NCBI GenBank assembly: GCA_964508365.1
Contig: CAZDTP010000001.1
Span: 99,700 to 163,699 of the forward strand
Direction: 5' to 3'
Length of the DNA stretch: 64,000 nt
Origin: an uncultured archaeon
GTDB lineage: Archaea > Asgardarchaeota > Lokiarchaeia > Sigyniarchaeales > SOKP01
Shown here: one piece after another, positions 1 through 64,000 of the stretch
Position numbering within the stretch: position 1 is the stretch's first letter
Layout of the letters: each line of letters begins with the position of its first letter
Made by a program: the position numbers and the translations under genes
Notes under the pieces: generated by a model
What the model was told of the DNA's origin: nothing
The model's input: only the letters and a program-made list of their open reading frames with translations
The model's database searches: none

Positions 1-98
1 TCCTTTTCAAGTAAAGCGACTTCAAATCCCTTTTCAGCAAGAATTTGAGCGCATCTCGAACCTGCGGGGCCTGCTCCAGATATTACGACATCAAACAT
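1..98 (-). CDS. Geranylgeranyl reductase-family flavoprotein, 5' end only (runs off window)
   Basis: Manual translation from ATG at 98: MFDVVISGAGPAGSRCAQILAEKGFEVALLEK, a GxGxxG FAD-binding start typical of GGR family. Confidence 0.8.
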   Translation of the reverse strand, partial: MFDVVISGAGPAGSRCAQILAEKGFEVALLEK

Positions 99-251
99 AG
101 GAATTATTAAGTTTTTTTAGATTAATTATAATTCTTAATGGCTAAAACATTAAAAATGATTTCCTATGGGCTTATTAGTTATATCGAACACTATCGCAAT
201 TAATGGGTTAACACCAAAAATAATTAATTTTCCTCATTCTTAATTCAATCT

Positions 252-1469
252 ATGGCATCAAATAATTCAAGGAATTTTGATTTTGTAATTGTTGGAGCTG
301 GACCAGCTGGCTTAACTGCAGGTATTGTGGCTGCTAGACAGGGATTTAAAGTAATAATCTTAGAAAAAGGAGGACAAGCTGGACCAAAACCTCGTGGCGA
401 AGGTATGGGACATTATGATATTGTCGATGATATCCTAGGAAAAGATTATTTACCTTCGATAGGAATTAAATCCAAGGGAGGGAGAGTTTGGCATTCTCCT
501 GGAAATCAACAAATAACAACTACTTTCCGTGAGTATCCTCACTATTTTTTCGAATGGCGAACATTTATCGATAGATTCGTAGAAAGAGCAAACGAGGTCG
601 GAGTCGAGATTTTATTAGAATGTGAAGTTATAGAACCCATAGAAAAAAATGGGTTTTGTGCTGGCGTTAAATATCAGGATAAATCCATTAATATTAACGA
701 AGTTTATGGAAAGGCAATTATTGATTGCAGTGGATATTCAGGTGTAATCGGTAGACATTATGGAGTGCCTTATGACGAAGAAATCAACTGCCCTATAGTT
801 AAATGCTTAATTAGCGAAGCAAATATAGATATTAAGGAAACTCCCGATTTGAATTTCTTTTTTATTGGAAATGGTGATTTAGACTACTCTCCTGATTTTC
901 CTCCGTGTGTTGCATATATATTTCCGCTAGAAGATAAAAGAGTAGAAGTGGGTTTAATGCTAAGAATGGCACAAGTTCCCCAAATGAAAACCGTTAAAAT
1001 ACCTACTAACGAGGAAATTTTGATGGTTTGGGGCAATTTAAAAAAAAGTTATCCGGGATTTAATGAGTTCTTTAAAGGAGCTAGAATTGATTACGAAGAA
1101 GTAACATACCTACCAAACGCTCGAATGGTAAAAAATTTTGTTCCATATCCTGGTGTAGTTCTTATTGGAGATAGCGCAGGGTTCGTTAATCCTTTTGGTT
1201 CGTCAGGACTATATTATTCCATGGAAATGGCACAATTCTGGGTTAAAAATATAGCAAAGAAAATGAAAGAAGGGGAAAATGTGTGGAGCTCTGAAAAAAT
1301 TGAAGACTATACCACTCTCTTCGAAAATTACGCAGTCTATAAGGAAGTAAAAGGTTTATATAATCTAATTGGTGCTTTTGAATATAAGATATTTAACCGG
1401 TTGCGAACTGCCGAAAAGATAAACCGGAAATGGGATTACATTTCTGCTCTCTTAAAACAAGCATCCTAA
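252..1469 (+). CDS. Geranylgeranyl reductase-family FAD-dependent oxidoreductase
   Basis: N-terminal VGAGPAG Rossmann motif, DCSG motif, C-terminal GDSAGFVNPFGSSG FAD motif. Confidence 0.8.
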   Translation: MASNNSRNFDFVIVGAGPAGLTAGIVAARQGFKVIILEKGGQAGPKPRGEGMGHYDIVDDILGKDYLPSIGIKSKGGRVWHSPGNQQITTTFREYPHYFFEWRTFIDRFVERANEVGVEILLECEVIEPIEKNGFCAGVKYQDKSININEVYGKAIIDCSGYSGVIGRHYGVPYDEEINCPIVKCLISEANIDIKETPDLNFFFIGNGDLDYSPDFPPCVAYIFPLEDKRVEVGLMLRMAQVPQMKTVKIPTNEEILMVWGNLKKSYPGFNEFFKGARIDYEEVTYLPNARMVKNFVPYPGVVLIGDSAGFVNPFGSSGLYYSMEMAQFWVKNIAKKMKEGENVWSSEKIEDYTTLFENYAVYKEVKGLYNLIGAFEYKIFNRLRTAEKINRKWDYISALLKQAS

Positions 1470-1507
1470 TCAATTAGTTATATTTAAAATGAATTAATAA
1501 TACACTG

Positions 1508-3118
1508 ATGATGTTAGAAGATAAAATTATTATCATTCCTAACCCAGTCAATATGATTTTAGGAGAGGGAAATTTCAATATTAACGAGCAAACTGTAGTT
1601 CAGGCAGATCCGAAATTAACTGAAGTTGTCAAGTATTTTACCGATTTATTATTACCTGCAACAGGTTTTAACTTGGAAATAGCTGAACTTAAATCGGATT
1701 TAACCAAATCTAATACTCTCTACTTAATACTTAACGAAAAATTAAGTGATTTAGCTGAAGAAGGATATTCTCTTAAGATAAATCAAGAGAGAATCGTATT
1801 ATCAGCGCCTAAACCCGTTGGGATTTTCTATGGAATTCAAACTATTCGTCAATTACTTCCGATAGAGATAGAAAACAAAAGTGAAAAGTCCGGTATCGAA
1901 TGGATTATTCCTTCTGTTGATATTAAAGATAATCCCCGTTTTTCTTGGAGAGGGTACATGCTTGATGAAGGTAGACATTTTCTGGGAAAAGAAGCTGTAA
2001 AACATATACTCGATTTAATGGCACTTTTCAAGATGAATGTATTTCATTGGCATTTGACAGAGGATCAAGGGTGGAGAATTGAAATAAAGAAATATCCGCG
2101 TCTTACCGAAGTTGGATCAAGGAGAAAAAAAACGCAAATTGGTGGTTTTCTTAGTAAAAAAATGGATGCCACCCCTCATGAAGGTTATTATACTCAGGAA
2201 GAAATACAAGAAATAATTTCTTATGCTGATAAACTCTTTATTAAAATTATTCCAGAAATTGATATGCCTGGTCATTCAAAAGCAGCATTAGCAGCTTACC
2301 CCGAATTTAGCTGTACAGGAGGTCCATTTGAAGTATCTACTACCTTTGGTATAAAGAAAGATGTATATTGCGTTGGTAAAGAAGAAACTTTTGAATTCCT
2401 ACAAAATATTTTGGATGAGATCGTACAGCTGTTTCCTTCTGATATTATTCATATAGGTGGGGACGAAGTTCCTAAAAAAAGATGGGAAAAATGTCAGGAA
2501 TGCCAAGATAGAATGAAATTAGAACATTTAGAAACCGAAAAAGAACTCCAAAAGTATTTTACGAAACGAATAAAGAAATTTCTCTCCGCTCATAACCGTA
2601 GGCTTATGGGATGGAATCAAATACTAGATAATAAGTCAACTAATGATATTATTGGACATTATTGGATTTTTGGTAAGAAGATTATTAATAACCATTTAAG
2701 AAAAGGAGGAAATGTTGTTTTCTCTAAATTTGGTTCTGCATATCTTGATTATTCATATAAATTCACTTCTCTGGGCAAAGCCTATCAATACGAACCAGTC
2801 CCTAAGAAGTTGCAAAAGGAATACCACAATAATGTTTTAGGAATCGAGGCAACCATGTGGACAGAATGGGTTAGGAATATTCGTGAATTGGATTGGCAAA
2901 CTTTTCCACGACTAATTGCGTTTGCGGAGACTGGTTGGATTCCTAAAGAACAAAGAAGCTTTAAGTCGTTTCAAACTCGCCTTGAATACCTTCATACACG
3001 ATTAGATTTGCTTGGAGTTTATCATGCACAGAAGCAGGAATATCAACCTAATTTTTTTAAAAGATTAATTGGATTTTTTACAATATTTAAAGAACCAAAA
3101 AGGAGTTCTTTATCCTAA
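1508..3118 (+). CDS. Beta-N-acetylhexosaminidase (GH20)
   Basis: MLDEGRH, HWHLTEDQGW and catalytic HIGGDEV motifs; no signal peptide. Confidence 0.92.
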   Translation: MMLEDKIIIIPNPVNMILGEGNFNINEQTVVQADPKLTEVVKYFTDLLLPATGFNLEIAELKSDLTKSNTLYLILNEKLSDLAEEGYSLKINQERIVLSAPKPVGIFYGIQTIRQLLPIEIENKSEKSGIEWIIPSVDIKDNPRFSWRGYMLDEGRHFLGKEAVKHILDLMALFKMNVFHWHLTEDQGWRIEIKKYPRLTEVGSRRKKTQIGGFLSKKMDATPHEGYYTQEEIQEIISYADKLFIKIIPEIDMPGHSKAALAAYPEFSCTGGPFEVSTTFGIKKDVYCVGKEETFEFLQNILDEIVQLFPSDIIHIGGDEVPKKRWEKCQECQDRMKLEHLETEKELQKYFTKRIKKFLSAHNRRLMGWNQILDNKSTNDIIGHYWIFGKKIINNHLRKGGNVVFSKFGSAYLDYSYKFTSLGKAYQYEPVPKKLQKEYHNNVLGIEATMWTEWVRNIRELDWQTFPRLIAFAETGWIPKEQRSFKSFQTRLEYLHTRLDLLGVYHAQKQEYQPNFFKRLIGFFTIFKEPKRSSLS

Positions 3119-3141
3119 AAAAGAAATTTTAAATAAGTGAT

Positions 3142-5112
3142 ATGAATATGGATTCAAACGATAACGGTAGAGGTTATTTTGATTATAGGGAAAGATTAAA
3201 TGATGTAAATGATATTAAATTTGATATCAATAACGAAATTATCGTTAACAGTAAAGCTTCAATAAAAATCACATTTATTTCTAAGATAGAATATCCCCGT
3301 CGTACCCAATTTAGATTCGTAATACCTTATGGTTGGGAGCCTATCAATATTAAAAATGATTTCTGCTCAATTTCTTCTTCTGTAATGGGTAAAATAAAAA
3401 AAACAAATTCTAGCTTAATGTTAGCTTATGTCTTACAAGATGAAATGAAACCTGGTGAAATTATTGAATTTAAATATAATGTATCAAACTTGGTTAATAC
3501 TGCTGGTGAAATGGCTTATCTGGATAAAGTTTATTCAGCTATAGATATAAAACTCCCTAAAGAGAAATTCTATACCCGCGTAGGGATTAAGTATATCTCT
3601 ATGATTTCAGATAAAATCAGTTTTTTCTTAGTAAAAATTCCTACAATTTACCATCAAAAACCAGTTGATATCGAAATTGTAGCTTTAGATAAATTCGGAA
3701 ATAAAAACAATAGCTTTAACGAGGAAGTCAGGATTTCAGGTGATCAATGTTTAGAATTTCCTAAATATGCTAAATTAAAAAATGGTTACGTTAAACTCAC
3801 TCAATCATTAGCATTTAAGGAAAGTAGAAATGAAAAAACAAAAACCTCTACATTATTACAATACAATACAGGCTATACACAATATCCTGTGTTTCCTGAA
3901 TTGAAGTCAGACATCGGAAAATTGCTCGTTAATTATGGAGAAATTAATGGCATTTCGAATCCAATAGTTTGGGACGATGATTATGATTGTCAACTTTTTT
4001 GGGGTGATACTCATATCCATACTCGAGAGTTCTCAGATGGCATTGGAACGGGAAGAGATGCTTTCCATTATGCAAAGAATGTTGTCCTTCATGATTTTGC
4101 TGCTTTAGGGGACCACCTAAACCAAAGAAATAATGAGTTTATGGAGGGTCGAACAAATATTTTTTATCCATACGATGAAACGGTTTGGGCTTCTTTAATT
4201 AGATTATGTAAAGACTGGAGCGACAATGAATTTACAGCTATCCCCGGATATGAATGGTCGGGACGGAATTATTATGTTACCATTGCTACAAAAACACAGA
4301 GTCCTTACGAATCAATCTCAGACAAGGTAATATTATTTCCTATTGAACACGCCGAGGAAGCGCCCTTAATTGACTATACTACAGAAAATGGTTGTTTTCA
4401 ACATCAGTTATATGGAGCACTAAAAGACGTAGAATGTGCCATTATTTCCCATACTCCAATAAGTTTTGTAATGGGTACGTCATGGACAGAAGTAAATGAT
4501 AATATAGAAAAAGTAGTAGAGATTTATTCCTCACACGGTTCAAGCGAATTAATGAATGGGAATTATAGACCCTTAGTTAACAACAAAAACAAGGGTAGCG
4601 TGAATTGGGCGTTAAATAATGGTTTTAAACTCGGGTTTATTGGCGGTGGTGATGACCATTATTCTCATCCTGGATGCCCAATTAGACAATATAAGATGAA
4701 AAATTTAGTTCCAATATTAAGGTATCGACCTGGAATTGCAGCTGTATTTTCGGACAAGCTAACTTCTAAAGAAATAATTCGGAGTATTAACCATAAAAAG
4801 TGTTACGCTACAACTGGAGAAAGAATATGGATGAAAATTAAGATAGATTCTGCCTTAATGGGGCAAAAAATAGATGTTTCTAAGTGTCCATTAATAATTG
4901 CGACTGTGTGTGGAACAGGTAAGCTGGAAAGCGTAGAACTCATAAAAAATGGCGAGGTTGTTGCAATTAGAGTCCCTACAAACGATCGTATCAAGTTTGG
5001 ATACGAAGATACTATTCTGAAGAAGGGTGATAATGCATATTATTACATTCGAGCAACCCAATTCGATGGGGAAAGAGGTTGGACTTCTCCTATTTGGGTA
5101 AATTATAATTAA
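3142..5112 (+). CDS. PHP-fold metallohydrolase (DUF3604 / CehA-McbA-like) with N-terminal beta-rich domains
   Basis: WGDTHIHT, GDH, GYEWS, HTP and GGGDDHYSHPG metal-binding motifs; C-terminal YYYIRATQ...WTSPIW. Confidence 0.7.
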   Translation: MNMDSNDNGRGYFDYRERLNDVNDIKFDINNEIIVNSKASIKITFISKIEYPRRTQFRFVIPYGWEPINIKNDFCSISSSVMGKIKKTNSSLMLAYVLQDEMKPGEIIEFKYNVSNLVNTAGEMAYLDKVYSAIDIKLPKEKFYTRVGIKYISMISDKISFFLVKIPTIYHQKPVDIEIVALDKFGNKNNSFNEEVRISGDQCLEFPKYAKLKNGYVKLTQSLAFKESRNEKTKTSTLLQYNTGYTQYPVFPELKSDIGKLLVNYGEINGISNPIVWDDDYDCQLFWGDTHIHTREFSDGIGTGRDAFHYAKNVVLHDFAALGDHLNQRNNEFMEGRTNIFYPYDETVWASLIRLCKDWSDNEFTAIPGYEWSGRNYYVTIATKTQSPYESISDKVILFPIEHAEEAPLIDYTTENGCFQHQLYGALKDVECAIISHTPISFVMGTSWTEVNDNIEKVVEIYSSHGSSELMNGNYRPLVNNKNKGSVNWALNNGFKLGFIGGGDDHYSHPGCPIRQYKMKNLVPILRYRPGIAAVFSDKLTSKEIIRSINHKKCYATTGERIWMKIKIDSALMGQKIDVSKCPLIIATVCGTGKLESVELIKNGEVVAIRVPTNDRIKFGYEDTILKKGDNAYYYIRATQFDGERGWTSPIWVNYN

Positions 5113-5155
5113 AAAAAAAGCATAGAAATAATTTTTAGAATTGTATCTTTACTTT

Positions 5156-6052
5156 TTATGATTTTTTTCTAACAATGTCGCGGATTTTTCTATACCCGAT
5201 TATCTTTAAGTTATACTTTTCAACACATTCTTTAATTTTTGGATTTATAAATGCCTGATAATCGAGATCTCGCCATTTTGCAGTTTCAGGGACTATTGCG
5301 TTTAATTCTGTGCTCATTTTCGCAGCGTGAAACAAAAAATGTGTGATGCCTGGTTTAATCTCGCTAAATCTTTTACAATAGTAATCTGTTTTATTTGGAC
5401 TATCTCCCATCGTATCGATAATCATGTAATCGAGAATAGGAGTACCACTTTCTTCTAATTTCTCAAACATTTTTAAGTAAACATCAATTACATTTCCAAA
5501 ACCTGCGGCTTCAAGCTCTTCCCTAGAGACTCGAGGTAAAAAAGCAGCAACTTTAAATTCTCGAGCTATCTTCAAATAGGAAGGAAGAAATTTAGGATCC
5601 ATGACAGTTCCCATATGAGTGTCTATATGTGTGACATCAATACCACTATCAAGCGCTGTTTGAACTTGAGTACGCATTTCTATTTCTGCTGCTTGAGGAT
5701 TTATATTAGCAATAGCCTCCTCAGCAGTGCGCCACAAGGATCGTTCTGAGTCAAGTAACCCTGTTTTAGGATCTACACTACTCAATGCCCGCCATCTATA
5801 AAGATCATATTCACATGTGAGAGTTAAATGCACACCCATATCATAAGAAGGTTTCTTTTTACATATTGATGCGGTTTCTAAAAACCAAGGTGCAGGGACT
5901 ATTACTGATCCGCAACTAGCGACACCGAAATCCAAACATTCAAAAGTAGCTAGATTTGAAGAGTGAGAAAACCCTACATCGTCAATGTGAAAAATAACCA
6001 CTTTATCAGTGGTTTCAAAACCTAGTTGCTCAATTAGGCTTAGTTTTTTCAT
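5156..6052 (-). CDS. YdjC/ChbG-family carbohydrate deacetylase
   Basis: HIDDVG, GVHLTL, THIDTHMG and FHA motifs. Confidence 0.85.
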   Translation of the reverse strand: MKKLSLIEQLGFETTDKVVIFHIDDVGFSHSSNLATFECLDFGVASCGSVIVPAPWFLETASICKKKPSYDMGVHLTLTCEYDLYRWRALSSVDPKTGLLDSERSLWRTAEEAIANINPQAAEIEMRTQVQTALDSGIDVTHIDTHMGTVMDPKFLPSYLKIAREFKVAAFLPRVSREELEAAGFGNVIDVYLKMFEKLEESGTPILDYMIIDTMGDSPNKTDYYCKRFSEIKPGITHFLFHAAKMSTELNAIVPETAKWRDLDYQAFINPKIKECVEKYNLKIIGYRKIRDIVRKKS

Positions 6053-6124
6053 TTTTATTTTCCCGTCTTAAATTGAATTTTTTTATGGGTCTTTACTAAA
6101 ACAATATAACAAGTGTTATTATAA

Positions 6125-6751
6125 TTACCAAATTGAGAAATCTTTTTCTTTTGAAAAATCCCTTTTTAAAGGTTTTCCAGTCATTAAAGTAAGATATCTT
6201 ATATATGCTGATTGTTCTGCTCCAGTAACATACTGTAATGCGTCTTCTAATGTCATTCCTTTAGCAAATAATCCATGACCTCTTACTACAACAAATGGGT
6301 AATTTTTAAGCATTTTTGGTACTTCTATTGATGTATAATATGCCCCAGCAGGTATTTCAACATCAATAATTGGGATTTTTTTATACAAGGCAAAACCTTC
6401 GGCATCTATACATGTTATTTCATCCTCAATTAAAGATAATGCGACACAATATGGATTATGAGCATGTATGACTGCCATTGCATCAGTTTCTAAATAGATC
6501 GCTCGGTGAACTCCAAGTTCTGTACTAGCGATGAGTGAACTTGAGTCTTCCTCTTTTAAATTACTCACTACTAAATCTTCAAGTTGTAAATCCCCTAACA
6601 TAGCAGCCCTTCTTTTAATAATTATCTTACCTCCACTTCGAATGGAGATATTCCCTGAATGAGATGTATTATAGCCATGCCTAACTAAATGCTTCCCAAC
6701 TTTTTTGAAAATATTATATATTGATTCTTCAACAATCATAAATTTCAACAT
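6125..6751 (-). CDS. Class II (Zn) aldolase, FucA-like; probable rhamnulose-1-phosphate aldolase from context
   Basis: SGNIS, STE (catalytic Glu), HAH and RGHG Zn ligands; in operon with rhaA. Confidence 0.8.
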   Translation of the reverse strand: MLKFMIVEESIYNIFKKVGKHLVRHGYNTSHSGNISIRSGGKIIIKRRAAMLGDLQLEDLVVSNLKEEDSSSLIASTELGVHRAIYLETDAMAVIHAHNPYCVALSLIEDEITCIDAEGFALYKKIPIIDVEIPAGAYYTSIEVPKMLKNYPFVVVRGHGLFAKGMTLEDALQYVTGAEQSAYIRYLTLMTGKPLKRDFSKEKDFSIW

Positions 6752-6759
6752 TTTTTTAA

Positions 6760-8550
6760 TTAAATATGTTTAATACCAAGTTTTTTTAATAATTCTGGTT
6801 CTGGAAATCCGTTAATATCCCACCCTCGTACATAATAGTACTGTTCTAACATTTTTTCTAATGGTACAACATGTCCTTTGGAAACTCCTTCCTTAAGGGG
6901 TTCACTTATAAATCTTGGTGGTAAAATATCGTCTTTTTTACTTAATCCTTCTTTAATATTAAAAATCCTTTCTAAATTATATATTCTTTCCCCTATTTCA
7001 AGAAGTTTTACCACATCATAATCAATTCCTGTAATAGCTTTCATAAACCGAGCATAATAATCAAGTCCTAGAGCCCAACCCGCAAAAGCACATATTACTA
7101 GACTGTCTTCTATGGCTTTTTGATTCTGTTTTAAAACCAGTAAATCAGGTTTTCCTGCCATCGTAAATCTATCAATTTTTTTTGGTGCTGCAAAAATTTC
7201 TAAAGAAGCCATGTATCCAGTTAGGTGACATCCTCCTCTATTTGATGTAGCGTAACCCAGCGCATGTCCAATAGCCCCCCTTGGATCATATGCAGGCAGT
7301 TCTAATCCTTTTACCTGCATAGCAACTTCTTCAGAGTTGTAGCTTTTAGAAAGTAATCTTGAGCCCTCACTAATTTGAGCTCCAATATCCTCTTTTAAAG
7401 CAATTTTTTTCACTAATTCTTTTAGGATATTACTATTTCCAAATTGAAGAGAAGAATCTTTTAGGAGCCCCATTTCCTGCAACTCCATGGCACAAGCAAT
7501 ACTTCCACCACAAGATATTGTATCAATTCCATACTTATTGCATAAATAGTTTGCTTGAGTAACCGTGATTAAATCGTATATACCAAGATTAGGTCCAAGA
7601 GCCCAAACAGATTCATATTCAGGACCTTTACCTTTCATATCACCTGCTCTTGTTAATCTGCCACATCTTATAGGACAGGCATAACAACCCTCGTGTTCTT
7701 GGGTTAATTTTTTATTTATTTCCTCACCGCTAACTTGAGTAGCTCTCTCATCAAAACCCTTTTGAAAATTATTTATTGGAAACATACCTAGTATATTAAT
7801 CACATTAACCAAAGCTGAAGTTCCAAACAGAGGTAAAGAAGAACGGGTAATAGGAACAACTTTTATCTTATCTTGGGCGACTTTCACATATTTCTTCAAT
7901 AAATCTAGATTATCAATATCAATTTTGGTATCCCCACCTTTCACTACAATTGCCTTAAGGTTTTTAGAACCCATAACAGCTCCAACACCACCTCTACCAA
8001 ATGCTCTCGCCGCATCGTTCATTATTGCAGCAATTTTTATTAAGTTCTCACCTGCAGGTCCAATCATCAATGAATTAATTCTATTACCTTCGAGCTTTTT
8101 TAATTCTTCAAAAGTCTTTTCAGTGTCACACCCCCATAATCTTGAAGCTTCTTTAATAACAATTTCTTTTCCACCCTCGATTAATAGATATCCGGGTTCT
8201 TTTAATGCTCCTTGAATTAAAATACCATCATACCCACATCTTTTCATAACGACACTGAAGGAACCACCTGAATTAGAATAGAATATTCCATTTGTTAAAG
8301 GTGATTTTGTTACTAATGAAAAACGGCCATTAGTAGGCACTATTGTTCCGCCAAAAGGACCTGTCGCAAAAATTAGTAAATTTTTTGGATCTAGAGGATT
8401 AAGATTTACTGGAAGCTTATCTGATAATAATTTTACTCCTAAACCTCTTCCTCCTATATAATCTAATAAAATTTCTTCAGGAACAGGTACTTCATTAAAC
8501 TTATCGTGATTTAAATCTACTTCAAGAATTTTGTTATTTAATCCTTTCAT
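6760..8550 (-). CDS. aor: Aldehyde:ferredoxin oxidoreductase (W/Mo-bispterin AOR family)
   Basis: GGRGLG, GRGGVGAVMGSKNLKA, C-x2-C-x3-C (CYACPIRC), EYES, DTIS and RGGCH motifs. Confidence 0.92.
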   Translation of the reverse strand: MKGLNNKILEVDLNHDKFNEVPVPEEILLDYIGGRGLGVKLLSDKLPVNLNPLDPKNLLIFATGPFGGTIVPTNGRFSLVTKSPLTNGIFYSNSGGSFSVVMKRCGYDGILIQGALKEPGYLLIEGGKEIVIKEASRLWGCDTEKTFEELKKLEGNRINSLMIGPAGENLIKIAAIMNDAARAFGRGGVGAVMGSKNLKAIVVKGGDTKIDIDNLDLLKKYVKVAQDKIKVVPITRSSLPLFGTSALVNVINILGMFPINNFQKGFDERATQVSGEEINKKLTQEHEGCYACPIRCGRLTRAGDMKGKGPEYESVWALGPNLGIYDLITVTQANYLCNKYGIDTISCGGSIACAMELQEMGLLKDSSLQFGNSNILKELVKKIALKEDIGAQISEGSRLLSKSYNSEEVAMQVKGLELPAYDPRGAIGHALGYATSNRGGCHLTGYMASLEIFAAPKKIDRFTMAGKPDLLVLKQNQKAIEDSLVICAFAGWALGLDYYARFMKAITGIDYDVVKLLEIGERIYNLERIFNIKEGLSKKDDILPPRFISEPLKEGVSKGHVVPLEKMLEQYYYVRGWDINGFPEPELLKKLGIKHI

Positions 8551-8552
8551 TA

Positions 8553-9827
8553 TTATATCCTGTTCACTAAGGTTTCGCGTTCATATACTTCCACACTTTT
8601 AATCCAATCTTTTCCAACTGGTACGTTACACTTGTAACAGTAATAATCCCATACAGCTCCAAACGGAAGAGATTTAATTTCTTCGAGATATGCTAATCTT
8701 TGAAATAATTGGTTATTCTCTTCATATTCCTTTAATAGCTCCAAAGGTTGTAATAAAGCATTTAATAGGCTTTTCAAAGTTGCTCTAGCCCCTATAATCC
8801 ATGCACCGAGACGATTTATAGAGGCATCAAAAAAATCTAATCCAAGGCAAATTTTTTCACGGTTTTTGCATCTGATTATTTCCTCAGAAAGGTGCATCAA
8901 ATCATCGTTTAAAATGACAACATGATCGCTGTCCCACCTCACACCTCGACTAATATGAAGCATTATTCCATCAAGGAATGGTAAGATTGCCGTAATTTTA
9001 TCTGCAACGGATTCAGTAGGATGAAAATGACCCGTATCTAGTGTGAGCATGAGATTATTCTTCACAGCGTAACTTAAATAAAAATCATGACTCCCAACAA
9101 CAAATGCTTCGCTCTCTATTCCAAATAATTTTCCCTCAAGAGAATCTTTCATATATTCTGGATTATACTTCTGATTAAAAATGTGATCTAATGAATTCTT
9201 CAATAAATCTCTATGCCCTGCTCTATCCACGGGAATATCTTTAGAACCATCAGGAATCCATAAATTGTGAATTACAGGATTATTTAACTGCCTTCCAATC
9301 TCAGCACTTATTTCTCGACACTTTTGAACATGTTCGATCCAGAAATTTCTAATTTCTGAAGATTTGCTGCTCAAGGTATAACCTGAATCAGCTTTAGGGT
9401 GTGAAAAAAGTGTAGAATTAAAATCCAATCCTAATTTCTTTTCCTTTGCCCAATCTATCCAATTTTGAAAATGTTCAGGTTTAATTGCGTTCCTGTCTAT
9501 AAATTTACGTTTAAAATCTCCATAAGAAGCGTGTAAATTAACTCTTTGATTGCCAGGGATTAATGATAGCGCTTTAGTCAGATCCATTTGAAGCTCTTTA
9601 ATGGTTCTTGCTTTACCAGGATAATTTCCCGTTGATAAAATTCCCCCTCCGGTAATTACGGATTCAGGACGCTCAAAACCGCCTACATCATCCCCTTGCC
9701 AACAATGGATTGATAAGGATATTTGTTTTAGCTCATTTAAAGCTAAATCAGTATTAACTCCAAATTCTTTATACTTATCTTTTGCAACTCCATAGAGATT
9801 TTTTAAATCTTGAAGCAAAAAAACCAC
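8553..9827 (-). CDS. rhaA: L-rhamnose isomerase (E. coli RhaA type)
   Basis: SIHCWQGDDVGGFE, GNYPGKAR, LDTGHFHPTE, RGVRWDSDH and GLDFFDASINR motifs. Confidence 0.95.
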   Translation of the reverse strand: MVFLLQDLKNLYGVAKDKYKEFGVNTDLALNELKQISLSIHCWQGDDVGGFERPESVITGGGILSTGNYPGKARTIKELQMDLTKALSLIPGNQRVNLHASYGDFKRKFIDRNAIKPEHFQNWIDWAKEKKLGLDFNSTLFSHPKADSGYTLSSKSSEIRNFWIEHVQKCREISAEIGRQLNNPVIHNLWIPDGSKDIPVDRAGHRDLLKNSLDHIFNQKYNPEYMKDSLEGKLFGIESEAFVVGSHDFYLSYAVKNNLMLTLDTGHFHPTESVADKITAILPFLDGIMLHISRGVRWDSDHVVILNDDLMHLSEEIIRCKNREKICLGLDFFDASINRLGAWIIGARATLKSLLNALLQPLELLKEYEENNQLFQRLAYLEEIKSLPFGAVWDYYCYKCNVPVGKDWIKSVEVYERETLVNRI

Positions 9828-9929
9828 ACTCTAATTATTAAAATTTTACCTGCTAATAAAAATTTATAATTTATAAACGGTTATAATGATTTATATTTAC
9901 TACTAACAATCCTAAATTGAAATAATAGT

Positions 9930-12617
9930 ATGATAAAACCTCCATTTGATTTAAAATGCGAATATCTCGTTAGTCCCATTTGTATTGATGTACGAAAACC
10001 ACGATTTTCTTGGAAATTAGCCCATGAACAAAGAAACCAAAATCAGTCGGCTTACCAAATAATTGTCTCCTCTAATAGTTTTTTCTCTGAAGAAAAAAAA
10101 GGAGATATTTGGGACAGTGGAAAAGTGGAAACGGATTCAAATGTAAATGTATCTTATAATGGGGTGCCTTTAGAAAGCGATAAAAGATATTATTGGCGAG
10201 TAAAATGGTGGGATAACAATGATAAAGAGAGCGAATATTGTGATATTCAACAATTTGAAACTGCCTTGTTTGAAGAATCTGATTGGAAAGGCCAATGGAT
10301 TAGTAGAGAAGAATTCATCAATAAATCGAATCGAAAGAAATGGCAATATAAATCCGGGGGAAGGAATTTAGCAGGACGAATTAAAGAAGTACATGCACTT
10401 TATTTAAGAAAGGAATTTTCTACTTTAAAACAAATTAAATCTGCGAAAGTATACATTTGTGGTTTAGGTTATTATGAATTACACATAAATGGAAAAAAAA
10501 TTGGAGATCGAATTCTTGAACCGGCACAAACTGATTATAATAAATTAGCTTTGTATTCAACTTATGATGTATCAGAACTTTTACAAGAAGAGAACGCTAT
10601 AGGTGTTATTTTAGGAAATGGTCGGTGTGTTGAACTATTTGGTTATGATTTTCCCAAATTAATACTGCAAGTAAACATTCATTACACTGATGGTAATAAG
10701 GAAATCATTAGTACAGATGATTCATGGAAAATATCTATTGGACCTATTAAAGAGAATGGAATTTATTTTGGTGAAATTTATGATGCCAGACTTGAGATGC
10801 CAGGATGGAATAAATCTAAATTTGATGATAAGGAATGGAAAAATGCAGCTATGGTAGATGGACATAATTTATCTTCACAGATGATGCAACCTATCCAAAT
10901 TACTAAGAGTATAGAACCTCGAGAGATTTATAGTCCTAAACCGGGTATGTATATCATTGACTTTAAACAGAACTTTACTGGTTTTGTGAAATTGAAAACT
11001 AGTGGTCCTCGCGGTTCAGAAGTAAAATTAAGATTTTCTGAAATATTGTTTAAAGATGGTACTCTCAATACTGCTACAAATGGAAATGCACCAGTAACTG
11101 ATGTATATATCTTAAAAGGAGAGGGAGAGGAATGTTATATACCACATTTTACATATCATGGGTTTCGATATGTCGAGATCACGGGTTTTCCGGGAGTTCC
11201 ATCTTTGAATAATTTCGAGGGATTATTCTTTCATTCGAATGTTCCAAAAGTGGGGGATTTTTACTGTTCTAACACCCTTATTAATCAAATACATTCAAAT
11301 ATTATATGGGGTCAATTAAGTAACTTAATGAGTATTCCTACTGATTGTCCTCAAAGGGATGAGCGCCAGGGATGGATGGGGGATGCTCAACTCGCTACAG
11401 AAGAAGCAATTTTAAACTTTGATATGGCTCGATTTTTCACTAAATATTTAAGAGATATTAGAGAATGTCAAAAGGAAGACGGAAGTATTTCCGATGTTGT
11501 TCCGCCTTACTGGAAATTATACCCTGCAGATCCTGCATGGGGGAGCGCTTACATAACAATTGCATGGTACTTATATTGGTATTATAACGATTTTCGTGTT
11601 CTTGAAGAAAATTATGAAGGAATGAAGAATTATATCGAATTTCTTGTCTCAAAATCTGAAGATAACCTGTTTCTAATGGGAAAATTTGGTGATTGGTGTC
11701 CACCATGTTCTATAGTATCAAGAAAAACGCCATTAGAATTCACTTCTTCTTGGTATTTTTATCATGATGTTTTTTACTTCTCAAAAATTGCAGAAATACT
11801 TGGAAAAAACGAAGAAAAAGTATTTTTTAAAAATAAATCTGAGGAGATTAAAACCGCCTTCAATAAAAAATTTCTCAAGGTTTATTATGAAACAACAAAA
11901 CTCTCTCCAGTAGATCGATCAGTGAGCCAAACATCGAATGTTTTACCTCTCTTTTTAAACATGGTTCCTGATAAAAAGAAAAAGAAAGTAATATCGACTT
12001 TAATTAACGCCATTATAGAAGATCACGATTACCATCTAGATACTGGAATCGTAGGAACGAGGTATCTATTTGATGTTTTATCTGATAATGATTATCCAGA
12101 AGTAGCATACAAGATGATAACTCAAGAAAGTTTTCCAAGTTATGGATATATGATTAAAGAGGGAGCTACCACATTATGGGAACGCTGGGAAAAACTAGAA
12201 GGAGGCGGAATGAATTCACATAATCATATTATGCTCGGTTCAGTCGATACTTGGTTTTATAAAACTCTAACTGGAATTAGATGTGAATCTCCAGGTTGGG
12301 GATCAATAAAAATTAAGCCTTTTATCCCTGATGATATGTATTATGCACGATCAACAATAAAAACTTGTAGGGGTATTCTTTCTTGTTCCTGGGAAAAGTT
12401 AAGTAATTCTTTAAAAGTATCTTTAACCATTCCAGTAGGGATGAGAGCTGAATCTTGGATACCAATTAATAATTCAAGCAAACAAGTCAAAGAAAATGCT
12501 AAAATTATTTGGAAGGAAGGTAAAGTATTGAGTGAAGACATTATACTATCGAATCAAAATGAAAATTGCTTAGTTTTTACCCTTGGTTCTGGTTTTTATA
12601 CCTTTGAAATAGAGTAA
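9930..12617 (+). CDS. Alpha-L-rhamnosidase (GH78)
   Basis: PTDCPQRDERQGWMGD, GATTLWERW and SHNHIMLG motifs; typical length. Confidence 0.93.
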   Translation: MIKPPFDLKCEYLVSPICIDVRKPRFSWKLAHEQRNQNQSAYQIIVSSNSFFSEEKKGDIWDSGKVETDSNVNVSYNGVPLESDKRYYWRVKWWDNNDKESEYCDIQQFETALFEESDWKGQWISREEFINKSNRKKWQYKSGGRNLAGRIKEVHALYLRKEFSTLKQIKSAKVYICGLGYYELHINGKKIGDRILEPAQTDYNKLALYSTYDVSELLQEENAIGVILGNGRCVELFGYDFPKLILQVNIHYTDGNKEIISTDDSWKISIGPIKENGIYFGEIYDARLEMPGWNKSKFDDKEWKNAAMVDGHNLSSQMMQPIQITKSIEPREIYSPKPGMYIIDFKQNFTGFVKLKTSGPRGSEVKLRFSEILFKDGTLNTATNGNAPVTDVYILKGEGEECYIPHFTYHGFRYVEITGFPGVPSLNNFEGLFFHSNVPKVGDFYCSNTLINQIHSNIIWGQLSNLMSIPTDCPQRDERQGWMGDAQLATEEAILNFDMARFFTKYLRDIRECQKEDGSISDVVPPYWKLYPADPAWGSAYITIAWYLYWYYNDFRVLEENYEGMKNYIEFLVSKSEDNLFLMGKFGDWCPPCSIVSRKTPLEFTSSWYFYHDVFYFSKIAEILGKNEEKVFFKNKSEEIKTAFNKKFLKVYYETTKLSPVDRSVSQTSNVLPLFLNMVPDKKKKKVISTLINAIIEDHDYHLDTGIVGTRYLFDVLSDNDYPEVAYKMITQESFPSYGYMIKEGATTLWERWEKLEGGGMNSHNHIMLGSVDTWFYKTLTGIRCESPGWGSIKIKPFIPDDMYYARSTIKTCRGILSCSWEKLSNSLKVSLTIPVGMRAESWIPINNSSKQVKENAKIIWKEGKVLSEDIILSNQNENCLVFTLGSGFYTFEIE

Positions 12618-12833
12618 GCTTTTTTCTTCATATTATTTTGTTCTATTCTTTACAAGCAATGTTACTTGGATTTAGCTTTAGCTTTAATAGTCCCTATTTT
12701 AACCATTTCTTAGCAAAAATTAACGATAGTATTAATCAATTTTGGAAATTTTTAAAGCTGATGAATTAACTTTATATATTTCAACTAATCTATCTTTATT
12801 CACATTAAAATTTAGAAAAAAGGATGGAATTTT

Positions 12834-14195
12834 ATGGAAAGTCAAAATAAAAAACAACTTAGTTCAAGAAATTTATGGGGCTATGCTTTAGGAGCCATTC
12901 CTAATGGACTACTAGTATTTATATTTGGATTAAAATATATTGAGCTCTTTTTCGACAAACTACAATTAAACCCAACTCTTTTTGTTATCGGACAAGTAAT
13001 ATATTTAGTAGTAAATGCTTTGAATGACCCTTTACTCGGTCAGATGTCAGATCGAACAAATCCTAAAAAATGGGGGAGTAGAAGGACTATTTACATCAAA
13101 TATGGTGCTCCCATTTGGGCGTTAACATTTATGATCGTCTGGTTTCCTTGGAGTTTCGACAATCAAATAATAATATTTATTCACTTTATTATAAGCGTTT
13201 GTTTATTTGATACTTTTTTTACATTGGTTGTTCTAGTATGGATGGCATTAATGCCCGAAATGACATCTGATTTGGACGAAAGGAATAAAGCAAATTTACT
13301 TGCCACTATAGTTGGTGCTGTCTTTGTAATTCCAATGTTCATAATTGTAGGAGTTATGGATCCAACTTCATCGGAATTTATATTCTTAATGCTTATTGTT
13401 GCTATTGTATCTACAATCTTATTGATCATCACTGCTTCTCTATGCCAAGAAAAACCCGAATTTCAAAAAGATGAGGGTCTTCCATTAATTAAAGCAGTAA
13501 AAGAAACTCTAAGGCTAAAGTCATTCTTAACTTATATGGGTTATATCTTCTGCGATGCATTTCTCGGTTCGATTGGTTTAAGTTATCTTTTTGTTTATTT
13601 ATTGGTTTTAGGTGAAGGTGGGCTATTATACTATTTTGCGATTTTTTTCTTTATTGGATACGGTTCTAACATTCTTTGCATGAAATTAAGACCAAAGTGG
13701 GGGATGCGTAAGATATTACTAAGGTTTGGAGTCTTGAAAGTCATATTTACTTTCATCTTATTTGCACTCGTAGTCTTTACAGACGCTCCTATAATAGTGG
13801 TGTTTGGCCTAGCAATACGAACATTTCTGGGAGGGTATACTGTATTTAATACACCAATATTATACCTATCTATAGATGAGGATGAGTTGAGAAATGGATC
13901 AAGAAGAGAGGGCATGTTCATAGGTATGGATGCTTTAATCCATAAACCTTCTCAAAGTATTGGTCCAATCGTCGCAACGTTTATCCTTGGTATTTTTGGA
14001 TACATACAAAATTCTGATCTACAAACAGATTCTGCATTGCTTGGTATTAAAATACTAATGTTTTTGGTTCCCGCAATAGTAAGTGCCATTGGTCTAATTT
14101 TTATGTTCTTCTATCCGATACATGGAGAGAAGTTAGACCAATTGAGAGAAAAACTCCAAAGCCTCCATACGGAAAAACGAGAAAGACTTGAATAA
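12834..14195 (+). CDS. MFS glycoside-pentoside-hexuronide (GPH) sugar symporter
   Basis: About 12 hydrophobic segments, NALNDPLLGQMSDRT (loop 2-3) and DEDELRNGSRREG motifs. Confidence 0.88.
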   Translation: MESQNKKQLSSRNLWGYALGAIPNGLLVFIFGLKYIELFFDKLQLNPTLFVIGQVIYLVVNALNDPLLGQMSDRTNPKKWGSRRTIYIKYGAPIWALTFMIVWFPWSFDNQIIIFIHFIISVCLFDTFFTLVVLVWMALMPEMTSDLDERNKANLLATIVGAVFVIPMFIIVGVMDPTSSEFIFLMLIVAIVSTILLIITASLCQEKPEFQKDEGLPLIKAVKETLRLKSFLTYMGYIFCDAFLGSIGLSYLFVYLLVLGEGGLLYYFAIFFFIGYGSNILCMKLRPKWGMRKILLRFGVLKVIFTFILFALVVFTDAPIIVVFGLAIRTFLGGYTVFNTPILYLSIDEDELRNGSRREGMFIGMDALIHKPSQSIGPIVATFILGIFGYIQNSDLQTDSALLGIKILMFLVPAIVSAIGLIFMFFYPIHGEKLDQLREKLQSLHTEKRERLE

Positions 14196-14253
14196 ATTAA
14201 CAAATATCTTTTTTTTTATACTTAGAATTAAATTTAAGCTTATTCGATTAAAC

Positions 14254-15753
14254 TCACCTTGTAAATTTTAAAAATTCTTCATATCCATTCATCCAACTCT
14301 CTACATCTTCAGGATAATAATCTATAATTGTAAACGATTGTATCACAATATTTCTTAGTTCATCAAGACGGTTTATTAGTCCTACTGCCTTTGCTTGCAT
14401 CAAAATATTACCAATAGCGGTGGCCTCGACTGGTCCTGCTTTAATAGGAATATTTAGAGAATTAGCTGTAAATTGATTCAGTAGATGGTTAGTAGATCCT
14501 CCACCAATTATAAATAAAATTTCAACTTTTTTATCTGTAATTTTTTCCATTAATTCAATTACTTGTTTATATCTAAATGCAAGACCTTCGAAAATTACCC
14601 TTGAAATATCACCTATTGTATTTGGTGGAATTTGATTACTCTTTTCACAATAATCATGTATCGCTTTGATCATGTCTGGAGGATTATGGAAGAGAGCATC
14701 GTCAGGATTTATGAAACATTGAAACGGTTTAGCTCCCTCAGCACTAGATATAATATGCTCCCAATTATGATATAAACCTTGGTTCTCCCATTCTTTTTTA
14801 CATTCTTGAATAATCCACAATCCAGTTACATTTTTTAAAAATCTAATAGTATTTTCAACTCCACCCTCGTTCGTAAAGTTAAACTCAAGTGATTTAGCGT
14901 TTATTATGGGTTTATTTAATTCTATCCCTATAAGGCTCCATGTCCCAGAACTAAGATATGCCCATTCTCCTCTCCTATACTTTCTCATATCAACAGGGAC
15001 TGCTGTTATTGCAGAACCTGTGTCATGACAAGCAGGAGCGATAATGTTTGTATCTTTTTTTAACCCGACTTCTTGGGCAATATCCTCTTTTAGTTTTCCT
15101 AATACTGTTCCGGAGGGGATAATCTTTTGAAATAATTTAAGTTCTAATCCTAACTTTTCAATTAACTTTTGAGACCAATCTAAAGTCTTTGGATTGAATA
15201 ATTGAGTTGTTGTAGCAATTGAGTACTCTGAACACTTTTTGCCGCATAATAAATAATTTAAATAATCGGGTATCATTAGAAATGTTTCAGATATGGTTAA
15301 TTGTGAAGAATTGTTATGGATAAGAGAATATAACTGTGTAGAACTATTGAGCTCCATAAATTGTATACCTGTCTCATTAAATATCTCCTCTTTAGACACC
15401 TTCTCAAACATAAATTTAAGCATTCCTTTAGTTCTCGAATCTCTATAATGATGGCTTGGACCAACAGGTTCGTTGTATTTATCCAACAAGATAAAATCTA
15501 CACCCCATGTATCTATGCCTATACCATCGACGTGGTTTCCATATTTGGATACATACTTTTTGAGCCCATTTGATATTTCAGTATAGATACCGAAAATGTC
15601 CCAAAGAAAGGAGTCACCTTTTCTAATCCCGCTATTAGGAAACCGATAAATTTCATCTAAAGCAAGTTTGTTATCATTTAGTGTCCCTACAATAGCTCTT
15701 CCTGAACTGGCTCCAATATCAAACCCTAAAAGTCGCTTCAAAATGTGTTCCAC
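14254..15753 (-). CDS. rhaB: Rhamnulokinase (FGGY family)
   Basis: FDIGASSGR, GIDTWGVDF, HDTGSA, SSGTWSL, NEGG and GGGS motifs. Confidence 0.9.
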   Translation of the reverse strand: MEHILKRLLGFDIGASSGRAIVGTLNDNKLALDEIYRFPNSGIRKGDSFLWDIFGIYTEISNGLKKYVSKYGNHVDGIGIDTWGVDFILLDKYNEPVGPSHHYRDSRTKGMLKFMFEKVSKEEIFNETGIQFMELNSSTQLYSLIHNNSSQLTISETFLMIPDYLNYLLCGKKCSEYSIATTTQLFNPKTLDWSQKLIEKLGLELKLFQKIIPSGTVLGKLKEDIAQEVGLKKDTNIIAPACHDTGSAITAVPVDMRKYRRGEWAYLSSGTWSLIGIELNKPIINAKSLEFNFTNEGGVENTIRFLKNVTGLWIIQECKKEWENQGLYHNWEHIISSAEGAKPFQCFINPDDALFHNPPDMIKAIHDYCEKSNQIPPNTIGDISRVIFEGLAFRYKQVIELMEKITDKKVEILFIIGGGSTNHLLNQFTANSLNIPIKAGPVEATAIGNILMQAKAVGLINRLDELRNIVIQSFTIIDYYPEDVESWMNGYEEFLKFTR

Positions 15754-15787
15754 CTTGAATAACTTTAAAGATGGCTTAATATAAAAA

Positions 15788-17113
15788 TTATTTAAAATTA
15801 GGTAAATATTTTTTTTGTACTTCCATCATCTCATCAAATATTGCTTCAGCCATACAAAAACTCCCACAATTAACATCCATAGCAAGGCAATCGATTGCAA
15901 GACTTTTAGATTCTTTTAATATAGCTTCAACACATAAATCTTGGATAGAAGCTTCTATACGTAAGATAGCTGCAATATTCTTAGGAATGTTCCCTAATTT
16001 AACTCCTTGAATGCCATCTTTATTTACTGTTCCGGAACATTCAATCACTAAATCTTGAGGGAGATTTTCAATAATCCCATCATTAGGAATGTTTACTGCT
16101 ATTTCGTACGAATTACTATCTTCTATAATTGCTTCGATAATGGGAATTGCTCTTTCACCAGAAGGGTCTCTAATAAGCATACTCTTTTCAGGATACTTAC
16201 CCCTCTTTAATCTCTTATAATACCACTTTAGTTGAAAATTTATAGCTTTCTTCCCCAGTTCCATTCTAGTAATCCAATCTGTTAAATCTTGTGCTGTTGT
16301 ATAATGGGAACCAAATTGTAAATACTCGCATATATGGTTATCACCTACATACGGAAACCAACCAAATCTTTTGTAGACCTCGAAGGTTAAACCTGCATAG
16401 TGGAATCGATCCCACTTGTCTTGAAAATAATTTTGACAGTTTGCATTAAAAACAGGCAGTAAATCATCTCGAGTGTTTACATCTTTTAACCCCATCAAAA
16501 ACGCAAAATGGTTAAGACCTCCAGTAATTACCTGAAAATCACTTCTTTCTTTATTTAGTATCTTTGATAAATGAGGAGGTGTAAGAAGACCAATTTGATG
16601 ACAGAGTCCAAACATTTTAAGATTAGGTAGTACTCTTTTTAAAGCTAAGCATATACGCGAAATAGGATTACTATAATTAATAAAAAATGCGTCAGGACTT
16701 ATTCTCGCAACATCCTTGGCAATCTTAATTATCGCAGGAATTTGGCGAGCGCTATGGAAAAAACCTCCAGGACCACCATTTTCGCCCATTCTTTCTGTTG
16801 ACCCATGTCTTCTAGGGATTGTGTTATCTTGCCAACGTAACTCAAATCGATCTCCATTTTCAGTAGAATTAATAACAAAATCTGCCCCTTTTAGAGCTTT
16901 TTCTCTATTTGATGTACATTCAATATTGAATTTATTACCCATTTTTTTATTATCTTCGGATAATACCTCATATACCATATGCAATTTTTCTGTATCTATG
17001 TCGACAAGCGTAATTGTAGAACCCGCTAACACTTTGCTTAAGTTCAAATCAACAAATGTTGGCGGTCCAAAGGCGGCACTACCAGCACCAATTAATACGA
17101 TTTTTTTATCCAT
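15788..17113 (-). CDS. NAD+/Mn2+-dependent glycoside hydrolase family 4 (alpha-galactosidase/alpha-glucosidase-like)
   Basis: IGAGSA Rossmann, GENGGPGGFF, NYSNP, GLCH and GLNHF motifs. Confidence 0.9.
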   Translation of the reverse strand: MDKKIVLIGAGSAAFGPPTFVDLNLSKVLAGSTITLVDIDTEKLHMVYEVLSEDNKKMGNKFNIECTSNREKALKGADFVINSTENGDRFELRWQDNTIPRRHGSTERMGENGGPGGFFHSARQIPAIIKIAKDVARISPDAFFINYSNPISRICLALKRVLPNLKMFGLCHQIGLLTPPHLSKILNKERSDFQVITGGLNHFAFLMGLKDVNTRDDLLPVFNANCQNYFQDKWDRFHYAGLTFEVYKRFGWFPYVGDNHICEYLQFGSHYTTAQDLTDWITRMELGKKAINFQLKWYYKRLKRGKYPEKSMLIRDPSGERAIPIIEAIIEDSNSYEIAVNIPNDGIIENLPQDLVIECSGTVNKDGIQGVKLGNIPKNIAAILRIEASIQDLCVEAILKESKSLAIDCLAMDVNCGSFCMAEAIFDEMMEVQKKYLPNFK

Positions 17114-17215
17114 AAATTATGAAATCTCTCGCAAAAATTAAACCCACTGAAATTATAATCTACAAATTTGTCAATTACACTTAACTATTAATAATTTTGT
17201 GAATTATCTAAAATT

Positions 17216-18352
17216 ATGGGAAAGCTATTAAATCTTGGGATGGTAGGTTTTGGTCTTCACTCAATTGGCCTTCTAGCAGAAATAGACAATCACCCATTAC
17301 TAAAGGGGCGAACAAAATTGGTTGCCGGTTTTGATCCAGATCCAAAAGCTATTGAAATGTTAAAAAAAATTGAGGGATTTAAAACGGCAGAAACTTTTGA
17401 GGACCTATTAGATACTAAAGAACTTGACGCAATTATTATATCTAGTCCGCCTCAGTATCATGCGGAACAGGCTGTTACTGCATTAGAATCTGATCTGCAT
17501 GTTTTTTCTGAGATACCAATGGCTATTCGCAAGGATGATATTAATAAGATTATTGACGCTGAGGACACTTCAGGTAAAGTATATCAACTTGGAGAGAATT
17601 ATTGCTTCTTTCCTGAAGTAATATATGCAGCTCACCTCGTATCGACTGGTAAAATTGGTGAACCCGTTTATGCAGAATCAGAATATCTTCATGATGTTAC
17701 CTATCGATGGAGAGACCGGGGTTTTGGAGATGTCGATACTCCTCGTGTTGACTCTTGGTATCAATTATTTGATCCAATGATGTATGCCCACTCGATTGGT
17801 CCCGCTCAGGTTGCACTGGGAGGACTTAAGAATCCAATGCCTTTTATTGAAGTCACGAGCTTCGCTAATGATATTGGAGGGTATCAAGGAGATCCGATAT
17901 GCAAACCTGCAAAAGCTTTCCAAGTTGCGCTATTTCGAACTGAAACTAGTGCTATCGCTAAATGCGCTAACGCTTATGTTTTTGCTCGAGAACCTTCCAG
18001 AATTTCAATTCAAGTAGTGGGTCGTACTGGTACCTATGAATGTTATCAAATTGGTAAACCCGGGCGGTTATTTATAACTGATGGGCACAAAATTAATAAG
18101 GCTCAACGTAGGAAAGGAGAAACTAGAAAAATTGATCAGGAGTCTTTATCTAGCGTAGTTCCCCAAGTAGAAGGATTATATTATGGTGCTAATGCCCGTA
18201 TTCTAGAAGACTGGTTACAAGCAATAAAACAAGGAAAAAATGCATCAATACACGCTAGAATAGCGGCTAACTTCTGCTTGTCTGGGATTCAAGCCTCTCA
18301 ATCTGCACACGATGGAGGAAAACCAAAAGAAATAAAAAAATTTACAAATTGA
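17216..18352 (+). CDS. Gfo/Idh/MocA-family NAD-binding oxidoreductase, GH109-like
   Basis: Rossmann start, HVFSEIP, GENYCF, ESEYLHD and YAHSIGP motifs. Confidence 0.75.
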   Translation: MGKLLNLGMVGFGLHSIGLLAEIDNHPLLKGRTKLVAGFDPDPKAIEMLKKIEGFKTAETFEDLLDTKELDAIIISSPPQYHAEQAVTALESDLHVFSEIPMAIRKDDINKIIDAEDTSGKVYQLGENYCFFPEVIYAAHLVSTGKIGEPVYAESEYLHDVTYRWRDRGFGDVDTPRVDSWYQLFDPMMYAHSIGPAQVALGGLKNPMPFIEVTSFANDIGGYQGDPICKPAKAFQVALFRTETSAIAKCANAYVFAREPSRISIQVVGRTGTYECYQIGKPGRLFITDGHKINKAQRRKGETRKIDQESLSSVVPQVEGLYYGANARILEDWLQAIKQGKNASIHARIAANFCLSGIQASQSAHDGGKPKEIKKFTN

Positions 18353-18363
18353 AGAAATACGCT

Positions 18364-21543
<3,180 letters not shown>

Positions 21544-21662
21544 CTAGTTAAAATTATCTTCTATTAAAACTATTTAAGGATGAGGCCGAAATTTAACATT
21601 TCATAATTTTTTATACAATTTTTTAATTAAGATTATTTAATGAAGAGAAGATAATATGAATT

Positions 21663-23126
21663 ATGAGAATAATATATTTTGATATTGATACTCTTAGACC
21701 TGACCATCTAGGATGTTACGGGTATCATCGCAGTACTTCACCCAATATAGATGAGATTGCAAAAGAGGGTTCAATTTTTACAAATTGTTATGCATCTGAT
21801 GCACCCTGTTTACCATCTAGAGCTTCCTTTTTTACTGGAAGATTTGGTATCCATACGGGAATTGTTGGTCATGGCGGTACCGCTGCAGATATGAGGTTAA
21901 CTGGTAAAGAGCGAGGTTTCGATGATGATTATTTAAGAAATAACTTGATTGGAACATTAAGAAGCGCAAAGTATTACACTGTATCAATATCACCTTTTGC
22001 TGAAAGACATTCAGCATTTTGGTTTTGTTCTGGTTGGAACGAGATGTACAACCCTGGTAAAAGAGGACACGAAATGGCTGACGATGTTTTTCCCTACGCA
22101 AAAAAATGGTTGGAAGATAACGGGAGAAAAGATAACTGGTTTTTACATTTAAATTTGTGGGATCCTCACACGCCATACCGCACACCTTTAACATTTGAAC
22201 CCTCGTTTGAAAACGATCCCCCTCCTTCTTGGATAACAGAAGATATTATTAAAAAACATCGAAATAGCTACGGACCTCGCTCAGCACGCGATATTGGAGG
22301 TTTTGATAGGTTAAAACTCACACAATTCTATAAAAGAATTCAAGATATAAGGGAAATAGAAAATGTTAATGATTTTACTAAATGGATTAATGCCTATGAT
22401 GTTGGAATCAGATATGCTGACGAATTTGTGGGTAGAGTCATTGAAATAATTAAAAATTTAGGGGTATATGAAGACACTCTTATAATTGTTAGTTCTGATC
22501 ACGGTGAAAGCCAAGGTGAGCTGAATGTGTATGGAGATCACGCCACATGTTGCCACATTGTTAATCGAATTCCGATGATAATAAAATGGCCACATAAAGC
22601 ATGGAAGAAAAAGTACAAATCATTTCTTTATGCTACTGATATAGCAGCTACTATTATTGAAGGAGTTGGAAAAAAAGTGCCCGACTTTTGGGATGGGAAA
22701 AGTATCTACAAAGAAATTGAAACTGGACAAGATTTTGGAAGAGATTACTTAGTTGTTAGTCAAAATGCTTGGAGTTGTCAGCGTGCAGTAAGGTTTGAAA
22801 ATTGGATATTGATTCGGACTTATCATACAGGATTAAAAAATTTTCCTGAGATCATGCTATATGATTTCGAAAACGATTTTCATATGACTAAAAATCTTGT
22901 AGAGGAGAAACCAGACATTGTTGGAAAAGGTTTACAACTTCTTGATGAATGGTATAAGAAGATGATGAAAACATCTCCATCACCAAAAGATCCAATGTGG
23001 ACCGTAATAGAGGAAGGTGGACCTCATCACACAAGAAAAATGTTGAATACTTATCTTAGAAGATTAAAGCGATCTGGAAGAGAAGAACTTATTAAAGTTA
23101 TTCAAGGAAGAAGGGAATCTGATTGA
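21663..23126 (+). CDS. Cys-type formylglycine-dependent sulfatase
   Basis: DIDTLRPDHLG, CLPSR (C-x-P-S-R), DPHTPY and SDHGE motifs. Confidence 0.9.
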   Translation: MRIIYFDIDTLRPDHLGCYGYHRSTSPNIDEIAKEGSIFTNCYASDAPCLPSRASFFTGRFGIHTGIVGHGGTAADMRLTGKERGFDDDYLRNNLIGTLRSAKYYTVSISPFAERHSAFWFCSGWNEMYNPGKRGHEMADDVFPYAKKWLEDNGRKDNWFLHLNLWDPHTPYRTPLTFEPSFENDPPPSWITEDIIKKHRNSYGPRSARDIGGFDRLKLTQFYKRIQDIREIENVNDFTKWINAYDVGIRYADEFVGRVIEIIKNLGVYEDTLIIVSSDHGESQGELNVYGDHATCCHIVNRIPMIIKWPHKAWKKKYKSFLYATDIAATIIEGVGKKVPDFWDGKSIYKEIETGQDFGRDYLVVSQNAWSCQRAVRFENWILIRTYHTGLKNFPEIMLYDFENDFHMTKNLVEEKPDIVGKGLQLLDEWYKKMMKTSPSPKDPMWTVIEEGGPHHTRKMLNTYLRRLKRSGREELIKVIQGRRESD

Positions 23127-23159
23127 TTAGTGTTATTATAAATATAATGGTGATTAACT

Positions 23160-23492
23160 ATACCGAGTGATTTTACTCAAGATGTAATTAAAATAATAAA
23201 AAATATTCCCGTGGGAAAAGTATTCACTTATGGTAAAATTGCAAAATTAGCCGGAAATCCAAGAGCTGCTAGACAGGTTTCATGGCTGTTACATTCTTCA
23301 ACAAAAAAATATAATTTACCGTGGCATCGCGTCATTAATTCACAAGGAAAAATTGCATTGAAATCCCAAGACGGCAAAGATTATCAAAAAATATTACTTG
23401 AAAAAGAAGGTATTGAATTTGCTGAAAATAATAAAATCGATCTTAAAAAATATTTATGGGAAATTGATTCCATTGTAAATATTAAATGGTAA
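23160..23492 (+). CDS. atl: Alkyltransferase-like protein (ATL; Trp replaces catalytic Cys)
   Basis: TYGKIA, AARQV and PWHRV motifs; homology extends upstream of GTG 23211 to an in-frame ATA at 23160 (stop at 23151). Confidence 0.85.
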   Translation: MPSDFTQDVIKIIKNIPVGKVFTYGKIAKLAGNPRAARQVSWLLHSSTKKYNLPWHRVINSQGKIALKSQDGKDYQKILLEKEGIEFAENNKIDLKKYLWEIDSIVNIKW

Positions 23493-23550
23493 TATCAATT
23501 TATAAAAAATTAAAAAAAAATTATTAAGACAAGAGTCTTTTAATGATATT

Positions 23551-24243
23551 ATGAGAAAAGAAGATTTAGTTAAACCTTCTGAATCGATTTTTATCCGAGA
23601 TTCTAAAATCAACGATAACAAATCATCTACGCAAGGAACCACTCAAACATTAAAAACGGGGACAACTACAGTAGGATTAGTATGCAAGGATGCTGTAATC
23701 TTAGGCACGGATAAGAGGGCTACAATGAGTTACTTTGTAGCGAGTAAAACATCTGAAAAATTGCATAAAATCCAAGAACATTTATATATGACTATTGCTG
23801 GAGGAGTAGCTGACGCTATGTATTTGGTCGATGTTCTCCGAGCTGAAACTGCATTGTACCAACTAAAAGAGGAAAATCCTATTAAGGTAAAAAGTGCTGG
23901 AAAACTATTAGCTAATATCCTCTATCAAAATAAAATGTATCCTTTTGAAGTAGGTCTCATTTTAGGAGGAGTGACTGAAGATGAAGGGCCAGTACTTCTA
24001 AATCTTGGAGCATATGGTTCTATTTTGCCTGAAAAATTCTGTGCTGTAGGTAGTGGTCAAAATTTCTCTTATGGTGTACTCGAAGCCAAGTATAAAGATG
24101 GTTTATCGATTACTGCCGGAAAAGAAATAATTATAAAAGCAGTCACTTCAAGTATCATAAGAGATATGGCTTCAGGGAATGGAATAGACATCGCAATCAT
24201 CAAAAAAGACGGTCCTGCAGAACGAGATTTTATTTCCATATAA
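23551..24243 (+). CDS. psmB: Proteasome beta subunit (archaeal), with propeptide
   Basis: KTG|TTTVG autocleavage site, DKRAT, AGGVAD, GSG and RDMASG motifs. Confidence 0.95.
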   Translation: MRKEDLVKPSESIFIRDSKINDNKSSTQGTTQTLKTGTTTVGLVCKDAVILGTDKRATMSYFVASKTSEKLHKIQEHLYMTIAGGVADAMYLVDVLRAETALYQLKEENPIKVKSAGKLLANILYQNKMYPFEVGLILGGVTEDEGPVLLNLGAYGSILPEKFCAVGSGQNFSYGVLEAKYKDGLSITAGKEIIIKAVTSSIIRDMASGNGIDIAIIKKDGPAERDFISI

Positions 24244-24681
24244 TCAAATGTTTCCATATTTCTAATTCTAACTTTCCACTCCTCTTTAAATTTGATTATA
24301 AGGCATAAAAATCCTCTTATTATTATATAAACACATATACAAATGGATTTAGGGATAGAGCTTATATGATGTAATTCTTGGATTCTGATGCTGAATAAAT
24401 CATTCAAATTCCTTTAAATTTGATTCACAGAAAATTTAAATAGAGAAGAAGCATACGAAAATAAATGTGCTTTATTTTTTAGATCCTTTATATTTTCTCC
24501 TCTAAATATTTAAACTTTGCGTTAGCAGTATTACGATTTAGAAACCTTTAATAATAATACCATATCTTTAAAAATAAAAATTATATTATTTTAGATAGTA
24601 GAATTTACACTTAGAACAAATTAGAATTTACTTTTCTATAAAGAAATAATACCTACAAAGTAGCCTTAGAGTCGCGTTAAA

Positions 24682-25410
24682 ATGCCTTATAGTATCATAG
24701 TGGATTTATCTCATCGAGAAGAAATAGAGGAATTTCCCGATTTTTCTTTGGGTGATGATGAGTATGAGGTCGAATACATAGACAAGAATGAAGGTCCTAT
24801 TGATTACGATTTACTTGAAGATTATGATGTTTTATTTATAGGAAATATTCAACAAACTATGGATGGCAAAGAGGATAAATTCACTAAAGACGAATTATTA
24901 GCAATTAAGCGATATGTCGGAGAAGGCGGGGGACTTTTTTTAACTACTGGAGAAGGAGGAGATCGCGATGTTCCAATGAAGATGGGGTCTATCAGAGTAT
25001 TATATAAAATGACTGGAGTGCGAAGATTTTGGAATGGAATTATACAAGAGTCACCATCACATTTTTTAGTAAATAAACAAAATGTGTTAATAAATGACCT
25101 GTTTGTCCATCCGATTACTGCTGGTATAACTGAAGTCGTCCTCCCTAACTGCACATTTTTTACGATAACTGAAGAAGATGTTGAAGATATAATAGTGACT
25201 TCAGAAAAAGCAGAATTTAAATATCTCGTTGACAATGAAATGGGAAGTATTGGTACTGTTCCTATTTGTGTCGTTAGCGAGTTTTTCAGTGGAAGATGTG
25301 TAACTATTGGTTCATCTGATTGGCTTATTGAAGATGATTTTGGATTAGACGCAGGAGATAATATACCATTTCTATCTAACATTATTAAATGGCTCAGTTT
25401 TGAGATCTAG
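24682..25410 (+). CDS. Stand-alone GIFT / class I GATase-like domain protein resembling the IFT52 N-terminus
   Basis: KFTKDELLAIKRYVGEGGGLFLTTGEGGD and C-terminal GRCVTIGSSDW...DNIPFLSNIIKWL. Confidence 0.6.
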   Translation: MPYSIIVDLSHREEIEEFPDFSLGDDEYEVEYIDKNEGPIDYDLLEDYDVLFIGNIQQTMDGKEDKFTKDELLAIKRYVGEGGGLFLTTGEGGDRDVPMKMGSIRVLYKMTGVRRFWNGIIQESPSHFLVNKQNVLINDLFVHPITAGITEVVLPNCTFFTITEEDVEDIIVTSEKAEFKYLVDNEMGSIGTVPICVVSEFFSGRCVTIGSSDWLIEDDFGLDAGDNIPFLSNIIKWLSFEI

Positions 25411-25472
25411 CGTAATTCTCCTTATTTTTATACAACTAAACATAATCAAAACAAAAAAGAGCGAAAACCAAA

Positions 25473-26585
25473 ATGGTTTTTAGGTTTCTTAGACCTGATT
25501 CAGAGACGGTCTGGAAAAATGAAATAATTCGAAAACGCTTTGCCAGATATAGAAGTATCATTGATGATAAAGAAATTGCACGGTACATAATCGCAAAAAG
25601 TATAGAATGTGATTTTGATACTAATGATTCAATTAAAAACTTAGAGAATTTGTTAATAGAAAAATCTAAGGAACTTAATCTCTTACTGAATAAATCCACC
25701 GAAATTTTCGAAACCCGCCAAGTTTACGATAAGAATTACATTAGTTTGGTTGAAAATCTAGCATATAAATATCTCGAAAATTGCTGTTTTTGCGAAAGAC
25801 GATGCCAAGTTAATCGAGTTGACGGTGAAACTGGTTTTTGCTATATACCTAAGGATTCTTATGTATCTTCTGCTTTTCTTCATACGGGGGAGGAAGCTCC
25901 ACTAATACCTAGTGGTACAATTTTTTTCCAAGGATGTAATTTTAGTTGTGTTTTCTGCCAAAATTACGATATATCTCAGTCATGGAAAAACAGGAAAAAA
26001 ATTGACGATATAGCTCGAAAAACTGATTCTATTCAACTTGCTAATCTTGCTGATAGATTAGTCGAGAAAGGTGCGATAAATATCAACTATGTTGGAGGCG
26101 ATCCTATTCCGAATATTCATACAATTTTGGGAAGTCTTCAGCATCAAACTTCAAACATCACGCAACTCTGGAATTCTAATTTTTACTTAACGGAAGAATC
26201 TCTATCTTTACTCGTTGACTTAATGGATTTTTGGTTACCTGATTTTAAATACGGCAATAATAACTGTGCTGAAAAATATTCTGGAATTACAAGATACTAT
26301 GATGTAATAACTCGCAATTTGAAAAGAATTCACAACGCTGGAAGCGGAGAAATAATAATCCGACACTTAATTATGCCTAATCACATAGAATGTTGCTCTA
26401 AACCAATTTTAGATTTTATTGCGAAAGAAGTACCGATGTGTGTTGTTAACATTATGCAGCAATTCAGACCCGAATATTTATCACACAAATATCAAGAAAT
26501 AAATAGAAGACCCTCAATAGGAGAAATTCATGAAGTGAAAAATTATGCCGACGATTTAGGAATCTTGTACGAGCCCGTCTCTTAG
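25473..26585 (+). CDS. pflX: Radical SAM protein, PflX family
   Basis: CCFCERRC, HTGEE, GTIFFQGCNFSCVFCQN (CxxxCxxC), DFKYG and IRHLIMP motifs. Confidence 0.88.
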   Translation: MVFRFLRPDSETVWKNEIIRKRFARYRSIIDDKEIARYIIAKSIECDFDTNDSIKNLENLLIEKSKELNLLLNKSTEIFETRQVYDKNYISLVENLAYKYLENCCFCERRCQVNRVDGETGFCYIPKDSYVSSAFLHTGEEAPLIPSGTIFFQGCNFSCVFCQNYDISQSWKNRKKIDDIARKTDSIQLANLADRLVEKGAININYVGGDPIPNIHTILGSLQHQTSNITQLWNSNFYLTEESLSLLVDLMDFWLPDFKYGNNNCAEKYSGITRYYDVITRNLKRIHNAGSGEIIIRHLIMPNHIECCSKPILDFIAKEVPMCVVNIMQQFRPEYLSHKYQEINRRPSIGEIHEVKNYADDLGILYEPVS

Positions 26586-26655
26586 TTTTAGAAAAAATAA
26601 TAAGTAATGATAAATTCTTAAATCCTACTAATAACAATTTAACTAATTATACTTA

Positions 26656-27789
26656 GTGGTATTTTCGATGAATTTAGAAGATGTGAAAGGCGTAAGTAAA
26701 AAACAAGATGTACTGATTGAAGCGGGTATTGATTCCGTTGAGAAGTTAGCAAACGCGAGTGTGGAAGATTTAACGCAATTAAAAGGCATTGGAAAAGCTA
26801 CAGCTGAAAAATTCGTAAGTAGCGCTAAAGAATTATTAAGTGAACCAAAAGAGGCTACCATAGAAAGTGGTGAACCAGTTCTTGATCAACCCTCCGAGGA
26901 ATTAGAGAAAGCAAAAAAGGAGGAAGAAGAAGCTAAAAAACTCAAAGAGAAGAAAACGAAGTTGGAAGGCAAAAAGGTAGAAGAAGGCGATTTCGTTTTA
27001 CTTAAGATGACAGCAAGAACGCAAAAAGGAAAGATTTTTAGAGTATCTTCTGAAGAAGATGCTAAAACAGCAGGAATTTACGAGGAAGAAAAGGCTAATC
27101 AAGGATATTACACTCCAGAATTTGTAATTGTTGGAAAACCAGGATTTTTAAATGAAGGTTTAACTGAAACTTTAAAAGAAATGAATTACTTTCAAAAAAA
27201 ATCTGTAAAAATTCCTTCTACTAAAGCCTTTGGTAAAAGAGATCCTCAAAAAATTGAAAGAATTGGCATAGCTAAATTTAGAAAATTAAACGATGGAAAA
27301 AACCCTGAATACGGTAAAGACTTTACAAATAAAAAGGGACAGAGAGGAGTTATTACGAATATTCTTCAAGGTAAAGTAATTATTGATTACAATCATCCTC
27401 TAGCAGGACAATCAATAGATTATAACCTTGAAATAGTAGATAAGATCGAATCATTTAACGAAAAAATCGAATATTTTATGATTTCAAAGGGAATTCCCCA
27501 GGAAAGCGCCTCTGAATTCATCGTAAATCACTTGGAGGACAAAACTCTAGAAATTACCGTTCCTAAAATGTTCCTGTTCCAAAACCTTACATATCTTAAA
27601 TTCGGTTTAGCTATGGATTTACAGACTCATATGGGTGATGAAATTGAAGATGTCAAGTTCATTGAAGTATATGAGAAAATGCCAGCGCCACCGACACCAG
27701 CTGAATCCGTTATGCAAAAGGTAGACGAGTACAATAAAGAGCATGATCACAACCACGACCATGTCCACGATACAGAAGAAAGTGAATAA
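26656..27789 (+). CDS. Long-type archaeal FKBP peptidyl-prolyl isomerase with N-terminal helix-hairpin-helix domain and His/Asp-rich tail
   Basis: LKGIGKATAEK HhH; AFGKRDP and DYNHPLAG FKBP/SlyD motifs; HDHNHDHVHD tail. Confidence 0.85.
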   Translation: MVFSMNLEDVKGVSKKQDVLIEAGIDSVEKLANASVEDLTQLKGIGKATAEKFVSSAKELLSEPKEATIESGEPVLDQPSEELEKAKKEEEEAKKLKEKKTKLEGKKVEEGDFVLLKMTARTQKGKIFRVSSEEDAKTAGIYEEEKANQGYYTPEFVIVGKPGFLNEGLTETLKEMNYFQKKSVKIPSTKAFGKRDPQKIERIGIAKFRKLNDGKNPEYGKDFTNKKGQRGVITNILQGKVIIDYNHPLAGQSIDYNLEIVDKIESFNEKIEYFMISKGIPQESASEFIVNHLEDKTLEITVPKMFLFQNLTYLKFGLAMDLQTHMGDEIEDVKFIEVYEKMPAPPTPAESVMQKVDEYNKEHDHNHDHVHDTEESE

Positions 27790-27821
27790 TGATCACTATT
27801 TTTTTATAAATCAAGATTATT

Positions 27822-28604
27822 CTATTTCCTTTTTTCTAGATATTTTTTGATAATTAAATCACATATTTTCGAAGCAGGATCCGTATCACATTTCCAATTA
27901 GAGAATTCCGGAAAAGTGCCAGCATCTACTACATATAATTTATTTGTGTTAGTTTCTCTAACTAGATCAAGATGTCCAAATAACAGATTATATTTTTCCT
28001 TCCATTTTATAAGATATTTTTCTATTTCTTTATCGGATTCGATTAATTTAGTAGCTTGATGTTCATTTGCGAGAGGTATTTTTTCACATATACAGATTTC
28101 ATTTTCTATAAAATAAGCTAAGTAGTGAGTCCCTTTGATAAAATTTTCGAGATAGAGATAGTTTTCATTTAGAGTATCAAAATCTTGAAAAGAATTATAT
28201 ACTTTGACACCTTTACTTCCAGAACCAAAAATATGCTTTGAAATAAGAGGAAAACTTGACTCTGTAAGTTGACTTTTAAGAGTTTTAAGGGTGCCCATAA
28301 AAATCTTTGGACATAACAACCCTAAGTTTTCCATAGAAAAATGCGATTCAACACGATCTTTATGGACATAACTGATATTAGTATTTGGAATGACGGGGAT
28401 CATATTAGCTTCTAAAAAATAACCCGCATAAAGATAAAATAAGTTCTTAGATTTCAATATATAAAAATCCTTATTAAGTAACATTTCATTGACAATCAAA
28501 TCATTTAGCGTAAAAATTTTTGCTCTATGCCCACTACTTTCAAAGCATTTTTGAATTTCCTTAATGAATTTGCCTTTCTTTTTAGATAATATTCCAATAT
28601 TCAT
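27822..28604 (-). CDS. ATP-grasp protein, ITPK1/RimK-like, degenerate metal motif
   Basis: LISKHIFGSGSKGV, LENFIKG, HLDLV; VDAGTFPEF in place of D-x-N-x-x-P. Confidence 0.7.
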   Translation of the reverse strand: MNIGILSKKKGKFIKEIQKCFESSGHRAKIFTLNDLIVNEMLLNKDFYILKSKNLFYLYAGYFLEANMIPVIPNTNISYVHKDRVESHFSMENLGLLCPKIFMGTLKTLKSQLTESSFPLISKHIFGSGSKGVKVYNSFQDFDTLNENYLYLENFIKGTHYLAYFIENEICICEKIPLANEHQATKLIESDKEIEKYLIKWKEKYNLLFGHLDLVRETNTNKLYVVDAGTFPEFSNWKCDTDPASKICDLIIKKYLEKRK

Positions 28605-28618
28605 AGTTACTCTTATTC

Positions 28619-29437
28619 TTATTTTTTAGCTTGTTTGATTAAATAATCTCCTATAATTTTAGGACCGTTTTTTATGTAATTAAAATTGGGGGATGAATTT
28701 ATATCAGTCAAGAAAAATTTTCCATCTTTTGATTTTAAGAAATCCATTGAACTTAATTTTAATCCCAATGCTTCAGTAGCATTATAAGCTATTTCTGTTA
28801 ATTCGGGAATTTTCTCTATTTTTATTCTAGATTTCATTTTATCAGGATTTATTAAAACTGGTAATTGTCTGAAATAAAAAATGTCTTCACCAATTAGATA
28901 TACTTTATATTCCCATTTACTCTTTATAAAATCTTGAAAATACAAATGTGTGTATTTTGGGTAATTTCCGCTTGATTCATCAATAGCACGAATATCCACT
29001 ACTCTTAAATATCCCTCTTTTTTCTGAATTTGAGGATTAAATACATAATTTTCTTTGTCTATAATATTTTTGATTATGTATTCATTGAATGGAGGTGATT
29101 GTCCTACTGGATTAAGCGAAAAATTAGGAACTTGAATACCGGCTTTTCTTAAAACAATGCTATTTAAAAATCTATTGAAAGCAAGAGAAATACTCCTTGA
29201 AGAATTAATCACAGGAATGGTAGTCTTTTTCTCAATTAATTTCACTAAACTTAAAACTAGGTCTCCTTTTGCCTTCACAAAAAAAATATCTTCATCAAAA
29301 TTATAATTCGAGAAATCTATCATATAGTCTTCTTCGAGGTATATTGAAACATCTGCTTTAGTGTTAGCATATTTTAAGAATTGAATCGATTTTTTTTCTA
29401 AATGGTAACTATCCGTTATTAATCCTATTTTTATCAA
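28619..29437 (-). CDS. ATP-grasp protein, ITPK1-like inositol phosphate kinase candidate
   Basis: FQDFI..EYKVYLIGE, SMDFL and TDINSSPNF motifs. Confidence 0.7.
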   Translation of the reverse strand: MIKIGLITDSYHLEKKSIQFLKYANTKADVSIYLEEDYMIDFSNYNFDEDIFFVKAKGDLVLSLVKLIEKKTTIPVINSSRSISLAFNRFLNSIVLRKAGIQVPNFSLNPVGQSPPFNEYIIKNIIDKENYVFNPQIQKKEGYLRVVDIRAIDESSGNYPKYTHLYFQDFIKSKWEYKVYLIGEDIFYFRQLPVLINPDKMKSRIKIEKIPELTEIAYNATEALGLKLSSMDFLKSKDGKFFLTDINSSPNFNYIKNGPKIIGDYLIKQAKK

Positions 29438-29781
29438 ATAACCTACCCTAACTCAACGCAATCAATGAAAATAAAATCATCTACTTATGAATAGTATAAA
29501 ACTATGTTATTTTAAAGTATATAATAAAAAACAGAAATTAATTTAAATTCTCCTTGTTCTGTCTCTGTTTTTGGATTTCTTGTAAGATTTTTCCCTTATT
29601 TTTCGTTTAAGTTTCTATTTTTATAATCTAATATTCAAATAACATTAGTGATTTTATTATGAATTTAAGATACTTTTATGTTAACTTCCTTTGAATATAG
29701 AAGTTTTACTCGAACGTACTTTTCAATACATTTATATATTTTAATTTGTTTTTAAGAAATCAAATTGAAAGGGTTTTTTAA

Positions 29782-30693
29782 ATGGCGAATACTATAAAAA
29801 GAAAATATATTGGAGCCATTTGTAATAGAGATCTTGAAGTTTTAGAAAGCATCAAGAAGTTCTTAATTAAAAATTATAATATCACGATAGTTAATTTAAT
29901 GAAAAACGGATTAGAGTCCTTTAATACTAAATATCTAGAAAAGCGCTTAAAGAAATATCCGATTTCGTTTTTGATTATAAAACTTACAACTCAAGAGTTA
30001 AATGAAAAAATCTATCGAATTGTTAAAAAAACTTGTCCTGAAATACCTATTCTTAACGCGCTAGAATCCGTTCAAATATGTGAGAGCAGGCAAAACTCTT
30101 TTAATTTTATTAAACAAAATTCTAAAAAACTTCTAACACCACGCTCTTTTTCAACCAAATTAGAAGCAATTCATATTTCTCAAAAAGGTACACCAATTAT
30201 AGTAAAACTAAATTCTCATAACATTCCAGATTTGCCTAAGAACGATAGAATAATCGGTATCGCTAAAAATTATAGAGAATTACTTGAATTGACAAAAATC
30301 TATAATGAGAAAGAATTATTTTTCCAAGAATATTTAGGTGAACATGATATTCTCTATAAAATTTATGTAATAGGTAATTGGGTTGTTTCAATAACCTCGC
30401 ATAATCGTTTGCAGCAAATTAATCAATTATCTCCTCTAGAACTCCTCCATATTAGGATTCCAGTTGAAGAATCATTAAAGAAGAGGATTATTCGATTAGG
30501 TCGAAAGTTTGGTATGTCCGTCTTCGGAGTAGACTATATAATGACCGAGAAGGGACCTTACATTGTGGATATTAACGATTTTCCTAGCTTTAAGAGCGTA
30601 CCAGAAGGAGTAAGTTTAATTTCAGATCATATTTACAACGTAATAAATATGAGAGAAATGTATCAAAATGCATATGTTAAAGTAAAAAGCTAA
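29782..30693 (+). CDS. ATP-grasp protein, ITPK1-like inositol phosphate kinase candidate
   Basis: FQEYL...LYKIYVIG, FGVDYI and VDINDFPSF motifs. Confidence 0.75.
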   Translation: MANTIKRKYIGAICNRDLEVLESIKKFLIKNYNITIVNLMKNGLESFNTKYLEKRLKKYPISFLIIKLTTQELNEKIYRIVKKTCPEIPILNALESVQICESRQNSFNFIKQNSKKLLTPRSFSTKLEAIHISQKGTPIIVKLNSHNIPDLPKNDRIIGIAKNYRELLELTKIYNEKELFFQEYLGEHDILYKIYVIGNWVVSITSHNRLQQINQLSPLELLHIRIPVEESLKKRIIRLGRKFGMSVFGVDYIMTEKGPYIVDINDFPSFKSVPEGVSLISDHIYNVINMREMYQNAYVKVKS

Positions 30694-30726
30694 AATTCCA
30701 AATATATTAAATTTCGAGTATTTTTT

Positions 30727-31830
30727 TTATCGTTCTCTTCTATTTTCTAAAAATTCTATAAGCCGTTTTTTTGCAACATAATCATCTAATTGTTCTGGAG
30801 GGTGTTTATTAAAGAAGGAGCAAGCTGATTGCAAAATCCCTCCTATTTTGCGATCTTTAGCAATTTTTGAAACTCTAATACAATCAGCTATAATTCCTGC
30901 TGAATTATTACCATCCTCTACAAACATGGTAACATCAATTCGCACAGGAGCGCCACCAAAAATTCTCCCTTCTAATCTCATATAAGCCTCCTTTTGATTC
31001 TTTAAAAATGGGATATAATCTACAGCGGATATTCGAAATTCCAAATCATCCTTATTTGGTAGATTTGCTATTACTGCTTCAGTTTTAGATTGGCGTTTTC
31101 CTTTCTCATATATTAATTCACCATTAGATTGAGGGGTTAACAAATTGCAGAAATCCGATGATCCTCCCCAATCAAGCTGTATAGTCCTATCAAGAATTGC
31201 GCCCCGCATCGGAAAGAGATTTGCTAGCGATCGATGTATTATAGTCGCTCCTATTTGAGATTTAACATCGTCACCGATCAATGAAAGTTCTAATTTTTGA
31301 GCTTTTTCAACAATTTCTGAATCTTTAACTACATGTGAAGGCATACCATTAACCACACAAGCTCCAGCATCAAGGCTGGCAATAGCGTAGTATTTAACCG
31401 CTTCATGGCAGCCAGTTGGGAGCAAAATAACAGCAATATCAACATCCCGTTTTCTAAATTCTTCTACGATGTCTACGGGTTTTTGATTATCGTCTACAGG
31501 TATAATATCTTTAATATTACTCGTTAAACCATCTAAGATTGGACCTTTTAGGACAGGAGCATCTAAAAATCCCGGCTCAAATATTTTCATATTACAATTG
31601 GGTTCCATAAAAATAGCTTCACTTAAATCTCTGCCAATTTTATTAACATTAACATCAATACCAAGGACAAAATTTATATCTTCTACTCCATATTGAGTAA
31701 TTTCTGGTAATAAACCTATGATTTTATCTGGATTTTTCTTGTAATTCTCGACACCCGCAACTAATGCGCTTGCAACATCACCTACTCCGATAATTGCGAC
31801 TTTTATATCCCTTTTGGTCATTTTATTCAA
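30727..31830 (-). CDS. ino1: myo-Inositol-1-phosphate synthase (short prokaryotic type)
   Basis: GVGDVAS Rossmann, GDDVKSQIGATIIHR, SKT, D..NSAG and KHPP motifs. Confidence 0.92.
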   Translation of the reverse strand: MNKMTKRDIKVAIIGVGDVASALVAGVENYKKNPDKIIGLLPEITQYGVEDINFVLGIDVNVNKIGRDLSEAIFMEPNCNMKIFEPGFLDAPVLKGPILDGLTSNIKDIIPVDDNQKPVDIVEEFRKRDVDIAVILLPTGCHEAVKYYAIASLDAGACVVNGMPSHVVKDSEIVEKAQKLELSLIGDDVKSQIGATIIHRSLANLFPMRGAILDRTIQLDWGGSSDFCNLLTPQSNGELIYEKGKRQSKTEAVIANLPNKDDLEFRISAVDYIPFLKNQKEAYMRLEGRIFGGAPVRIDVTMFVEDGNNSAGIIADCIRVSKIAKDRKIGGILQSACSFFNKHPPEQLDDYVAKKRLIEFLENRRER

Positions 31831-31966
31831 CTTATTACTAAATTTTTAGTGTTCGCCGTTATAGTATCTATATTAATATTAAAAATTATCTAATTGAAGA
31901 TATCAATATTTTATATTTTTTATTATTTAATATCTCAATCCTATATTACAAACATTAGTAAAAATA

Positions 31967-32277
31967 ATGGACACAGAAGAAAAGAAAATTTACTTCGTTC
32001 TTTCTCCTCACATAAATTATTATCACTCTTATAGAAGTGATTCAAAAGGTGAAACTGGTTTTGGCAAGGATCTCGAGATGATGAGTGCAATTATCAACGA
32101 ATTATATAAAATAGAAGATAGGGGACTAGGCACAGTGCGTATAGGCAGGGATTATGGAGATACTTTCTTTTCTATTCAATTACAAAAAGAATACCATTAG
32201 AACAAGCTGGGGATGCTTTCAAATACTATGATCGCGAGATGTGGATAAAAATTATTGTAGAACAACAAAAGAAGTAG
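31967..32277 (+). pseudogene. Remnant of a larger glycoside hydrolase/deacetylase-like gene (N-terminus plus a probable C-terminal scrap)
   Basis: 77-aa ORF with HINYYHSYRSD motif stops at 32200; another frame continues PLEQAGDAFKYYDREMWIKIIVEQQKK* to 32277. Confidence 0.5.
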
Positions 32278-32304
32278 AAAAAAGAAAAAAGAGTATAATT
32301 TTAT

Positions 32305-33572
32305 TTATAAATTTACAGTTTCTTTTACTCTCAAAAATAGTGGAATCGAGGCTAGAAAAAAGATAGGAGCGAGTACGAATATCCAAGGACGGCCAAAAAA
32401 TGTAGCAACTATGCCTGCTGCGATAGAACCTATAATCTGAGATGCTGTGTTAACAATATTAAATATTCCTGTAAATTTTCCACGTTTATCCTCTGGTAAC
32501 AAATCCTGAGACCACGCATTCAATGGAGTTACTAATGCTAATACCCCTACTAATACGAATGGCAAACCAATCATAAATAGGATGTAATTACCTGAAGCAA
32601 ATGGCATTATAAAAAATCCTATGCTTACTATAAATATAGATATAGGTACGAATCTTTTTCGTCCAAATTTATCTGACAATCCTCCTAAATAATTGGTTGC
32701 GAGGAATAGAAATGGAAATGCGATAGCGATCCCTAATAAGAGTTGTAGAGTTGTGAGCCCTTGATCGAAGATGAAAATAAATAAAACGTCATAACCGAAG
32801 CAATACCTGATTGGAATATGAGAAATGCAATAAGAATTTTAAAGAATTCCTTTTGGGGTTTCAACTCTGTATAATTAAAAGTCTTCTTTAGCTCTGTAAA
32901 GAACTTTTTCTTCTCGGGAAGCTCAGAAACAGGTTTTTCTTCTATAAAGAAAAATCCTATAACTCCAACTGAAGCAAAAAGAAGTCCACCTATATACAAT
33001 AATAATATGTGCCCTTCCTGCGTAATAATCGTTCCATCAGCACCTGGGCGAGGATCAGGTATTCCAAATAATTCATTTCCTAGTAATAGGAATGCTACAC
33101 CAATTAATAGCCCAATGTAGCTAATTGAATTAATGATACCATTTGCTCGCCCCCTTTTTTCAACTTCGACTGTATCTGGAATAAGAGCTCTTTCAGCTAC
33201 GAGAAATGCATTTGAAGCAATGCCGATAATAAAAACATCAATTATTAAGCACAATCTATAATCCAATGACAATCCAAAAAACATCATAGCAATCCCGGCT
33301 ATGATTCCCAAAAGTAAATACGGCCGTCTACGACCAAATTTAGTCCTCGTATTATCGCTTAAAATCCCCCATACAAACATTGCTATGAGACCCATTGTCG
33401 CCGATAATGAAACCATAACCGAGATATATAGCTCGGGTAAAAAAAGTACGTGATCTATGAATGTATTGAAATAATTTTGTTCAAAAAAGAAGAAAAGGTA
33501 ATCTCCCATATAGAGCAATCCAATTAATAACACTTGTCTTCGAATAAATTTACTAAACGCTTTTTCTCTCAA
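32305..33572 (-). pseudogene. MFS sugar transporter split by a 1-nt frameshift
   Basis: Adding one T to the T4 run (plus-strand A4 at 32783-32786) joins the 279-aa and 124-aa ORFs through TFLFIFIFDQGLTTLQLLLGIAIAFPFLFLATNYLGGLSDKFGRK; SDNTRTKFGRRRP motif in N-half. Confidence 0.8.
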
Positions 33573-33686
33573 ATTAATATCTCCATTTTTTTTAAAGAAG
33601 TTATTATTTTTCTAAAATATTCAATAGATAAAGAAAGTATGCATTGAGGGAAAATTTAAGAATATTATGCGCTTCTTTATTTTTAA

Positions 33687-34583
33687 TTGATGATAAGAAA
33701 TGTCGTTTTTTCAGCTAGGGAAGATCATGAAGTAGTAAAAAGTATTATAAATAGGCTTAAAAATTTACCTGATGTTAACTTATACTTTCACGATCCCACA
33801 AAAAAGTTTTTTAACCTTTCCAGAATGCCTAAATCGATTAAAGAAGCAGATTTAATTATTGTTAAAGTGAGAAACGATTGTTCTATTGATTTGCTTCATT
33901 ACGCTAAAACAAACAAAATTCCAACGCTACATAATGTTGATACAGTTCTAATGTGCAAAAACAAAATATCCCTTGATTACGCTCTAAGAATGGTATTTAA
34001 AAACCATCCTCAAATTAGTAAAAAGTTTTCATTTCCTAACTCTTGGAATAATAATGCTACAGATATTCTTAAATTTAAAAGATGGGCTCTACCTAAACTT
34101 CCAATAGTAATTAAAAGTCATTATCAGCACGACAAATATAATAGATTTAACTTTTTAGTTAGAAAGATTGAAGAAGTAGACACATTTTGCAATAAGTATA
34201 AAAAGCTTTTATATTACGATGTTTATATTCAGAAATTTATTGAGTGTGATGGATTTGAAAGAAAGGTTTATGTAATAGGAGATAAAGTATTTGGCATTAT
34301 AAGAGAAAATCCGATTTATATATTTTTAAGAGATAAGCCAAGTAAAATTGATGTTGACAAAATTAAAAGGAAAGAATTTAAAATATCTGAAGAAATTAGA
34401 GAATTTGCTGAAATCTTATCAAAAGAACTTAAGCTTAAAATTTTTGGATTTGATTTAATAAAACTAACAGATAAGAATCGTTATTATCTTATCGATTTAA
34501 ACGATTTTCCTGGATTTAGAGGAATTAAAAACATAGAAAACACTCTATTCAGTTATTTGGTGGATTATATTAGAAATTTATAG
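33687..34583 (+). CDS. ATP-grasp protein, ITPK1-like inositol phosphate kinase candidate
   Basis: PIVIKSH, IQKFI...ERKVYVIGD, FGFDLI and IDLNDFPGF; the closest of the four to the ITPK1 consensus. Confidence 0.78.
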   Translation: MMIRNVVFSAREDHEVVKSIINRLKNLPDVNLYFHDPTKKFFNLSRMPKSIKEADLIIVKVRNDCSIDLLHYAKTNKIPTLHNVDTVLMCKNKISLDYALRMVFKNHPQISKKFSFPNSWNNNATDILKFKRWALPKLPIVIKSHYQHDKYNRFNFLVRKIEEVDTFCNKYKKLLYYDVYIQKFIECDGFERKVYVIGDKVFGIIRENPIYIFLRDKPSKIDVDKIKRKEFKISEEIREFAEILSKELKLKIFGFDLIKLTDKNRYYLIDLNDFPGFRGIKNIENTLFSYLVDYIRNL

Positions 34584-34586
34584 ATT

Positions 34587-35432
34587 CTATCCGAAAATCA
34601 TGAAAGGTACAATTATTACGAATGATAATACTCCATAAAAGATGCAGAAATAACTAAAATTGATTTTTTGTGCGATTTTTAACAAAAGTTCCATTGAAAG
34701 GTAACCTACAATGAAACTTACTGCTGTTATAATTAAAATTGTGAAGATATCAATCGTTCCAAAAACCGATCCTTCTCCGAAGATTACATCCATTCCGATT
34801 GATGCGAGAACTACTGGGACTGACATCAAAAAACTTAATTTTAAACTTTGTTCTTGAGTATATTTTTCAAATATCAGGGTAGAAATTGTGAAACCAGAAC
34901 GCGAAATCCCAGGAAGTATAGCAATCCCCTGAATTAATCCTGATATGCTTGAATCCTTAATGAGTTCCCGATCAGAAATTGAATCGATTGTCTTATTTCC
35001 AAATTTCTTCTTAAAAATCAACAACACGATTCCAGTTATTATTAAAAAACCGGATATCACTAAAGTTATTATATCTCCTTGAGTAGCATTAAAACCTTTT
35101 ATAATTATAAATTTAAAAAATAGATATAAGGGGATAGCGGTAATTGCTGTTCCAATGGTGGCGTATATCAGCCAATTTCGGTTTTTTACATGAATATCCT
35201 CAATTTCAAATTTACCAGGTACTATAGTTTTAATAATATGTATAAACTCTTTCCTCATTTTTACAACTACGGCGATGGTTGTACCTAAATGAACCCAAAT
35301 GCTTAAACTGTAAGCCTGTTCAGGTGGAATTCCAAAAAAATTAACCGAAGCAATCAACACTTGTCCTGAAGATGAGATTGGTAGCCACTCAACTAACCCT
35401 TGAAGGATTGCAATGAATATGTATTCAATCAT
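34587..35432 (-). CDS. uppP: Undecaprenyl-diphosphate phosphatase (BacA/UppP family)
   Basis: QGLVEWLPISSSGQ, HLGT, QGIAILPGISRSG and SFLMSVP motifs. Confidence 0.9.
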   Translation of the reverse strand: MIEYIFIAILQGLVEWLPISSSGQVLIASVNFFGIPPEQAYSLSIWVHLGTTIAVVVKMRKEFIHIIKTIVPGKFEIEDIHVKNRNWLIYATIGTAITAIPLYLFFKFIIIKGFNATQGDIITLVISGFLIITGIVLLIFKKKFGNKTIDSISDRELIKDSSISGLIQGIAILPGISRSGFTISTLIFEKYTQEQSLKLSFLMSVPVVLASIGMDVIFGEGSVFGTIDIFTILIITAVSFIVGYLSMELLLKIAQKINFSYFCIFYGVLSFVIIVPFMIFG

Positions 35433-35437
35433 TTAAA

Positions 35438-35923
35438 TCACTCGTACTTTTTCATTCCTTCATTAATACAATTTATTATCTCATCGCGTGCTTTTCGAAA
35501 ACCTTCAAGACCCTTCATTGAAGGATCTTCAATATCACCATTCTTTCCAGCAAATTCCCTTAATGTAAAAATCGGTTTATTCTCTAACTTAAAATTATCA
35601 TAGATTTCTTCTTTATGTTTCTCTGTTAAGGCGAGAATTAAGTCAGCTTCTTGAATTAATTCAGGATGTTTTTTTAAGTCAATTGAGAGAGAGTCATCTG
35701 AAAGAGGAATACCGATTTCCTTCATAACTAATTTCGCATCTAAAGAAATGAGCATCCCATCTCTAGCGTTTGAAGCGATACCACCGGAAGATACAGAAAC
35801 ATCCATTGCATTACGAGAAAAGAAATCTCTAAGAAATCCTTCAGACATCCTACTTCTTGCAGTATTAACGCTGCAAACAGTAAGAATTTTCGTATAAGGA
35901 AAGCGGTTATGTTTATGAGTCAT
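35438..35923 (-). CDS. Low-molecular-weight protein tyrosine phosphatase family
   Basis: P-loop CSVNTARS (C-x5-R) and DIEDP general-acid motif; lacks the resolving Cys pair of Trx-coupled ArsC. Confidence 0.85.
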   Translation of the reverse strand: MTHKHNRFPYTKILTVCSVNTARSRMSEGFLRDFFSRNAMDVSVSSGGIASNARDGMLISLDAKLVMKEIGIPLSDDSLSIDLKKHPELIQEADLILALTEKHKEEIYDNFKLENKPIFTLREFAGKNGDIEDPSMKGLEGFRKARDEIINCINEGMKKYE

Positions 35924-36007
35924 TGATATTATAGAAAATTCTTTTTCTTAATAATTAGTTTTTGGAATGATCCGGACAAGAAAATAATTCAATAAATTCT
36001 CGCAAAT

Positions 36008-36679
36008 CTAGAAGAAGTCTTTAGTAGCAAACTTTATTCCTTTCTTCTTCATGTATTGGAGAGATTTAGAGATGTTACCCGGAGGTAAATCTATACCTCT
36101 AGTTAAATTTACTAAAAAATAGACCTCGAAACCAAAAGCTATCCCATCTAAAGCAGTAAAATAACAACAATAGTCCAGAGCTAGTCCACAAATAAAAATT
36201 CTTTTAATTTTCAGGGCTTTAAGATAACCTTTAAGTCCAGTTTCAGATTTTTTATCATTTTCAATAAAGCCTGAATAACTATCTACCTCCGGATTATAAC
36301 CTTTACGGATTATGGCGTGAGCGAGATCAATATTCAATTTATCATGAAACTGTGCTCCTTTTGTACCTTGTACACAGTGATCTGGCCATAATACGGGACC
36401 AATACCCTCAGATTGAAATTCATCACCTGGATTTTTATTATTATAGTTACTAGCAAACGATTTATGATTTTTGGGATGCCAATCCTGTGTCAATATGATC
36501 TTTCCATTATTCTCTTTAAAAATCTTAGAGATTTGATTTATACTATCAATTATTTGATCGCCTTCATCGACAGGTAAAGCCCCACCCGGCATGAAATCAT
36601 TTTGCATATCAATAATAATCAGTGCATTAGTATTATCAATATGCATATTTTTTTGATGATATAGTTTCTCAAGGCTCAT
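36008..36679 (-). CDS. pncA: Nicotinamidase/pyrazinamidase
   Basis: IDMQNDF, DWHP, WPDHC, RKG..YSGF and GLALDYC motifs. Confidence 0.93.
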   Translation of the reverse strand: MSLEKLYHQKNMHIDNTNALIIIDMQNDFMPGGALPVDEGDQIIDSINQISKIFKENNGKIILTQDWHPKNHKSFASNYNNKNPGDEFQSEGIGPVLWPDHCVQGTKGAQFHDKLNIDLAHAIIRKGYNPEVDSYSGFIENDKKSETGLKGYLKALKIKRIFICGLALDYCCYFTALDGIAFGFEVYFLVNLTRGIDLPPGNISKSLQYMKKKGIKFATKDFF

Positions 36680-36758
36680 AACATACTAGATAAAAGCAAG
36701 AAAATTAAAATTTTATCATATTAAGAAAAAAAGCAGGTGAATAAAACTCCCAAAAAAA

Positions 36759-39458
36759 CTAAGTATCTTTTATAGCTTGCTTTTTAAACAACTTGAAATA
36801 AAATGTTGATCCTTTATTTCTGCCTCCAGATTCAACCCAAATGTTTCCTCTGTGTAGATCTATTATTTCCTTTGAAATATACAAACCTAAACCAGATCCT
36901 TCGATGTCAATATCCATTTTGAGACCTATTCGTTCTATCTTTCCAAATTTCGTGAATAGTTTATCCATATCTTTTTCCGTCAATCCTATACCCGAATCCG
37001 TTACTTTAAATAATACGCTATCTGGTTTATCCTCTAAAACTAATGATATAATCCCCTTCCTTGGAGTATTTTTAATCGCATTTGAGATGAGATTAGTGAT
37101 AACTTGTTCAATTCTAAGTTTATCTACTACAATATTTACCGTTTCAGGTAAGTGTTGCTCTATGATAAGATTTCGTTTATAAGCTAGGTATCGAATTTCA
37201 TTGGTGCTATCCCGTACAATTTGTGTTATGTCCTCATTTTGAAGATTTAATTTTAATTTATCAGATTCAATTCTTGAAGCATCAAGTAAATTATCAGTTA
37301 AAAGTTTTAATCTCTTTCCCCCTCTATTAATCAATTCGATGAATTCTATCGCATCTAAACACATCTTATCTTTATATAATTCCAATAAAAGTTGAGTTCC
37401 CCCATATATTGAAGTTATCGGAGTTTTCAACTCGTGAGAAGCTCTCGAGACAAACTCAGATTTTATCCTGTTAAGTTCCATTAATCTTTTATTTTCTTCA
37501 ATTATGAGGTTTTCAGCTTTTTTTTTACTAGTGATGTCTTGACAAATCGATTCAATTATAATTTCCTTATCAATTTTAATCATTGAAATCAGAAAAGATA
37601 TCCAAGATATATTGCCATCTTTTCTTTTTATCTGTAGCTCAATTGGTTTGGGTTTAATGCCATTGACAAGATCTTTATACATCCTTTTAATAGTTGAGAT
37701 CTGATTATAAGTAACTATATTGAATTCCGTATAGTTTCTCCCAATTATCTCCTCTCGTTTATATCCAAGAATTCTTTCTGCTGATGAATTGAGATCTATT
37801 ATTAATCCCCTTTCATTCGCTAAAACTACAGCAGTAGGAGAGCTTTTATACAAACTTCGATATTTTTCCTCTGATTCTTTAAGAGCTTTTTCAGTTTTTT
37901 TCCTCTCGGTAATATCGCGAGATATAAATAAGTATTTTTGATTACCTCGTTCATCGGTAAACATTTTTGCTTTATTCTCAACCCACACCCACTTACCGTT
38001 TTTATGTTTTATCTTTGTTTCATGCATATTTTCTCCAAGTTTGAATAATTTAAGCATAAAACGACGGACTTTTTTATTATCATCAGGATGGTTAAGGAGA
38101 ATCGAGTTTTTACCTAATATTTCTTGCTTAGTATACCCTAATAAATTTTTGAGAGAAAGTTCGTTTACATATTCGATTTCAAACTTTTCATTTAATACTC
38201 TAATGAGATCGTTAGATTCTTCCGTAATAAGACGATATTTTTGTTCCGATTCCTCTAGCTTACGTTCAGCATTTTTTTTGTCAGTAATATCGCTTAACAT
38301 TGAAATTAACCCAACCAAATTTCCCTCATCATCGTAATAATTTTTAGAGGAACTCGAAATCCAAATATAATCTCCATCTTTAGGTAATATTCTAAATTCA
38401 ATAGGGCTATCAAGAAACTCTTTCTTTTTAAGTGCGGTTTTATAAGAAGTGATCAATTTCTTGACATCCTCTTTATGTATGTATTGAAAGAATCTACTGT
38501 TCTTGTTGATTTCTCTCCCTTTCAACATATTTGATAATTGAGGTGAGACATATAATAATTTTCCCTCAAAATCTATAATAACGATAGCATCCTTAGTATT
38601 TTCGACAATATTTCGAAATTCCTTTTCAGATTTCTTCAATTTTATTTCTGTAATCTTTCTATTTGTAATATCTTTTAAAATTGATACAACTTGGACGACC
38701 TTTCCTTCGATAAACACTGGTATTTTCCTTACCTCTGTGTAAATCTCTTTTTCCTTAAGTTGTGTGAATTCTTCACTTATCAGCGTTTTTCCCGTTTCAA
38801 AAACCTGGTGATACTCTTTGATTACTTTTTCTGGTAAAAAAGGAAAGACAGTGGAGATTCTTCTCCCAAGTAGATCTTGATTAATGTTGAATCTGTCTAG
38901 CCATTTTTTTAATGTATTATTTGTTAGAATAATTCTCAAATCTGAATCAACTACATGTATTGGGTTTCCCATAGATTCAATAATATTGCTATAATGATGT
39001 TCCGAATCTTTTAACTTCACTTCTGCTATCTTTTTTTCTGTAATATCTCGAATTACTGCCATTATTTTAGTTATACCTTCATGTTTGATGATTCCTCCTT
39101 TAGCTGAAACATAAATATAGCCGCCATTTTTGTGTTTTGCTCTATATTCATATGATATATGCTTTTGATCTTCTATCGCACTTTTTATTTTATTTAATAC
39201 TTGTAATAGATCATCAGGATGAATAAAGCGAAAAACTTTTCTTCCAATGACTTCATAAGGTTTATATCCAAACATTTTATAACATTGAGGACTTATATAA
39301 GTAATATTGCCTTCTAAATCAGTTTCTATAATCGTATCCAAAATATCATTTATAATTATCCGGTAAAAATCGTTAGGAGCCTCAAGTGGTTTTTGCCCAT
39401 TTTTCTTATCTAAAATCAATGTTTCATAACCTCTATTATTATAAATTAAAAAAAACAA
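36759..39458 (-). CDS. Cytoplasmic sensor histidine kinase with five PAS/PAC domains
   Basis: Five segments ending in DIT; HisKA SHELKTP; N box NLISNAIK; DSGIG and GSGLGL boxes. Confidence 0.9.
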   Translation of the reverse strand: MFFLIYNNRGYETLILDKKNGQKPLEAPNDFYRIIINDILDTIIETDLEGNITYISPQCYKMFGYKPYEVIGRKVFRFIHPDDLLQVLNKIKSAIEDQKHISYEYRAKHKNGGYIYVSAKGGIIKHEGITKIMAVIRDITEKKIAEVKLKDSEHHYSNIIESMGNPIHVVDSDLRIILTNNTLKKWLDRFNINQDLLGRRISTVFPFLPEKVIKEYHQVFETGKTLISEEFTQLKEKEIYTEVRKIPVFIEGKVVQVVSILKDITNRKITEIKLKKSEKEFRNIVENTKDAIVIIDFEGKLLYVSPQLSNMLKGREINKNSRFFQYIHKEDVKKLITSYKTALKKKEFLDSPIEFRILPKDGDYIWISSSSKNYYDDEGNLVGLISMLSDITDKKNAERKLEESEQKYRLITEESNDLIRVLNEKFEIEYVNELSLKNLLGYTKQEILGKNSILLNHPDDNKKVRRFMLKLFKLGENMHETKIKHKNGKWVWVENKAKMFTDERGNQKYLFISRDITERKKTEKALKESEEKYRSLYKSSPTAVVLANERGLIIDLNSSAERILGYKREEIIGRNYTEFNIVTYNQISTIKRMYKDLVNGIKPKPIELQIKRKDGNISWISFLISMIKIDKEIIIESICQDITSKKKAENLIIEENKRLMELNRIKSEFVSRASHELKTPITSIYGGTQLLLELYKDKMCLDAIEFIELINRGGKRLKLLTDNLLDASRIESDKLKLNLQNEDITQIVRDSTNEIRYLAYKRNLIIEQHLPETVNIVVDKLRIEQVITNLISNAIKNTPRKGIISLVLEDKPDSVLFKVTDSGIGLTEKDMDKLFTKFGKIERIGLKMDIDIEGSGLGLYISKEIIDLHRGNIWVESGGRNKGSTFYFKLFKKQAIKDT

Positions 39459-39693
39459 AGAATTATCCCCTTACAACTGAACTTGCATGCAAAGAAGGAC
39501 TAGCTAAAAATTCGCTGAAAAATGTAAATAATTCTCCTTAAATGTAATTCTAGGAAAAACAGATTTTAACAATATTCAAAAAAGAGACTTGTTCGTTAAT
39601 TTAGTACGAAAATTAATTTCATTAAAATCACAAGATTAATAAAAAAAATTTATTTGCGAATTGTCATTAATAAATAGTACTTCTCAATTTATT

Positions 39694-39764
39694 GCGCTTG
39701 TAGTAAAGTGGTATTATACCAGGTTCCCAACCTGGTGTCCCGGGTTCAATTCCCGGCAGGCGCA
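39694..39764 (+). tRNA. tRNA-Gly (anticodon CCC)
   Basis: Acceptor GCGCTTG/CAGGCGC+A, anticodon stem CCAGG/CCTGG with loop TTCCCAA, T-arm CCGGG-TTCAATT-CCCGG. Confidence 0.95.
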
Positions 39765-39778
39765 TTTATTTTTTATCT

Positions 39779-41974
39779 CTACCATGAAAGACCTTTACTA
39801 AATCTTAAGTCGCTGATTATTTTTTTAACTTCGTGACTAGGAACTTCCATAAAAGAGTGAAACTCATTCTGCCAAAATGATTTACCCGATGTGCTGGATC
39901 GGATATTTTCAGCAAATTTTATCGAGTTTCTTACTGGAATAAGGATTTCTATTACTGTTTGATAATCCTTTTCTTGATTAACATTCAATATTTTCGCAGA
40001 ATACTTCGAAAGTAACGAGAGAGTGATTTTTGTGTAATCGGGAGGTAATTGAATGATTGTATGATAAATAGGTTCGAGTAGGATAAGGTTAGCTTCGTTC
40101 AAAGCTTTTTTAATAGCATCATAGAACAATGTAGATAATTCTGTAAAAGCGTTTTCTTCTTTAAGTTCAGAAATGATTAATTCGTTAATTTTAACCTTAA
40201 TTCCAGTAATTTTTTCACCACATAAAAATCCGTTTGAAAGTATCTTTCCAACGATTTCTTCTATACTTTCTTTATAAACAGGGTCAAAAACTTCCTCCAT
40301 TTTATAAAAAAGCAGATTGTCATCTTCAAAATACCTCCAGAAGTTTTGTATTTCCTCTAATGTTAAATCTGTATGTTCCTCAAATAGTGCTTTCAATCTC
40401 GCCTTAGGTTTAATTGCTACTAAATCGTGAGTTTGTAAAAACCTTGAAGTCTTATCCTTTATTCTTTCAATTTTAAGTTTAAGAGAATTCCTGTTATTTT
40501 GCGATTTTACGGTGACAAGGGAAGAATCGTTCTTACAAGATTCTTTGAACACTGCGCGTGGCTCCGAAATAGAAACATTAATACCTCGTTTTTCTATCTC
40601 CTTTGCAGTGATTTCAAGATGTAGCGGCCCAACTCCCGAAAGCAAGAATTCGCCGTTTTCCTCGTTAATTTCAAATTTAAGGTTTGGGTCTTCTATTAAT
40701 AAGTTTTCAATTAGTTCCTTCATTTTGTCAAGTTCTCGTAAATACTCCGGTTCGATTGAAACGGTTACTACAGGAGTAGATACATATTTAACATCTTCAA
40801 AAGGAACCATTAGACCGGCAAGATCTTTGTTGATTAGCGTTTCACCGCTTTGAAATCGTTTTAATCCTTCAATTGCTACAATGTTACCAACAGGTATTTG
40901 TTCGACTTGTTCCCTTCTTTGTCCCATAAAGAGAGCTATCCTTCGGATTGTATCATAATTGTTTTCTCTTACCAAGAAAACATCTTCTTTCATTGAGCAC
41001 ATTCCGGAAAAGATTCTACCCGTCCCTATTAACCTATGTTTATCTACTTGTACCTTGCTCAAACAAATAATCATAGGTCCTTTGGGATCACAATTTATCA
41101 TAGCTTTTCCGATATCCGATTCTAAATCTCCCTCCCAGATCTTTCCAATTCTGTAAGTTTGCGCCTCTTTAGGATTGGGGAGATGGTCCACTACCATTTC
41201 TAATATGGCGTTATGTATTGGAAAATAAACTGCTAAATCAGCATAACTCTCTTTAGTGTAAGTTTCTTTATGATAACGAGTTCTAATATCAGAAAACTTT
41301 AGATCGTTCTTTTCTAATAGATGTAAAGTAAAACCCCATTTGTGAAGCGCGGAACCAAATGCCACATTTCCCAATATCGGAGATACTTGCCACTGCTTTT
41401 TAAATGGTTTGTCAGCGTATCGTTTTACAAGAGTATTGAAATTCTTGATTATTCTAGAGTATTTTATTCTTATTTGGTCATCACTTAGCTTTAATTCCCG
41501 GATAAGACGATCGATTTTGTTAATAAAGAGGACTGGTTTTACACCTTCCTGTAAAGCTTGTTTAATCACAGTCTCTGATTGAGTTATTATCTCTTCAACA
41601 GCATCAACAACTACCACAACCCCGTCTATTAATCTTAAAGCGCGAGTTACTTTTCCACTGAAATCCAAATGTCCAGGCGTATCGACGAGGTTTATTAGAA
41701 ATGGTTCATGGTCTTCAAGTGATTTTTCGTAGTATAATGAAATATTAGTAGATTTCATCGTGATCCCACGAGCTTGTTCTTCCTCTAAATAATCTAAGGC
41801 ACGAGCCTCGCCAGCTAAATCTGGCGATAGTAACCCTGCTTCACTTAGAAGGGAATCTGAAAGTGTAGTTTTACCGTGATCTATATGACCTACTAAACCT
41901 ATGTTTCTAATATTCTTGGTTTTTTCCATCATATTCAATATTTCTGAAATCTCCTTTCTACGGGGCATGTTCAC
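39779..41974 (-). CDS. Elongation factor 2 paralogue (aEF-2p type, no diphthamide His)
   Basis: GHIDHGKTT, RGITM, DTPGH, NKID and GSA G-motifs; domain IV loop reads ISELKEENAFTEL instead of LHEDAIHRGPAQ. Confidence 0.85.
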   Translation of the reverse strand: MNMPRRKEISEILNMMEKTKNIRNIGLVGHIDHGKTTLSDSLLSEAGLLSPDLAGEARALDYLEEEQARGITMKSTNISLYYEKSLEDHEPFLINLVDTPGHLDFSGKVTRALRLIDGVVVVVDAVEEIITQSETVIKQALQEGVKPVLFINKIDRLIRELKLSDDQIRIKYSRIIKNFNTLVKRYADKPFKKQWQVSPILGNVAFGSALHKWGFTLHLLEKNDLKFSDIRTRYHKETYTKESYADLAVYFPIHNAILEMVVDHLPNPKEAQTYRIGKIWEGDLESDIGKAMINCDPKGPMIICLSKVQVDKHRLIGTGRIFSGMCSMKEDVFLVRENNYDTIRRIALFMGQRREQVEQIPVGNIVAIEGLKRFQSGETLINKDLAGLMVPFEDVKYVSTPVVTVSIEPEYLRELDKMKELIENLLIEDPNLKFEINEENGEFLLSGVGPLHLEITAKEIEKRGINVSISEPRAVFKESCKNDSSLVTVKSQNNRNSLKLKIERIKDKTSRFLQTHDLVAIKPKARLKALFEEHTDLTLEEIQNFWRYFEDDNLLFYKMEEVFDPVYKESIEEIVGKILSNGFLCGEKITGIKVKINELIISELKEENAFTELSTLFYDAIKKALNEANLILLEPIYHTIIQLPPDYTKITLSLLSKYSAKILNVNQEKDYQTVIEILIPVRNSIKFAENIRSSTSGKSFWQNEFHSFMEVPSHEVKKIISDLRFSKGLSW

Positions 41975-42064
41975 TTTACTCTCTAAAAAATCAATAATAA
42001 TATATTATATTACTAACCATCTTTAATTTGATTAAAATTTTAGGATTATTTGATGATATTAGGA

Positions 42065-42166
42065 GCGGGAAATGAAAATTCTCATTACTCAAGATCTTCT
42101 TCATTAAGTTATGGAATACACCACACTTTCAGTTGGGTCAGAGCTTTCAACGAAATCATTTCCCGC
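42065..42166. other. 102-nt element bounded by a perfect 11-bp inverted repeat; candidate structured RNA
   Basis: GCGGGAAATGA (42065-42075) / TCATTTCCCGC (42156-42166) with three internal hairpins. Confidence 0.5.
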
Positions 42167-42184
42167 ATGATAAATATAAATTAG

Positions 42185-42820
42185 TTATACTTCAAATTCG
42201 CCATCTATTATAACAAGCCTTCCTTTGATATGCAATCTATTCTCACAAAACAACTCGATTGCTTTAGGGAAAATTCTATGCTCCCATTCTAAAACTCTTG
42301 ATCCTAAAGTATCTTCAGTGTCAGTATCATAAACAGGAACGCATTTTTGAATAATTATTGGGCCGTGGTCCGATTGATCATCGACGAAATGAACAGTACA
42401 TCCAGAAACTTTGACTCCATAATCTAACACATCTCTATGCGCGTGCATCCCTTTAAATAAAGGTAATAGCGCGGGATGAATATTCATAACATTACCATTA
42501 AAGGCTTCAACAAACATTCCGCTTACTAATCTCATGTAGCCTACCAAAACGATTAATTTGCAATTATACTTTCGAAATACTTCTATCATTTTTTTGTCAT
42601 ATTCTTCTCTAGGAAGATGAAGATACTTATCAGACTCAATTAGTTCATAGGGAATGTTATGATTCTTTGCGCGCTCCATACAAAATGCACCCACTTTATT
42701 GCATATAAGAATTTCTACGCTTGCCTTATCTTTTAAGATGCCATTTTTGCAGGATTTAATTATCGCCTCTAAATTAGAGCCAGAACCACTAGCAATAGCT
42801 CCTATTTTTAATTCTGTCAT
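42185..42820 (-). CDS. purN: Phosphoribosylglycinamide formyltransferase
   Basis: SGSGSNL, LVGYMR, NIHPALLP, GCTVHFV and DHGPII motifs. Confidence 0.95.
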   Translation of the reverse strand: MTELKIGAIASGSGSNLEAIIKSCKNGILKDKASVEILICNKVGAFCMERAKNHNIPYELIESDKYLHLPREEYDKKMIEVFRKYNCKLIVLVGYMRLVSGMFVEAFNGNVMNIHPALLPLFKGMHAHRDVLDYGVKVSGCTVHFVDDQSDHGPIIIQKCVPVYDTDTEDTLGSRVLEWEHRIFPKAIELFCENRLHIKGRLVIIDGEFEV

Positions 42821-43183
42821 AAATTTTTCTAATCCTCTTTATTAAAAAAAGTTGCCTAATGAATAAATAGATGTGTAATTTAACACAATCTATAATGAAA
42901 ATGTTTTTATTTGATTAATTTATATAGTATATAGAAATTAGAATTAATTCATTCTTAAATTTAATCTCTGGTATCTGTATTAATATCTAAGAATTATTCT
43001 ATTTGTTCTAAAACATCATTTAATGAATAACAATAACTGCATACATAATTTTAAAGGAGTCTGTAATTAAGTTATTTCAATTAATTCAATCTAAAGATCA
43101 AATCATTCTAAATTAAATAATAATTCATTAACTTTTACATTTTAAAATTAATAAATAGAATTATATAAAAGAATTGAAAATAT

Positions 43184-45094
43184 ATGAGTTTCGAAGGAGA
43201 ACTACAAAGAATTAAAGAAGAAATTATTCAATATCTCCCTCCCGATATAAAAGTAAATAAAATCGAATTTGAGGGCCCTGAAATAGCTGTTTACTCTGAG
43301 AATTCAAATCTTGAAGCAATTGAAAGTTCCGAAGTTCTGAAGGATTTGGCTAAATCTATGCGAAAAAGAGTGGTTTTTCGATGGAATGTAGAAAAGCGCA
43401 AAGATCCCTCTGAAACTGAAGATTATATTAGAAATTTGGTTGGCGAGGAAGCAGAAATTTCAAATATTGAATTTGATCATACACGTGGCGAAGTCATTAT
43501 AGAATCGGGAAAACCAGGGTTAGTTATTGGTAAGAAAGGTGCAAATTTAAAAGAAATTAGGCTGAATACATTCTGGCAGCCAAAAACCATCCGAACTCCT
43601 CCTCTTGCCTCGAGAACTATAAGTTTAATTAGACAAATGCTTACAAAAGAAAGACAAAATCAAAAAGATATACTCCTTGTTATTGGAAAACGAATCCACA
43701 GACCTACTCTGTTCAAGGAATTGGATATACGGCTAACTGCGTTAGGCGGATTTAGAGAAGTTGGAAGATCTTGTATCTTAATGCAGACAAGAGATAGCAA
43801 TATTCTCTTAGATGTTGGTTTGAATGTGGGGAACAAGAACGATCAATTTCCTAATTTTGATATCCCAGAATTCTCTATAAGAGATTTAGATGCTGTTATT
43901 ATTTCCCATGCTCATTTAGATCACTGTGGTATGGTTCCATACTTATACAAGTATGGATACAAAGGTCCCGTTTATTGTACTCTTCCAACTCGCAACCTGG
44001 CAACGATGTTACAATTGGATTTCGTCCAAATTTGTGAAAAAGAGGGAACTCCAATGCCTTACGGAAAAAGAGATGTGAAAAGCACGGTACTCCATACTAT
44101 TCCTCTCTCATGGGGAAAAGTCACTGACATTGCTCCCGATATAAAATTAACTCTTCATAATTCTGGACATATATTAGGATCATCGATAATTCACCTCCAT
44201 TTTGGAAAAGGAGGCTATAATTTCGTATATACTGGGGACTTCAAATATCAAAAGACTAGGCTGCTAGAACAAGCCGCTGTGAAGTTTCCCCGCGTTGAAA
44301 GTTTACTTATCGAGTCAACTTATGGCGGACCGCAAGATCGGATTCCCAGCAGGCAAGATTCCGAACGAGAACTTAGACAAATTTTAACTTCAACAATTAA
44401 ACGAGGTGGTAAGGTGCTTATCCCTGTGTTAGCCGTAGGAAGGGCGCAAGAACTTATAATCGTATTAGAAGAGTTCATTTCAAAGGGCATCATTGAGCAA
44501 GTACCTATCTTTTTAGATGGATTGATTTCTGAAGCAACCGCGATTCATACTGCAAATCCCGATTTTCTCAGCTCTGATTTAAGAGAAAAGATATTGCATC
44601 AAGGTAAAAATCCATTTCTGAGTGATTTTTTCACCACAATCTCAAGTCGCGATGAAAGGGACAACGTTATAATGGGTGGACCTTGTATAATATTAGCAAC
44701 GAGCGGTATGCTCATTGGTGGTCCTTCGGTACAATACCTAAAAGCACTCGCAGAAGATAAAAACAACGCTCTTATTTTCGTATCTTATCAAGTAAATGGT
44801 ACTTTAGGTTCAAGAATTCAACGGGGATTTCGCGAAATTCAATATTCTAACGCAAAGGGAAGAACCCAACTAGTACGACTTAATTTGAATGTTTTCACTT
44901 TAGAAGGATTTAGTGGTCATTCATCGCGCAGCCAAATATCTCAATTTCTGCGCAGAATTCAACCCAAACCTAAACTTGTTATAACAAATCACGGCGAAGA
45001 GAGTAAATGCGTGAGTTTATCGACGATGATTCATAAGAAATTAAGGAAAGCAACTAAAAGTCCTAAAAATCGAGAAACTGTGCTCCTAAAATAA
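43184..45094 (+). CDS. fttA: aCPSF1 / FttA beta-CASP ribonuclease (transcription termination factor)
   Basis: N-terminal KH domains (GLVIGKKG), LGGFREVGRS, HAHLDH, SGHILGS, ESTYGG, FSGHS and HGE motifs. Confidence 0.95.
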   Translation: MSFEGELQRIKEEIIQYLPPDIKVNKIEFEGPEIAVYSENSNLEAIESSEVLKDLAKSMRKRVVFRWNVEKRKDPSETEDYIRNLVGEEAEISNIEFDHTRGEVIIESGKPGLVIGKKGANLKEIRLNTFWQPKTIRTPPLASRTISLIRQMLTKERQNQKDILLVIGKRIHRPTLFKELDIRLTALGGFREVGRSCILMQTRDSNILLDVGLNVGNKNDQFPNFDIPEFSIRDLDAVIISHAHLDHCGMVPYLYKYGYKGPVYCTLPTRNLATMLQLDFVQICEKEGTPMPYGKRDVKSTVLHTIPLSWGKVTDIAPDIKLTLHNSGHILGSSIIHLHFGKGGYNFVYTGDFKYQKTRLLEQAAVKFPRVESLLIESTYGGPQDRIPSRQDSERELRQILTSTIKRGGKVLIPVLAVGRAQELIIVLEEFISKGIIEQVPIFLDGLISEATAIHTANPDFLSSDLREKILHQGKNPFLSDFFTTISSRDERDNVIMGGPCIILATSGMLIGGPSVQYLKALAEDKNNALIFVSYQVNGTLGSRIQRGFREIQYSNAKGRTQLVRLNLNVFTLEGFSGHSSRSQISQFLRRIQPKPKLVITNHGEESKCVSLSTMIHKKLRKATKSPKNRETVLLK

Positions 45095-45233
45095 GAACTA
45101 ATAGACTCCTTTTTCATTCTATATTTAATTGTTATAGACTCTTGAAAAATTCCCCTAGAATCATCCTAATTTATATTTTAAGAAAAATATAAGTATACAC
45201 TAATGATATTTAATTTTCAAAAGAGTTGATTTT

Positions 45234-45668
45234 ATGCCGTTATTCGAACTAAAAATAGAAATTGCTTCACCTGTAGAGAAGGTTTACAAAATTCTTAACG
45301 ATTATTTGACTCTACCAAGGTGGAATATAGTTGTAACAGAATGTACACAGCTTGAACCTAAAAAATACTTCCTGAAAACGAATGTGGGAGATGTGACAAA
45401 CACTGAAATAGAAAATATACCTCGTGAAAAGATGACATCCATTCAAGAGGGTAGTCCGATGCAAAAAATTGGATATATTTTCGAAGATAAAGGTGAGTCT
45501 ACTATTGTCACATTATGGGCTGAATTTGAATTAGAGGATCAAAGAAACATTATGGAAATGGCTGGAGACTTATTTCTAAAAAGTCTAAAAGTGTATGTTA
45601 ATTATCTCAATGATGGCGGAAACCCAGAAGAATATAAGAAATCTTTTAGTAAAATTAAAAAAGCGTAA
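45234..45668 (+). CDS. SRPBCC/START-like ligand-binding protein
   Basis: IEIASPVEKVYKILNDYLTLPRW start typical of the fold; 144 aa. Confidence 0.7.
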   Translation: MPLFELKIEIASPVEKVYKILNDYLTLPRWNIVVTECTQLEPKKYFLKTNVGDVTNTEIENIPREKMTSIQEGSPMQKIGYIFEDKGESTIVTLWAEFELEDQRNIMEMAGDLFLKSLKVYVNYLNDGGNPEEYKKSFSKIKKA

Positions 45669-45819
45669 ATGGATTTCCACTAATTTTTTTAATTTCTATA
45701 TACTCAAAAAAACTCTAGTTTATAGATCTCTTTTTTCAGAAAACAGAAAATCCACACGTCTCATTTAGGAAGATCAATTTTTTTAACCAGCAATTATTTA
45801 TTAATTTAAAATTGAACAT

Positions 45820-46770
45820 GTGATATCTTTGAGATTTAAAAGGTTAAAAATAAGGGAAAACTCGATTACTATCACCCGAAGGATTATTCAGATTCTTGCT
45901 TTTTTAATTGTCAATTACATGATTCTCGAGATTATTCTTCCAATTAATTTATTAAGTTTAGAAGGGCTTACTAAAGTTTTACCTATTTTAAATTCACCAA
46001 GAAATCCTTTATCTAAAGGTGGAGGAATTTTAGAATATATCTTTTTTTCCATGGCAGAAGGAGTTTTTCCTTTTTTCCTTATCGCAGTGTTACTATTAGT
46101 TTTATTATTCTCGAATCGATTCTTTTGTGGCTGGATATGCCCTATAGGTTCAATTCAAGACGCATGTGCTGCGATCCCTACTAAAAAAAGGAAAATTAAG
46201 ATACAAACACATAAAACTCTGTTGAACATAAAATATGTATTCATAATTATCACTATTATCATTATCTTCCCTTTAGGGATTACAAAAAATGCAAATATTT
46301 TGTTTTACATCGATTTTAAAACCCAATTAGGTACTTTCGCTCAACAACCCATTGGATTTTTCTCTCTTTCAGAATTTATCTTCGTCTATTTCCCCTACTT
46401 GGTCCAGAACATCTTTCTTCCAGCACAATTTGGTGCTCTCGAATTTGGAGGTTATATCATCTTAATTTTTTACTCTTTGATTATTATATTATCATTCTGG
46501 TATCCACGAATATACTGCAGGTATATATGCCCATTTGCAGCGATTTCCTCGGCAGTTACAGAATATTCCTTCTTAAAACTGGCGCGCAACCCTGTTAAAT
46601 GTGTAGGGCGATCGGAATGCGGTATTTGTGAGGATGTCTGTCCGAAACAGATTCGAATCTTAGATGAACCATTTGAGTTCTTTACAGGGAGGGGAGAATG
46701 TAATCTCTGTCTAAAATGCAAAGAAAAGTGTCCTTACGATGCCATTATTATTAAATTTGGAAATGTGTGA
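45820..46770 (+). CDS. Membrane 4Fe-4S protein, NapH/MauN family
   Basis: CGWICPIG and YCRYICPF motifs, several TM helices, two C-terminal ferredoxin-type Cys clusters. Confidence 0.85.
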   Translation: MISLRFKRLKIRENSITITRRIIQILAFLIVNYMILEIILPINLLSLEGLTKVLPILNSPRNPLSKGGGILEYIFFSMAEGVFPFFLIAVLLLVLLFSNRFFCGWICPIGSIQDACAAIPTKKRKIKIQTHKTLLNIKYVFIIITIIIIFPLGITKNANILFYIDFKTQLGTFAQQPIGFFSLSEFIFVYFPYLVQNIFLPAQFGALEFGGYIILIFYSLIIILSFWYPRIYCRYICPFAAISSAVTEYSFLKLARNPVKCVGRSECGICEDVCPKQIRILDEPFEFFTGRGECNLCLKCKEKCPYDAIIIKFGNV

Positions 46771-46812
46771 TCATTCTTCATTAATCCCAATAAAATATAA
46801 GTGAGTTAATAC

Positions 46813-48021
46813 GTGGATCCTAAAAATTTTAAAATTTATACACTTCATATGAGACGAGATTCAGATATTGGAGATTTAGCTATATCTGATTCTCAAGCAG
46901 TAAGATTTTACGAAGAAGATGAAGAATCTGATATTGACATCCGACCTGCATTCTTTCGAGATGGTGATCGTATTGTCCACAGTAAAGCTTACGCTCGTTA
47001 TATTGATAAAACTCAAGTATTTTTTGGCATTAACAACGCAAATATTACTCATCGTTCTTTGCATGTAATGTTAGTAGCTAGAATTGCGCGCCAGATTGGG
47101 CGTATATTAAAATTTAATAATGATTTAATAGAAGCGATTGCTTTAAGTCACGATGTAGGACATTCCCCATTTGGACACTTAGGTGAAGCTATATTAAATG
47201 ATATAAGTTTAAAAAATCATATGGGTGGTTTTAACCATAATGCTCAAGGAATAAGGTGGTTATCACATCTTGAAAAAAGATTTCCTAACGAACCTGCAAA
47301 AGGATTAAATCTAACCCTTCAAGTACTAGATGGCGTTCTATGCCACGACGGCGAAGTTAACGAGAGAGAATTGAAGCCAGTATCAATAAATGGAAAAACT
47401 TGGGAAGATCACTTTAAAGAATATAACGAAAGTTTCAAAACAAATCAAGTTAAAAGGATACCTATGTCTTTCGAAGCCATCGCAGTAAGATTTGCGGATT
47501 CTATAGCCTATATTGGCCGGGATATTGAAGACGCAATTCTATTAAAAATAATTAAAAGAAGCGATATCCCTAAAAATTGCAGAAATACACTTGGAGATAC
47601 AAATCGAACTATCATGAAAACAATTATCATGGATTTATTGAACACAAGTTTACATAACAAAATAATCGGCTACAGTGAAGACATTTTTGAAGCGTTCAAA
47701 GAACTAAAGAAATTTAATTATATTAATATATATAGTCGAAGAGATATGCATAAAAGTGAAGATTCTAAAAATTCCTACATGGAAAATTTAACAAAGCAAT
47801 TCAACCTAATTTTTGAAAATTCTCTCCGAGATTTGGAGGAAGAGAACTTTAAAGCTCCTATTTTTAAAGACCATATAGAGTATATTGATGATGAAAAATA
47901 CTCAACATATTATGAACCAAATAAGCAAAATGGAAATCTTAAGTTAATAGCTCGTGATTTTATCGCAGGCATGAGCGATAAGTATTTTCATAAGATATTT
48001 TCCCTTTATAACACTGAATAG
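46813..48021 (+). CDS. HD-domain dNTP triphosphohydrolase (dGTPase-like)
   Basis: RDGDRIVHS, KTQVF, HDVGHSPFGHLGE, FNHNAQG, ADSIAY and DFIAGMSD motifs. Confidence 0.85.
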   Translation: MDPKNFKIYTLHMRRDSDIGDLAISDSQAVRFYEEDEESDIDIRPAFFRDGDRIVHSKAYARYIDKTQVFFGINNANITHRSLHVMLVARIARQIGRILKFNNDLIEAIALSHDVGHSPFGHLGEAILNDISLKNHMGGFNHNAQGIRWLSHLEKRFPNEPAKGLNLTLQVLDGVLCHDGEVNERELKPVSINGKTWEDHFKEYNESFKTNQVKRIPMSFEAIAVRFADSIAYIGRDIEDAILLKIIKRSDIPKNCRNTLGDTNRTIMKTIIMDLLNTSLHNKIIGYSEDIFEAFKELKKFNYINIYSRRDMHKSEDSKNSYMENLTKQFNLIFENSLRDLEEENFKAPIFKDHIEYIDDEKYSTYYEPNKQNGNLKLIARDFIAGMSDKYFHKIFSLYNTE

Positions 48022-48061
48022 AGAGATTAGTATTAAGTGTTAATTATCTTTCCAAAAAAAA

Positions 48062-48224
48062 GGATTACACTAGGAGGATAAGGTATTACTTTTAAGTACG
48101 GGGTTTTGTTTTTTCAGTTTCCCAAAATACGCAGAATACGCGTAATTTCACGGGGTTTTAATGCTCATAAGAACATTAATAAAAACAAGTTTTTATAATC
48201 CTCCTTGTTAAGTTAGTGTAATCC
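48062..48224. repeat. 163-bp element with bipartite terminal inverted repeats and internal direct repeats (MITE-like or structured RNA)
   Basis: GGATTACACTA 48062-72 / TAGTGTAATCC 48214-24; AGGAGGAT 48072-79 / ATCCTCCT 48198-205; ACGGGGTTTT at 48098 and 48150. Confidence 0.5.
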
Positions 48225-48385
48225 AATAGAATATAAAATCATTCTCTTATAAAAATGTATCTTTATTTTTTTTTATACCTTATAAAATCTTAACCTCTAG
48301 TTGGCTTTTTGATTAGCCTCTTTCTAAAAGAAAAAGATTTTTTAGATAATACCACCTATATTTTATCAATTAATTATCAAATTAA

Positions 48386-48458
48386 AGCCCAGTAGTGTAG
48401 CGGTCAAGCATCTGGGGCCCTGAACCCCGTGACCACGGTTCGAATCCGTGCTGGGCTA
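48386..48458 (+). tRNA. tRNA-Gln (anticodon CTG)
   Basis: Acceptor AGCCCAG/CTGGGCT+A (archaeal A1-U72), anticodon stem TGGGG/CCCCG with loop CCCTGAA, T-arm CACGG-TTCGAAT-CCGTG. Confidence 0.93.
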
Positions 48459-48466
48459 ATTTTATT

Positions 48467-48780
48467 TTAACCCGTTCTTTTTATTATATGATAACCCTAT
48501 TTAGGGTTAACTGGCTGAGAAATTTCACTAATTTTTTACCTCATAAAAGCGTTCCAGAACGCTCGAACCATATCACCCTTAGAGAATTCTCCTAGATTAC
48601 CACTTTTATTTTACTTGGACAAGTAGAAAATTTTTGTGCTAGAATTTCAAATCTCTTTCCTGTTTGTATATCTTCATATAATTCTTGGGCTCTCCTAAAT
48701 TTATCAACCAAAATATAACTTACTTTAATTTTTTCTCCATGAATGGGTGCTCCTCCAGCATCTTTTCCTGAACCTTTCAA
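48467..48780 (-). pseudogene. Decayed copy of the parvulin gene at 52190-52552
   Basis: After a 1-nt frameshift near 48600 it reads GNLGEFSKGDMVRAFWNAFMR*KISEISQPVNPK*GYHIIKRTG*, matching the intact copy with two in-frame stops. Confidence 0.9.
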
Positions 48781-48885
48781 ACTTTGACGGTGAGGATATG
48801 TTTTAAAAAATCTATTAATTGCCTTTAAGAGTTGTTTTTATTATAAAATTTACTTAATTAACTTATTATCATCACTATAAATTGA

Positions 48886-49197
48886 TTATAAAAATTGAAT
48901 AATTCTTCTTGATTCAAAGTTATATAAAACCCAAGATGTATTTAAAAAACAACCCCCTTCGAAAATAGGCGCTATATCCTGTAAAATTTGATCTATTGAT
49001 ATAATCATATGAGATTTCATGATGTTTGCAATCATAGTGATAAATCTAGGGATATGGTTTGAATCCATTTCGATAGGAATTTCAATAAATATTTCCTCAT
49101 CAGTATCATAGAAATGAAACTTATCTGATGGTATTACCTTAAAATTAAGATTACTAGGAGATAGTATATCAATTTCTTCTAAAATCGATAAAATCAT
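48886..49197 (-). CDS. Hypothetical protein
   Basis: 103-aa ORF occupying an otherwise empty interval; no recognised motif. Confidence 0.45.
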   Translation of the reverse strand: MILSILEEIDILSPSNLNFKVIPSDKFHFYDTDEEIFIEIPIEMDSNHIPRFITMIANIMKSHMIISIDQILQDIAPIFEGGCFLNTSWVLYNFESRRIIQFL

Positions 49198-49322
49198 TTG
49201 GTTGAAACCAAAAAAAAAAAATTTTTTTTCTATATCTTTATATATAATAATAACGTAAATTTTTATTAATAAATTAAAAATATTTATTTAAAAAAATTAT
49301 ACAATATATCTAAGGGGATATT

Positions 49323-50630
49323 TTGGAAAAAAAAGCATATCAATTTAAAAGCATTTATATTCTAATTTTCTCGCTGCTTTATTTAATACAAGGAATAACC
49401 CAAAGTATGTTTATGGTTATTATACCCGTTTATTTACTTGAAATACTAGGTTCGGTACAAGCTTCTACTATTGCCTTCTTAGGATCAATAATTATGATCC
49501 CATTCGTACTAAAAATAATTTTTGGTGCTTTAAGTGATAAGTATGGTATTAAAAAACTAGGAAGAAGAAAACCGTGGATTATTGGAGCATTGATTTTTAG
49601 TGGATTAGTTGTGATGTTTTTACCTATTCTAGTTAATGCGAATCCTAGCGCAGTTGTTGCAATTATTATTTTAGTGGGTTTCTTTTCTATGTTCGGATTG
49701 GCTATGTCAGATACTGTGATAGATGGGTTTATTCTCGACATTACTCCTAAAAATCAATTAGGTCGTATTCAGGGGGCAACATGGGGATTTAGATCTGTAG
49801 GAATAGTGCTTGGTGGTCCAGCAATTTTACTTTTTATGTATATAATGCCATTAGAATTAATATTTATTATGTTAGGAATCTTAACTATAGTCTTTGCGAT
49901 GTTTGTTCTTTATATTAAAGATATTGAAGAACCAAGAAAGATAGATTACTTCACTAATCTTAAATTAATAATTGTTAAAGGTAAAAACTGGAAACTATTC
50001 ATTTTTTCTTTTTTTACTGCGATTATTGATGGAGTCATTTTTTCAGTCATTTCTCTTTATGTTTTAATCCGTGCAGGTATAATTACGGCTGAAGGTGCTA
50101 CTCTTGAAATGTTGGAAACAGAAATTAATTTATATGAACCACAAGCTTTTATATCATCAATAGTTGGAGGAGGTATATTATTAGGTGCTTTTCTCGGAGG
50201 TTACATTGCAGACTTAAAATCAAGAAGATTTACTTATTATTTGGGACTTGTTTTTATAACAGGTTCTTTAATTTTATTACTGATTCCTGTTCCTGTGATA
50301 ATATTATTAATTTTTCTAATCATAGTAGGAGCTGCGAGTGGTTGGAGTCACGCGAGTTTTGGTTCTATTGCTAGTGGATATTCAAGAGAATATCATGAGG
50401 TTCGGAGTTCTTATTTTGCTCTAAGTGCTTCATTTGTTAATTTTGGGACGATGTTAGGATTATCTCTCACTGGAATGATATTGGAATCAATGTCAGAAAT
50501 TACTTCAGATACATATCTTATTTATTCTGTTGTTTTTATATTTATGGCAATTCTTTCAAATATAGGTCTAATAGCGTTTTTAACTCTCGATCCAAAAATA
50601 TATGAGTACAAAACTAAGAAACAATCGTAA
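49323..50630 (+). CDS. MFS transporter (AmpG/PAT-like)
   Basis: About 12 TM segments, SDKYG...GRRKPW and DTVIDG motifs. Confidence 0.85.
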   Translation: MEKKAYQFKSIYILIFSLLYLIQGITQSMFMVIIPVYLLEILGSVQASTIAFLGSIIMIPFVLKIIFGALSDKYGIKKLGRRKPWIIGALIFSGLVVMFLPILVNANPSAVVAIIILVGFFSMFGLAMSDTVIDGFILDITPKNQLGRIQGATWGFRSVGIVLGGPAILLFMYIMPLELIFIMLGILTIVFAMFVLYIKDIEEPRKIDYFTNLKLIIVKGKNWKLFIFSFFTAIIDGVIFSVISLYVLIRAGIITAEGATLEMLETEINLYEPQAFISSIVGGGILLGAFLGGYIADLKSRRFTYYLGLVFITGSLILLLIPVPVIILLIFLIIVGAASGWSHASFGSIASGYSREYHEVRSSYFALSASFVNFGTMLGLSLTGMILESMSEITSDTYLIYSVVFIFMAILSNIGLIAFLTLDPKIYEYKTKKQS

Positions 50631-50712
50631 AATTTAATTATAATATAAATCATATTTTTTTTTTAATCATTTTTATTATTAGAAATGCACCTATTAAAAA
50701 AAGGGAAAAAAG

Positions 50713-52134
50713 TTGTCAAAAAAATATACTAATTGGATTAAAGAAAATCGGCAAAGATTAATAGATATTAGTAATCAAATTTGGGAATTTGCAGAAGTGG
50801 GATTTCAAGAATTCAAATCTACAGAGCTTTTAATTAAAACATTACAAGAGGAGGGTTTTTCGGTTGAAAAAAATGTAGCAGGTATGCCTACCGCTTTTTA
50901 TGCTAGCTATGGCAATAAGAAGCCTGTGATTGCTATTTTAGGCGAATATGACGCCTTGCCAGGTTTAAGTCAAATAGCTGAACCAATACAAAAACAATTG
51001 AAAGAAGGGGCGCCAGGACATGGGTGCGGGCATAATTTATTAGGAACAGGTTCTTTGGGAGCTGTTTTAGCAGTAAAAAATGCAATTCTTGCTGGAGATA
51101 TTGATGGAACTATTAGATATTATGGCTGTCCTGCGGAGGAAAAATTTAACAGTAAGGGGTATATGATAAATGCTGGAGCATTTAAAGATGTAGATATTGC
51201 TCTAACATGGCATCCTGCTTTTTTGAATGCATTGACTGATGTATCACTCTTAGCAATATATTATGTGAAATTTAGATTCCATGGTCGTACAGCTCACGCA
51301 GCTTTTGACCCACAAAATGGACGCAGTGCATTAGATGCTGTAGAACTTATGAATATTGGTGTTAATTATATGCGAGAACATATGATACCTGAGGCTAGAA
51401 TTCATTATGTAATTACAAATGGTGGTAAAGCCCCAAATGTAGTACCAGATGAAGCAGAAGTTTATTACTTTATTAGAGCACCTGAACATCATACTGTTGA
51501 GAACCTTTATAAACGTGTAATTAAAATAGTTGAAGGTGCGGCATTAATGACAGAAACTAAAATGGAAATAGATTTTTTGGGAGGAACGTACAGTCCTTTA
51601 CATAATGATGTAGTTGGATCTGTAATTCTTTCTAAAATGAAAAGGATTGGTAGTCCTAAATTTGATGAGAAAGATCGAGAATTTGCAGAGAGACTCAAAA
51701 AAACTATACCGTCAGGTGCATTGGATGCTTATGCAAGTGTAATTCCTCCTAATTTCCAAAAAATGGCTGAGCAAATATTTAGTCAACCCTTAAACACAAT
51801 TATAATTCCTAGTATGGGCAAAGGAAAAATTATGCCTGGCTCTTCAGATGTTTCTGATGTATCAAGAGTCACACCATTGGGAGAATTTGCTACAACTTGT
51901 CAAATTATGGGATCTCCACAGCACTCTTGGCAAAATGTCTGCACATCAGGTATGAGTATTGGTCATAAAGGTATGTTAACAGCAGCAAAAATATTAGCAT
52001 TATCTGCTATAGAATTCATGAGCAATCCCGAATTAGTATATGAAGCAAAAAAAGAATTTGAAGAAGCTACTAAAAACAAACCTTATAAATCTCTCTTTCC
52101 AGAAGGATTCAAACCTCCATTTATCAATCAATAA
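50713..52134 (+). CDS. M20 amidohydrolase, AbgB-like
   Basis: GEYDALPG, HGCGHN, PAEE, AHAA, GSSDVSDVS and HSW motifs. Confidence 0.88.
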   Translation: MSKKYTNWIKENRQRLIDISNQIWEFAEVGFQEFKSTELLIKTLQEEGFSVEKNVAGMPTAFYASYGNKKPVIAILGEYDALPGLSQIAEPIQKQLKEGAPGHGCGHNLLGTGSLGAVLAVKNAILAGDIDGTIRYYGCPAEEKFNSKGYMINAGAFKDVDIALTWHPAFLNALTDVSLLAIYYVKFRFHGRTAHAAFDPQNGRSALDAVELMNIGVNYMREHMIPEARIHYVITNGGKAPNVVPDEAEVYYFIRAPEHHTVENLYKRVIKIVEGAALMTETKMEIDFLGGTYSPLHNDVVGSVILSKMKRIGSPKFDEKDREFAERLKKTIPSGALDAYASVIPPNFQKMAEQIFSQPLNTIIIPSMGKGKIMPGSSDVSDVSRVTPLGEFATTCQIMGSPQHSWQNVCTSGMSIGHKGMLTAAKILALSAIEFMSNPELVYEAKKEFEEATKNKPYKSLFPEGFKPPFINQ

Positions 52135-52189
52135 ACCAAAAAAGACGACAAGAGATTATTGAAAAACAATCGATGTAGCAATTAGTAAT

Positions 52190-52552
52190 TTATCCCGTTC
52201 TTTTAATAATATGATATCCAAATTGAGATTTAACGGGTTGAGAAATTTCGTTGATCTTCAATTTTGTACAAGCATTCCAAAATTCAGCTACCATATCCCC
52301 TTTAGCAAATTCTCCTAAATTTCCGCCTTTTTTCTTACTCGAACATGTAGAAAATTGCCTCGCTAAGGTTTCAAAGTTCTCTCCGGCTTGAACATCTTCG
52401 TAAAGCTCTTGAGCTCTACTGAATTTATCAACTAAAATGTGACTGGCTTTGATTTTACCACCACGGATTGGAGTTCCTCCACCTTTAGGGCCAGAGCCTT
52501 TTGAGGCTTGACCTTTCTTATCATATCCTTTCCCATACTTTCCTTTTCCCAT
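52190..52552 (-). CDS. Parvulin-type peptidyl-prolyl isomerase with Gly/Lys-rich N-terminal extension (Par14-like)
   Basis: ASHILV, FSTCSS, GGNLGEF, MVAEF and FGYHII motifs; GPKGGG extension. Confidence 0.92.
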   Translation of the reverse strand: MGKGKYGKGYDKKGQASKGSGPKGGGTPIRGGKIKASHILVDKFSRAQELYEDVQAGENFETLARQFSTCSSKKKGGNLGEFAKGDMVAEFWNACTKLKINEISQPVKSQFGYHIIKRTG

Positions 52553-52570
52553 TATTCCACACCTAAAGCT

Positions 52571-62231: not shown

Positions 62232-63659
62232 ATGTCAATTATTGAAAAAAGTGAAGAAAAGCAGACTTTTGGAGTAATAGTAGGAAATAGAGATGTCTTC
62301 CCAGATCACCTCGCTAAAGAAGGACGATTAGAAATTCTAAGCGTGCTGAAAGAATTAGGGTATAGATCAGTCATTTTAAGTGAAGAGGACACAAAGGATG
62401 GGGTAGTTGAAACGTACGCTGATGCAAAAAAATGTGCTGAACTTTTCAAAAAAAATCGGGATGATATAATAGGTATTATTATAGTTTTACCTAATTTCGG
62501 GGATGAAAAAGGTATAGTTAATACGTTAAAGTTATCGGAAGTAAATGTTCCAATTTTAATCCAAGCATCTTCAGATGAAATTGGAAAAATGGACCGCAAA
62601 TATAGGAGAGACGCTTTTTGTGGAAAAATTTCTGTTTGCAGCGTACTTTATCAGCATGGCATTCCATTTACGCTAACTACGACACACACAACTCCAATAA
62701 CATCTAATGATTTCAAATTAGATATCGTGAGATTTGAAAGCATATGTAAGATTGTGAAGAAGTTGAAAAACGCAAGGTTTGGGCAAATAGGAACAAGACC
62801 AAACGCTTTTGAAACAGTGAGATACAGTGAAAAAATATTGGAGTTCCATGGTATTACAATAGAACCAATTGATTTATCAGAAATTTTTGGAGAAATTAGT
62901 AGATTACCAGATGGAGATCCTAAAGTAAAGGAAAAAATTCAATTCATAAAGAACTATACTTCAACTACATCATTTCCAGAAGAAGGATTATTAAAGTTAG
63001 CTAAGCTAGCCGTTGTAGTAGAGAAGTGGGTAATAGAAAATGAATTGGATGGTTTTGCGTTTCAGTGCTGGCCGTCGATCCAAGATAATTTTGGAATTGT
63101 ACCCTGTGCAATCATGAGCATGTTTAGTGAGGGGTTAGTACCAGCGGCTTGTGAAGTAGATATTTCAGGTTTAATTGGTATGTATATTTTACAAGTAGCA
63201 TCCGGAACGCCCTCTGCCATTTTAGATTGGAATAATAATTATGGTGACGACCCCAACAAGATGGTTCTTTTTCACTGTAGTAATCTTCCAAAATCATTCT
63301 TTAAAGATACTAGGATGACAATTCACCCTATTATCTCGGATCTCAAAGGTGGCGATCTTAGCTTTGGAGCTATTCAAGGTAGAATTAAAACTGAGCCTTG
63401 TACATTATTAAGGATCGAAACAGACGATCTCTACGGAGAAATTAAGGTATTATTAGTAGAGGGTAAATATACAGATGATCCTTTAGAAACCTTTGGAGGT
63501 TTTGGTGTAATTGAAATTCCTAATTTGCAAGATATTCTGAAAGTATTATGTAAGGAAGGTTTTGCTCACCATGTAGCCGCGTCATTAAATAGTGTGGCAG
63601 ATATCATATCTGAAGCTCTTTCGAACTATTTAGGGTGGAATTTAATTTACCCAAAATGA
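62232..63659 (+). CDS. L-fucose/L-arabinose isomerase-family protein
   Basis: NFGDE, RRDAFCGK, QCW, CEVD, DWNN, HCSN and HHV motifs. Confidence 0.85.
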   Translation: MSIIEKSEEKQTFGVIVGNRDVFPDHLAKEGRLEILSVLKELGYRSVILSEEDTKDGVVETYADAKKCAELFKKNRDDIIGIIIVLPNFGDEKGIVNTLKLSEVNVPILIQASSDEIGKMDRKYRRDAFCGKISVCSVLYQHGIPFTLTTTHTTPITSNDFKLDIVRFESICKIVKKLKNARFGQIGTRPNAFETVRYSEKILEFHGITIEPIDLSEIFGEISRLPDGDPKVKEKIQFIKNYTSTTSFPEEGLLKLAKLAVVVEKWVIENELDGFAFQCWPSIQDNFGIVPCAIMSMFSEGLVPAACEVDISGLIGMYILQVASGTPSAILDWNNNYGDDPNKMVLFHCSNLPKSFFKDTRMTIHPIISDLKGGDLSFGAIQGRIKTEPCTLLRIETDDLYGEIKVLLVEGKYTDDPLETFGGFGVIEIPNLQDILKVLCKEGFAHHVAASLNSVADIISEALSNYLGWNLIYPK

Positions 63660-63857
63660 ATTTCATTACTTTTTTTTTATCCTCAATTCTTTTTCAAAAA
63701 AACCAGAATTAATTATATCCTTTTTTTCTTCATCAAGATGGGCATAAAATTCAATAGAGTCTCGTGGTTCATTTTTTCTAAAGTTCATTAGTCTTTTTCG
63801 GGTCAAGTAGATTGAACACTCAAACATGTCGCATTCTATCCATCTTCTGTTTAATTT

Positions 63858-64000
63858 AATTTACAAGATGTTTTAAGGACATTATGTAAGGAAGGTTTTG
63901 CCCATCATGTAGCGGTTTCATCGAATAAAGTTGGAGATATTGTACTTGAAGCTCTTTCAAACCATATGGGATATAACATTGTCTATCCTAATAAATCAAT
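63858..64000 (+). pseudogene. Orphan duplicate of the C-terminal ~46 codons of the isomerase gene
   Basis: NLQDVLRTLCKEGFAHHVAVSSNKVGDIVLEALSNHMGYNIVYP versus NLQDILKVLCKEGFAHHVAASLNSVADIISEALSNYLGWNLIYP (63522-63659); no upstream coding frame. Confidence 0.8.

Follow-up and report, generated by a model that had tools for sequence, protein, structure and literature searches.

In the E. coli-type pathways, L-rhamnose and L-fucose undergo breakdown by RhaA-RhaB-RhaD and FucI-FucK-FucA and then by AldA or FucO/RhaO/RhaZ, and the only products that the rhamnose and fucose routes have in common are DHAP and L-lactaldehyde (PMC3870299). In Bacillus subtilis and Chloroflexus aurantiacus, aldolase turnover by RhaEW (YuxG), a protein termed non-homologous to the earlier characterised L-rhamnose enzymes, required dehydrogenase activity (PMC3870299). 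WOR1 of E. limosum, a tungsten enzyme with a broad substrate range in vitro that includes lactaldehyde, is described as an electron-bifurcating enzyme of lactate metabolism that works with NAD as well as ferredoxin (PMC11725836). For archaea, the L-rhamnose route of Haloferax volcanii is given as a diketo-hydrolase pathway in the part of PMC10838023 that cites Reinhardt et al. 2019, and to that extent the statement of an earlier, sequence-only reading of the DNA analysed here, that the characterised archaeal routes are oxidative and non-phosphorylative, holds for Haloferax. A rhamnose pathway with a tungsten-type aldehyde:ferredoxin oxidoreductase (AOR) at the lactaldehyde step, as proposed below, would be a new variant of a known pathway. 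Our literature search found no paper describing it. The sequence-only reading needs one qualification in that lactaldehyde oxidation in vitro by a tungsten enzyme, WOR1, is already published (PMC11725836).

The locus lies in a window of 64,000 nt (the whole stretch of DNA analysed; GCA_964508365.1, contig CAZDTP010000001.1, 99,700-163,699, forward strand) from an uncultured Loki-type Asgard archaeon, whose genome is 100% complete by marker genes. Its features are:

8553-9827, minus strand: rhaA, E. coli-type L-rhamnose isomerase, 424 aa, opening the three-gene unit (Pfam PF06134, 600 bits)
6760-8550, minus strand: AOR, 596 aa, one of the classical AORs (AFOR_N + AFOR_C), proposed L-lactaldehyde:ferredoxin oxidoreductase
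6125-6751, minus strand: class II aldolase of small size (208 aa), FucA-like and proposed to act on L-rhamnulose-1-phosphate (Pfam Aldolase_II, 106 bits)
9828-9929, no strand: AT-rich stretch separating the divergent rhaA and GH78 genes, in which TATA-like TTTATAAA motifs were read directly
9930-12617, plus strand: GH78 alpha-L-rhamnosidase, 895 aa, with five rhamnosidase Pfam domains
12834-14195, plus strand: GPH/MFS_2 sugar:cation symporter, 453 aa (PF13347, 175 bits)
14254-15753, minus strand: rhamnulokinase-like FGGY kinase, 499 aa (TIGR02627, 483 bits; cut-off 528)

Operon packing of rhaA, AOR and aldolase on one strand, first seen in the sequence-only reading, was reproduced to the nucleotide: the rhaA/AOR junction reads TAA-TA-ATG (gap of 2 nt) and the AOR/aldolase junction reads TAA-TTAAAAAA-ATG (gap of 8 nt). 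GH78, an enzyme releasing L-rhamnose from glycans, is indeed near the triad, and the intergenic region with its TATA-like motifs probably holds the promoters for rhaA and GH78, while the symporter is a candidate carrier of rhamnose or rhamnosides. RhaA is a clear ortholog by profile search (NCBIfam NF002203, 631 bits, exceeding its cut-off of 572) and a single-copy gene in this genome, where no FucI was found. The nearby gene that had been called rhaB is present, and TIGR02627 is by far its best model, the runner-up being fuculokinase with 143 bits; its score being just short of the cut-off, we call it rhamnulokinase-like.

We consider it probable, judging from gene content and context, that these genes encode a phosphorylative L-rhamnose pathway with an altered last step, in which an AOR acts on lactaldehyde. 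In such a pathway, GH78 would liberate rhamnose and the GPH/MFS carrier would bring it into the cell, RhaA would form L-rhamnulose from it, to be turned into L-rhamnulose-1-phosphate by the FGGY kinase, and the small FucA-like zinc aldolase would cleave this phosphate to DHAP and L-lactaldehyde. The AOR, whose gene lies between those for RhaA and the aldolase, would then oxidise L-lactaldehyde to L-lactate and pass two electrons to ferredoxin, in place of AldA, which is NAD-linked, or of FucO, a reductase that consumes NADH. Reduced ferredoxin could afterwards serve a hydrogenase or a syntrophic partner. We infer on which substrates AOR and aldolase act, in which direction the reaction runs, and what the electron acceptor and the metal are. 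[NiFe] hydrogenase large-subunit matches do occur in the genome, making a [NiFe] hydrogenase a possible sink for reduced ferredoxin.

As in the E. coli-type systems, an isomerase, an FGGY kinase and a class II zinc aldolase would lead to DHAP and L-lactaldehyde, but the host here is an archaeon, a 208-aa FucA-like aldolase replaces the canonical RhaD, and the lactaldehyde step would fall to an in-operon AOR-family gene (pterin, Fe-S, ferredoxin) instead of the NAD-linked ALDH or Fe-ADH reductase of E. coli. As in RhaEW, the aldolase appears hard-wired to the oxidation of lactaldehyde to lactate; RhaEW, however, is one fused NAD-dependent polypeptide, whereas here two genes would provide the activities, with a ferredoxin-linked AOR (no AOR-aldolase fusion was found, which is weak evidence). 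The diketo-hydrolase route is oxidative and non-phosphorylative and is not known to involve an isomerase, kinase, aldolase or free lactaldehyde. Haloferax volcanii shares with our locus L-rhamnose catabolism in an archaeon, while the locus is of the phosphorylative type. With 1AOR and the other solved classical AORs (9G7J, 9MQX, 8C0Z), all of them described as broad-range aldehyde oxidisers, the AOR shares its two-Pfam-domain architecture and a similar length; its clade differs in being tied to a constant aldolase partner, with deoxyhexose genes nearby. WOR1 provides a precedent, lactaldehyde being among the short aldehydes that it oxidises in vitro, but its gene is linked neither to an aldolase nor to genes for rhamnose or fucose, and it accepts several substrates besides lactaldehyde.

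The AOR matches PF02730 (AFOR_N, 242 bits) and PF01314 (AFOR_C, 450 bits) over residues 6-593 and P. furiosus AOR (1AOR) with 545 bits, and 1AOR scores 485-545 bits to every tested member of the aldolase-linked clade, values that place it neither within the clade nor outside it. Residues C289/C292/C296/C487, E313 and H442, invariant across 15 orthologs, align to the [4Fe-4S] ligands Cys288/291/295/494 of 1AOR and to its catalytic Glu313 and His448. Purifying selection is strong on all three genes, also in genus members without MoaC: dN/dS is about 0.1 for the AOR, 0.03-0.11 for AOR and aldolase, whose sites are intact, and 0.07-0.15 for rhaA versus close orthologs.

No FucO/RhaO/RhaZ reductase or AldA is encoded within the locus. 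Elsewhere in the genome, three Fe-ADH genes score 180-214 bits versus the FucO cut-off of 523, and two ALDH genes score 443 bits (archaeal lactaldehyde DH model) and 233 bits versus a cut-off of 650; all five are unlinked to the locus and none is in a sugar context. These Fe-ADHs and ALDHs could process lactaldehyde, yet a dedicated lactaldehyde enzyme elsewhere, which would have competed with the assignment made in the sequence-only reading, was not found among them.

Among full-length AOR relatives that share 45% identity or more and whose downstream DNA is available, 53 of 55 have the same small aldolase directly downstream, versus 0 of 9 more distant AORs and 0 of the 13 other AOR-family matches in the genome itself. 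This linkage is clade-specific: the aldolase-linked AORs form one clade (support 99-100), which covers Asgard archaea, Bacteroidota, Bacillota and Atribacterota. AOR and aldolase are co-inherited, their pairwise identities being correlated with r = 0.93, a value that 0 of 999 Mantel permutations reached. Triad or pair was found again in dozens of independent contigs, and the gene arrangement is far beyond chance. The top neighbours of the pair are GH78, the rhamnulokinase-like kinase (of the same type in RhaA and FucI loci alike), the GPH/MFS carrier, RhaA and FucI, each in 15 loci, followed by GH29 in 13. The linkage first noticed on a single contig is thus shared across two domains of life. 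A deoxyhexose marker is present in 28 of the 41 loci that are 12 kb or longer: 11 have RhaA without FucI, 8 have FucI without RhaA, and 2 have the two together. As a portable lower module, the AOR-aldolase pair is joined elsewhere to FucI and fucosidases in place of RhaA and GH78. Because many anaerobes have it next to genes for rhamnose and fucose use, the pair most likely oxidises lactaldehyde, and it would most likely remove this by-product with ferredoxin, not NAD. Oxidation of L-lactaldehyde to lactate by the AOR, giving reduced ferredoxin as the sequence-only reading had suggested, is a prediction supported by this comparative genomics.

AORs typically are broad in substrate range, as exemplified by P. 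furiosus AOR, and since they accept many aldehydes, linkage is no proof of AOR specificity. The pair could instead be a general aldehyde-disposal module, in which the aldolase cleaves various ketose-1-phosphates, such as 5-deoxyribulose-1-P or methylthioribulose-1-P (radical-SAM, methionine salvage), and a broad AOR removes the aldehyde, rhamnose and fucose being one use among others. Such a role would fit the 13 of 41 long loci without deoxyhexose markers, the Thor-type loci with PadR, radical-SAM and PLP-enzyme genes as neighbours, and the weak matches of the aldolase to MtnB and ribulose-1-P aldolase models, as well as the pair P0134, more remote at 41% identity, whose AOR and aldolase genes adjoin AdoHcy hydrolase, PNP-family phosphorylase and phosphoribosyltransferase genes with no sugar genes, hinting at other aldehydes. 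The breadth of WOR1 in vitro points the same way (PMC11725836). By contrast, the pair here is inside the rhaA transcription unit of a genome that has no other rhamnulose-1-P aldolase, and every neighbour family present in at least 13 loci either belongs to rhamnose or fucose use or carries sugars. Moreover, RhaA occurs in 13 and the aldolase in 14 of 41 genomes surveyed in the genus, all 13 RhaA genomes have the aldolase, and the pair is confined to RhaA genomes save for one incomplete genome. On these grounds we regard general disposal as unlikely.

Assignment of the small aldolase demands more caution. Its best NCBIfam match is NF006413 ('aldolase', 187.7 bits; cut-off 203), and with 23.9 bits to the RhaD model NF002963 (cut-off 170) and at most 63 bits to FucA models (cut-offs 250-400) it falls below every curated FucA and RhaD cut-off in the NCBIfam profile search. 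Among solved structures it is closest to T. thermophilus FucA (2fk5). Across 61 homologs linked to the pair, N34, S76, T77, E78, H96, H98 and H159, which line up with E. coli-type FucA sites, show conservation of 95% or more; the three zinc-binding histidines, the catalytic glutamate and the phosphate-site residues are all present. The genome has three class II aldolase genes, none of RhaD type (no canonical 274-aa RhaD), and tblastn of the genome with true RhaD gave no match; the gene at 6125-6751 is the sole aldolase candidate with rhamnose context. The protein is predicted to be an L-rhamnulose-1-phosphate aldolase (in relatives also for L-fuculose-1-phosphate) yielding DHAP and L-lactaldehyde, its substrate being assigned only from the context of RhaA or FucI and kinase.

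Alternatively, the small protein might assist the AOR as an accessory partner or serve a phosphosugar other than rhamnulose-1-P, with the AOR acting on a different aldehyde or in detoxification, and the rhamnose pathway here would be incomplete or served by a FucA-like paralog. Two further FucA-like genes indeed lie on contig C10, one of them fused to a 2-hydroxyacid dehydrogenase and adjoining an FGGY kinase, and scores below all curated aldolase cut-offs also favour this alternative. In six Bacteroidota loci, a canonical 274-aa RhaD (NF002963, 277 bits versus the cut-off of 170) directly follows the small aldolase, so that the small protein does not in every case act as sole aldolase, and it may be specific for fuculose or have another role. 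However, this arrangement is also expected of a dual rhamnose/fucose locus, and 13 Asgard loci have rhaA, AOR and aldolase with no RhaD in view. Together with the conserved zinc, catalytic and phosphate-site residues and the solved fuculose-1-P aldolase as best relative, this makes a role other than rhamnulose-1-P aldolase improbable.

Consistent with aldolase and AOR acting in rhamnose breakdown as we propose, the catabolic direction is favoured by the irreversible kinase and glycosidase steps. Cofactor supply is less straightforward. The sequence-only reading had called for a check of the genome for tungsten uptake and pterin genes, and none is recognisable: in spite of its 100% completeness there is no match to the MoaA C-terminal domain, MoaC, MoaE or MoeA_N for pterin synthesis, nor to WtpA, PF12849 or PF13531 (PBP_like_2, SBP_bac_11; the binding-protein families of TupA and ModA) for tungstate uptake. 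These missing genes bear on supply and not on AOR family membership by sequence. As the genome has AOR-family genes of its own, and 260 of the phylum's 300 genomes examined have the family too, the cofactor is presumably obtained somehow. That the AOR is a cofactor-less, non-functional apoprotein, or runs reductively with ferredoxin driving lactate or another acid to an aldehyde for an alcohol dehydrogenase, as the missing genes, acid reduction by AOR in acetogens and the Fe-ADH genes (one directly upstream of another AOR paralog) might suggest, is improbable given the strong purifying selection, the wide presence of the family in the phylum and the fact that making lactaldehyde from lactate is pointless because the pathway itself supplies lactaldehyde.

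Other AORs are also joined to aldolases. Of 16 loci sampled from a sister AOR clade, 12 have a genuine DeoC (deoxyribose-phosphate aldolase) directly upstream, and AOR fusions to an OMPdecase/HUMPS-family (PF00215) domain exist; both cases support the logic that an aldolase frees an aldehyde and an AOR clears it. We tentatively raise the possibility, less probable than not, that classical AORs of anaerobes, Asgard archaea especially, are a set of hard-wired aldolase and AOR modules, each for a clade-specific aldehyde. Rhamnose and fucose may then give lactaldehyde through the FucA-like aldolase, deoxyribose-5-P may give acetaldehyde through genuine DeoC, and the PF00215 domain fused to AOR may release formaldehyde, if this domain is a hexulose-phosphate synthase. 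If so, the lactaldehyde module would work in many Asgard genomes unable to make the pyranopterin cofactor, implying cofactor scavenging from syntrophic partners or a novel synthesis route. The lactaldehyde module also seems to have been transferred as a unit between Asgard archaea and Bacteroidota.

Three genes are closely packed on the minus strand of the window, and they are listed here with the neighboring features of interest:

8553-9827, minus strand: rhaA, 424 aa (Pfam RhaA, 600 bits; NCBIfam NF002203, 631 bits versus a cut-off of 572)
6760-8550, minus strand: aldehyde:ferredoxin oxidoreductase (AOR) family gene, 596 aa, with AFOR_N and AFOR_C domains
6125-6751, minus strand: class II aldolase, 208 aa
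9930-12617, plus strand: GH78 rhamnosidase, past a divergent spacer
12834-14195, plus strand: GPH/MFS_2 carrier
14254-15753, minus strand: rhamnulokinase-like FGGY kinase (TIGR02627, 483 bits versus a cut-off of 528)

The packing of rhaA, AOR and aldolase described in the sequence-only reading was borne out by direct inspection of both junctions: rhaA and AOR are separated by 2 nt (TAA-TA-ATG), AOR and aldolase by 8 nt (TAA-TTAAAAAA-ATG). The 102 nt that separate rhaA from the divergent GH78 gene upstream of it are AT-rich and contain TATA-like motifs, and the 25 kb around the operon form a glycan-use island (GH20, YdjC deacetylase, GH4, GH2 and sulfatase). Strong purifying selection acts on each gene of the operon, with dN/dS of 0.07-0.15 in RhaA, 0.07-0.11 in AOR and 0.03-0.04 in the aldolase. 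The organism is a Loki-type Asgard archaeon whose genome, 149 contigs totalling 4.07 Mb, has a marker-gene completeness of 100%, and the nearest relatives of the window proteins are found in MAGs named Lokiarchaeota or Promethearchaeota. Elsewhere in the window, a 790-aa protein (54344-56716, minus strand) with Pfam matches to PCI, E3 UFM1-ligase, DDRGK and VPS28-like domains looks like an Asgard eukaryotic-signature protein.

To our knowledge, almost no AOR-family enzyme has an assigned physiological substrate. The window AOR is a member of the classical AOR subfamily, scoring 545 bits against the Pyrococcus furiosus AOR (1AOR), 517 against 9G7J, 497 against 9MQX and 428 against 8C0Z, while the other AOR genes of the genome reach at most 338 bits against it. 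Residues C289, C292, C296 and C487 align to the cluster cysteines of 1AOR, and E313 and H442 to its Glu313 and His448; all six are unchanged across 15 AOR orthologs. The aldolase is FucA-like, its closest solved structure being the Thermus thermophilus fuculose-1-phosphate aldolase (2fk5), and its zinc histidines (H96, H98 and H159), catalytic E78 and phosphate-site residues (N34, S76 and T77) are at least 95% conserved in 61 homologs. As it reaches none of the curated FucA and RhaD cut-offs, it is assigned to a separate subfamily.

The linkage between AOR and aldolase was followed in 79 loci from one genome per species, with an alignment of the AOR orthologs and with neighbors scored by tblastn. 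Among the full-length AOR relatives at least 45% identical to the window AOR (60, of which 55 come with downstream DNA), the same small aldolase lies directly downstream on the same strand in 53 of the 55; in one exception the aldolase is 7.4 kb away, and in the other none was found in a flank of only 877 nt. The small aldolase accompanies none of nine AORs below 45% identity, and the contigs carrying the 13 other AOR-family matches of the genome (at most about 40% identical) hold no class II aldolase. The rhaA-AOR linkage likewise extends beyond this contig, since the complete rhaA-AOR-aldolase arrangement recurs in another Asgard MAG.

The linked AORs form a single clade with a support of 100, or 99 after addition of 50%-identity representatives. 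Its members come from Asgard archaea (Loki, Thor, Hel, Hermod and Hod), Bacteroidales, Lentimicrobiaceae, Atribacterota and Bacillota, including Halanaerobiales. The P. furiosus AOR is absent from the tree; in PDB searches with three clade representatives its scores were nearly equal (474-522 bits). In both AOR trees the Bacteroidota branch (loci L042-L063 and L081-L085) is nested within Asgard branches, and in the Bacteroidota pairs AOR and aldolase are each 55-64% identical to those of the window, a pattern that suggests transfer of the pair between Asgard archaea and Bacteroidota. Pairwise identities of AOR and aldolase are correlated over 53 loci (r = 0.93; Mantel test, none of 999 permutations as high as observed), and because some correlation is expected from relatedness alone, we regard this as supporting evidence rather than proof. 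On the basis of the nesting and this correlation, the pair seems to move as a unit, between domains too. The same GH4-rhaB-GPH-GH78-rhaA-AOR-aldolase locus stands in a record titled Candidatus Nanopelagicaceae bacterium (L069), its proteins 94-100% identical to those of the window; this contig is almost certainly Lokiarchaeial and was mis-binned.

We then clustered all ORFs around the pair in 61 pair-bearing loci. After the pair itself, the commonest families were GH78, the rhamnulokinase-like kinase, the GPH/MFS carrier, RhaA and FucI (15 of the 61 loci each; the one FucI checked scored 1093 bits versus a cut-off of 775), followed by GH29 fucosidase (13 of 61). A deoxyhexose marker is present in 28 of the 41 pair loci of at least 12 kb (RhaA only in 11, FucI only in 8, both in 2), and sugar genes are absent from the other 13. 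Single loci agree with this census: in one Bacteroidota MAG the pair is accompanied by GntR and a rhamnulokinase-like kinase, a Bacteroidota locus has it with GH29 and GH95, and a metagenome contig, whose AOR is also found in a Bacteroidales MAG (L045), has it with FucI and sulfatases. Of 41 genomes from the genus of the window, 13 encode RhaA and 14 the aldolase, and every RhaA genome is among these 14; an AOR ortholog was present in 10 of 10 RhaA genomes sampled from the 13 and adjoins RhaA wherever coordinates were given.

In six Bacteroidota loci, a true RhaD (277 bits versus a cut-off of 170) directly follows the small aldolase. Because RhaD stands beside the pair, the small aldolase of these loci may be fuculose-preferring or serve another role. 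L060, L062, L063 and L053 are among the six, with tandem class II aldolases of which the second is a 274-aa RhaD (e.g. L063:5285-6109). A search for longer aldolase-containing proteins returned no AOR-aldolase fusion, which is weak evidence.

The rhamnose and fucose routes have only their products, DHAP and L-lactaldehyde, in common (PMC3870299). Since AOR is locked to the aldolase in rhamnose and fucose loci alike, and since these routes share nothing but those products, it is most simply read as the lactaldehyde enzyme. Lactaldehyde would then be oxidized with ferredoxin as the acceptor instead of being reduced to propanediol. The conversion of lactaldehyde to lactate plus reduced ferredoxin by AOR, as put forward in the sequence-only reading, thus gains support from comparative genomics, and we consider it reasonably likely. 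The locus is best filed as a putative phosphorylative deoxyhexose pathway, in an altered version with AOR at the lactaldehyde step. If so, the AOR clade tied to the aldolase would give a concrete role to members of an enzyme family abundant in anaerobes and Asgard archaea, and ferredoxin-linked lactaldehyde oxidation would supply low-potential electrons for H2 and shift the fermentation balance, which would fit a syntrophic lifestyle.

In the literature searched, we found no paper that places AOR in a pathway together with lactaldehyde, rhamnose or fuculose (AOR and fuculose co-occur in a single review, on Clostridia in biorefining), none joining Lokiarchaeota with rhamnose isomerase and no published phosphorylative deoxyhexose route in an archaeon. 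Such a route would be new for archaea as far as published cases were found; for rhamnose, Haloferax volcanii has a diketo-hydrolase route (PMC10838023). A comparative study of rhamnose regulons names AldA, RhaO/FucO, RhaZ and a fused RhaEW as lactaldehyde enzymes and does not mention ferredoxin or tungsten (PMC3870299), and a figure legend in an acetogen review gives AOR and lactaldehyde reductase as separate items. The tungsten enzyme WOR1 of Eubacterium limosum, which oxidizes lactaldehyde among other aldehydes in vitro, provides a precedent for the chemistry, although it is electron-bifurcating according to the paper and has no link to an aldolase or sugar (PMC11725836).

A conventional lactaldehyde enzyme encoded elsewhere in the genome, of the FucO or AldA type, was considered as an alternative to AOR. 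Three Fe-ADHs (180-214 bits against FucO models, cut-off 523) and two ALDHs (443 and 233 bits against an archaeal lactaldehyde dehydrogenase model, cut-off 650) were found, all below the model cut-offs and none in a rhamnose context. Their gene neighbors encode an LRR protein, a tRNA synthetase, PPDK, a PAS protein, Spt5 and hydrolases, and on this context we rejected them as a hidden co-regulated lactaldehyde enzyme; without a tie to rhamnose, they may still act on lactaldehyde. A second rhamnose or fucose route was rejected as well, since neither FucI nor a RhaD-type aldolase was found in the genome, in which RhaA, the rhamnulokinase-like kinase and GH78 occur in one copy each. The protein at 62232-63659 of the window (plus strand, 475 aa), with Fucose_iso_C as its sole domain and a weak sulfoquinovose isomerase match (103 bits, cut-off 700), was rejected as a FucI ortholog.

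Two more FucA-like genes of the genome, both on contig C10 (locus L024), look like members of other pathways. One encodes a FucA-like class II aldolase fused to a D-2-hydroxyacid dehydrogenase (560 aa; L024:11107-12789, minus strand), adjoining a xylulokinase-like FGGY kinase (L024:13331-14848, minus strand), and the other (L024:8167-8841, minus strand) lies beside a TIM-barrel isomerase (7318-8148, minus strand); together they are an uncharacterized sugar-acid or pentulose module. The sole GH29 gene is located on contig C109 next to a distant AOR paralog (35% identical) and was judged unrelated. Other AOR paralogs have neighbors of their own: on C79 (L027), an Fe-ADH gene (4278-5570, plus strand) ends 15 nt upstream of one (5586-7460, plus strand), and on C29 a gene for a LUD-domain protein of the lactate-utilization type (35665-36354) lies 2 kb upstream of another (38338-40173).

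With regard to the cofactor, the genome has 14 AOR-family matches, and the models used revealed none of the pterin and tungsten-uptake genes whose presence the sequence-only reading had proposed to check: there was no match to MoaC, the MoaA C-terminal domain, MoaE or MoeA_N, nor to WtpA or the binding-protein families PF12849 (PBP_like_2) and PF13531 (SBP_bac_11), and only one ORF with a MoCF_biosynth domain. The same models match in 11-14 of 14 control genomes, that for WtpA in 6 of 14. Among Asgard genomes at least 90% complete, 71 of 151 have MoaC, as do 4 of 19 from the genus of the window; AOR-family genes occur in 260 of 300 genomes from the phylum. Despite the missing pterin genes, purifying selection argues that the AOR genes are in use, and scavenging of the pterin cofactor or an unknown synthesis route is suggested.

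Modules parallel to the AOR-aldolase pair were also seen. Of 16 loci sampled from a sister AOR clade of Asgard genomes (44-51% identity), 12 have a DeoC-family gene immediately upstream of AOR, and the one copy that was checked, in L111, proved to be a genuine deoxyribose-phosphate aldolase (270 bits on TIGR00126, cut-off 117). DeoC releases acetaldehyde, and the arrangement has the appearance of a DERA-AOR module dealing with that aldehyde. DeoC-AOR loci include L113-L122, L127, L128 and L111, with AOR at about position 6000 in each. In two 50%-identity representatives (AOR 45-46% identical) AOR is fused to an OMPdecase/HUMPS-family domain, and one further representative is an Fe-ADH::AOR fusion (fusion proteins P0126, 832 aa; P0129, 992 aa; P0243, 1026 aa). 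The long AOR representatives were rejected as AOR-aldolase fusions, the partners being OMPdecase/HUMPS domains, ferredoxin domains or Fe-ADH. These cases support a general logic in which a lyase frees an aldehyde that a partner AOR then disposes of. They also carry a caution, namely that the aldolase-AOR principle predates deoxyhexose use and reaches beyond it: a distant pair (41% identity) has kept the small aldolase next to genes for AdoHcy hydrolase and nucleoside phosphorylase.

Follow-up and report, generated by a model that had tools for sequence, protein, structure and literature searches.

Organization of the ino1 locus

The window analyzed here is a stretch of 64,000 nucleotides from an uncultured Lokiarchaeal archaeon, and the features of interest within it are collected in Table 1. 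The original prediction placed ino1 amid four ATP-grasp open reading frames, designated here K1 to K4, and this arrangement is borne out, with three of the frames on one side of ino1, one on the opposite side, and all positions exact. The motifs quoted in that prediction are found in the translations, DINDFPSF in K3, DLNDFPGF in K4 and DINSSPNF in K2, as is the K-[VI]-Y-[VL]-I-G element in all three of these proteins. At the position where K2–K4 carry the D-[IL]-N motif, the translation of K1 reads VVDAGTFPEF. The K2 stop codon and the K1 start codon are separated by 14 nt, which is also the median across 77 loci.

Table 1. Features of the ino1 locus (positions within the window)
Feature	Position	Strand	Length or evidence
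K1, non-canonical ATP-grasp protein, second gene of K2-K1 bicistron	27822-28604	-	260 aa
K2, divergent ATP-grasp paralogue, first gene of K2-K1 bicistron	28619-29437	-	272 aa
AT-rich spacer separating the divergent K2 and K3	29438-29781	no strand	
K3, ITPK1-family kinase (by sequence)	29782-30693	+	303 aa
ino1, myo-inositol-3-phosphate synthase (by sequence), actinobacterial short type, convergent with K3	30727-31830	-	367 aa
Gene remnant (initial ~91 codons; full length ~950 aa)	31958-32242	+	tblastn
MFS transporter gene, frameshifted (pseudogene or assembly indel)	32305-33581	-	MFS_1 matches
K4, ITPK1-family kinase (by sequence)	33687-34583	+	298 aa

Two features within this interval, the broken MFS gene and the 91-codon remnant, had been overlooked previously. 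The remnant is 72% identical by tblastn to residues 1–91 of a 948-aa open reading frame in a related locus (L045). The full-length gene of ~950 aa, for which a Pfam search returns no match, is intact in relatives, and in many of them it is located between ino1 and either the MFS gene or K4. Both pieces of the MFS reading frame match MFS_1 in Pfam, and in relatives the gene is one open reading frame of 424–462 aa; the two frames overlap at 32748–32784, with a 1-nt deletion near 32785 relative to locus L042. A HAD phosphatase gene lies downstream of K1 in locus L028, and 56 of 70 loci have a gap of corresponding size (~1 kb); the gene has been lost from the locus in this genome. Like the MFS reading frame and the ~950-aa gene, both also lost here, it is evidently dispensable. 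Finally, a repeat search for an operator shared by the regions upstream of K2/K3, ino1 and K4 returned only AT-rich chance matches.

The ino1 product scores 76.7 bits with PF01658 (cut-off 27) and aligns at full length with Ino1 of M. tuberculosis (1gr0), with a value of 3.3e-79 across residues 7–361. The score with TIGR03450 is 293 bits, which is under the equivalog cut-off of 638. By these homology measures ino1 is a genuine myo-inositol-3-phosphate synthase (MIPS), and it is the sole MIPS of a 100%-complete genome. The original prediction saw no adjacent genes for di-myo-inositol phosphate or inositol lipids, and no DIPPS/AIPS-type CDP-alcohol phosphotransferase is found on the entire contig; the genome encodes five of these enzymes, all on other contigs, and two IMPases are likewise located away from the ino1 locus.

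K3 and K4 match the ITPK1 family by sequence

The Pfam model PF05770 (Ins134_P3_kin), with a gathering threshold of 23 bits, is passed by both K3 (33.7 bits) and K4 (46.0 bits). When a profile of K4 orthologs is compared with the PDB, the maize, Arabidopsis and human ITPK1 structures are matched at 9e-13 to 3e-10, and RimK at 2.8e-4; for K3, the best nine matches are ITPK4 or ITPK1, ahead of RimK. The reference residues in human ITPK1 are the catalytic Lys, K199, and the Mg ligands D281, D295 and N297. K193, D251, D263 and N265 of K3 are invariant and align with the human residues. K193, R206, D256, D270 and N272 of K4 are invariant as well, with the Lys and the D/D-x-N set aligned to those of the human enzyme.

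K3 and K4 are close to one another by hhalign (E value 1.7e-20), and they are sisters with support of 89 in an IQ-TREE (PMSF) tree anchored only with Pfam-labelled groups and the RimK of this genome. A first tree from FastTree, which split K3 from K4 and came with long-branch warnings, was set aside. K4 also passes the RimK domain model of Pfam, with 26.2 bits against a cut-off of 21; as the strongest ITPK1 relative in the cluster is thus accepted by it, that model does not discriminate between the two families. Taken at the level of sequence, K3 and K4 are ITPK1-family kinases and sister paralogues.

K2 and K1 are divergent ATP-grasp proteins

The suggestion that all four genes are ITPK1-like is supported for K3 and K4 but not for the other two. 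At 19.0 bits, K2 falls short of the PF05770 cut-off, and its 21.1 bits with the Pfam RimK model barely reach the cut-off of 21. K2 retains K178, D232, D245 and N247. Its profile matches ArgX (3vpb) first in the PDB, at 1e-3, with Entamoeba ITPK1 at 0.04. The AF2 model of K2 has a pLDDT of 69.5, with values <50 in the central domain, and is too poor to classify the fold. By profile and tree, K2 is as near to RimK/LysX as to ITPK1.

K1 does not match PF05770, and its only Pfam match is a weak one to ATP-grasp_3 (22.5 bits). The equivalent of Lys199 of ITPK1 is missing, the position being variable (L/N/T), and D-x-N is replaced by D-x-G, in which Gly229 is invariant. The missing Lys and the missing Asn are both conserved features of the orthologs, and also of a broader subfamily with members from bacterial MAGs; the members of this subfamily, 46 representatives at E<=1e-10, share the D-x-G and a G-x-H signature. 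K1 keeps the glycine-rich loop, K123, E153, D213 and D227, and its AF2 model has an ATP-grasp fold (pLDDT 85.8). In a metagenome scan with a single protein (P0179) as the query, one weak match of 52 residues was obtained. As with K2, the K1 profile matches ArgX first in the PDB, and human ITPK1 is found at about 0.5. The look-alikes of both proteins in the ESM Atlas occupy the borderland between RimK and ITPK and favor neither. No test in this analysis allows K2 and K1 to be assigned to ITPK1.

Distribution and inheritance as a block

PF05770 matches are found in 64 of 68 genomes of one Lokiarchaeal family and in one of six in its sister family; among 225 genomes from the other sampled Asgard families, none matched. 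The gene order K4-(variable)-ino1-K3-K2-K1 is common to 79 species-level genomes, and because the identical order recurs in so many, the arrangement is not due to chance. Order alone is nevertheless weak evidence of a shared function, since the flanking genes for FKBP, a radical SAM protein, UppP, LMW-PTP and PncA are just as syntenic as the cluster. The linkage of the ATP-grasp genes with ino1 is supported by gain and loss. Within the one Lokiarchaeal family, a genome has either all of K1-K2-K3-ino1 or none of it, with the flanks in place either way. In three genera (g3, g4 and g8), the flanking genes and K4 are kept, and K1, K2, K3 and the block-type ino1 are jointly missing, such that K4 occurs alone. 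Most genomes of these genera have a different MIPS elsewhere, and the ino1 of the block differs in type from the MIPS of the block-less genomes.

A proposed inositol-phosphate module

We favor, at a probability of roughly 70%, the reading that the cluster is a lipid-independent inositol-phosphate module made up of the ino1 MIPS, the K3 and K4 kinases, and the K2-K1 pair. On the basis of family membership, the MIPS would convert glucose-6-phosphate to Ins(3)P, from which K3 and K4 would add further phosphates with ATP. The phosphorylation step is proposed because K3 and K4 belong to this family and keep their catalytic residues, and because a homologue from Lokiarchaeum has been reported to be partly active in yeast, a background that supplies its own Ipk2 and Ipk1. 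The K2-K1 pair, as part of the inherited block, may extend or edit the product. K2 is probably another kinase with a different ring specificity, and K1 may serve as a partner subunit or else be an enzyme that handles metal and phosphate in an altered way. A search of the genome found no IPK1-type 2-kinase, IPMK/IP6K, histidine phosphatase (His_Phos_2; MINPP/PPIP5K type) or SPX domain. Because there is no IPK1-type 2-kinase in the genome, InsP6 would need one of the paralogues to phosphorylate position 2. That the K2-K1 pair, followed in most relatives by the HAD phosphatase, is an unrecognized inositol-phosphate enzyme pair, for example the missing 2-kinase, is a speculative proposal that we consider rather unlikely.

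Alternative explanations

A possible, if doubtful, alternative is that only K3 and K4 are kinases, and that K2 and K1 are RimK/LysX/MptN-type ligases or perform other ATP-grasp chemistry on an inositol-derived or unrelated carboxylate. The ArgX matches described above are in line with this, as are the fold matches of the K1 model, of which the best are LysX/ArgX (Z 24.0) and RimK (Z 22.8), with LysX, ArgX, RimK and synapsin at Z 21–24 and ITPK1 absent from the best 50 matches listed. The best NCBIfam model for both proteins is rimK_fam (TIGR00768), and PGAP labels the K1 orthologs 'RimK family alpha-L-glutamate ligase'. The scores with that model, however, are 44.5 bits for K2 and 27.6 bits for K1, far under the cut-off of 143.4 bits, and K4 is similar at 42.4 bits (K3, 22.7 bits). 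The IQ-TREE tree places the K2 and K1-like clades on the side of the RimK clan and away from K3, K4 and an uncharacterized 'hub' family (SH-aLRT 89, unstarred). The RimK clan itself, which includes the RimK of this genome and carries E-V-N motifs, forms one side of a branch with support of 99 (starred) that holds no K1–K4 sequences. The phylogenetic refutation envisaged for the original prediction, placement within RimK/LysX, is therefore not what is seen; K1 and K2 adjoin the clan and are not nested inside it. The profile comparisons also weigh against ligases: by hhalign K2 is nearer to K4 (1e-12 over 248 columns) than to the RimK of the genome (2.6e-8 over 169 columns), and K1 is nearer to K2 (3.7e-8) than to RimK (1.7e-4). 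Further, K2 has D-x-N and not the E-x-N of the RimK clan, and both genes are strictly co-inherited with ino1 and K3.

The missing Lys and Asn, together with translational coupling to K2 through the fixed 14-nt spacer, would fit a K1 that is a non-catalytic pseudoenzyme and partners K2 in a structural or regulatory role. We regard this as unlikely, since D-x-G and G-x-H are conserved throughout the subfamily, bacteria included, and the glycine-rich loop and four further residues are kept; such a pattern resembles a change of chemistry more than decay. Very unlikely is a reading in which the genes sit together through inherited synteny and share no pathway, with ino1 supplying only lipids or solutes that contain inositol and with other substrates for the ATP-grasp proteins. 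FKBP, radical SAM, UppP and PncA do occur in the same order in most loci, and the five CDP-alcohol phosphotransferases and two IMPases encoded elsewhere could use Ins(3)P. Against this, the block comes or goes as a unit with its flanks in place, its ino1 is unlike that of block-less genomes, and the only substrates known to us for the family of K3 and K4 are inositol phosphates.

If the K2-K1 pair is such an inositol-phosphate enzyme pair, for example a 2-kinase, a prokaryote could make InsP6 without IPK1, and the D-x-G/G-x-H subfamily, bacterial members included, would be a new ATP-grasp catalytic class. The K2-K1 pair is the part of the cluster that deserves bench work. In the literature, the presence of ITPK1 in Lokiarchaea has been taken as a sign that the soluble synthesis of inositol phosphates is older than eukaryotes. 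Three observations limit that argument: the genes are found in essentially one Lokiarchaeal family among the genomes sampled, just two of the four ATP-grasp proteins in the cluster are placed in the ITPK1 family, and the genome is without a 2-kinase or any of the inositol-phosphate readers and pyrophosphate enzymes searched for.

Comparison with known systems

K3 and K4 resemble the eukaryotic ITPK1 enzymes compared (human 2q7d/2odt, maize 7tn6, Arabidopsis 8oxe and Entamoeba 1z2n; PF05770) in the motifs Q-x-F-I...K-V-Y-V-I-G and D-x-N-x-F-P-G, and in having both the catalytic Lys and all three Mg ligands. They differ in that HMMER similarity is confined to the C-terminal half, the N-terminal substrate-lid region being unalignable, in their shorter length of about 300 aa, and in a genomic setting without IPK1, IPMK and PPIP5K partners. 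K1 and K2 match RimK/LysX/ArgX (3vpb, 5k2m, 4iwx; PF08443, TIGR00768) in size and probably share their three-domain ATP-grasp fold; the K1 model superposes on these ligases with Z 23–24 and an rmsd of about 2.8 Å. Where the ligases carry E-x-N, however, the motif is D-x-N in K2 and D-x-G in K1, and neither a LysW-type carrier nor a ribosomal S6 context is present. The prokaryotic 'hub' family (A7, about 250–320 aa) matches both PF05770 and PF08443, and in full-length hhalign comparisons it is found with K4 at 3.8e-42, K1 at 3.1e-32 and K2 at 1.7e-28; since the RimK of the genome is equally close (1.2e-25), this match does not decide between kinase and ligase.

The central idea, that ITPK1 homologues on the flanks of an inositol-3-phosphate synthase (IPS) form a lipid-independent route with it, has already been published for Lokiarchaeum. 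Desfougères et al. 2019 (PNAS, PMC6900528) describe four ITPK1 homologues, LcIKA to LcIKD, that flank IPS genes, and propose Ins3P as the substrate of a soluble, lipid-independent route. LcIKC partly restores InsP6 in yeast plc1-delta, although the rescue is weak (PMC6900528). The locus described here likewise has such homologues beside the synthase of a Lokiarchaeon. The two genomes are different: Lokiarchaeum GC14_75 is described with two IPS genes and two kinase pairs (PMC6900528), and the present genome has one ino1. Arg156, reported for LcIKC (PMC6900528), is matched by the invariant R156 of K3; this residue is the one link between LcIKA–LcIKD and K1–K4. In the account of these proteins in PMC6900528, all four are treated as ITPK1 homologues, whereas here only K3 and K4 are recovered as members of the family.

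Results and Discussion

The cluster of an inositol-phosphate synthase gene and four ATP-grasp genes (K1 to K4) lies in a 4.07-Mb MAG, 100% complete, from an Asgard archaeon of Loki type, and its layout is given in the table below. Near-identical proteins are labelled Lokiarchaeota or Promethearchaeota at NCBI. Every motif cited in the original prediction was found again in the interval 27822-34583. The synthase gene, ino1, matches M. tuberculosis Ino1 (1gr0) over its full length (3e-79) and is the sole myo-inositol-3-phosphate synthase (MIPS) gene of the host genome.

Layout of the cluster and of two neighbouring genes in the window
Feature	Coordinates	Strand	Product
K1	27822-28604	-	260 aa
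K2	28619-29437	-	272 aa
AT-rich divergent spacer	29438-29781		344 nt
K3	29782-30693	+	303 aa
ino1	30727-31830	-	367 aa
Gene remnant	31958-32242	+	~91 codons; full gene ~950 aa in relatives
MFS transporter, frameshifted	32305-33581	-	two ORF pieces
K4	33687-34583	+	298 aa
LMW-PTP/ArsC-like protein	35438-35923	-	
PncA-type nicotinamidase	36008-36679	-	

As sequence comparison indicates, two of the four ATP-grasp genes, K3 and K4, are predicted to encode ITPK1-type kinases. Their proteins score 33.7 and 46.0 bits, respectively, against the Pfam ITPK1 family (PF05770), both above its gathering score of 23 bits. When the K4 ortholog profile is compared with known structures, ITPK1 or ITPK4 comes first (9e-13 to 3e-10), with RimK at 2.8e-4; for the K3 profile, nine ITPK entries precede RimK. 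The Lys and the D...D-x-N of both proteins align with human K199, D281, D295, and N297, and both hhalign (1.7e-20) and the tree make K3 and K4 sisters. Arg156, which is invariant in K3, matches the residue reported for the Lokiarchaeum homologue LcIKC (PMC6900528).

The claim that all four genes are ITPK1-like is supported for K3 and K4, which have the profile matches and residues described, and not for K1 and K2, which are no more than candidate kinases. K2 retains the Lys and the D-x-N, scores 19.0 bits with PF05770 (cut-off 23) and 21.1 bits with RimK, and has the amino-acid ligase ArgX as the top match of its profile. By hhalign it is nearer to K4 (1e-12, 248 columns) than to the RimK of its own genome (2.6e-8, 169 columns). 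K1 gave no match in the PF05770 profile search; the residue at its Lys position varies, and an invariant Gly takes the place of the Asn. The resulting D-x-G, together with a G-x-H, marks a subfamily wider than K1, with 46 representatives (E<=1e-10), some from bacterial MAGs. The AF2 model of K1 (pLDDT 85.8) resembles LysX/ArgX (Z 24) and RimK (Z 22.8), and ITPK1 is absent among the best 50 fold matches listed for it. In the 77 loci compared, K1 begins a median 14 nt after the K2 stop codon.

A location within RimK/LysX had been named in advance as evidence against the proposal. In the PMSF IQ-TREE tree, the RimK clan (support 99, starred) contains no K protein, and the K proteins therefore do not fall phylogenetically within RimK/LysX. 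K3 and K4 group together (support 89), and the K2 clade and a K1-like clade adjoin the RimK clan rather than K3 and K4 (SH-aLRT 89, unstarred). One prokaryotic "hub" family, A7, matches both PF05770 and RimK, and by hhalign it lies close to K4 (3.8e-42), K1 (3.1e-32), K2 (1.7e-28), and the genome's own RimK (1.2e-25) alike; the boundary between RimK and ITPK is therefore a continuum.

The synthase-kinase cluster is real and conserved, with the order K4-(MFS and/or ~950-aa gene)-ino1-K3-K2-K1 occurring in 79 species-level genomes. Among the genomes sampled, PF05770 matches are found in 64 of the 68 of the window's own family, in one of six from the sister family, and in none of the 225 from other Asgard families. 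Three genera (g3, g4, and g8) keep the flanks and K4 and lack K1, K2, K3, and the window-type ino1, showing merely weak cross-matches to these genes. Since the four are missing jointly while their surroundings are retained, K1-K2-K3-ino1 behaves as one heritable block. Four of five sampled genomes of these genera carry a differently scoring MIPS elsewhere.

Several loci depart from this pattern. In genus g6, three MIPS-like genes stand in tandem beside K3 (L030:13981-17453), with 31%, 41%, and 77% identity to the window's ino1, a triplet that may be connected with the "two IPS genes" reported by Desfougères et al. 2019. A distant relative, Promethearchaeota CR_4 (L119:10028-12643), encodes a K2-like protein of 243 aa, a K3-like protein of 307 aa (23 bits with PF05770), and one further ORF of 301 aa, flanked by radical-SAM genes with no ino1 close by. 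One contig (DATKTW010000070.1), whose K2 is 96% identical, is deposited as "Candidatus Nanopelagicaceae bacterium", and several other locus-bearing contigs are labelled Hermod-, Hod-, or Thorarchaeota; such labels probably reflect mis-binning or mislabelling, not gene transfer.

The remnant in the window corresponds to part of a gene that, in many relatives, stands complete on the K4 side of ino1, with either K4 or the MFS gene as its other neighbour (e.g., L027:9064-11934). Its full-length product has no match in Pfam, and the gene is an accessory conserved with the cluster. The MFS frame is interrupted by a 1-nt deletion near 32785 relative to L042, a locus 91% identical across the region, and is unbroken (424-462 aa) in close relatives; either the gene is now a pseudogene or the indel arose in assembly. 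Directly downstream of K1, locus L028 has a HAD-family phosphatase of 322 aa (4187-5155, minus strand), and a gap of ~1 kb, of a size to fit this gene, is present in 56 of the 70 loci having both K1 and FKBP. In the window, K1 and FKBP lie 32 nt apart and this phosphatase gene is missing; no ortholog of it was found in the host genome.

Beyond K4, the supposed isochorismatase is a PncA-type nicotinamidase (NF008623, 220.9 bits, over its cut-off). In most genomes it shares synteny with the cluster, as does the adjacent LMW-PTP/ArsC-like gene, with no evident link of either to inositol; these two genes and the flanking UppP look functionally unconnected to the cluster. A search of the host genome for an IPK family member, an IPK1 2-kinase, an SPX domain, and a His_Phos_2 domain found none of them. 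IMPases and CDP-alcohol phosphotransferases are encoded on other contigs, and this location bears out the earlier remark that no DIPPS/IPCT genes are adjacent.

The core of this finding is already in print. Desfougères et al. 2019 (PMC6900528) identified four ITPK1 homologues in Lokiarchaeum, LcIKA to LcIKD, which adjoin IPS genes and from which a soluble, Ins(3)P-based route was inferred; LcIKC gave weak rescue of InsP6 in yeast plc1-delta. Papers after 2019 merely cite that result (PMC6900528), and our literature search found no publication on the K2-K1 pair.
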